Assembly: GCA_050944475.1 (NCBI GenBank)
Contig: JBMNRD010000003.1
Coordinates: forward strand, 135,316-167,315
Source: Lachnospiraceae bacterium
GTDB taxonomy: Bacteria > Bacillota > Clostridia > Lachnospirales > Lachnospiraceae
Length of the DNA stretch: 32,000 bases
Direction of reading: 5' to 3'
Shown: piece by piece, positions 1-32,000 of the stretch
Layout of the letters: each line of letters begins with the position of its first letter
Numbering within the stretch: the first letter of the stretch is position 1
The notes under the pieces: model-generated
Databases searched by the model: none
Told to the model about the DNA's origin: nothing
What the model saw: the letters and a program-made list of their open reading frames with translations, nothing else
Program-made: the position numbers and the translations under genes

Positions 1-100
1 TGGCATCCGCAGCTATTTCCTTCGGTGTAATCGGCAAAGCATTGTTTTTTTCCTTTGGAGTAACCGCTCCTGTCAATGCTGCTGTGATAATGTGTTTCAT
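1..100 (-). CDS. BKACE-family protein (3-keto-5-aminohexanoate cleavage enzyme-like, DUF849). Only the first 33 codons are in the window; the gene runs off the left edge.
   Basis: The reverse complement of 1-100 starts with ATG (98-100) and reads MKHIITAALTGAVTPKEKNNALPITPKEIAADA. This fits the family N-terminus (hydrophobic strand, T-x-A-x-TGA, then LPxTPxEIA). An AAGGGAG Shine-Dalgarno sits at 107-113, 6 nt upstream. It is absent from the ORF track because it is cut by the window edge. Confidence 0.55.
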   Translation of the reverse strand, partial: MKHIITAALTGAVTPKEKNNALPITPKEIAADA

Positions 101-213
101 ACAAATCTCCCTTGTTCCGATGTATTTATCTTTATTTTCGTTTATATTTTAACAAGTGTTTCGCCTTAAATACTTGGATTTTTGTCCAATATATTTAAGA
201 AGCATTCCTTTCT

Positions 214-242
214 TTGACATAATAGTTTTTTTTATGTATAAT
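214..242 (+). promoter_or_regulatory. SigA/sigma-70-type promoter of the PucR-family regulator gene
   Basis: TTGACA (214-219), 17-nt spacer, TATAAT (237-242): consensus hexamers at consensus spacing, about 55 nt upstream of the ATG at 300. It lies inside the GTG-initiated ORF-track model 156..1883, which favours the shorter gene model. Confidence 0.5.
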
Positions 243-299
243 TTACAAAAACTTGGCTGTATCATCAATGCTTGTTGTTCTAATGTTTGGAGTATGTTT

Positions 300-1883
300 A
301 TGCTTTGGGATTTAGTCAAAAAATATTTGGACAATTGTTCAATCAAAATAATAAACCAGTCCGGAAATAAGGCTGATTTTCACGGTTGTCAGTCTTTTAA
401 TACACATATCCCGCTCAACGATCCTAATATAATCTACTGGGGTTTCAGCTCGAATCTGAGTTCTGAGATTATACAAAATAATAAACCTCGAGCTCTTTTG
501 ATATGTCAAGATTCTCCGGCATTTGATTTTTCTATTTTAAAAAACGTGGACTACGTTGCCTCAACCTCTGTCAATAAAAAATTTGAAGAATGTGTTGAAG
601 CACTTGCTAAAGACATGGAACTGTGTAAGAAATATGAACTAGGTAATCGTATTCTGGTAGACCTGCTGACTTCAAATGCCCCCATAAACGATATGGCAAA
701 CCTTATTGCCGAAACCTACGGACATTTCATTGCTTTTGTCGACACCTCTATAAAACTTATCGGATTCAGCACAACTTTTCCCATGCCTGGAAACATGTTT
801 CTGGAAAAACATCATGATGAACATTACATCCCATCCAATACAATAAATCGTTTAATTTCCTCGGGAAACCTTTCAAAAATACTTGATACAGTAGAGCCCA
901 TTCCGATAGAAGATTTTCCGGGTGATTTATATTCATATGTGTTTCCCATTATAATTGGTAATTTTATGCGCGCAGGCTTTTTGGTCTATTTTGTTGAAAA
1001 AAATTTTGTGCTTAATCCTGTTGAGGCTTACCATCTTAAAAAAGTCACAAAACTCTTGAGTCTTGAGTTTCAAAAAAGCCGCCTTGCCCACTTCAGCGAG
1101 CCTACTATTGTAAATAATATCATGTATGATTTCATCAACGGCATCCGACCCGTAAAACATCTTTATGAGGAACAGTTTGCCAGTTTTTCATATGATTTGA
1201 GGAAATTCAAGAATATAGGCGTCATTCCGTTAGCTCTGACGGTTAGCCAAAATATAGGTGCCTACGTTCTGGCAGATATGATCAAAAAAACCTTTTCAAA
1301 CAGTATATATACCATTTTTGATGATTATATAGTGTTTCTAACAAGCCGAGATACCCCCTCCAACATAAGGTCTATACCCGAATATCAGGACTGGAATACT
1401 TCCCTTAACCTTCTTGGCATTCCCGTTGGATTTTCAGAAACATTTGAAAAGTCATCAGTCGCAAGATTAGCCTTTACCCATGCCAAAACGGCCTTAAGGA
1501 TAGGTACAAGACTGTTTCCTTCACATCGTTTCTATATTTATCCGGACATGAAAATCTATGACATAGTAAATACACTGGCGCAATCTACAAATATAAGACA
1601 GTTCGTATTTCTCCCGATTTATAATATAATCAATTATGATACAGAAAACAATTCCGACTACCTTAAAACGCTGAATATGTATTTTAAATGTCACCGTTCA
1701 GTAAAAAACACCTGTGAGAAACTTTATATTCAGCGAAGCACTTTCTATTACAGGCTTGATAAAATCAAGGAACTCCTTGACGTAAATATAGATTCTCCCG
1801 ACATAGTGCATCATATATGGTTTTCATTTGCAATTCTGGAGTATCTTGGTGAAATGGAAAGCCTTTTATTCGAACCGTATTAG
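300..1883 (+). CDS. PucR/CdaR-family transcriptional regulator
   Basis: It has a C-terminal PucR-type HTH: DYLKTLNMYFKCHRSVKNTCEKLYIQRSTFYYRLDKIKELLDVNIDSPD. The long N-terminal sensor-like region is typical of the family. The start is placed at ATG 300 because GGAG at 289-292 gives 7-nt spacing; ATG 294 is the alternative. The GTG at 156 is rejected because the consensus promoter lies downstream of it. Confidence 0.8.
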   Translation: MLWDLVKKYLDNCSIKIINQSGNKADFHGCQSFNTHIPLNDPNIIYWGFSSNLSSEIIQNNKPRALLICQDSPAFDFSILKNVDYVASTSVNKKFEECVEALAKDMELCKKYELGNRILVDLLTSNAPINDMANLIAETYGHFIAFVDTSIKLIGFSTTFPMPGNMFLEKHHDEHYIPSNTINRLISSGNLSKILDTVEPIPIEDFPGDLYSYVFPIIIGNFMRAGFLVYFVEKNFVLNPVEAYHLKKVTKLLSLEFQKSRLAHFSEPTIVNNIMYDFINGIRPVKHLYEEQFASFSYDLRKFKNIGVIPLALTVSQNIGAYVLADMIKKTFSNSIYTIFDDYIVFLTSRDTPSNIRSIPEYQDWNTSLNLLGIPVGFSETFEKSSVARLAFTHAKTALRIGTRLFPSHRFYIYPDMKIYDIVNTLAQSTNIRQFVFLPIYNIINYDTENNSDYLKTLNMYFKCHRSVKNTCEKLYIQRSTFYYRLDKIKELLDVNIDSPDIVHHIWFSFAILEYLGEMESLLFEPY

Positions 1884-2026
1884 ATTTGACTTGGTTTTCG
1901 TTATTTCCACTTCCAAAGAAATTTGTTTGCCAACATAAAAACTGTTTCCGTTCTTTGGTTAAAGAGTAGCTTAAAATTCTAATTCACTTACCCCCATCAT
2001 GATTCGCTCAGATATTGGCCTGAAAT

Positions 2027-2062
2027 AAGGGAATATTCGCCTCTCGGCTTGAATATTCCCTT
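2027..2062. other. Strong stem-loop in a non-coding gap (12-bp perfect stem, extendable)
   Basis: AAGGGAATATTC (2027-2038) pairs with GAATATTCCCTT (2051-2062). Inside the 12-nt loop, GCC/GGC can pair around a TCTC tetraloop. There is no clean U-tract on either strand (ATTT on the minus strand), so terminator function is uncertain. Confidence 0.3.
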
Positions 2063-2186
2063 AAAAATAGCCATACAATGAGAAAATATAATTATATTTA
2101 TCCAACCCGCTATAAAAGAAAAAACGGATTTATACTCGCACGACCGTAATCTGTGGATGAGTGTAGTATAACATATGTCTTTTCAT

Positions 2187-2381
2187 TTAAACAGAGGCTG
2201 TGCGAGGCAGCCTCTTAATGTTTGCACTTTTCCCTTTCATCAACGACACCTCTTTCATGCCCTCTCTGGAAATGGTAGATGGATCCTTCTGCAGATGGGC
2301 GGCAATCTTCTTGAAAGAGAGGTCTTCCTTGAGGAGTTTCTGCAGAGTCAGACGTTCTTCATAAGTAAAAAATTTGAACAT
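2187..2381 (-). CDS. Small helix-turn-helix protein resembling the N-terminal HTH of IS30-family transposases. It is an orphan or remnant; no DDE domain follows.
   Basis: MFKFFTYEERLTLQKLLKEDLSFKKIAAHLQKDPSTISRE... matches the IS30 N-terminal pattern (L/F-T-x-EER-x-x-I-x-x-LL, then IA-x-x-L-x-x-x-x-STISREI). The start is placed at ATG 2381, which has GGAGG 5 nt upstream. The ORF-track start at 2531 adds an implausible hydrophobic leader. No transposase-like frame is found downstream of the stop. Confidence 0.5.
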   Translation of the reverse strand: MFKFFTYEERLTLQKLLKEDLSFKKIAAHLQKDPSTISREGMKEVSLMKGKSANIKRLPRTASV

Positions 2382-2586
2382 GATATCCTCCATTTCTGCC
2401 GCCAACATGAAACAGGATATCGTATCCAGTAAGCACCAGGCAATGGGCATAACAAAAGAGACCGGTATAAAACCTGTCTCCTTGTAAAACGGAATGCAAC
2501 CTCCCTGTTGGTATTTAATTATCAGCAACAATTACAATTACTTCACATGAAAGCAAGAGGGATTGCACCTCGTTTTACAGGTGAGG

Positions 2587-3918
2587 CTATTTGTCAAATC
2601 TGCCGTTTTTTGATAACCATATATCTACATAATCATACAAGGTCTTCTTTGTATCCCCAAACTGACCTGTAAACTTCTCAGCTTCTAAATTTGCATCAAA
2701 GCAATGGGTCGCTCCTTCAATAAAAGCAATCGCCTTGTCTTCACTTGTAGATCTGTCATAGAGCACTTCAGATGCAAGATATTCATATCCGCCGGTCATT
2801 CCAACAAATAATGAAGGACATTTCACGTGCGGAACATTACTCGTTGTGCAGTTATATGTCTCATCCCAGGCAATACCTGTTACCTCATCTTCCTTCATAG
2901 CATAATTAGCCAACGCTCTTACACTGTTATGAGAAAGATAATTCTTTACAGTACTTATTATGGCAGATGACATTACCTGGGCTTTGCCATTTGCCAGTCT
3001 TGGAAGTCTTACACAATTAATAATTTCATTTGTAATCGAACCATCTGCATGAATCAAATCGTGTGCCCTCTTGGTTCTTGCAAATATTGTTATATCCTGA
3101 GGGAATATTTTATTGCATCTTGAAAACTGAGCGGCTGCTGGAATAATGAATGGCTCATCATCAGCATAAAAGCCCTTTCCCTGTTCAATAATAGTTAATC
3201 TATCTAATGCCTTTTGAATAATTGCATTATTTCTTTCAGCCTGAGCCACAAAAAATTTATCTAAAAAAGCCTGACTGTAATTTGCACCTTCAAGAAAATA
3301 TCCGTTAGCAGGATTAAATATATCCAACTCCGGATCCAGTTTCTGACCACTATTCTCATCAATAATTGCGGGATCTATACTAAACAATCCCATAGCTGCT
3401 ATTCCCCAGTTGGAATCAAGCGCCATAAATCCATCTGCAGGCCTCATTTCCTGTGTAATAGAGCATTTGATTAGCATATCATTGCCCTTCACAGAATCAA
3501 GACCTTCTTCTGCCATTCGCTGGTAGGCACTCATTAATGTTCCGCCACCACTATGTCCCATTAAAACTACTTTAGTTATCCCTGCAACACAATACATAAA
3601 GTCTACCGCTCGTTTTACATCGTAAACCTTAGCATCAAGAGATGAATTAACTTCAGTAACGGCGCTGCCAAGCGCTCTGTATCCGCGCTTGGCCATCTCG
3701 CCGCCCATATCATTTAATGTATAATCTGCACTTGGATGCATAAGGATAATTCCAATATGACTTTTATCACCTAGAGCCACCGGTTCATATAACATACCAT
3801 GCTGAGGACGCGGTCCATCTCCAAGCGAAACAAAAATGCTTCTTATCGGAAGATCTCCCTCAAGATATCCGCCTTCTATATTACTGTATTTCTTTTCTTT
3901 TGCATCGTAAATATACAT
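2587..3918 (-). CDS. Alpha/beta-fold hydrolase, about 440 aa, paralogue 1
   Basis: It has a GHSGG nucleophile elbow (VVLMGHSGGGTLMSAYQ) and a C-terminal catalytic-His context (FIEGATHCFD). It aligns collinearly with the ORF at 18294..19547 (ADG..D.N.G, PELD...P.NGY, GKG.F.DDEPF, F.RT......L.H.DG.ITNEI). ATG 3918 is preferred because AGGAG lies 4 nt upstream; ATG 3930 is the ORF-track start. Confidence 0.8.
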   Translation of the reverse strand: MYIYDAKEKKYSNIEGGYLEGDLPIRSIFVSLGDGPRPQHGMLYEPVALGDKSHIGIILMHPSADYTLNDMGGEMAKRGYRALGSAVTEVNSSLDAKVYDVKRAVDFMYCVAGITKVVLMGHSGGGTLMSAYQRMAEEGLDSVKGNDMLIKCSITQEMRPADGFMALDSNWGIAAMGLFSIDPAIIDENSGQKLDPELDIFNPANGYFLEGANYSQAFLDKFFVAQAERNNAIIQKALDRLTIIEQGKGFYADDEPFIIPAAAQFSRCNKIFPQDITIFARTKRAHDLIHADGSITNEIINCVRLPRLANGKAQVMSSAIISTVKNYLSHNSVRALANYAMKEDEVTGIAWDETYNCTTSNVPHVKCPSLFVGMTGGYEYLASEVLYDRSTSEDKAIAFIEGATHCFDANLEAEKFTGQFGDTKKTLYDYVDIWLSKNGRFDK

Positions 3919-3951
3919 AATGCTCCTCATTCAAGTACACTGATTAAAACA

Positions 3952-4818
3952 TTATTTTACACCTTTTGCAAAAATCTCTTCCTTAGTATAAAGTCTTTCG
4001 ATAAGGCCCTGTTCAAGACAGTACTTCATACCAATTTCAACTGCCGGCCATACACCTTCAATGTTATATACATACGGGAATGGTTCAGGCCTTGAATCAA
4101 CAGGATAAGCCTGATCAACAGCCTTTGTAAGCATTTCATATACTGCAGCAACTGTTTTCTCATCCATATCATCCTTTACAACTACCATATGGTTGATAGG
4201 AACACACTTATTCTTCTCATACCATGTTGCAATAGCATTTGGAAGATTAGGAACAAGCTGCGCAAGTCCTTCAGGTACTCCCTGCTTAGTTCCCTGAATT
4301 ACAGCTGCAAGTTCGTCATCACGAACCATCTGCTCAAGATCAGCGCCCGGTACAACTTCTACATTCTCAGGAAGAACATATGTTGCTACATGAGGCGGCT
4401 CAGTTGTAACCCAAGTTACATCCTTACTTGCTACGCCAAACTGTTCTGAAAGGACTCCACGGACCCATGCACCTGTTGTCTGTGTATAAGCTCTTACACC
4501 AATCTTCTTTCCCTTAACATCAGCAGGCGCTGAAATATCAGAACCCGGACGATACCAACAGCTCCCATGATGAAACTCGCCAACCATAACGATTGGAAGG
4601 AGCTTTACTTTAGCCTTAGCATCGAATGCCTGAAGCAATGTTACGAGAGGCATCTCACATACATCAAATGGGTAACCATCAAGCATATCCTCTGCCGCCT
4701 TTGGGACTCCTTTATATTCTGTAAACTCAAGCTCTACATCAGGACTTGTGATAATGCCTTCTTTAAGAGGTCTTGTATGAGCATTTGTTGCAAGAACAAT
4801 TTTAACTTTCTTTGCCAT
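3952..4818 (-). CDS. PhtD-like protein (4,5-dihydroxyphthalate decarboxylase family). It has a type-2 periplasmic-binding-protein fold and no signal peptide.
   Basis: MAKKVKIVLATNAHTRPLKEGII...FDVCEMPLVTLL...DVKGKKIGVRAYTQTTGAWVRGVLSEQFGV...VTW follows the PhtD-family pattern (YDRTRAL.DG ... FDV.E.SLS ... DLKGKRVGVPEYQ.TA.VW.RG.L.DEYGV). The start is placed at ATG 4818, with a GGGGGA RBS 8 nt upstream. The ORF-track start at 4881 would overlap the upstream gene. Confidence 0.6.
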   Translation of the reverse strand: MAKKVKIVLATNAHTRPLKEGIITSPDVELEFTEYKGVPKAAEDMLDGYPFDVCEMPLVTLLQAFDAKAKVKLLPIVMVGEFHHGSCWYRPGSDISAPADVKGKKIGVRAYTQTTGAWVRGVLSEQFGVASKDVTWVTTEPPHVATYVLPENVEVVPGADLEQMVRDDELAAVIQGTKQGVPEGLAQLVPNLPNAIATWYEKNKCVPINHMVVVKDDMDEKTVAAVYEMLTKAVDQAYPVDSRPEPFPYVYNIEGVWPAVEIGMKYCLEQGLIERLYTKEEIFAKGVK

Positions 4819-4837
4819 TTTCGATTTCCCCCACCAA

Positions 4838-5503
4838 TTACTTAAGCATGTTCTCGTAGTTAACAGCCTTGTCAACATCACCTAGTTTTGCGCCTTCTTT
4901 AAGTTTCGCTATCATAAGCTGTTCTTTTTCTTCAATTTCTTCAGCTTTATCAATAACCTCAATAATACGTTCCTGTGGGATAACTACTACACCACTTCTG
5001 TCAGCAACTACAATATCTCCGAATCTGCAACATGCACCTGCAAGATTAATTGGTTCGTTAATTGCTGCTTCCATGTAACGACCGCGTGCTGTAAGAACAG
5101 TTCTTCCCTTGCAGTATACAGGAAAGTCCAAAGCATAGATTTCATCACAGTCACGAACAACTCCATCTGAAACCCATCCTGCCATTCCGCTGAGAACTGC
5201 TGCTGTAGCTGTTACGCCACCGCATGTATTCATCTCAGGAGCAGTTGTACCTTCACATACGATAACGCTTCCTTTTTCAGCATTTTGGATAGTTGCCATT
5301 CCGCCATGCTTTTCCTTTGGAAGATAATCTGTAGGAATAAATCTCTGTGTTACTGCCGGTCCGACAATCTTTCTTGTGTTATCAAACAATGGAGTAATAC
5401 CTCTGCATACATTTGAAAAACCAAGTGCATCCATAGCATCAGAAATTACTGTTGTTCCGAGTTTATCCAAACGTTCTTTAAGTTCTGGTGTTAATTTACT
5501 CAT
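4838..5503 (-). CDS. RraA-fold protein (class II aldolase/oxaloacetate decarboxylase family, HMG/CHA-aldolase-like), divergent paralogue 1
   Basis: The sequence shows TTVISDAMDALG, then a Gly-rich segment CGGVTATAAVLSGMAGWVSDGVVRD (the family D-G-x-x-R-D motif), then GDIVVADRSGVVVIP. GGAG lies 7 nt upstream of the ATG. Confidence 0.75.
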   Translation of the reverse strand: MSKLTPELKERLDKLGTTVISDAMDALGFSNVCRGITPLFDNTRKIVGPAVTQRFIPTDYLPKEKHGGMATIQNAEKGSVIVCEGTTAPEMNTCGGVTATAAVLSGMAGWVSDGVVRDCDEIYALDFPVYCKGRTVLTARGRYMEAAINEPINLAGACCRFGDIVVADRSGVVVIPQERIIEVIDKAEEIEEKEQLMIAKLKEGAKLGDVDKAVNYENMLK

Positions 5504-5523
5504 TCTTTATCTCCTTTTTTATA

Positions 5524-5553
5524 GTGAACCCGACGCAGAAGTGCCGGGTTCAC
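5524..5553. other. Intergenic 9-bp GC-rich stem-loop between the PIG-L-like and RraA-like genes
   Basis: GTGAACCCG (5524-5532) pairs with CGGGTTCAC (5545-5553) across a 12-nt loop. The T-run (TTTTTTT, 5561-5567) follows it on the PLUS strand, antisense to the operon. On the operon strand it is followed by TATAAAAAAGGAG. Confidence 0.4.
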
Positions 5554-5565
5554 GTAACTGTTTTT

Positions 5566-6306
5566 TTATTTTCTTGAAGGAAGTTCTTCAACTGCTAATG
5601 GGAAGAACATCTTGAATGATTCAGCGTACTCCATCTCTTTCATGCCTAGAACTGTACGGGCTCCCTGCCAGCCTCTGTGTGTGCTGAGACGTGTATGAAT
5701 AAATGGACCTTCCTTCTGAGCCTTGATACACTTCATTGCTTCAACTTTCTTATCAAAAGTTGTTGTGATATTGATATAGATGTCAGGGCGATATCCACTG
5801 CGTTCTGGTTCTGAAGCCTCAAATCCATACACAGGAACATTCTTAATTGGGTTAAGTCCGTTAGAAGGGACACCTGCCTGTGTAGCCATCTTAAGAGCCT
5901 GCATAACAATTGTATGAGCAACTGCATGGTCAAGGTTTGTGCTGTCCCCTTCATCATGAGTAATGATAAGTGTAGGCTTAACTTCTCTGATTTTTTCATT
6001 AAGTTTTTGAAGAATTTCAGGTGTTATCTGAAGCATACAATCATCAAAATCCCACATTTCAAAATCTGTAACGCCAAGAACTGCTGCCGCATTATGAGAT
6101 TCTTCCGAACGAGCAGCTCTAACACCTTCTGCCGTCTGTCCTTCAACTTTCCAAAGAGTTGTTGACTCGCCACGTACGCCATAAGTAAGGCAAACAATTA
6201 CTACCTTTGCACCTGCTTCAAGGTACTTGGCGATAGTACCACTACTTCTCCATACCCAGTCAGCTGAGTGTGCACTGATTACCAATAATATATCATCTTT
6301 CATCAT
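5566..6306 (-). CDS. PIG-L/LmbE-fold metalloenzyme, possibly GalB-type (4-oxalomesaconate hydratase-like)
   Basis: The N-terminal signature LLVISAHSADWVWRSSG replaces the canonical AHPDD. The spaced H-x-x-D pair and a later NLDHAVAH are retained. The size (246 aa) and the order of conserved blocks fit the family. GGAGG lies 9 nt upstream of the ATG. Confidence 0.7.
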   Translation of the reverse strand: MMKDDILLVISAHSADWVWRSSGTIAKYLEAGAKVVIVCLTYGVRGESTTLWKVEGQTAEGVRAARSEESHNAAAVLGVTDFEMWDFDDCMLQITPEILQKLNEKIREVKPTLIITHDEGDSTNLDHAVAHTIVMQALKMATQAGVPSNGLNPIKNVPVYGFEASEPERSGYRPDIYINITTTFDKKVEAMKCIKAQKEGPFIHTRLSTHRGWQGARTVLGMKEMEYAESFKMFFPLAVEELPSRK

Positions 6307-6328
6307 CTCTATTTACCTCCAAATCTAA

Positions 6329-7216
6329 TTAAGACAATAACTGTTTAGGGTTATCTACAATTGTTTTTCTAACTTCCGTCTCTGTGTATCCCAGACCTAA
6401 CATCCACTCAGCCCACTCGCGAAGAGCAACATCCGGATAATCAAATTTCTCCTGACCTCTATCAGTACTCATAATAAGATAATCAGGACTGATTGCTCTT
6501 ACATGCTTCTCCATTAGATCCCATGCAGTCTTACCTGATGTTGCAGAATTGTAACAATGCTCAATGTAAGCACCATACTTAAGAACTTCAAGCTGGTCTT
6601 CAATATCATAATAACAGAGTGTTGAATCTACATGTGTGCAGATAATTCTGTTTACACCTCTTTCAGCTGCTGCCTTTACTACTGCTTTTCCTTCTCTGCA
6701 TGAAATATGACCTGTACAAAGTACCATATCATATTTAGCGATAACATCGATGACATCGTAAACTGCATCAACTAACTTTCCATTATCATCAAGAATCTGT
6801 ACCGGTTTAAGATCATATCCATCTGCTTTAAGGGAGAGGAGAACATCCAACCAGAAAGGTTTACGGTCATCTACAAATACTTCTTCTGTTTTGTGATGTG
6901 CCGCAACCGTATCAACCGTTGGGAACCAAACAACTTTTCCCCCATCTCTTGCGCAAGCATCGACAGCATAAGGATTAAGTCCCCCAACAGAATTATTTAG
7001 AGAAATGCTTCCATAAGTTTTAACTTCAGGAACTCTTGCATTGGCAACTTTTGCCCATCCAGATGTTTCGAAGTAATGACTTTTGATAACATACCCACCC
7101 ATACCTGCGTCTCTTGCTCTCTCTGCCATCTCCAAGAAATCAACCTTTCTTGGCATAATGTCTGGACCGACATGAATATGCATATCATAAGCGCCGGAAA
7201 TAATTGAGTCCACCAT
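6329..7216 (-). CDS. Amidohydrolase-superfamily (TIM-barrel metal-dependent hydrolase) protein
   Basis: Superfamily ligand pattern: HxH near the N-terminus (YDMHIHVGPD), later His residues (VLCTGHIS, IICTHVDS) and a late Asp (IMSTDRGQ). The start is placed at ATG 7216, with GGAGG 8 nt upstream. The ORF-track start at 7231 is a TTG. Confidence 0.7.
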   Translation of the reverse strand: MVDSIISGAYDMHIHVGPDIMPRKVDFLEMAERARDAGMGGYVIKSHYFETSGWAKVANARVPEVKTYGSISLNNSVGGLNPYAVDACARDGGKVVWFPTVDTVAAHHKTEEVFVDDRKPFWLDVLLSLKADGYDLKPVQILDDNGKLVDAVYDVIDVIAKYDMVLCTGHISCREGKAVVKAAAERGVNRIICTHVDSTLCYYDIEDQLEVLKYGAYIEHCYNSATSGKTAWDLMEKHVRAISPDYLIMSTDRGQEKFDYPDVALREWAEWMLGLGYTETEVRKTIVDNPKQLLS

Positions 7217-7437
7217 ATTGATAGCCTCCAAAATTTATTTTTTCATCTACTATGGTACCATTCTAAATTCAATAAGTTAAATTGAGAAAATTGCATTTAT
7301 GTTTAATAAAAACTATTGATTTAGTTAATTTGATTTTATTTATGTAATGATAAAAAACTGATTGTGCCGACGCTTCCAATTTATGATATTTTTATAGTTA
7401 GAAAGTATTAATTATTAATTAATTGAGATGTAATCAT

Positions 7438-8595
7438 ATGTCAAATATTGTTGGAATCCCTCAAGCTGCCATGAATGCTCTGACAGATCTGGTTGATAAC
7501 TGTGCTGAAGTTAAACCTGGTATGGACTGCCTGATTATTGCCCAGAAAGATGGCTTATATGAAGGTGATAACTGTGTGGACGCTGAAGCTGTTGAATGGC
7601 TATCATCTGTGGTTCAATCAAGAAGCGCAAATTGCACAATCCTTTGGTTTGATAACCCTGTAAAGGTACATGAATGGAAATATCCTCCTGTTGTAAAAGG
7701 TGCTGTTGGCGCTGCTGATCTTGTATTCAATTTTTCTTTTGATCTTGTTACTACAGAAATTCCAGAGCTTAGAAAAGGCGTTGAGGAAACAAAAACCTGG
7801 CTTATTCCAATGTTCGCTGTTACAGCCCCTATGTTAATGACCGAATGGGCTCAAACTCCATATGAGCTCCTTGTTGCAATCAGACACATTTCTTCTAAAC
7901 CATTCATGAATAATATGGCTCCGTTTGTTCTTACAGACCCAAACGGAACTCATATCGAGGGAAATGTCCTTGACCCCGTTGCCCGCCCTGGGATTCCGGG
8001 TCTTCCATATGATTCATACAGAAAACAGGTTCGTCACACAGCATTTTGGCCGGAATGGCTTCATCCTCCTGTAAACTGTACAAATGTTAATGGTGCCTTC
8101 AATTTTGACCGAATGCTTGCTTTTTGGTCACGATATATCGGCATCAAGCCTGAATGGAAAGATCTTGTAACTGTAGAAGTGGAAAACAGCCGTATTAGAG
8201 ATATTAAAGGTGGAGAAGAAGCCAAAAAGATCTTGGTCTTCCTTAAGGAAATGGAAACAAAGGTAGGCGACGCTATCTGGAAGTTTGATACATTCCACTT
8301 TGGAGTTCATCCAAATGCAACTATTGAAGAATATCAGTGTCCAAATGACCTTAGAAGGCGTTTTGTAAATCATGCGCATACTTCCAATGTTCATGCTCAC
8401 CTTGGCTCTGCACCTGCAAATGAAAACTACCCATTTTATCCACATATCACAGCCGATATTCGTCAAGCAACATTAACTGTAGGTAATACTTTGGTTTACG
8501 ATGATGGCTATCTGTGCTGCCTTGATGATCCTTCTCTTAAGGAAATAATGGCAAAATATCCGGGCCTCCCTGGAATTCCACCAAGAAGCAAATAA
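7438..8595 (+). CDS. M29 (aminopeptidase T)/NicX-like superfamily protein, paralogue 1
   Basis: Block order resembles aminopeptidase T and 2,5-dihydroxypyridine dioxygenase NicX: ...VEVENSRIRDIKGGEEA..., FHFGVHPNA, NVHAHLGSAP, PHITADI. It is about 55-60% identical by eye to the ORF at 14362..15513. The ATG at 7438 aligns with the paralogue's N-terminus (MSNIVGIPQAAMNALTDLVDNC versus MAPVCGIPEAAMVSLTDLVDNC). Confidence 0.55.
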   Translation: MSNIVGIPQAAMNALTDLVDNCAEVKPGMDCLIIAQKDGLYEGDNCVDAEAVEWLSSVVQSRSANCTILWFDNPVKVHEWKYPPVVKGAVGAADLVFNFSFDLVTTEIPELRKGVEETKTWLIPMFAVTAPMLMTEWAQTPYELLVAIRHISSKPFMNNMAPFVLTDPNGTHIEGNVLDPVARPGIPGLPYDSYRKQVRHTAFWPEWLHPPVNCTNVNGAFNFDRMLAFWSRYIGIKPEWKDLVTVEVENSRIRDIKGGEEAKKILVFLKEMETKVGDAIWKFDTFHFGVHPNATIEEYQCPNDLRRRFVNHAHTSNVHAHLGSAPANENYPFYPHITADIRQATLTVGNTLVYDDGYLCCLDDPSLKEIMAKYPGLPGIPPRSK

Positions 8596-8635
8596 CTTAA
8601 TCTATCCAACAATATCTTTTCAATCCTTATTAATT

Positions 8636-8677
8636 AAAAAAGCGAGAATCGAACCTTATGTTCAATCCTCACTTTTT
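8636..8677. terminator. Bidirectional rho-independent terminator between two convergent genes (M29-like paralogue 1 and the last ABC ATPase gene)
   Basis: A-run at 8636-8641. An imperfect 13-nt stem, GCGAGAATCGAAC (8642-8654) with GTTCAATCCTCAC (8660-8672), gives 10 of 13 pairs around a 5-nt loop. T-run at 8673-8677. Confidence 0.45.
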
Positions 8678-8693
8678 GCATTTATTGTATAAA

Positions 8694-9647
8694 TTAATTT
8701 AGCTCTTTAACTCTACAACATGCCACAAAATGATTTGGTGCAATCTCTTCGAGATGCTGTGGTTCATGACATTTTTCTGTAGTATATGGACATCTTTGAG
8801 CAAATCTGCAACCTGGTTTCGGATTAACAGGGGATGTAATCTCACCCTTAAGAATAATATGCTCAGGCTCCTTTGTAATATCCAATGAAGGAATAGCCGA
8901 AAGAAGAGCTTTTGTATATGGGTGTGCCGGATTCTTGAAAAGCTCCTTAGACGGACTTGTTTCGACCAGCTGTCCAAGATACATAACAGCAATGTTATGC
9001 GAAATATGTCTTACAACTGAAAGATCATGTGTAATGAACATATATGTAAGACCATGCTCTCTCTGAAGATCCTGAAGAAGGTTAAGTACCTGAGCCTGAA
9101 TTGATACATCCAGTGCAGATACCGGTTCATCACAAACAATGAATTTAGGGTCAGGAGCAAGAGCTCTTGCAATACCAACTCGCTGCCTTCTACCACCATC
9201 AAGCTCATGAGGATACGCTTTACGAAGTCTCTCATCAATACCTACCATATTCATAAGCGTTTCTGTTCGCTCAGCAATGAATTTTGCCGGAAGACCCGCT
9301 GTACGAAGTGGCTCCTGAATAGACTGCTCAACTGTAAGTCTTGGATTAAGTGATGAATAAGGATCCTGGAAGATGATGCGCATTTCATTATGAAAATTCT
9401 TCAGTTTCTTGCCCTTTAACTTTGTAACATCTCTGCCATCAAACAAAATCTGTCCTGCAGTACTGTCTTCAAGATGAACCATTACTCTTCCGAGAGTTGT
9501 TTTTCCGCATCCAGACTCACCTACTACACCAAGTGTTGTTCCCTGTTCAATCTTAAAGTTAACACCGTCAACAGCATGAAGGAGGCCTCTAGGTGTTGGA
9601 AAAAACTTTTTAAGATTATTAACTTCAATAAACGAACTCATAATCAT
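8694..9647 (-). CDS. Oligopeptide/dipeptide-type ABC transporter ATP-binding protein (OppF/DppF-like)
   Basis: Walker A GESGCGKTT, signature/Walker B region ELDGGRRQRVGIARALAPDPKFIVCDEPVSALD, and a Cys-rich C-terminal Opp domain (GCRFAQRCPY...C). There is an ATGA overlap with the upstream ATPase gene. ATG 9641 is an alternative start, with GGAGG 7 nt upstream. Confidence 0.9.
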   Translation of the reverse strand: MIMSSFIEVNNLKKFFPTPRGLLHAVDGVNFKIEQGTTLGVVGESGCGKTTLGRVMVHLEDSTAGQILFDGRDVTKLKGKKLKNFHNEMRIIFQDPYSSLNPRLTVEQSIQEPLRTAGLPAKFIAERTETLMNMVGIDERLRKAYPHELDGGRRQRVGIARALAPDPKFIVCDEPVSALDVSIQAQVLNLLQDLQREHGLTYMFITHDLSVVRHISHNIAVMYLGQLVETSPSKELFKNPAHPYTKALLSAIPSLDITKEPEHIILKGEITSPVNPKPGCRFAQRCPYTTEKCHEPQHLEEIAPNHFVACCRVKELN

Positions 9648-10642
9648 TCCTCCTTCTTATAATTAATGCATCGACAGAAATGTCCAGGTCTGACCTCTGT
9701 TAATGGAATCACTTCACCCGATTTACAAGCTTCTATGGCAAATGGACAACGAGGTGAGAAATAACATCCCACTGGCAGGTTTGTAGGATCCGGAGGAAGG
9801 CCGTCTATCGGACTAAGTCTGTCAACATCAGAGTTGATATGAGGAATCGAGCCAAATAATCCTTTTGTATATGGATGTGCAGTATGAAGGAAGATATCCT
9901 CCTTTGCTCCCATCTCAACAATCCGTCCCGCATAAATAACCGCAACGTCATCGCAAGCCTCAGCCACAACACCGAAATCATGTGTAATCAGAATCATTGA
10001 AGTATTCAGTTCATCGCGAAGCTTCTTGATTAACTGAAGCACCTGAAGCTGGATTGTTACATCCAGGGCCGTTGTAGGCTCATCAGCAAGGATTAGTTCA
10101 GGGCGACATGCAAGAGCCATAGCAATAACTACTCGCTGCTTCATTCCACCTGAAAACTGATGTGGATATTCAGAGATGCGATCTCCCGGAATGTCTACCA
10201 TCTCTAGCATTTCAGCGGCACGCTTATAAGATTCAGATCTGCTTACTCCATAATGAAGCTTAATTGCTTCCGCAATCTGCTTACCAACTGTCATTACCGG
10301 ATTAAGCGCAGTCATCGGATCCTGGAAAATCATTGCAATCTTGTTTCCGCGAATATGACGCATTTCTTTTTCTGATACTTTCAGAAGATCCTCACCCTCC
10401 AAAAGAACATTTCCGTTTCTTATATGAGCGGCATAATCCGGAAGAATTCTAAGGATAGTTTTCGCAATTGTTGTTTTACCTGCACCTGTTTCTCCAACCA
10501 AAGCAAGAGCACGACCTTTCTTTAATTGGAATGAAACTCCATTTACTGCATGAACAATCTGTCCATCTGAAGTATATTCAACAACAAGATCGTCTACTTT
10601 AAAGAAAGGTGCATCATTTTTCTCAATAGTTGACATAATCAT
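9644..10642 (-). CDS. Oligopeptide/dipeptide-type ABC transporter ATP-binding protein (OppD/DppD-like)
   Basis: Walker [42 protein letters not shown], and a C-terminal [10 protein letters not shown]...C motif. Confidence 0.9.
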
Positions 10643-10651
10643 TCACCTCTC

Positions 10652-11536
10652 TTACTTCTTTAACTTAGGATCAAGGGCATCTCTCAGACCATCACCGATA
10701 AGGTTCAGTGAAAGAACTGTAAGTACGATCGCAATACCTGGGAATATCAAAAGGTATGGGTAATCACGGATGTAATCTCTTCCTGACGAAAGCATTGCGC
10801 CCCATTCAGGGTTAGGAGGCTGAATACCTACACCGATAAAGCTTAAGCTTGATGCAATCAGTATTGTATTGGCGCAACCAAGTGTTGATTGCACAATAAT
10901 AGGAGAAATTGCATTAGGAAGCAGATGCTTTCTAATAGTTCTAAAAGCACCTGTATTATCTATTACCGCTGCATCAAGATACTCTGACTTGCGAACCTGG
11001 AGGATAGAACCTCTAAGGAGTCGAGCCATTGGAGCAATGTTACCGATACCAAGCGCAATAGCCATCTCGACCATTCCTGTACCGAGTACTGTCGTAAGAG
11101 CAATCGACAGAAGCATACCCGGAATAGCCTGGATTATGTCAAGAAATCTCATGATAACATTATCGATTTTTCCACCAAGGTATCCTGCAATAGATCCTAA
11201 AATAATACCACCCACAGCTGCAAGTCCTGTTGCAAAAAGGCCGATAAATAATGAGAATCTACCACCGTACATAACACGGCTTAAAATGTCTCTACCAAGT
11301 TCATCACAACCAAAAGGATGCTTAAGACTTGGAGCCTCAAACAAATTATCCATATCTATAGCCTTATAGCTATATGGTGACAGAATTGGAGCAAAAATGG
11401 CTGCTAATACAAGAACTATCATTACGATCATTCCTACTGTTGCACCTTTGTTCTGAAGAAATCTCCTGAATATTGCTTTTCCACTGCTCTCTTTTTTTAT
11501 TACGGTTATATTTGGATTTTCATTCTTTTTCTTCAT
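10652..11536 (-). CDS. ABC transporter permease (OppC/DppC-like)
   Basis: It has multiple TM segments and the BPD-transporter EAA-like loop (SEYLDAAVIDNTGAFRTIRKHLLPN). There is a 4-nt ATGA overlap with the upstream permease gene. Confidence 0.9.
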   Translation of the reverse strand: MKKKNENPNITVIKKESSGKAIFRRFLQNKGATVGMIVMIVLVLAAIFAPILSPYSYKAIDMDNLFEAPSLKHPFGCDELGRDILSRVMYGGRFSLFIGLFATGLAAVGGIILGSIAGYLGGKIDNVIMRFLDIIQAIPGMLLSIALTTVLGTGMVEMAIALGIGNIAPMARLLRGSILQVRKSEYLDAAVIDNTGAFRTIRKHLLPNAISPIIVQSTLGCANTILIASSLSFIGVGIQPPNPEWGAMLSSGRDYIRDYPYLLIFPGIAIVLTVLSLNLIGDGLRDALDPKLKK

Positions 11537-12483
11537 TTGCTCTTCACCGCCCTTTTCGCGTACTGAGCCTTGATACGTGGATCAATGACCGCGTAAAGCA
11601 AATCAACCAGCAACATGATTAAACTGAACAAAATAGCAAGGAAAATAACCGACCCCATAACTACAGGATAATCTCTACCAGTTACACCATTAATCATGAA
11701 TCCGCCAATACCAGGAATTGTGAAAATGGTTTCAATAACTACAGTTGCTCCAAGCATCTTTCCGAAGTTTGTACAAGCAATTGTAAGTACAGGAATCAAT
11801 GCATTAGGAAGCGCGTGCCTGAAAATAACCTTACGTTCAGGCAAGCCTTTAGCTCTAGCTGTTGTAATATAATCAGATCGAATTACTTCCAGCATACCGG
11901 AACGGGTTTGTCTTGCCTGAATTGCCAGTGAACTCAGAGAGTTTGCAATACATGGCAGGATGTAATGCTGTATAGAAGTATATCCTACCGACGGCAACCA
12001 GCCTAATTTCAATGAAAATAAAAGAACCAGCAGCATCGCTACCCAAAACACAGGCATTGATACACCGATAAGGGCAAGAATCATTGAAAAGTTATCCCAG
12101 AAACCTCCATGGTGAATAGCAGCATTAACACCTAATGGAATGCCAACACACATGGCAATTATAATACATGCTGCACACATACCCATTGTTCGCGGTAATC
12201 TTGATAACAACTCCATGCCAATACTTCTACCGGTTATATATGAAGTTCCAAAATCAAAATGAAAGAATAAGCGTTTGCAATAGTCCCACAATCTTATAAG
12301 GTAAGGCTGGTCAAGACCCAATTCAATTCTCTTCGCTGCCATTTCCTCCGCGGTTGCGTTCTGTCCCAAAATTGTTGATGTTGGATCACCCGGAACAAAA
12401 TACATAATCGTAAATATCAGAATGGTAACGCCGATAATAATAGGAATCATCAATATTAATCTTTTAAGAATGTATCTCCACAT
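11533..12483 (-). CDS. ABC transporter permease (OppB/DppB-like)
   Basis: N-terminus MWRYILKRLILMIPIIIGVTILIFT is typical of OppB/DppB. EAA loop: SDYITTARAKGLPERKVIFRHALPNA. Confidence 0.9.
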   Translation of the reverse strand: MWRYILKRLILMIPIIIGVTILIFTIMYFVPGDPTSTILGQNATAEEMAAKRIELGLDQPYLIRLWDYCKRLFFHFDFGTSYITGRSIGMELLSRLPRTMGMCAACIIIAMCVGIPLGVNAAIHHGGFWDNFSMILALIGVSMPVFWVAMLLVLLFSLKLGWLPSVGYTSIQHYILPCIANSLSSLAIQARQTRSGMLEVIRSDYITTARAKGLPERKVIFRHALPNALIPVLTIACTNFGKMLGATVVIETIFTIPGIGGFMINGVTGRDYPVVMGSVIFLAILFSLIMLLVDLLYAVIDPRIKAQYAKRAVKSK

Positions 12484-12560
12484 AGATTAATCCTCACAAA
12501 TTTAGAAAAACATTCACTTTTTCTGATATATTATTTCTTATAGACTCGATTAAATATCTT

Positions 12561-12602
12561 TTTAAAAAATAGCAGCGCCATAGGACCCACCTATGGCGCT
12601 GC
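12561..12602 (-). terminator. Rho-independent terminator or attenuator directly after the binding-protein gene, inside the transporter operon
   Basis: A perfect 13-bp stem, GCAGCGCCATAGG (12572-12584) with CCTATGGCGCTGC (12590-12602), has a 5-nt loop. On the minus strand it is followed by TATTTTTTAAA (reverse complement of 12561-12571). It starts 9 nt after the stop codon. Confidence 0.65.
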
Positions 12603-12610
12603 CCGATTAA

Positions 12611-14299
12611 TTACTCTTTAAATGTCAGTGCTCCTGGAAGGATGAACAGCTTAGGTGTGTAAACCATTTCAACAATATTGCTTGTTGTTACATGGAATCC
12701 CTGTTCTGTGTAAAGTCCGTAAACATAACACTGATCTTTAATGCGCTGATGAGCTGCATTGACATTCTCTTTTGTTCTTCCTTCTGCTGTTTCAAGTTTC
12801 TTAAGCATTTCTTCGAGTTCATCATCTTTCATCTGAGCGTAGCTCTTTTCCTTATTGCCTGCTGCAAGGAACTGTGTCCAAAGGTCAGCAAGACTTGTGA
12901 ATGAAGACTGGTCAAGACGAATGTCGTAAGCTTCTTCATCATACTTATGAGCTGCAAATGCTGCTGAGTCATATTCCTCAATTTTAACTTCGATGCCAAC
13001 TGCTCCAAGGTATCCCTGAAGAGCCTGCGCTATAGAAATATTAATATTGTCTGAAGATGAAGCCATAATACGGATCGACTGTGACTTATCAAATCCTGAA
13101 GCCTTAATAAGTTCTTCAGCCTTGCTTGGATCGTACTCATAATAAGCCTCATTAGCCCAATCAGGGTTGCAGTCTGCGAATATGACTGCGCCGAATGTTG
13201 TAGCCTTGATTCCATATCCGCCGTAAGCTTTAATGATACCGTTAGCATCAACTGCATATGCAACAGCCTGACGAAGTTCTACGCTCTGCATTGGGCTCTT
13301 TTCGCCACAGTTGAAGTACAGGTTACATGACCTGCTGTCAATATTTGACCATACATTATAATCCGCATTCCCTTCAAACTTAATAGCTTCCTTTGTTGCC
13401 ATTGCTTCAACAACATCAACATCACCCTTTTCAAGTGAAATACTCTGCTGAGCTGCTTCCTTAATCTTCATGAACTCAATACGATCAACATTCTGTTTAT
13501 GCCAATACCAGCCCGAATTTGTGTCTCTGTCAGCAAGGTCTTTGCCCCAATAATCTTCTACCTTCTCAAGTACAGCAACAGAGCCTGACTCAAATTCAAC
13601 AAACTTGTATGTACCTGTTCCAACTGCTTCTGTAGCCATTCCATCAGGACTCTCTTCATACGCTTCCTTAGTTACACAAAATACCATAGGAACAGAAGAC
13701 GCAAACTGGTAATCACGAGCATTTGCCATTGTAACTTCAAGTGAAAGCTCGCCTGTTTGAACTACATCTTTGATCTGACCCATACCAGAAACATTGTTGG
13801 CCTCTCTACACTGCAGAATAGAGAATACTGCATCTTCAGCTGTAAATGGATAACCCTTCCAGTCATGGATTCCTTCATGAAGAATGATTTCATAAGTTGT
13901 ATCGCTCTTCTTGTTGATTTCTTTAGCAAGAGTCAAGACATACTTACCGGTAACCTTGTCGTAATCGAATAACGTCTGATATATAGAGTTAATTACATAG
14001 TGACGCCCTTTAGAAGAACCTGCCCAAGGCGAAATGTTAGTTGGAACATCACCAACTGCCATCTTAAGAACGTCCTTCTGCACACTCTCCATAACGTAAC
14101 CTGTACCGCCGTGTGAGCCTGATCCTGCGAGGTTGCCCTCTTCAATAAGATCTTCCTGATCTAGTTCGCCAACATTAATTATCTGTGTTGCTTCGTCTTC
14201 AGCCTTAGTAGTAGCCTCCGCTTGGCCATCATTACCGCATGCTGCAAGACTAAACACCATGATTGCTCCTAAAAGGAGCGCAATGATACGTTTTTTCAT
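12611..14299 (-). CDS. ABC transporter substrate-binding lipoprotein, family 5 (OppA/DppA/NikA/opine-binding type)
   Basis: It has a lipoprotein signal peptide with lipobox (MKKRIIALLLGAIMVFSLAAC-GND). The 562-aa length and family-5 architecture fit, and it is positioned first among the transporter genes. AGGAGAG RBS. Confidence 0.9.
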   Translation of the reverse strand: MKKRIIALLLGAIMVFSLAACGNDGQAEATTKAEDEATQIINVGELDQEDLIEEGNLAGSGSHGGTGYVMESVQKDVLKMAVGDVPTNISPWAGSSKGRHYVINSIYQTLFDYDKVTGKYVLTLAKEINKKSDTTYEIILHEGIHDWKGYPFTAEDAVFSILQCREANNVSGMGQIKDVVQTGELSLEVTMANARDYQFASSVPMVFCVTKEAYEESPDGMATEAVGTGTYKFVEFESGSVAVLEKVEDYWGKDLADRDTNSGWYWHKQNVDRIEFMKIKEAAQQSISLEKGDVDVVEAMATKEAIKFEGNADYNVWSNIDSRSCNLYFNCGEKSPMQSVELRQAVAYAVDANGIIKAYGGYGIKATTFGAVIFADCNPDWANEAYYEYDPSKAEELIKASGFDKSQSIRIMASSSDNINISIAQALQGYLGAVGIEVKIEEYDSAAFAAHKYDEEAYDIRLDQSSFTSLADLWTQFLAAGNKEKSYAQMKDDELEEMLKKLETAEGRTKENVNAAHQRIKDQCYVYGLYTEQGFHVTTSNIVEMVYTPKLFILPGALTFKE

Positions 14300-14334
14300 T
14301 TTCTTTCTCTCCTTATCTGATAGATTTTTATTTG

Positions 14335-14351
14335 TAGGTGATCATCACCTA
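14335..14351. promoter_or_regulatory. Perfect 17-bp palindrome between the M29-like paralogue 2 gene and the binding-protein gene; candidate operator or RNA stem
   Basis: TAGGTGAT-C-ATCACCTA has 8-bp arms around a single centre base. It lies 36 nt upstream of the ATG at 14299 and 11 nt downstream of the stop at 14362. Confidence 0.3.
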
Positions 14352-14361
14352 ATGCGCAATT

Positions 14362-15513
14362 TTATTTTTTAGGAAGTCCAGGTCTCCCTGGATATTTCTT
14401 AGCCACTTCAATGACGTCCGGATCATCCAATGCACAAAGATAACCATTGTCATATGCCAACTTATCCCCAACCCTAAGTGTTGCATGTTGGATATCTGCT
14501 GTGATATGTACCCAGTACGGATATCCTTCAACGGCCGGAGCTGAACCTAAATGAAAATGAATGTTAGAGCTGTGTGAGTGATCTATCAATCTTCTGTGAA
14601 GATTATGTGGACACTGATATTTTTCAACATGAGCATTTGGATGAACTCCAAAATGAAAAGTATCAAATAACCAGATTTTCTCTCCAACCTTGCCTTCCAT
14701 CATTTCAAGAAATGCCTTTACCTTACGAGCTTCTTCACCGCCGGAAATATCAACAATCCTACTATTTTCAACTTCCACCTTTATTGCTTTCTCCCACTCC
14801 GGTTTGATTCCGATATGAATAGCCCACCACCCTAGCATCTTATCGAATATGTAAGTTCCTTCAACATCCTTGCATCTTACTTGAGTATGAAGCCATTCAG
14901 GCCATGGACAATACCAGCCAGTTTCACGACGGTCCTTTCCATATGCAACTCCCGGCATTCTTCCTCTGCTTATAGGAAGGATTGTCTTTCCCTCAAGCTG
15001 AGTTCCGTTAGGATCTGTAAGAATAAACGGTGAGTCATCTGTTAAGAATGGCTTACAGCTTGCTTTTCTGATGGCTGAAACCAATTCGTACGGTGTCTGA
15101 GCCCATTCAGTCATCAGCAGTTTGGAAGTAAGAGCAAATACACGAATATTCCAGGTATGAGCCGAACGCATATGAAGTCTAAATTCTTCAATCTCCTCAT
15201 TTGTCAATGTTGATGAGAAATTCAAAAGAACATCTGCATGTTCCAAAGCGCCCTTTACAATAGGTGGATATCTCCACTCATGGAGAACGTTTGGTTCGTC
15301 AATCCAGATAATCGTGCTATTGGCTCCCCTAGACTTCACAACCGTATCTGTCCATGCAACCGCCTCTTCATCTACCAGATTAACCCCACCGTATAATCCA
15401 TCTTTGTGAGCCAGGATAACAACCTCCATACCCGGTTGAATACGAGCACAATTGTCAACTAGATCTGTTAAAGAGACCATTGCAGCCTCTGGGATTCCAC
15501 AAACTGGTGCCAT
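14362..15513 (-). CDS. M29 (aminopeptidase T)/NicX-like superfamily protein, paralogue 2; first gene of the transporter operon
   Basis: Same conserved blocks as 7438..8595: LMTEWAQTPYEL, LTDPNGT, WPEWLH, IGIKPEW, VEVENSRI.DI.GGEEA, FDTFHFGVHPNA, YQCP, HLGSAPA, HITADI, GYLC.LDDP. AGAAGG RBS. There is a 62-nt gap to the binding-protein gene on the same strand. Confidence 0.55.
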   Translation of the reverse strand: MAPVCGIPEAAMVSLTDLVDNCARIQPGMEVVILAHKDGLYGGVNLVDEEAVAWTDTVVKSRGANSTIIWIDEPNVLHEWRYPPIVKGALEHADVLLNFSSTLTNEEIEEFRLHMRSAHTWNIRVFALTSKLLMTEWAQTPYELVSAIRKASCKPFLTDDSPFILTDPNGTQLEGKTILPISRGRMPGVAYGKDRRETGWYCPWPEWLHTQVRCKDVEGTYIFDKMLGWWAIHIGIKPEWEKAIKVEVENSRIVDISGGEEARKVKAFLEMMEGKVGEKIWLFDTFHFGVHPNAHVEKYQCPHNLHRRLIDHSHSSNIHFHLGSAPAVEGYPYWVHITADIQHATLRVGDKLAYDNGYLCALDDPDVIEVAKKYPGRPGLPKK

Positions 15514-15536
15514 AAATACCTTCTGCTATTTGTATT

Positions 15537-15558
15537 AAAAGGGCAAATGACGTTGCCC
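15537..15558 (-). terminator. Weak terminator-like hairpin downstream of the membrane-protein gene
   Basis: GGGCAA (15541-15546) pairs with TTGCCC (15553-15558) across a 6-nt loop. It is followed by TTTT on the minus strand (15537-15540). It sits only 24 nt upstream of the start at 15513, so it could instead be a leader element. Confidence 0.3.
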
Positions 15559-15647
15559 AAGTTTCTATTTAAATCTTAACTAACTATGATAAAAAAGTAA
15601 ATTCAATACAATTTATAGGCTCTTTATATAAATCTTTTATATATTTT

Positions 15648-16469
15648 TCACAAATAACGATCATCACTTCTTCTGTACAACTCATATCTTGCATCTGTAG
15701 GCGTTCCGAGGTAATTCGGATTTTTCTTAAATCTCTTAAATCGGACACTTACTGTATATACAAGAAAGCTGATAACTGCCGCAAACATCAATATATAAGC
15801 AAAAATGCTTGAGCTTGTTGGACCCATGATTTCATCTTTTGCAGCAACTATGGCTTTAGAAAGTTTGTCCTCATTCGGTACGCTGTTATCATTAAAATAT
15901 TTATTTATCTGTTCCGTCAAAATCCCAAGTGCTCCATCATCGATAACCGTTTTTGCCTCTTCTCCGACATGATATGCTAGCCCTAGCCTCTTGGATGAAT
16001 TCTCTCGAAATACAATCAAAAGGTGACATTCATCAGGAAAGGTTTCCTTATATATGGTACCTGCGATTTCCTGAAGTTCTTCATTGGAATAATCTTTATC
16101 TTCGCCTGTCAAATCATAAATAATCGGCTGAACTCCTGTAGAAATATAGAAGGCCGACATTTTCTCATACAACACGTCCTTGGAAGTATAAACAGACGAC
16201 TTCATAATGTACGGAAAAAGTTTATATTCAGCTTCTAACTTAATCCTTCTCGATCCGTCTAAAGTCGCAGTTCGTCTTATGTATCCTTGGTATATAGCCG
16301 AAAAAACAAAAAAAGCAACCATTATTACTGCGACAACAATAAACGGCAATAACCTTCTTTTTAGACTCGGACGCCATACAGCCTGGTGCTGTTCTTCCTC
16401 TATAGTCGCTCTTTCTTCCTCACTTTCTTTTATAACCCGCGAGATCTCATCTTCTTTTTTTTGTTTCAT
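15648..16469 (-). CDS. Membrane protein with two TM helices flanking a soluble domain (possibly TPM-like); function unknown
   Basis: It has a charged N-terminus, TM1 (LLPFIVVAVIMVAFFVFSAIY), a domain of about 150 aa with a TPM-like pattern (TGVQPIIY...LLIVF...GLAYHVGEEAKTVIDD), TM2 (IFAYILMFAAVISFLVYTV) and a basic tail. The start is placed at ATG 16469, with a GGGGGAGAAAGGA RBS. The ORF-track start at 16475 is a TTG. Confidence 0.55.
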   Translation of the reverse strand: MKQKKEDEISRVIKESEEERATIEEEQHQAVWRPSLKRRLLPFIVVAVIMVAFFVFSAIYQGYIRRTATLDGSRRIKLEAEYKLFPYIMKSSVYTSKDVLYEKMSAFYISTGVQPIIYDLTGEDKDYSNEELQEIAGTIYKETFPDECHLLIVFRENSSKRLGLAYHVGEEAKTVIDDGALGILTEQINKYFNDNSVPNEDKLSKAIVAAKDEIMGPTSSSIFAYILMFAAVISFLVYTVSVRFKRFKKNPNYLGTPTDARYELYRRSDDRYL

Positions 16470-16568
16470 ATACAAAATCCTTTCTCCCCCTCAAATTATT
16501 GTAAATATACCATCAACAACAATATATCGATAATAGTTTTTTTTGAACACTGCTTCATATTTGAGAAT

Positions 16569-16597
16569 TTTACATAGTAACTTACGGCTGATATATT
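16569..16597 (+). promoter_or_regulatory. Candidate sigA promoter for the second RraA-fold gene
   Basis: TTTACA (16569-16574), 17 nt, TATATT (16592-16597), with a TG at 16589-16590 (extended -10). It lies about 50 nt upstream of the ATG at 16649. Confidence 0.35.
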
Positions 16598-16648
16598 TGA
16601 GATGGTGAAATACTGTCTTATTTTGATTAGGAAAGGAATTTAAAAAAA

Positions 16649-17323
16649 ATGGGAAATGTAGGTTTTAGACAATTCTTAAACTTCAAGCGTGCAGACAAGG
16701 AACTTGTTAAGCTTTTTAAAGATCTTCCAACTCCTAATATCTGCGACAATATGAACAGAATGTATTCAATGCATGGTCTTGTTCCTTTTAACAAAACTCC
16801 GCTGCTTGGAACAGCATTTACGGTAAGAGTCCCTGCAGGAAACAACCTTATGTTCAACAGAGCTCTTGATATCGCTCAACCAGGCGACATCATTGTTGTT
16901 GATGGTGGTGCTTGCGCCGAAAGAGCTTTGTGCGGAGAAATCATGATTAGCCATGCTATCAAACGAGGACTTGGCGGTTTCATTATTAACGGATATATCA
17001 GAGATACAGAAGCAATTGCTACACTTCCATTCCCTGTTTTTGCTATGGGTGCAGTTCCAAATGGCCCACTTAAAAATGGTCCGGGAGAAATCGGTGTGCC
17101 TGTATCAATTGGAGGAATGGTAGTTATGCCAGGAGATATAGTTGTTGGTGACGCTGATGGTCTTGTTGTAATCAGACCTGAAGATGCTGCTGAAGTTGCT
17201 GAAAAGGCTAAGAAACAGAATGCAGGTGAAGCTCACATCCTTGAACTCATTGAGCAAGGAACATGGGACAGAAGCGGTTTCATTAAAACCCTTGCAGAGA
17301 TGGGTTGCGAAATCATCGAGTAA
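16649..17323 (+). CDS. RraA-family protein (4-hydroxy-4-methyl-2-oxoglutarate/4-carboxy-4-hydroxy-2-oxoadipate aldolase/oxaloacetate decarboxylase type), canonical paralogue 2
   Basis: Family blocks: TPNICDNM, GTAFTVRV, PGDIIVVDGG..ERALCGEIM...A..RGLGGFIINGYIRD, PVFA.G..P, GDIVVGDADGLVVI. Confidence 0.8.
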   Translation: MGNVGFRQFLNFKRADKELVKLFKDLPTPNICDNMNRMYSMHGLVPFNKTPLLGTAFTVRVPAGNNLMFNRALDIAQPGDIIVVDGGACAERALCGEIMISHAIKRGLGGFIINGYIRDTEAIATLPFPVFAMGAVPNGPLKNGPGEIGVPVSIGGMVVMPGDIVVGDADGLVVIRPEDAAEVAEKAKKQNAGEAHILELIEQGTWDRSGFIKTLAEMGCEIIE

Positions 17324-17346
17324 TCATAAACGAACGGCGAAGAATA

Positions 17347-18250
17347 ATGAAAAAATTACTTACAGGTAACGAGGCCATTGCCAGAGGTTTCAGAAGCTTC
17401 GCTGTAATGAAGTGCGTAGGTGTTAATACATCGGCTGACCCATAGATGTGCTTCTCATATGCCGATTGTAATGCCGGTATGGTAGTTGCGGTTGCAGACG
17501 AACTCGGACAGCAGTCTTCAAGCCAAAGTGCTCAGGATGATAGAACATTCTTTAAGCACGCCCGTTATTCTTTCTCTGATCCTTCAAACAGTCAGGAAGC
17601 CAAAGACATGCCGAAAGTTGCTTGAGCTCAGCGAAAAGGAAGATACTATCGTAGTTTTAAGAATGACTACTCGAGTTTGCCATTTTAAGACCATTGTTGA
17701 ATTGAACGAACGAGTTTCTGTAGAACCAAAGGAATATGTTAAGAACGCAGTGAAGTATATCCCAGTTCCAGCAAACTCACTTACACTTGTTAAACATTCA
17801 TATAACAAACTGGACAATTTAAAAGAATACTCCGAAAATTGTCCATTTAATACAGAAAAAATTCATTCAATCAAAACCGGAATTGTATGTTCCGGTTGCT
17901 CATATTACTTTGCAAAAGAAGTATTTGGCGAAGATGCCTCTTACTATAAGGTTGGTTTTGTTAACCCGTTTCCTATCGAAATCATTAAAGCATTTGCGGC
18001 AAAAATAGATATGGTATATGTAATTGAAGAGACCGATCCTCTTAAAAACGAAATGAAGCTTGCAGAAATCGACCGTACAAAGATTGTGGGTCGTTCTCCT
18101 TAATTCTGTGCTGACTGCCCTCACAGAGGTTTGTTCCATATACTCGGTAAAATGAAAAATGTAATGACTGCATCAGATATCGGTTGCTACAGCTTATCTC
18201 TTGGCAAACCATACTATGCAGACGATGCTGGTATCTGTATGGAATCAAAC
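17347..18250 (+). pseudogene. iorA: Decayed and 3'-truncated indolepyruvate:ferredoxin oxidoreductase alpha-subunit gene
   Basis: It starts MKKLLTGNEAIARG. IorA-like blocks follow, interrupted by in-frame TAG (17443-17445), TGA (about 17621), a frameshift into the frame of ORF 17486..18103 (LLELSEKEDTIVVLRMTTRVCHFKTIVELNER, GIVCSGCSYYFAKEVFGEDASYYKVGFVNPFPIEIIKAFAAKIDMVYVIEE) and in-frame TAA (18101-18103). It then reads FCADCPHRGLFH...SDIGCYSLSL...GICM. About 60 codons are missing after ARG, and everything beyond roughly residue 300 is absent. There is no iorB. Confidence 0.75.
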
Positions 18251-18293
18251 ACGTTGTTACATTGGAAAGAACTTAATCTGATAGGAGAAGACC

Positions 18294-19547
18294 ATGAACA
18301 ATATTAAAATTAAAGAGATTGTTGGACATGCAGGTCAAGCAAATATCCTGGTATATGATCCCGGAACATCTGATTCTCGTTCGAAAATCTGCATTTGTAT
18401 GATGTATGGCAGTTCTCGTGCTACAGATAAGCTGCAAAATCCTTTTATGAAGAGATTTGCTCTAATGGGATACAGAGCCGCTAACTGTGCTCCACGCAAT
18501 GGATTTTTCATCGATCAGGTTCAGTGGTTTAGCGAGTGTCAAAAATTGATTCGTCAGAATGTTTCAGGTGTTGAAAAAATCATCTTGTGGGGAAACAGCC
18601 GTGGCTGTAATCTGACAAGTGCATATCAGCGTATTGCTGAAAACGGAGCACAGACCTTCCAGGGGCCTGATATGTTTCTTCCTATACCTGATATGGAACT
18701 GATTCCTGCAGATGGTATTATTCACTGCGATGCTAACTATGGATTTATGGTAAATCACATTATTTCCCTTGCGTCGAACTTGAAAGATGATTATGTTGTT
18801 TGTGATCGTACAAGTCCTGAACTGGACCCAATCGCTCCGGAAAATGGATATGATCCTGGCACGGGCGCAGCAAAGTATGATGAAGACTTCTCTAGAGCTG
18901 TCATGAAGGCACAGGCTAAACGCTATAATCGCCTTCTAAAATTAGCTCAGCAACGAATGGAGCTGATAAAAGCAGGTAAGGGTATGTTCAAAGATGACGA
19001 ACCGTTTACAGTTGTAATGGGCTTCGGAAATGTTAATACATACCAGATGTATACACACGATGTAAGATTCTTCAGCCGTACAAATAAACCTCAAAATCTT
19101 GTCCACAAGGATGGGACAATTACAAATGAAATAGTTAAGACTGTTCGTGGTCCAAAAAAAATTCCTGAAGACTGGGAATGTATAGATAAAGGGTTCCAGA
19201 CCAGAGTCAGTGAATATCTTTATTGCGGTATGCATGTAAACGAAGATGAATTTTACTACGACGAAACCGGGGTTTATGGTGTTGAATTGGACAACAATTT
19301 TACAAGTGCCCAGGGAAATGCTGCATATATCAGCTGTCCTACTTTGGCAGTCGGTCGAACAGACGGGTTTGAATTCATAGTGGCTGAGCTTATCGTAGAT
19401 CGCTCAATCGCAGATATTAAGGAATGTATCTTCATTGAAGGAATGACACATGCCGGTGATTGCAACGATCCTGAGAAGTATGGCGATGTAGTTGCTCTTG
19501 AGTACAATTACATTGATTCATGGCTTTGCAAAACATATAACATCTAA
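18294..19547 (+). CDS. Alpha/beta-fold hydrolase, 417 aa, paralogue 2
   Basis: It has a G-x-S-x-G elbow (IILWGNSRGCNLTSAYQ) and a C-terminal His context (FIEGMTHAGD). It is collinear with 2587..3918. AGGAG lies 6 nt upstream of the ATG. Confidence 0.8.
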   Translation: MNNIKIKEIVGHAGQANILVYDPGTSDSRSKICICMMYGSSRATDKLQNPFMKRFALMGYRAANCAPRNGFFIDQVQWFSECQKLIRQNVSGVEKIILWGNSRGCNLTSAYQRIAENGAQTFQGPDMFLPIPDMELIPADGIIHCDANYGFMVNHIISLASNLKDDYVVCDRTSPELDPIAPENGYDPGTGAAKYDEDFSRAVMKAQAKRYNRLLKLAQQRMELIKAGKGMFKDDEPFTVVMGFGNVNTYQMYTHDVRFFSRTNKPQNLVHKDGTITNEIVKTVRGPKKIPEDWECIDKGFQTRVSEYLYCGMHVNEDEFYYDETGVYGVELDNNFTSAQGNAAYISCPTLAVGRTDGFEFIVAELIVDRSIADIKECIFIEGMTHAGDCNDPEKYGDVVALEYNYIDSWLCKTYNI

Positions 19548-19616
19548 AACATCTTCTACTTAATAATAAAAAATCGATTGAACATTTAGGTTTTTGTTGA
19601 TTTTTATTTTCAAAAT

Positions 19617-19645
19617 TTGAATATCTGTTATAATTGTGTTATAAT
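19617..19645 (+). promoter_or_regulatory. SigA-type promoter of the LysR-family regulator gene
   Basis: TTGAAT (19617-19622), 17 nt, TATAAT (19640-19645), preceded by TG at 19637-19638 (extended -10). AAAGGAGAG RBS before the ATG at 19691. Confidence 0.5.
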
Positions 19646-19690
19646 TTAAGTCACATATTCTGGGGATAGGTTATTCTAAAGGAGAGCACT

Positions 19691-20587
19691 ATGACAATCA
19701 CACAAATGGAATACTTTGTTGCAGTATGTAAATATGGAAGTATTTCAAAATCTTCCGAAATTATGCATGTCTCTCAACCAACTATTTCTATGTCGATTAA
19801 AACCCTCGAAGAAGAGTTTGGTATAACACTTTTTAACAGGGAATCAAGAAAACTTATAATGACACAAGAAGGGGTTTACGTTTATAACCATATCGTAGAG
19901 ATTCTTAAACAGATAGATGATCTTACCACTTATATGCTTGAAATCGGTAAGCATCAGAGTCATCTTTCACTTGCTATTCCTATTTTTTCCGGAACATTTC
20001 TTTGCGCAGATGCATTGAAAAAATTTCATGCCGAGCATGAAGATGTTCTGCTTAGGGTTATGGAATGCAGCTCGATGGAAGCAATTGACAATCTGAATAA
20101 CGGTTCTATTTCTGCAGCTATTATTGTCGACAGGAATTTACCTATCAACGACGATATCGAGAAAGCCACTTTACTTGAAACCCACTTCAAAATCTGTATG
20201 GGTGCAAATCATCCTTTAGCCGGAAATGACTCTATTTCTATGAAGGACTTTGCTCCGTATCCTCTAATTCTGAACAAAGAAGACTCATATATGACTACGG
20301 AGGTTAAGAAACATTTTTGGAATGCAGGTTATGTTCCCCGTATTTCCATGTATGTTCCTAGACTTAAACTAATAAAAAATTGTCTCCAGGATAATCACAG
20401 CCTTACTTTCCTATATGCTGATCTTGCAAATTCTATGCATGATATCATTTCAGTCCCACTTGAGGATGATTTTCTTATCACTTTCTCTCTTGTATGGAAC
20501 AAGAACAAAGCTAAGAGCAAAAAGCTTACATATCTTCTTGATACTATTCGCAATCAGGAATTTATTGATTATGAAAATCTGACTTAG
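19691..20587 (+). CDS. LysR-family transcriptional regulator
   Basis: It has an N-terminal LysR wHTH (MTITQMEYFVAVCKYGSISKSSEIMHVSQPTISMSIKTLEEEFGITLFNR) followed by a substrate-binding domain of about 200 aa. Confidence 0.9.
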   Translation: MTITQMEYFVAVCKYGSISKSSEIMHVSQPTISMSIKTLEEEFGITLFNRESRKLIMTQEGVYVYNHIVEILKQIDDLTTYMLEIGKHQSHLSLAIPIFSGTFLCADALKKFHAEHEDVLLRVMECSSMEAIDNLNNGSISAAIIVDRNLPINDDIEKATLLETHFKICMGANHPLAGNDSISMKDFAPYPLILNKEDSYMTTEVKKHFWNAGYVPRISMYVPRLKLIKNCLQDNHSLTFLYADLANSMHDIISVPLEDDFLITFSLVWNKNKAKSKKLTYLLDTIRNQEFIDYENLT

Positions 20588-20617
20588 TACCTGACTGATA
20601 AAAACAAGGTTCAAATA

Positions 20618-20660
20618 AAAGCCAAAGGGAAGCATTTATTTCCCTTTGGCTTTGTTTTTA
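20618..20660. terminator. Bidirectional rho-independent terminator between the convergent LysR and LeuD-like genes
   Basis: A perfect 14-bp stem, AAAGCCAAAGGGAA (20618-20631) with TTCCCTTTGGCTTT (20640-20653), has an 8-nt loop. GTTTTTA follows on the plus strand and an A-rich tract precedes it. Confidence 0.65.
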
Positions 20661-20697
20661 TTCGGCCACTAATAAATAATAAATTTAAAAAGATATA

Positions 20698-21231
20698 TTA
20701 TTTATTTTCTTCCAAAATGCCTTTCCAATAAGGAATAAGTCCACCTGCATTAATAATATTAACTGCAAGCTCCGAAAGAGGCTCACCCTGAAAAACCTGA
20801 CCTGTTGTCTCATTCTTAACTATACCTGTAGTCATATCTCCTGTAACAATATCTCCCTGTGAAACAACCTTAGAGATGCCAGGACATACAATAATAGGAT
20901 TACCAAGGTTAATACAGTTACGGAAAAAGATTCTGTTGATATCATCAGCAATAATAAGCTTAATTCCGCTTCCCTTAACTGTTAATGATGGGTCGTCATT
21001 AGACTTGAATCCACCACCAAGATCAACACCTGAAATGAATACTTCGTAACCAAGCTTCTTGAATGCACCCGGCTTGTCCTTAAACTCTTCAACCAATGGT
21101 TCAAGCATCCAATTGCCAAGCTTTTCAGCATTTGCTCCACACTCTTTCCATCTTGCCGGAGAACTGATTAGATAGGAAGTTACGTTATCGCCTGTTACAT
21201 AGGCCTTTCCTGAAATTGCTTTATTACTCAC
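20698..21231 (-). CDS. Aconitase-family small subunit (LeuD/HacB-like swivel domain) with a degenerate substrate-binding motif
   Basis: It is collinear with type-2 LeuD: GKAYVTGDNV..., KGSGIKLIIADDINRIFFRNCINLGNPII.C, ...AGGLIPYWK. The canonical G-x-NFGCGSSREHAP is replaced by GVDLGGGFKSNDDP. GTG start at 21231, with AGGAGG 8 nt upstream. It begins 12 nt after the large-subunit stop. Confidence 0.75.
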   Translation of the reverse strand: MSNKAISGKAYVTGDNVTSYLISSPARWKECGANAEKLGNWMLEPLVEEFKDKPGAFKKLGYEVFISGVDLGGGFKSNDDPSLTVKGSGIKLIIADDINRIFFRNCINLGNPIIVCPGISKVVSQGDIVTGDMTTGIVKNETTGQVFQGEPLSELAVNIINAGGLIPYWKGILEENK

Positions 21232-21243
21232 TGTACATTCCTC

Positions 21244-22497
21244 CTATTTCAGATAATCTCTTGGGTCAGTAATCACACCTGTGATTGCTGAAGCAGCAAC
21301 AATATATGGAGATGCAAGATATACTTCTGATGTGGGATCACCCATTCTTGCCTTCCAGTTTCTATTTGTAGTACTAATACATCTTTCGCCAAATCCGATG
21401 CAGCCTTCACCCTGTCCGCCACAGCTTGCACAGCTTGGTCCTAAAAGTGCAGCCCCTGCCTCAAGAAATACCTCAGCAAGACCTGAACTAATCAGTTCGC
21501 GGTAAATCTTTGTACTAGCAGGAACAACTAACATACGTACATCCGGATGTATCTTCTTGCCACGAATTATTTCAGCAGCTTCTTCGAAATCCTGGAAACG
21601 GCCATTTGTACAAGAACCCAGGAAAGCCTGATGAATCTTTGTTCCAACAACTTCACCGATTGGATGAACATTACTTACATCAAATGGGCAGGCAACTGAA
21701 GGTTCAAGTGTATCAAGATCGATTTCATATATTGCACAGTATGTTGCATCAGGGTCAGAATCCATGTAATAAGCCTTAGGCTCACCCAAATAATCAGCAA
21801 CAAGCTGATCTGCAGGGAAGATACCACACTTAGCACCGGTTTCACAAACTTGATTGCAGATAGTGCAACGGCCGGCAACACTAATTTCATGTGCATAAGC
21901 TCCACGGAACTCAACACACTTATAGTTAAAGTCTACAAGTGATCCAAGTGTATTTACTGCAAGAGCGATATCTTTGGCAGAAACACCTGTACGAGGTCTG
22001 CCTTTAAGATTAACAAGAATTGTCTCCGGAACCTTAACCCACATCTTTCCTGTAGCCATGATAACCGCTGCATCAGATGAATTGCAGCCTGCTGCGACGC
22101 AACCTAGTCCGCCATATGTGGTGGCATGAGAGTCTGTTCCTGTAGCGACCTCATCAGGGCGTGTAAAGTTCTCAATCATTAACTGATGTCCAACTCCATG
22201 TCTTCCTATTTCAAAGAACAAAGGGAGTTGGTACTTTGTACAGAACTCTCTGTCACGAACAAGATTATTTGCAGCTTTTACATCTACAGGTGGAATCTGA
22301 TGATCAGGTCCAACCAGTACACGCTCAGGATACATTATTTTGTCAACGCCCAGATCCTCAAAACTTCTAAATACTGTAGGTGCATTCAGATCATTAATAA
22401 GGAGACGGTCAACTACTACGTCAACAATCATTCCCGGCTTAACTTCAGGCAAACCGGCTTTTTTAGCTATTATTTTTTCAGCAAGTGTATGCCCCAT
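21244..22497 (-). CDS. Aconitase-family large subunit (LeuC/HacA-like, 417-aa short type), [4Fe-4S] hydro-lyase
   Basis: TLAEKI N-terminus, GPDHQIP, GTDSHATTYGGLGC, GSCTNGR and PSCASCGG (cluster cysteines), STTNRNW.ARMG. AGGAGG lies 6 nt upstream of the ATG. Confidence 0.85.
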   Translation of the reverse strand: MGHTLAEKIIAKKAGLPEVKPGMIVDVVVDRLLINDLNAPTVFRSFEDLGVDKIMYPERVLVGPDHQIPPVDVKAANNLVRDREFCTKYQLPLFFEIGRHGVGHQLMIENFTRPDEVATGTDSHATTYGGLGCVAAGCNSSDAAVIMATGKMWVKVPETILVNLKGRPRTGVSAKDIALAVNTLGSLVDFNYKCVEFRGAYAHEISVAGRCTICNQVCETGAKCGIFPADQLVADYLGEPKAYYMDSDPDATYCAIYEIDLDTLEPSVACPFDVSNVHPIGEVVGTKIHQAFLGSCTNGRFQDFEEAAEIIRGKKIHPDVRMLVVPASTKIYRELISSGLAEVFLEAGAALLGPSCASCGGQGEGCIGFGERCISTTNRNWKARMGDPTSEVYLASPYIVAASAITGVITDPRDYLK

Positions 22498-22720
22498 TTA
22501 GAACCTCCTAACGAAAAGTATCATATATTACTTATTCAATTATATAAGGTTGGCTTTCAAAATAAAAATAAGAATACCAAAAGAAGAGTTTACTAAAAAC
22601 TAAATCCTTTTTACAATTATACCGCTTTATGTTTATCTCACCGGAGAATACTCCTTTGAATCTTGATAAACCCTTAATTTTCCTGACAATGAAATAATAT
22701 CATATTCCGATAATGTATGA

Positions 22721-23914
22721 TATTTTTCGCAAATTAGATTTCAACTCATGAAAGGAAAGTACATGGGTCAGGCCGTTTGGTAAAATAGAGTTAGCACAAC
22801 ATTAATTGCCAAAGGAGAACCCTAACCATGTCCAATAAGATTATACAGTTAAACGTAAGCGTAATCAAAGAAGAATTGAAAGGTCTGGTTCGAAAGAGCG
22901 TATAAGAAACGCTGAATGAACTTCTGGACTCGGAAGCAAAGGCCCTTACGAATGCAGGAAGGTATGAACGGACGGCAGATCGTACCGGCTACCGCTCCGG
23001 CTATTATGACCGCAACCTGACGACAACATCCGACGACATGACCCTGAAGATTCCGAAGTTGAAAAGAGTTGCTTTTGAAATCGATATCATTAAGCAATAC
23101 CAACGCCGGGAAAGCTCGGTAGAGGAAGCCTTGATAGAAATGTATCTGGCCTATGTGTACCTGGATGGTATTATCTGAAACGCAACTGGGGCGGTGAATA
23201 TGAGAACGTAGCAGTGCTGGTCGCTATCGCTGTCAACGAAGATGGATACCGGAAAGTGTTAGGCGTAGCGGAGTGTATGAACGAAGACAAAGAAAGCTGG
23301 ACAGAGTTTCTAAAGTGGCTGAAAAGCAGAGGGCTGTCCGGCGTACGTTTGGTCATAGAAGACCATCGCCTGGACATGGTGGAATCTGTAGCGGAAGTAT
23401 TTCCGGAAGCTCACTATCAACGCTGTGTGGTGCATTTCTATAGAAATATATTTACAGCAACACCCAGAACCAGGATAAAGTTGATTAGCCAAATGTTGAA
23501 AGTGATTCATGCGCAAGAGAGCAAAGAGGCCGCCCGGGAGAAGGCCAAACAGGTCGTAGCTGCTCTTCGGGAAATGAAGCTGAATGAAGCCGCCGAGAAA
23601 CTGGAATCCGGAATCAAAGAGACTTTAAGCTACATGGATTTTCCCTTTGAACACTGGACGAGAATTCTAACAACCAATCTTCTTGAACGGATGAACCGTG
23701 AAATCAGGCGGTAAACGAGAATTGCAGGCACTTTCCCGGATGGTAATTCCGCCTTGATGTTAGTATATGCCCGGCTCCGGCATGTAATCGGCACCAAGTG
23801 GGGATTAAAACGCTATCTGAACATGAAACGCTTAGAGATGATGGTTCTGACGCTTCCGGAAACGGTTGTCATATAGGATTAACTCAAACGGCCAAAACTA
23901 ATTTGCGAAAAATA
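22721..23914 (+). mobile_element. IS256-family insertion sequence remnant (about 1.19 kb) with preserved terminal inverted repeats and an inactivated transposase
   Basis: Left end TATTTTTCGCAAATTAGATTT (22721-22741). The reverse complement of the right end (23894-23914) is TATTTTTCGCAAATTAGTTTT, giving 20 of 21 matches. The internal ORF is IS256/Mutator-type. The flanking 8-9 bp (aatgtatga versus ctgggcggc) are not duplicated. Confidence 0.8.
22828..23876 (+). pseudogene. IS256-family transposase pseudogene
   Basis: IS256-type blocks: RYERT..R.GYRSGYY.R.L.T, QRRESSVEEALIEMYLA, YLDG...KRNWGGEYENVAVLVAIAVNEDGYRKVLG, SW.EFL..LK.RGL.GV.LVI.D, YQRC.VHF.RN, HW.RI.TTN.LER.NREIRRR. These are broken by in-frame TAA (22903-22905), loss of about 70 codons between EMYLA and YVYLDG (near 23150), a 1-nt frameshift near 23176 and in-frame TAA (23712-23714). 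The frame ends at TAG 23874-23876. Confidence 0.8.
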
Positions 23915-24148
23915 CTGGGCGGCACCGGCTTTCCTAAGCATCACTATTTTGTCTTGCAATTTCATGATGAGATCTTCCTTCAATTAGATAACTTCATTGT
24001 ATTATAAGCATCATGCTATCACCACCACAGCAAGTTTACAATTACGCAACATGACTTTACATACAAAAAAATGAATTCCCCGTTCTAAGTTAACCTGAAA
24101 GTTAATCTGTATTCGACAGATTCCTGTTTATCGATGTCTTGCTTTATC

Positions 24149-24189
24149 AAAAACAGTCCCGTAGAATCACTTCCGCAGGGCTGGTTTTT
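24149..24189. terminator. Candidate (bidirectional) terminator downstream of lysS
   Basis: A-run at 24149-24153. An 8-bp stem, CAGTCCCG (24154-24161) with CAGGGCTG (24176-24183), has one mismatch and one wobble and a 14-nt loop. T-run at 24185-24189. It lies about 90 nt from the lysS stop. Confidence 0.35.
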
Positions 24190-24277
24190 CAATCGCACAT
24201 TTGTTTTTGCCTCTGTGGTGTACGCCTGGTGTCAATTGGTATACGAATTGGTGTACGAGGCAGAATTTTAACTATTT

Positions 24278-26203
24278 TTAATACAGCTTTGCGCCTGCCG
24301 GAATATGAGGATCTACCATCAACAGATGAAGCTTCTCTTCGCCATTTTCGTTATGAACGGCACTGATCAGCATACCGCAGGAATCGATGCCCATCATCTT
24401 CCTCGGAGGCAGGTTTGTAATCGCAATGCAGGTCTTTCCAACCAGTTCTTCCGGCTCGTAATGTTCGTGGATACCGCTTAAAATCGTCCTTTTTTCGCCC
24501 GAACCGTCATCCAGGGTAAATTTCAGGAGCTTGTCGCTTTTGGGAACCTCTTCGCAGTTTAATACCTTCACAACTCTGAAATCAGATTTTGAAAAAGTCT
24601 CAAAATCCACCATATCTTCAAACAACGGCTCAACTTTTACCTTGGAAAAATCAATCTTTTCCGGTTCGGCTTTTGGTGCAGCTTCCCCGGAAACCGCCTC
24701 AGGGCTTGCACTGCTTTCTTCCTTTGCACCATCCAGCGACTTCATCGTCGGGAACAGCAACACATCCCTGATTGCCGATGAATCGGTCAGCAGCATGCAC
24801 AATCTGTCGATGCCGTAGCCGATGCCTCCCGTCGGCGGCATGCCGACTTCAAGGGCGTTCAGGAAATCTTCGTCTGTTTTCTGAGCTTCTTCATCGCCTG
24901 CCTCTGCGTTGGCATCCTGATGAGCGAAACGCTCGCGCTGGTCAATCGGGTCATTCAGCTCGGAGTAAGCATTTGCCATTTCCCAGCCGTTGATAAACAA
25001 CTCAAAGCGTTCTACATAGTCCGGATTACCCGGGCTTTTCTTGGCCAGCGGAGATATTTCGATCGGATGGTCAATTACAAAGGTCGGCTGAATCAGGTTG
25101 TCCTCTGCGAATTCGTCAAAGAACAGACCCAGAATGTCTCCCTTCTTATGGTGCTTCTCGTACTCAATGTTATGCTTGTCGGCCAGGGCTTTTGCCTGCT
25201 CCGAAGTCTCCACTTCGTTCCAGTCAATGCCTGAATATTTTTTAACCGCATCGACCATGGTGATGCATTCGAACGGCTTGCCGAGATCAATCTCCACACC
25301 GTTATATTCAAACTTAGTGGTGCCGAGAACCTCCTGTGCCACGTGGCGGAACATTTCTTCTGTCAGCTCCATCATGCCATGGTAATCGGTGTAGGCCTGA
25401 TAAAGCTCCATCAAAGTAAACTCGGGATTGTGACGGGCGTCAACTCCCTCGTTTCTGAATACCCTGCCAATCTCATAAACCCTCTCAAGACCTCCTACAA
25501 TAAGCCTCTTCAGATAAAGCTCAAGAGAAATACGAAGCTTGAATTCCTCGCCGAGGGCATTGGAATGCGTAAAGAAAGGTCTTGCAGCCGCGCCTCCGGC
25601 ATTTGTCACCAACATTGGGGTTTCAACTTCAATAAAGTTTTTAGTATCAAGATATTTCCTGATTGAGGAAATAATCTTTGACCGCTTGATGAATGTATCC
25701 TTGACATCCGGATTCATAATAAGGTCAACATAACGTTGACGATATCTCATATCGATATCGGTAATGCCGTGGAATTTCTCGGGAAGAATCTGCAGGCTTT
25801 TTGACAGAAGGGTAATCTCCTTGGCATGGACGGAAATCTCCCCTGTCTTGGTGGTAAAAACCACGCCCTTAATACCGATGATGTCGCCGATGTCCCATTT
25901 CCTGAAATCCGCATAAGCTTCTTCGCCCACGTCATCCCTTGTAACGTAAGACTGTATATCGCCCTTGAGGTCGCGAAGGTTGCAAAATGAGGCCTTGCCC
26001 ATAACGCGCTTAAACATCATCCGTCCGGCAATGGTAACCTCCTTGCCCTCTAACTTTGCGTAGTTTTCCTTAATATCGGTGCTATGTGTATCCGGATTGT
26101 ATTTAGTAATTAAAAAGGGATCCTTGCCCGCTTCCTGAAGCTGCACCAGCTTGTCTCTTCTAATCTGTAGTAATCCTCTTACGTCTTGATTCTGCTCTGT
26201 CAT
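24278..26203 (-). CDS. lysS: Lysine--tRNA ligase (class II) with a 149-aa C-terminal extension carrying a Trbp111/EMAPII/MetRS-C-type tRNA-binding OB domain
   Basis: LysRS core: RRDKL..L.E.G.DPF, an OB anticodon domain, [77 protein letters not shown], then LFP.MK. The tail is a Ser/Ala/Pro/Glu linker followed by [75 protein letters not shown]. Confidence 0.95.
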
Positions 26204-26234
26204 TTTTCTTTTCTCTTATCCTCCCTTACACAAA

Positions 26235-26267
26235 TCGGCCGATTCCCCTTGTGTTGAAATCAGCCGA
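26235..26267 (-). terminator. Stem-loop between greA and lysS; possible partial terminator or processing element
   Basis: On the minus strand TCGGCTGATT pairs with AATCGGCCGA (10 bp, one G-U wobble, 13-nt loop) and is followed by TTTGTGT. The pairing is better on the minus (transcribed) strand than on the plus strand. Confidence 0.35.
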
Positions 26268-26293
26268 CCGTCAATAAAACTATACATCAAAAG

Positions 26294-26764
26294 TCAGCCA
26301 ATCCGCTTGACTTTGTATTTCAGTGTCCCGCTGGGAATGGCAACATCAACAAGATCGCCGACCGACTTATTCATGAGAGCCTTGCCTATGGGAGAATCAT
26401 AGGAAATTCTGTTTGTCAGGGAGTTTATCTCCGACTTGTCAACTATATTAAACACAACATCTTTCTTGGAGAGTTTGTCGGTCACGGTAACCTTGCATCC
26501 GATATGAATCTTGGTGTAATCAATGGAACTCTCGTCAAGGATTTCGGCGTTGCTGATGATATTTTCCAGCTCCTCTATTCTTGATTCAACATCCCTCTGC
26601 TCGTCCTTGGCAACATCGTACTCCGCGTTCTCCGCCAAGTCTCCTTGTTCCCGTGCTTCCCTGATTTTCTTCGCAATCTCCTTTCTGGTAACAACCTTAA
26701 GGTGTTCCAGCTCCGCCTCGTATTTAGCCAGGCTTTCTTTTGTCAGTGTTTGTCTTTCAGCCAT
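26294..26764 (-). CDS. greA: Transcription elongation factor GreA
   Basis: The 156-aa protein has the GreA coiled coil (LT.E...KYE.EL..LK...R.EIAKKI.EAREQGDL.ENAEYD.AK.EQ) and the C-terminal globular domain (ISYDSPIGKAL..K.VGD.V.V..P.G...Y.V..I). Confidence 0.95.
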   Translation of the reverse strand: MAERQTLTKESLAKYEAELEHLKVVTRKEIAKKIREAREQGDLAENAEYDVAKDEQRDVESRIEELENIISNAEILDESSIDYTKIHIGCKVTVTDKLSKKDVVFNIVDKSEINSLTNRISYDSPIGKALMNKSVGDLVDVAIPSGTLKYKVKRIG

Positions 26765-26822
26765 TTAATAATCTGCCTTTCAAAACTTCTTTGAGAGTGC
26801 TCACTCAAATAATTTATGTATT

Positions 26823-27785
26823 CTATACCATAGACTGCCATATTGTCAAGATGCGTTCAAAGTCCTCGGCGCTTTCCGCCTTGTTTATCTCCCTGCGCAG
26901 CCACGTTGCTCCGGAAAATCCCATGCAATAATACCCCGCATGCTTTCTCATCTGCCGAACCCCGGATTCTCCCCCGGCAAAGTTCACCATCATTCCCAGA
27001 TGTCTGCGGAGCATTTCCGCCACCTTTAATTTTCCGGGACGGGGAAGCCGCTCTCCGCTTTCAAGATAGGCATTTATTTCCCGAAAAATCCAGGGATTGC
27101 CTCTTGCTGCTCTGGCAACCATGACCCCGTCACAGCCGGTCTCCTCCATCATCCTTGCCGCCTCCGGACCTCCGGTCACATCTCCGTTTCCAATCACGGG
27201 AATGTCCACTGCATCCTTAACCCGTTTAATAATGTCCCAGTCTGCCTTACCGCTGTAATATTCCTCGCGGGTCCTGCCATGCACGGTTATTGCCGCGGCT
27301 CCCGCTTCCCGGGCAACCCTTGCCACCTCAACGGCATTTACGCTCTCTTTGCTGAAGCCCTTGCGGATTTTGACGGTCACCGGCTTGGAAACCGCGTTTG
27401 CCATGGCCTCCACAATCCTGCCGACAAGCAGCGGATTCTTCATCAGGGCGGAGCCCTCGCCGTTATTGACTATCTTGGGCATCGGACAGCCTATGTTAAC
27501 ATCGAAAATATCAAACGGCCCGTCCTCCAGCTTCACTGCCTCCCCGGCCATCAGTTCAGGCTCCGAGCCGAATAACTGCAGCGCCACGGCGTTTTCCTTT
27601 TCGGAAACCGCCGTCAATCGGAAGGAATCGCGGTTATTATAGTAAAGGCCCTTGGCGCTTATCATCTCCGTATATGTAAGGCAGGCACCCTGCTCCGCGC
27701 AGAGTGCCCTGAAGGGCATATCCGTAAATCCGGCCATCGGCCCCAAAACCACCTTGGATTTTAATTCTACATTTCCTATTTTCAC
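26823..27785 (-). CDS. dusB: tRNA-dihydrouridine synthase (DusB-type)
   Basis: LGPMAGFTDMPFRALC, DVNIGCP, ITVHGRTREEYYSGKADWD, IPVIGNGD, and a C-terminal helical domain. The position between coaX and greA is conserved in Firmicutes. Confidence 0.9.
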   Translation of the reverse strand: MKIGNVELKSKVVLGPMAGFTDMPFRALCAEQGACLTYTEMISAKGLYYNNRDSFRLTAVSEKENAVALQLFGSEPELMAGEAVKLEDGPFDIFDVNIGCPMPKIVNNGEGSALMKNPLLVGRIVEAMANAVSKPVTVKIRKGFSKESVNAVEVARVAREAGAAAITVHGRTREEYYSGKADWDIIKRVKDAVDIPVIGNGDVTGGPEAARMMEETGCDGVMVARAARGNPWIFREINAYLESGERLPRPGKLKVAEMLRRHLGMMVNFAGGESGVRQMRKHAGYYCMGFSGATWLRREINKAESAEDFERILTIWQSMV

Positions 27786-27842
27786 TTGTTTTTTTTGTAT
27801 ATTATCCTCAAGTGTTCCGGCACTTGGCCGACCTGTAAATTT

Positions 27843-28610
27843 TCACTTGTTCTTTTCGTAAATCATCCTCAGGCCGTACATGGTCAAGTTCTGCTCAAAA
27901 TAGTCAATCCTGTCCGTTTCCGGGTAAATGAGCCTGGCCAGTCCCCCGGTTGCCACAACCGTAACGTCACCGTGGTTATACTCTTCCTTCAGCCTGTCGA
28001 TTATATACTCTGTCTCGCCTATTTTGCCGTAGAATATGCCGGCTTGCAGGCTGGTGATTGTGTCCTTGCAGATAATTGAACCCGGATTGGCAACCTCAAA
28101 TTCGGGCAGCTTGGCCGTCCCCTCCCACAAAGACCTTGCGGAAAGCATTATCCCCGGACAGGTGACCGCCGACTCAAATATTCCATCCTGAGAAAACAAG
28201 TCAAACTTTGTTGCAGTGCCGTAATCCGCCACGATAACCGGTCCGCCGTATTTTGCAAGACCGGCCACGCCGTTGACTATCCGGTCCGAGCCCACCTCAT
28301 TCGGGTTGGTCTTAACAAGCTTGATTCCCGTCTTCATTCCCGGCTTGACAATCATGGGGGTAATGTTGAGAAATTTTATCATTGCGTTGTTCAGGGAAAA
28401 CATTATGTCCGGAACAACCGTTGAGATAATAACCGCATTGATGTCAGCCCCCTCGTATCCCCTGCTGACAAGAAGATTTATCAAAGAGATTCCCAGCTCA
28501 TCCGAGGTCTTTGTTGAATCGGTCCTGATTCTGAAGGAGCTGATTATCTCATCGTCATTAAAAAGCGCATATTTTATATTTGTATTTCCAACATCTATTG
28601 TCAGCAACAT
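27843..28610 (-). CDS. coaX: Type III pantothenate kinase
   Basis: MLLTIDVGNTNIKYALF, ASKHA-fold blocks (VADYGTATKFD, ATGGLA), 255 aa. Confidence 0.9.
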   Translation of the reverse strand: MLLTIDVGNTNIKYALFNDDEIISSFRIRTDSTKTSDELGISLINLLVSRGYEGADINAVIISTVVPDIMFSLNNAMIKFLNITPMIVKPGMKTGIKLVKTNPNEVGSDRIVNGVAGLAKYGGPVIVADYGTATKFDLFSQDGIFESAVTCPGIMLSARSLWEGTAKLPEFEVANPGSIICKDTITSLQAGIFYGKIGETEYIIDRLKEEYNHGDVTVVATGGLARLIYPETDRIDYFEQNLTMYGLRMIYEKNK

Positions 28611-28619
28611 AGCCTTCTC

Positions 28620-28934
28620 CTATCCCCATACGGCAAGGTAATATTGTTCAAGCTGCTCAAACAACTCTCTCTTTTCGGTCTGCAACTGCTTCACCTTCAA
28701 TCGGCTTCCTATTTCATCAAAATAAAAGTCGTCCTCTACGGCGCTGACCACGATTTGAAGGCTTCCTTCATCGTCAAATTCGAGTATAATAATGCCGCTG
28801 ACCTCGTCAACGAACAGCACGCACATTATCTTCAGCTCATCTTTTATCTGTTTGGGAAGCCCGTCATAAAGCTCGTTCAGATAGAACTTTCGACCATAAT
28901 AGCTGGCTCCGCACAAAATTTTCGGGTTGTCCAT
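28620..28934 (-). CDS. Small conserved hypothetical protein (104 aa); no family recognised with confidence
   Basis: It is an uninterrupted ORF tightly packed between the hydrolase gene (6-nt gap) and coaX (9-nt gap) on the same strand. Codon composition matches its neighbours. Confidence 0.55.
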   Translation of the reverse strand: MDNPKILCGASYYGRKFYLNELYDGLPKQIKDELKIMCVLFVDEVSGIIILEFDDEGSLQIVVSAVEDDFYFDEIGSRLKVKQLQTEKRELFEQLEQYYLAVWG

Positions 28935-28940
28935 TTTTCT

Positions 28941-29927
28941 TTACGGAATGAGATAAAAATATTCATCCCCGATCCATTCCCCGATGCAATTGGGAAAGTA
29001 ACTGCTCATGTCAATATAATTGAAGTAGTAATACGGCCTCGGACGCTCATCCTTTCCCGCAAGAGCGTCTCTTGCAGCCTGAACCGCAAGGTCTCTGGGG
29101 CCTTCCCTGAAAGTGCGAAGCAAAGCCCCGTCCCAGGTCACTGCAAACTGGTTATAGGCAAATACCGCCTCACGCATGCCTCCTTCATTCCTCGCCCTGT
29201 CCAGGATGACATTAGCCACCGCCAGCTGGGTCAGATAGGGACTCCATCCTGTCTCGGCGGAAACGGTGCATGCCAGCAGATAGCCGTCTTCAGCCGAATA
29301 CTCCTCGCCCGGAGAACGACGGCCGCTTATATTATATGCAAGAGCATCGGCGGAATAATCATAATCCCAACTGTCACTGACGTTGTCGTTGTTTATCCCC
29401 CCCGTTCCGGCACCGGGATTTGCCTGCTTCTGTTCTTCCTCAAGCCTTGTGGCTTCCTCGGCGGCAAGACGCTCTTCCTCGGCTATACGCTCTTCTTCAA
29501 GCCTGCGCTCCTCTTCTTCGGCGGCAAGGCGTTCTTCCTCGGCTATACGCTCCTCCTCAAGTCTGCGCTCCTCTTCTTCGGCGGCAAGGCGTTCTTCCTC
29601 GGCTATACGCTCTTCTTCAAGCCTGCGCTCCTCTTCTTCGGCGGCAAGGCGTTCTTCCTCGGCTATACGCTCCTCCTCAAGTCTGCGCTCCTCTTCTTCG
29701 GCGGCAAGGCGTTCTTCCTCGGCTATACGCTCTTCCTCAAGCCTTGCGGCTTCCTCGGCGGCAAGACGCACTGCTTTGGCTACACGTGCTTCCTCAAGTC
29801 TTGCAGCCTCAATAAGTGCTCTATGGGCATCATCCTTCACTCCGGCAATTGTAACCATGGTGAAAACAGAAATTCCCAGCACGAGGGACGTTATAAAAAA
29901 TGTTGTTGTTCGAGTATTCCTTCTCAT
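28941..29927 (-). CDS. Membrane-anchored cell-wall hydrolase (SleB/Hydrolase_2 family) with a repetitive Glu/Arg/Ala coiled-coil stalk
   Basis: It has an N-terminal TM (TTFFITSLVLGISVFTMVTIAGV) and about 4.5 copies of a 20-aa repeat (RLAAEEEERRLEEERIAEEE). The C-terminal domain is SleB-like: LLACTVSAETG..PY..QLAVANVILDRARNEG..REAVFAYNQFAVTWDG. Confidence 0.8.
   Translation of the reverse strand: MRRNTRTTTFFITSLVLGISVFTMVTIAGVKDDAHRALIEAARLEEARVAKAVRLAAEEAARLEEERIAEEERLAAEEEERRLEEERIAEEERLAAEEEERRLEEERIAEEERLAAEEEERRLEEERIAEEERLAAEEEERRLEEERIAEEERLAAEEATRLEEEQKQANPGAGTGGINNDNVSDSWDYDYSADALAYNISGRRSPGEEYSAEDGYLLACTVSAETGWSPYLTQLAVANVILDRARNEGGMREAVFAYNQFAVTWDGALLRTFREGPRDLAVQAARDALAGKDERPRPYYYFNYIDMSSYFPNCIGEWIGDEYFYLIP
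29435..29770. repeat. Tandem 60-nt coding repeat array with 120-nt higher-order periodicity
   Basis: Units at 29461-29520, 29521-29580, 29581-29640 and 29641-29700, plus a partial unit. 29521-29580 and 29641-29700 are 60/60 identical. Alternate units differ at 3 positions. The array is bracketed by a 38-nt direct repeat (29435-29472 versus 29733-29770, 1 mismatch). Confidence 0.9.
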
Positions 29928-29990
29928 TAACGCAATTAAACGCAGTTTTAAAATTATTTTAAAATTGTTACGAAATTGTTACAGAAAAAT

Positions 29991-30019
29991 ATTATAAACT
30001 ATCAGTCCACCTATGTCAA
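29991..30019 (-). promoter_or_regulatory. Consensus sigA promoter upstream of the cell-wall hydrolase/coaX/dusB/greA/lysS gene string
   Basis: On the minus strand: TTGACA (reverse complement of 30014-30019), 17 nt, TATAAT (reverse complement of 29991-29996). It lies about 60 nt upstream of the ATG at 29927. Confidence 0.55.
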
Positions 30020-30065
30020 TCCCCGCGGAAACCTGAAAAAAGGGATTATATGCGAACATGAAACG

Positions 30066-30842
30066 TTACTCCGCGCCTTGCCTTAACAGATTGTACATCA
30101 GCACTGCGGCGCTGACAGCGGCATTGAGGGATTCCACCTTCCCTTTCATCGGAATGCGTACACGCAAATCCGCTGCCGCCGCTGCCTCGCAGCTAACGCC
30201 GTCAACCTCATTTCCTATAACGATAGCATTTGCCCGTCCGTATGCGGCTTTATCATATTCCGTTGAGCCGTTAAGCGTGGCCGCGCATACCGTCACCCCC
30301 AGCGCCTGCAGCCTTTTTATCGCACTTAAAGTGTCCTCAATCAAAAACGGCACCCGGAAGATGCTTCCCATAGTGGAGCGTATTACCTTGGGGTTAAATA
30401 TGTCCACGCAGGTGCCGCTCATGATTACACCGGCGCCTGCAGCCTCTGCGGTACGGATAATTGTTCCTAAATTTCCCGGGTCGCGGATATCGTCAAGAAT
30501 CACATATAAACCAAGTCCCGCAAGGGATTCCGGAGTATATACGGGCCGGCGGACAACCGCCATTATCCCCTGGGGATTAATCGTGTCTGAAAGACTTTTG
30601 AACACATCATCGGCAATCACCTCAAACGAATCTCCGCCCATAAATTCACAAAGGCTGCCCGCGCCCTCCCGCTGCCGCACATAGGAGTGTGACATGTAGA
30701 CACCCTCTATCATTTCAAAAGGAGCCTCCGCAACAAGTTTTGCTCCTTCAATAACGAACAAACCCTGTTTTGCCCGGGCACGGGCCGAGTCCGTAAGCTG
30801 ACGAATCTTCTTGATTTTCGCATTGCCTTTTGAAGTAATCAT
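30066..30842 (-). CDS. TrmH/SpoU-family RNA 2'-O-methyltransferase (RlmB-like)
   Basis: LFVIEGAKLV, VILDDIRDPGNLGTIIRTAEAAGAGVIM, AIVIGNEVDGVS, IPMKGKVESLNAAVSAAVLMY (SpoU motifs 1-3). The start is placed at ATG 30842, 2 nt after the dnaE stop. The longer ORF-track model overlaps dnaE in another frame. Confidence 0.85.
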   Translation of the reverse strand: MITSKGNAKIKKIRQLTDSARARAKQGLFVIEGAKLVAEAPFEMIEGVYMSHSYVRQREGAGSLCEFMGGDSFEVIADDVFKSLSDTINPQGIMAVVRRPVYTPESLAGLGLYVILDDIRDPGNLGTIIRTAEAAGAGVIMSGTCVDIFNPKVIRSTMGSIFRVPFLIEDTLSAIKRLQALGVTVCAATLNGSTEYDKAAYGRANAIVIGNEVDGVSCEAAAAADLRVRIPMKGKVESLNAAVSAAVLMYNLLRQGAE

Positions 30843-30844
30843 GC

Positions 30845-32000
30845 CTATGCCTTCTTGTATGTCAGTGCTACGTTTCCCTTTCCGTAACGGGCCTTCAGCA
30901 CCGCGAGCACTTTCTCGGATGTGGATATGTTGTAGCGTGTTTCCATAACCTTGGTTTGCTTTTCTTCCCCGAGATATATTACTATCTCGCCGTCTCCGGC
31001 CATCTCCGGCAGCGATGAAAGACCGGTAATATATTTTTCTTCCGAAACGTATGCCCCGTAATTTCTCAGTTTTATCCAGACTTGTCTGCCGATGGAGTTG
31101 AAACTCAACATGACTTCGGCAATCAGCTTGGCATCCTCTTCCTCGGTAGCCGACACCCTGCCCTTCACCAACACCTTGCTGCCCTCGAATATCAACGGAC
31201 GATTTTCCAGATAATTTTTGGGAAATACTATCATTTCCAAACTGCCCACAAGGTCCTCTAAAGTCACAAAAGCCATCGGCTGACCGTTCTTGGCGGTCTT
31301 GTTTGTTACCTTGGAAATAATACCGCCCACACATACTCTGTCCTGATCCTTGACGGCCACGCTGCCCGCCTCGTCTATGATAAAGTCGGCAGTCTTTGCG
31401 GTGACGTTTTTATCAATGATATCGAGGTAGCCGTCCAGAGGATGACCGCTTATGTATATTCCGGTAACGTCTTTTTCAAAATTCAAAAGCGTCTCCCTGT
31501 CAAACTCTCCCACATCAGGGGTCTTTGTCCTGAAAGCGTCCTTTACCGAATCATCCGCTATATCGAACAATGTCATCTGGCCGCTCATAGCGGATTTTTT
31601 GTCCTTATTTACCTCATCCAGCACATCCATGTAAATGTGAATCAGCTGCTTTCTTGTTAGGCCGAAGCAGTCCATTGCTCCCGCCTTGATAAGGCTCTCA
31701 ACAAGTCTTTTGTTGATATCTTTGTCCGCAAGTCTTACAGCGAAATCGTACATATCCTTATACGGCCCCGCGTATTCCCTTTCCTCCACAATGGCATCAA
31801 TAATGCTGCGGCCGACACCCTTAATGGCGGACAAGCCGTATCGTATTGAGTTTCCGCTTACCATAAAACCGCCGACCGCTTCATTAATGTCCGGGGGCAG
31901 GATATCTATATTCAGTCCCTTACAGACATTAATGTATTCACTGAGTTTGTCCAGTCTGTCCATAACCGATGTCATCAACGAAGCCATAAACTCTGCCGGG
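30845..32000 (-). CDS. dnaE: DNA polymerase III alpha subunit (DnaE-type), C-terminal part; the gene continues beyond the right window edge
   Basis: The frame is open to the window edge (..PAEFMASLMTS.., the DnaE YPAEFMAALL motif). This is followed by GI.ILPPDINE, the HhH region (YGLSAIKGVGRSIIDAIVEER) and a C-terminal OB fold (VCVGGIISKVTNKTAKNGQPMAFVTLEDLVGSLEMIVFP). Confidence 0.9.
   Translation of the reverse strand, partial: PAEFMASLMTSVMDRLDKLSEYINVCKGLNIDILPPDINEAVGGFMVSGNSIRYGLSAIKGVGRSIIDAIVEEREYAGPYKDMYDFAVRLADKDINKRLVESLIKAGAMDCFGLTRKQLIHIYMDVLDEVNKDKKSAMSGQMTLFDIADDSVKDAFRTKTPDVGEFDRETLLNFEKDVTGIYISGHPLDGYLDIIDKNVTAKTADFIIDEAGSVAVKDQDRVCVGGIISKVTNKTAKNGQPMAFVTLEDLVGSLEMIVFPKNYLENRPLIFEGSKVLVKGRVSATEEEDAKLIAEVMLSFNSIGRQVWIKLRNYGAYVSEEKYITGLSSLPEMAGDGEIVIYLGEEKQTKVMETRYNISTSEKVLAVLKARYGKGNVALTYKKA

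Follow-up and report, generated by a model that had tools for sequence, protein, structure and literature searches.

The enzymes of the three genes at the core of the locus described here closely resemble those of the final steps of aerobic gallate and lignin-derived aromatic breakdown. LigI and LigJ belong to the Amidohydro_2 family. GalB of P. putida is a 4-oxalomesaconate/CHM hydratase, in which the roles of His-164 (the proposed catalytic acid), Glu-48 and Ala were reportedly described by Mazurkewich et al. in 2016 (J Biol Chem 291:7669). NicX, a 2,5-dihydroxypyridine dioxygenase, shares its fold with M29 aminopeptidases and with two proteins of the locus. For the RraA-fold proteins, we used the residue roles described for the HMG/CHA aldolase (PMC5065237).

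The window, i.e. the whole stretch of 32,000 nt that was analysed, comes from the genome of a strictly anaerobic, gut-type member of the Lachnospiraceae. Five intact co-directional minus-strand ORFs at 2587-7216 (ORF calls, with starts refined from the sequence) form one operon:

6329..7216, minus strand: gene 1, DUF6282 protein of 295 aa, an amidohydrolase-superfamily TIM barrel
5566..6306, minus strand: gene 2, GalB-like PIG-L-fold Zn hydratase of 246 aa, Ser165 clade
5524..5553, minus strand: stem-loop in the 62-nt hydratase/RraA spacer, stable, without a U-tract
4838..5503, minus strand: gene 3, RraA1, RraA-fold protein of 221 aa
3952..4818, minus strand: gene 4, signal-less PhtD-like protein of 288 aa with a periplasmic-binding-protein fold
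2587..3918, minus strand: gene 5, alpha/beta-fold serine hydrolase (GHSGG) of 443 aa
7217..7437, no strand: AT-rich divergent intergenic region between the operon and a NicX-fold gene

Independent gene calls on an identical contig gave the same lengths (295, 246, 221, 288 and 443 aa). The spacers are 22, 62, 19 and 33 nt long, and a purine-rich RBS lies 6-10 nt before every start (TGGAGG, GGAGG, AGGAG, GGGGGA and GAGGAG). An earlier note had described a five-gene minus-strand operon with gaps of 19-62 nt and an RBS for each gene, which ORFs, sequence and gene calls confirmed; all the motifs that it quoted (DMHIHVGPD, CTGHIS, CTHVD, STDRG, SAHSADWVWR, DHAVAH, DGVVRD and GHSGG) are present in the translations. 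Region 7217..7437 likely holds the promoters of both the operon and the NicX-fold gene; a sigma-70-like promoter scan of it returned weak minus-strand matches at 7288-7260 and 7411-7383, not above chance expectation. The stem-loop has a predicted dG of -21.1 kcal/mol (z = -4.66; 0 of 200 shuffles equally stable); it may act in mRNA processing or stability, or as a partial attenuator.

Gene 2 matches PF02585 PIG-L in Pfam (E=7.9e-27) and aligns over its full length (residues 7-242 vs 4-239) with PDB 5cgz, the P. putida GalB (E=2.2e-42), whereas deacetylases were matched with E values of 1e-7 or worse and scores against the NCBIfam BshB, MshB and Mca models were far under the cut-offs. It keeps the metal ligands H13, D16 and H127 as well as Glu47 (Glu-48 of GalB), and the general-base position of deacetylases is Ala15, not Asp. 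None of 76 hydratase homologues departs from the metal ligands or from the Glu corresponding to Glu-48, and where deacetylases have their general base all of them carry Ala or Gly and none carries Asp. Judged by these alignments, gene 2 groups with GalB and not with deacetylases, as the earlier note had supposed. GalB and gene 2 have these ligands and this Glu in common, but His-164 is replaced by Ser165 in gene 2, whose clade also departs from GalB at the equivalents of Tyr86, Tyr198, Tyr199 and Gln164; because of these changes it appears doubtful that the two enzymes act on the same substrate.

RraA1 matches PF03737 RraA-like (E=2.4e-32); its top NCBIfam match, the PRK08245 subfamily, scored 131.6 bits and did not reach the cut-off of 208. 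In the PDB it matched 3k4i (E=2.9e-26) and the HMG/CHA aldolase 3noj (E=3e-8). The window also encodes a paralogue:

16649..17323, plus strand: RraA2, second RraA-fold protein, nearer to the HMG/CHA aldolase than RraA1

RraA2 exceeded the cut-off of NCBIfam PRK06201 (249 bits vs 231) and had 3noj as its top PDB match (E=6.5e-24), in which Arg123-Asp124 is the counterpart of R118-D119; in relatives, its counterpart shares one operon with the DUF6282 and GalB-like genes. Both paralogues retain Gly101, Arg123 and Asp124 of the HMG/CHA aldolase, in line with the aldolase role suggested earlier. These three residues are kept in 77 of 77 RraA partners, and Asn71, His75 and Lys147 in most of them; in RraA1 the latter three are changed and the Asp102 equivalent is Gly. 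On this comparison we considered RraA1 as a putative class II pyruvate aldolase/oxaloacetate decarboxylase with a diverged substrate pocket.

Gene 1 matches PF19799 DUF6282 (E=1.4e-68), and its AF2 model (pLDDT 93.5) was matched by Foldseek to PTE-like lactonases, PHP, renal-dipeptidase-like proteins, TatD and DHOase (E~1e-6, TM~0.6). In a profile comparison with the PDB, the E. coli phosphotriesterase homology protein was matched with E=0.016, with the beta6 His and beta8 Asp aligned. Residues H15, K45, H47, H170, H195, E219 and D252 are invariant in DUF6282, and H13 is conserved in at least 90%. Sequence and model thus point to a lactonase-like amidohydrolase fold with candidate residues for every metal ligand, and gene 1 is a putative metal-dependent lactonase/hydrolase. 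The amidohydrolase-superfamily TIM barrel previously proposed for it was upheld. A relationship with LigI/LigJ was rejected: DUF6282 is a separate family of the superfamily, nearest to PTE-like lactonases and E. coli PHP, and hence a LigI analogue at most.

We examined synteny in 80 species-representative genome loci with DUF6282, nearly all from anaerobes. A GalB-like gene lay within 5 kb of DUF6282 in 71 of 80 loci and an RraA-like gene within 7 kb in 66, both being present in 61 of 80, a recurrence by which the arrangement is more than chance. A GntR/FCD regulator was found nearby in 57 of 80 loci and a TAXI-TRAP, TTT or AEC transporter in 60 of 80. In most related loci the partners are carboxylate transporters (TAXI-TRAP, TTT) and not peptide or glycan genes. 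In six loci of anaerobe MAGs, the hydratase linked to DUF6282 shares 61-67% identity with GalB of P. putida; the two with Pfam annotation (L042 and L043) carry only DUF6282, RraA, GntR, GalB and a TctCBA tricarboxylate-type transporter. A DUF6282 protein of 38% identity lies in a high-GC locus (GC judged by eye from protein composition) with a VOC-type extradiol dioxygenase, a GCV_T-type (LigM-like) demethylase, FAH, an RraA-like protein and a PIG-L protein 47% identical to GalB; this would be the expected setting for a hydrolase of 2-pyrone-4,6-dicarboxylate (PDC). No GalD/LigU-type tautomerase was found among the common neighbour families of related loci.

The first three genes form an uncharacterised catabolic module that is conserved in anaerobes, and the adjacent GalB-GalC-like pair of the earlier note recurs across many genomes. 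Cultured carriers include Enterocloster hominis CLA-SR-H021 and [Clostridium] asparagiforme DSM 15981. None of the findings that the note had named as refuting it in silico (a PIG-L protein among deacetylases, loss of the aldolase residues, embedding in peptide or glycan genes) was obtained. The other two of its five genes lie outside this core. The window operon belongs to a divergent subclade of the module, whose extra genes are a PhtD-like decarboxylase, further RraA paralogues and one or more NicX-fold genes beside the transporter (two in the window), to which the window adds two alpha/beta hydrolases.

The analysis shows how the genes are built, to which families and folds they belong, which residues are conserved and how the loci are arranged; the substrate class, the order of steps and the products are inferred. 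We lean slightly towards an oxygen-independent hydrolase, hydratase and aldolase module for an imported lactone or unsaturated polycarboxylate. DUF6282, which is PTE-lactonase-like, would act first, opening by hydrolysis an unsaturated polycarboxylate that is imported as its lactone, lactam or ester; the GalB-type metal-dependent hydratase would add water to the resulting 2-hydroxy-dienoate/2-oxo-enoate, giving a 4-hydroxy-2-oxo acid, which the RraA-fold class II aldolase would cleave to pyruvate and a second oxo acid. The latter would be oxaloacetate if the substrate were PDC- or oxalomesaconate-like, and pyruvate plus oxaloacetate, as suggested earlier, are presumed end products. Such a module needs no oxygen, cofactor regeneration or CoA and would therefore suit fermenters. 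Because His is changed to Ser in the active site of the hydratase, along with other changes, and the pathway is elaborated in the subclade, the true substrate is probably not CHM itself but a carboxylated compound related to the products of gallate ring fission. Counted against this pathway are the position of DUF6282 outside LigI/LigJ, the loss of His-164 in the hydratase, the Asp102 to Gly change and altered pocket of RraA1, the tautomerase not being seen, the Opp-type transporter in the window and the decay of the locus; moreover, PDC- or oxalomesaconate-like compounds are not known to have a natural source where oxygen is absent. The recurrence of the trio in dozens of anaerobe genomes suggests that a ring-opened or lactone polycarboxylate is broken down without oxygen by a route not recognised so far.

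Beside the operon lie two NicX-fold genes and a transporter:

7438..8595, plus strand: NicX-fold/M29-fold metalloprotein of 385 aa, divergent from the operon
8694..14299, minus strand: Opp/Dpp-type ABC transporter (two ATPases, two permeases, family-5 lipoprotein binding protein)
14362..15513, minus strand: second NicX-fold paralogue of 383 aa, heading the transporter operon

The model of the 7438-8595 protein (AF2 pLDDT 90.6) matched NicX 7cn3 in Foldseek (E=2.5e-19, TM 0.59/0.66), and AmpS and PepS, which are aminopeptidases, ranked next; its homologues carry PF26233 'NicX', and a profile alignment places H292 on NicX His265. It is a candidate upstream ring-opening or isomerising enzyme, and a NicX-fold enzyme would be the best candidate for producing the module substrate. 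The two paralogues are 57% identical. The ORFs scanned in the 1-23 kb part of the window include no LigB/GalA-type dioxygenase, so the claimed lack of a LigAB/GalA-type enzyme stood; two NicX-fold genes, however, flank the locus. In anaerobe metagenomes the family adjoins pyrogallol-transhydroxylase-like genes; it is tied to anaerobic polyhydroxybenzene metabolism and lactonases, which we counted in favour of the catabolic reading.

Opp-type transporters usually import peptides. Here, the binding protein matches SBP_bac_5 (E=2.4e-55) and is far under all NCBIfam equivalog cut-offs, and the other gene calls carry BPD_transp_1, OppC_N, ABC_tran and oligo_HPY. An Opp-type transporter is used in the nearest subclade, window included, and the NicX-like and SBP5/Opp pairing recurs in L005/L009, L011, L091, L095, L096 and L099.

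Genes 4 and 5 are outside the conserved core. Gene 4 matches PDB 9jp7, a 4,5-dihydroxyphthalate decarboxylase (E=1.6e-9), over its N-terminal ~170 residues only, and Pfam NMT1 weakly (E=1.2e-5); it is a putative non-oxidative decarboxylase. PhtD-like genes occur in 4 of 80 related loci, and a 57% identical orthologue lies in the same operon in Enterocloster hominis (L010). Gene 5 is a genome-specific accessory, found on this contig only and absent from the other related loci among the 80. Its alpha/beta-hydrolase matches (Hydrolase_4/DUF1749) are sub-threshold, and in its small family (731 representatives, E<=1e-3) Ser123 is nearly invariant (at least 90%) and His405 invariant. A second such hydrolase is among the remaining genes of the window:

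156..1883, plus strand: PucR/CdaR-type regulator downstream of the operon (Pfam HTH_30, E=1.4e-15)
17386..18250, plus strand: indolepyruvate-type 2-oxoacid:ferredoxin oxidoreductase alpha remnant, a frameshifted, truncated pseudogene
18294..19547, plus strand: gene 5 paralogue of 417 aa with a GNSRG elbow (31% identity, BLASTP E=3e-63)
19691..20587, plus strand: LysR-type regulator (Pfam HTH_1 and LysR_substrate)
20698..22497, minus strand: LeuCD/homoaconitase-type Fe-S (de)hydratase, small and large subunits

The oxidoreductase remnant covers, by tblastn, only residues 84-406 of 608 of the L010 orthologue, in two frames; together with a transposase fragment it is a sign of decay at the locus. 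Against TIGR03336 IOR_alpha, the intact protein of L010 reaches 632 bits, and relatives in the subclade carry such an oxidoreductase with phosphotransbutyrylase and butyrate kinase. LysR genes 38-45% identical to that of the window lie upstream of, and divergent from, DUF6282 in L009-L012. The (de)hydratase scores 470 bits on PRK00402 and 81.6 bits on the LeuD/DmdB small-subunit family (NCBIfam); copies are 77-78% identical in L011 and 44-51% identical beside the module in L007/L008, and it possibly belongs to the same catabolic island.

The five minus-strand genes at 2587-7216, which the earlier note had taken for an operon, are five intact open reading frames (ORFs). Their starts were refined from the sequence, and the genes are as follows:

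6329-7216, minus strand, DUF6282 protein, 295 aa
5566-6306, minus strand, PIG-L protein, 246 aa
4838-5503, minus strand, RraA-like protein (RraA1), 221 aa
3952-4818, minus strand, PhtD-like protein, 288 aa
2587-3918, minus strand, alpha/beta hydrolase, 443 aa

Independent gene calls on three contigs with the identical protein gave the same five lengths. The spacers are 22, 62, 19 and 33 nt long, a GGAGG-like ribosome-binding site precedes every start, and the peptide motifs previously quoted for these proteins were all found in the translations. The 62-nt spacer, between the hydratase and RraA genes, holds a strong hairpin without a U-tract (5524-5553, minus strand; dG -21.1 kcal/mol, z about -4.7). 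The NCBI name of the cluster 100% identical to the PIG-L protein is that of a 'Lachnospiraceae bacterium' MAG. No riboswitch, other RNA or tRNA element was found in the window, and the promoter and terminator scans of the window gave hits no more numerous than those in shuffled sequence. We also sought a regulator box upstream of the DUF6282 gene and obtained weak shared AT-rich stretches only.

To evaluate conservation, one genome per species was scanned with a DUF6282 alignment as seed, and the best 80 loci were considered. A GalB-like gene lay within 5 kb of DUF6282 in 71 of these loci and an RraA-like gene within 7 kb in 66; both stood by DUF6282 in 61 loci and neither in 4, mostly short contigs. 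A GntR/FCD regulator was present in 57 of the 80 loci and a TAXI-TRAP, TTT or AEC transporter in 60, and an Opp transporter was seen in the nearest subclade only. Nearly every host is an anaerobe, from the Clostridia, the spirochaetes, the Dehalococcoidales or the Syntrophorhabdales, and the facultatively anaerobic Enterococcus also occurs. Among cultured Clostridia, carriers belong to Enterocloster, Hungatella, Lacrimispora, Youngiibacter, Lucifera and Maledivibacter, and include Enterocloster hominis, [Clostridium] asparagiforme, Hungatella hathewayi, Youngiibacter multivorans and Lucifera butyrica. Hence the tight coupling of a hydratase and an aldolase to DUF6282 and to carboxylate transporters extends over 61 or more species-level genomes, nearly all of them from anaerobic lineages, and a conserved, testable and uncharacterised pathway is well supported.

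The PIG-L protein (PF02585, E=7.9e-27) is a full-length homologue of GalB of Pseudomonas putida (PDB 5cgz, E=2.2e-42), whereas its deacetylase matches in the PDB stood at about 1e-7 (9e-8) or worse, so that the grouping with GalB rather than with deacetylases, as proposed in the earlier note, held. The NCBIfam models for BshB, MshB and Mca were far under their cut-offs (for BshB1, 72.7 bits against 182.5). In GalB, the residues with assigned roles are reportedly the metal ligands, an Ala where deacetylases carry their general-base Asp, Glu-48, and His-164 as the proposed catalytic acid; restoring the Asp is said to have brought no hydrolase activity to GalB. Glu-48 positions and activates the metal-bound water. 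In the window protein the metal ligands H13, D16 and H127 are kept together with A15 (AHSAD, against AHPDD in deacetylases), and the equivalent of Glu-48 is E47, which is invariant in 76 of 76 homologues. At the general-base position, 69 of these homologues have Ala and 7 have Gly. A deacetylase was therefore ruled out on three grounds, precisely the homology to GalB, the scores of the deacetylase models and the Ala at the general-base position.

The homologues at the related loci fall into three hydratase clades, which we call A, B and C. Clade A is the majority; it keeps His-164, and its usual gene order is GntR, DUF6282, GalB-like, TAXI-TRAP, RraA. Clade C consists of six MAG loci with a hydratase 61-67% identical to P. 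putida GalB, and the two annotated with Pfam (L042 and L043) are minimal, with DUF6282, RraA, GntR, GalB and TctCBA. Clade B comprises the window and nine other loci, and all 10 members have Ser at the position of His-164 (Ser165 in the window protein), where the other 66 homologues have His; coordinated changes occur at the equivalents of Tyr86, Tyr198, Tyr199, Trp196 and Gln164. The His or Ser at GalB position 164 is a diagnostic residue split defining subfamilies. Because of Ser165, the window protein should not, as judged from its residues, be filed as an isofunctional GalB, and we consider it a homologue of the GalB clade.

Both RraA-like proteins, RraA1 of the operon and RraA2 (16649-17323, plus strand), have the RraA-like fold (PF03737, E=2.4e-32 and 4.3e-47, respectively), and the best PDB match of RraA2 is the HMG/CHA aldolase (E=6.5e-24). 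In that aldolase Arg-123 is essential and serves enolate stabilisation, and Asp-124 is a metal ligand (PMC5065237). The equivalents of this Arg-Asp pair are present in both window paralogues and in 77 of 77 partner RraA proteins, and the Gly101 equivalent is likewise kept in all 77. RraA1 retains the equivalents of Gly101, Arg123 and Asp124 and has a changed pocket: at the positions of Gly-101, Asp-102, Asn-71, His-75 and Lys-147, in an alignment that does not include Glu-199, RraA1 reads G, G, Y, E, R, RraA2 reads G, E, N, N, K and most partners read G, D, N, H, K. RraA2 scored above the cut-off of the PRK06201 subfamily (249 against 231). The fold and the Arg-Asp pair agree with aldolases of the LigK/GalC type, but neither protein reaches the TIGR02798 ligK_PcmE equivalog, whose cut-off of 304.5 is far above the scores of RraA1 (83.5 bits) and RraA2 (104.1 bits).

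For the DUF6282 protein, the sole Pfam match was DUF6282 (E=1.4e-68), no NCBIfam model matched, and the sequence alone gave no useful match to solved structures. Its AF2 model (pLDDT 93.5) is an amidohydrolase-superfamily barrel. The Foldseek neighbours of the model are PTE-like lactonases, the E. coli phosphotriesterase homology protein (PHP), renal-dipeptidase-like proteins, TatD and dihydroorotase, all remote (E~1e-6, TM~0.6). When the family profile was searched against the PDB, only E. coli PHP was returned (E=0.016), with the beta6 His and the beta8 Asp aligned. PTE-like lactonases and PHP are hence the nearest neighbours in both structure and sequence profile, but the likeness is remote, with 10-17% identity, and the window protein has no match to Pfam PF02126. 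Across the family H15, K45, H47, H170, H195, E219 and D252 never vary, and the conservation of H13 is 90% or more. H13xH15, H170, H195 and D252 lie at predicted strand ends, corresponding to the HxH of beta1, the His of beta5, the His of beta6 and the Asp of beta8 of the (beta/alpha)8 amidohydrolase barrel. Of the other invariant residues, K45 follows beta2 and E219 is in beta7, and neither matches the canonical bridging position of beta4 (carboxylated Lys or Glu).

The family link to LigI and LigJ that had been suggested for this gene fell: Amidohydro_2 proteins appeared only at E about 0.8-1.3 in the search of the profile against the PDB, and LigI and LigJ were absent among the best 50 Foldseek matches of the model. 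Taken with the Pfam result, these Foldseek and profile searches led us to reject a relative of LigI/LigJ (PF04909/COG3618 type). A putative metal-dependent lactonase or hydrolase is plausible for DUF6282. No paper naming DUF6282 was found by literature search, and a family without published function gains in this way a concrete functional hypothesis.

The fourth gene of the operon gave a weak match to a 4,5-dihydroxyphthalate decarboxylase (9jp7, E=1.6e-9) over the N-terminal ~170 residues only (26-195 of the long ORF), and no match in NCBIfam. PhtD, of the phthalate pathway that feeds protocatechuate 4,5-cleavage, is the only solved structure matching this gene, and both belong to the same signal-less family with a periplasmic-binding-protein-like fold; however, there are no phthalate dioxygenase or dehydrogenase genes near the window operon. 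The fifth gene encodes a serine hydrolase with the alpha/beta fold; its family is small and without specific annotation, and the window holds a paralogue of it. Its sequence gave no useful match to solved structures, and both an exhaustive representative search and a Pfam scan of 40 relatives yielded generic fold matches only.

From the gene structure, the folds, the conserved residues and the synteny we infer an import, three reaction steps and their products. We favour, with modest confidence, a general scheme of lactone, ester or lactam opening, hydration and aldol cleavage that would work like the GalB/GalC and LigI/J/K lower pathways. Precisely, once an unsaturated polycarboxylate has been imported as its lactone, ester or lactam, DUF6282 would open that derivative, the GalB-like enzyme would hydrate the product to a 4-hydroxy-2-oxo acid, and an RraA aldolase would split the latter into pyruvate and a second oxo acid. 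The simplest substrate would be 2-pyrone-4,6-dicarboxylate (PDC) or oxalomesaconate/CHM in clades A and C. PDC itself seems clearly improbable as the substrate of the window operon. The clade B substrate is probably related but different, more heavily carboxylated or substituted, because the hydratase is altered and there are extra RraA paralogues, a PhtD-like decarboxylase and, in relatives, Ior, Ptb and Buk genes; the same features suggest that the second product is a 2-oxo acid that would be oxidised for ATP. In Enterocloster hominis (L010), NicX-like and CitMHS genes and a divergent LysR are followed by genes in the order DUF6282, GalB-like, RraA1, RraA1b, RraA2, PhtD-like, IorA-like, IorB-like, butyrate kinase, phosphotransbutyrylase and MFS transporter. 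Relative to this locus the window is rearranged; no functional Ior is left in it, and two hydrolases have been added.

With respect to the gal pathway of P. putida KT2440, the window operon likewise has adjacent genes for the families of GalB (CHM/4-oxalomesaconate hydratase, PIG-L) and GalC (HMG/CHA aldolase, RraA). Its hydratase shares the SAHSAD(F/W)VWR motif, the metal ligands, the Ala and the Glu-48 equivalent, and the Arg-Asp pair of the aldolase is conserved. In contrast, the window has no GalA dioxygenase, GalD tautomerase or GalT/porin, and its host is a strict anaerobe; the hydratase has Ser for His-164 and clade-specific changes at at least four conserved positions, the aldolases are far below the ligK_PcmE cut-off, and the DUF6282 hydrolase is always attached. 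The P. putida gal cluster is not known to contain a DUF6282 gene. The LigI/LigJ/LigK enzymes of Sphingobium sp. SYK-6 follow the same logic, with a lactone hydrolase, a hydratase and an aldolase leading to pyruvate and oxaloacetate. In this case the hydrolases are both amidohydrolase-superfamily barrels, but DUF6282 is not of the LigI/LigJ family (PF04909) and has an apparently full set of metal ligands, and the window hydratase is of the GalB type, not LigJ. LigI is reportedly metal-independent. Further differences from the known pathways are the hydrolase of a new family, the anaerobic hosts and the absence of LigAB/GalA. By literature search, no paper was found combining RraA, PIG-L and amidohydrolase, and for oxalomesaconate hydratase in anaerobes only surveys turned up.

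It may be that anaerobes scavenge what other organisms release, either products of ring fission or pyrone/enoate polycarboxylates, or that an anoxic route to such intermediates exists. Either reading would be useful, and the finding is relevant to the metabolism of polyphenols in the gut and to the turnover of carbon in soils and sediments that lack oxygen.

One related locus lends independent support to a role of the module in handling products of ring fission. At L092 (5992-12474), which appears high-GC by eye from protein composition, a DUF6282 protein (38% identical) stands with FAH, a VOC-type extradiol dioxygenase, GCV_T, an RraA-like protein and a PIG-L protein 47% identical to GalB, and at a second locus (L093, 6114-9379) DUF6282 (about 38%) lies beside MTHFR and the same 468-aa GCV_T protein. 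By eye, we take the GCV_T protein to be similar to the LigM O-demethylase. L092 has the look of a cluster for O-demethylation and ring cleavage of aromatics, and the function otherwise unaccounted for in it, a PDC hydrolase or ester hydrolase, fits a lactonase-like DUF6282.

This locus bears on a catabolism of sugar-acid lactones, which we consider unlikely. Such a pathway would use DUF6282 as a sugar-lactonase, PIG-L as a (de)hydratase yielding a 2-keto-3-deoxy acid, and RraA as the keto-deoxy-acid aldolase that releases pyruvate and an aldehyde. GntR/FCD regulators and TRAP/TTT transporters are indeed typical of sugar-acid loci, lactonases are the nearest structures of DUF6282, an aldehyde:ferredoxin oxidoreductase gene and two MR_MLE genes of the enolase superfamily adjoin the module at one related locus (L026), and a GarL/HpaI-type aldolase occurs at another (L007). 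The hydratases, however, are GalB homologues, up to 67% identical and with the GalB active-site signature, and GalB chemistry is the hydration of a conjugated enol-acid, not the alpha,beta-dehydration of a polyol acid; moreover, no sugar dehydrogenase, kinase or isomerase was found among the common neighbours at the related loci, and L092 sets a related locus within a cluster for ring cleavage and O-demethylation.

At L007, a clade-B-like metagenome locus (715-5259 and 13873-17177), genes for RraA, a LeuCD-like hydratase and the GarL/HpaI-type aldolase come after the module, and the upstream genes (Pfam Fe-ADH, HpaB, NifU, AcetylCoA_hydro) resemble a 4-hydroxybutyrate/succinate-semialdehyde fermentation pathway, which hints at succinate semialdehyde as a product.

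The earlier note had reported no LigAB/GalA-type dioxygenase; no such enzyme was in fact found among the ORFs scanned between 1 and 23 kb, but two flanking genes encode proteins of 383-385 aa with the fold of NicX, the 2,5-dihydroxypyridine 5,6-dioxygenase of the nicotinate pathway. The 385-aa protein at 7438-8595 (plus strand) is divergent from the operon and had no Pfam hit in our local library; Pfam PF26233 'NicX' is assigned to homologues. The best Foldseek match of its AF2 model (pLDDT 90.6) was NicX (7cn3, E=2.5e-19, TM 0.59/0.66), and M29 aminopeptidases came second. The paralogue at 14362-15513 (minus strand) is 57% identical and heads an Opp-type ABC transporter operon (8694-14299). 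We take the Fe(II) ligands of NicX to be His265, Ser302, His318 and Asp320. In the profile alignment only one of them is matched, with H292 on His265; the H-x-D spacing is not obviously retained (H341-x3-D345), further invariant His and Asp residues exist, and the similarity in sequence is marginal (E=0.083, about 14% identity).

The neighbourhood of the NicX-fold family was surveyed in 80 metagenome loci (L094-L173). The commonest neighbour was a 7-bladed 'Lactonase' beta-propeller, found in 42 of 71 loci and often directly downstream (e.g. at L090 and L121). Other neighbours were Amidohydro_2 (20 loci), a Mo enzyme like the large subunit of pyrogallol hydroxytransferase (17 loci) with an Fe-S subunit (9), MarR (15) and TRAP DctP (11). 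Single contexts included a tannase (L089) and a DAPG-hydrolase with Opp (L091). The family differs from NicX in its neighbours, and stands beside the DUF6282 module in the closest relatives only; in Enterocloster the NicX-like gene is paired with the CitMHS carboxylate carrier. These neighbourhoods suggest a link between the family and both the anaerobic metabolism of polyhydroxybenzenes and the chemistry of lactones, and a role as a true O2-dependent dioxygenase is therefore unlikely in such hosts. Oxygenase activity of the window family, which sits in anaerobic hosts, is doubtful.

The NicX-fold family could supply the 'missing' step that precedes the operon and, by its link to pyrogallol-transhydroxylase clusters, is a candidate for a missing enzyme of anaerobic polyphenol degradation. 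Among the papers listed by literature search, none joined NicX with pyrogallol, transhydroxylase or gallate. It is rather unlikely that the NicX-fold metalloenzymes and the module together perform an oxygen-independent ring fission of gallate- or hydroxyphthalate-type polyhydroxy-aromatic acids to pyruvate-family products via lactone and oxalomesaconate-like intermediates; if they did, intermediates so far known only from O2-dependent extradiol cleavage would arise in strict anaerobes.

The same proteins could instead be Fe(II) dioxygenases that act on a dihydroxypyridine- or gallate-type substrate with traces of O2, the operon being a conventional lower pathway. NicX as best structural match, the Pfam NicX assignment, H292 on an iron ligand with several more invariant His and Asp, and downstream enzymes that mirror the gallate pathway agree with this. 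We nevertheless find it quite improbable, as the hosts (Lachnospiraceae, Enterocloster, Erysipelotrichaceae and digester Clostridiales) are obligate anaerobes, the family co-localises in metagenomes with pyrogallol-transhydroxylase-like Mo/Fe-S enzymes typical of strict anaerobes, the sequence similarity to NicX is marginal, and the ligand spacing is not clearly retained.

Very improbable is the use of peptides or amide conjugates, with Opp import, the NicX/M29-fold and S33-like hydrolases as aminopeptidases, DUF6282 as a dipeptidase, PIG-L as a deacylase and RraA as incidental: the two NicX/M29-fold genes do enclose an Opp/Dpp-type ABC transporter, the NicX-fold model matches M29 aminopeptidases second best, renal-dipeptidase-like proteins and Xaa-Pro dipeptidase are among the structural matches of DUF6282, and Hydrolase_4, 'serine aminopeptidase S33', is a weak match for members of the hydrolase family, but the general-base Asp is replaced by Ala in the PIG-L protein and by Ala or Gly in 76 of 76 homologues, carboxylate transporters occur in 60 of the 80 related loci and Opp in the nearest subclade only, the NicX-like partner in Enterocloster is CitMHS, the catalytic residues of the aldolase are strictly conserved, and the transporter's SBP scores far below all peptide-SBP equivalog cut-offs.

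The window also holds a LysR regulator, a hydratase pair of the LeuCD/homoaconitase type and two incomplete genes:

17386-18250, remnant of an indolepyruvate-type 2-oxoacid:ferredoxin oxidoreductase alpha gene (IOR), frameshifted and truncated
23214-23714, fragment of a Mutator-family transposase, at the GC boundary

The IOR alpha gene is intact in the Enterocloster hominis cluster, with butyrate kinase and phosphotransbutyrylase after it. The GC content is 35-43% up to about 23 kb, in the catabolic region, and 45-53% in the housekeeping genes beyond. This step, with the transposase fragment at the junction, suggests that the catabolic region is a horizontally acquired, partly eroded island.

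Between the NicX-fold paralogue and RraA2 lies a gene for a predicted protein of 275 aa (15648-16475, minus strand) whose hydrophobic segments look membrane-spanning by eye. Neither Pfam nor NCBIfam gave a match for this protein, which is also present on the identical contigs L001 and L002. Past the left edge of the window, on the same contig, L001 carries at 16207-20741 BKACE, 3-hydroxyacyl-CoA dehydrogenase, Peptidase_M24, SDR and CitMHS genes after a PucR regulator. The set resembles part of a phloroglucinol cluster without the cyclase-family cyclohydrolase, and this assignment was dropped. The published phloroglucinol cluster has a 'cyclase'-family cyclohydrolase, not M24 (PMC10470551). 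Finally, a tandem 60-nt repeat at 29453-29801 (about 5 copies, 93% matches) lies inside the ORF at 28941-29927 (minus strand), where it encodes an E/R/A-rich repeat (EEERIAEEERLAAEEEERRL) in a protein of 328 aa, with long spurious ORFs antisense to it.
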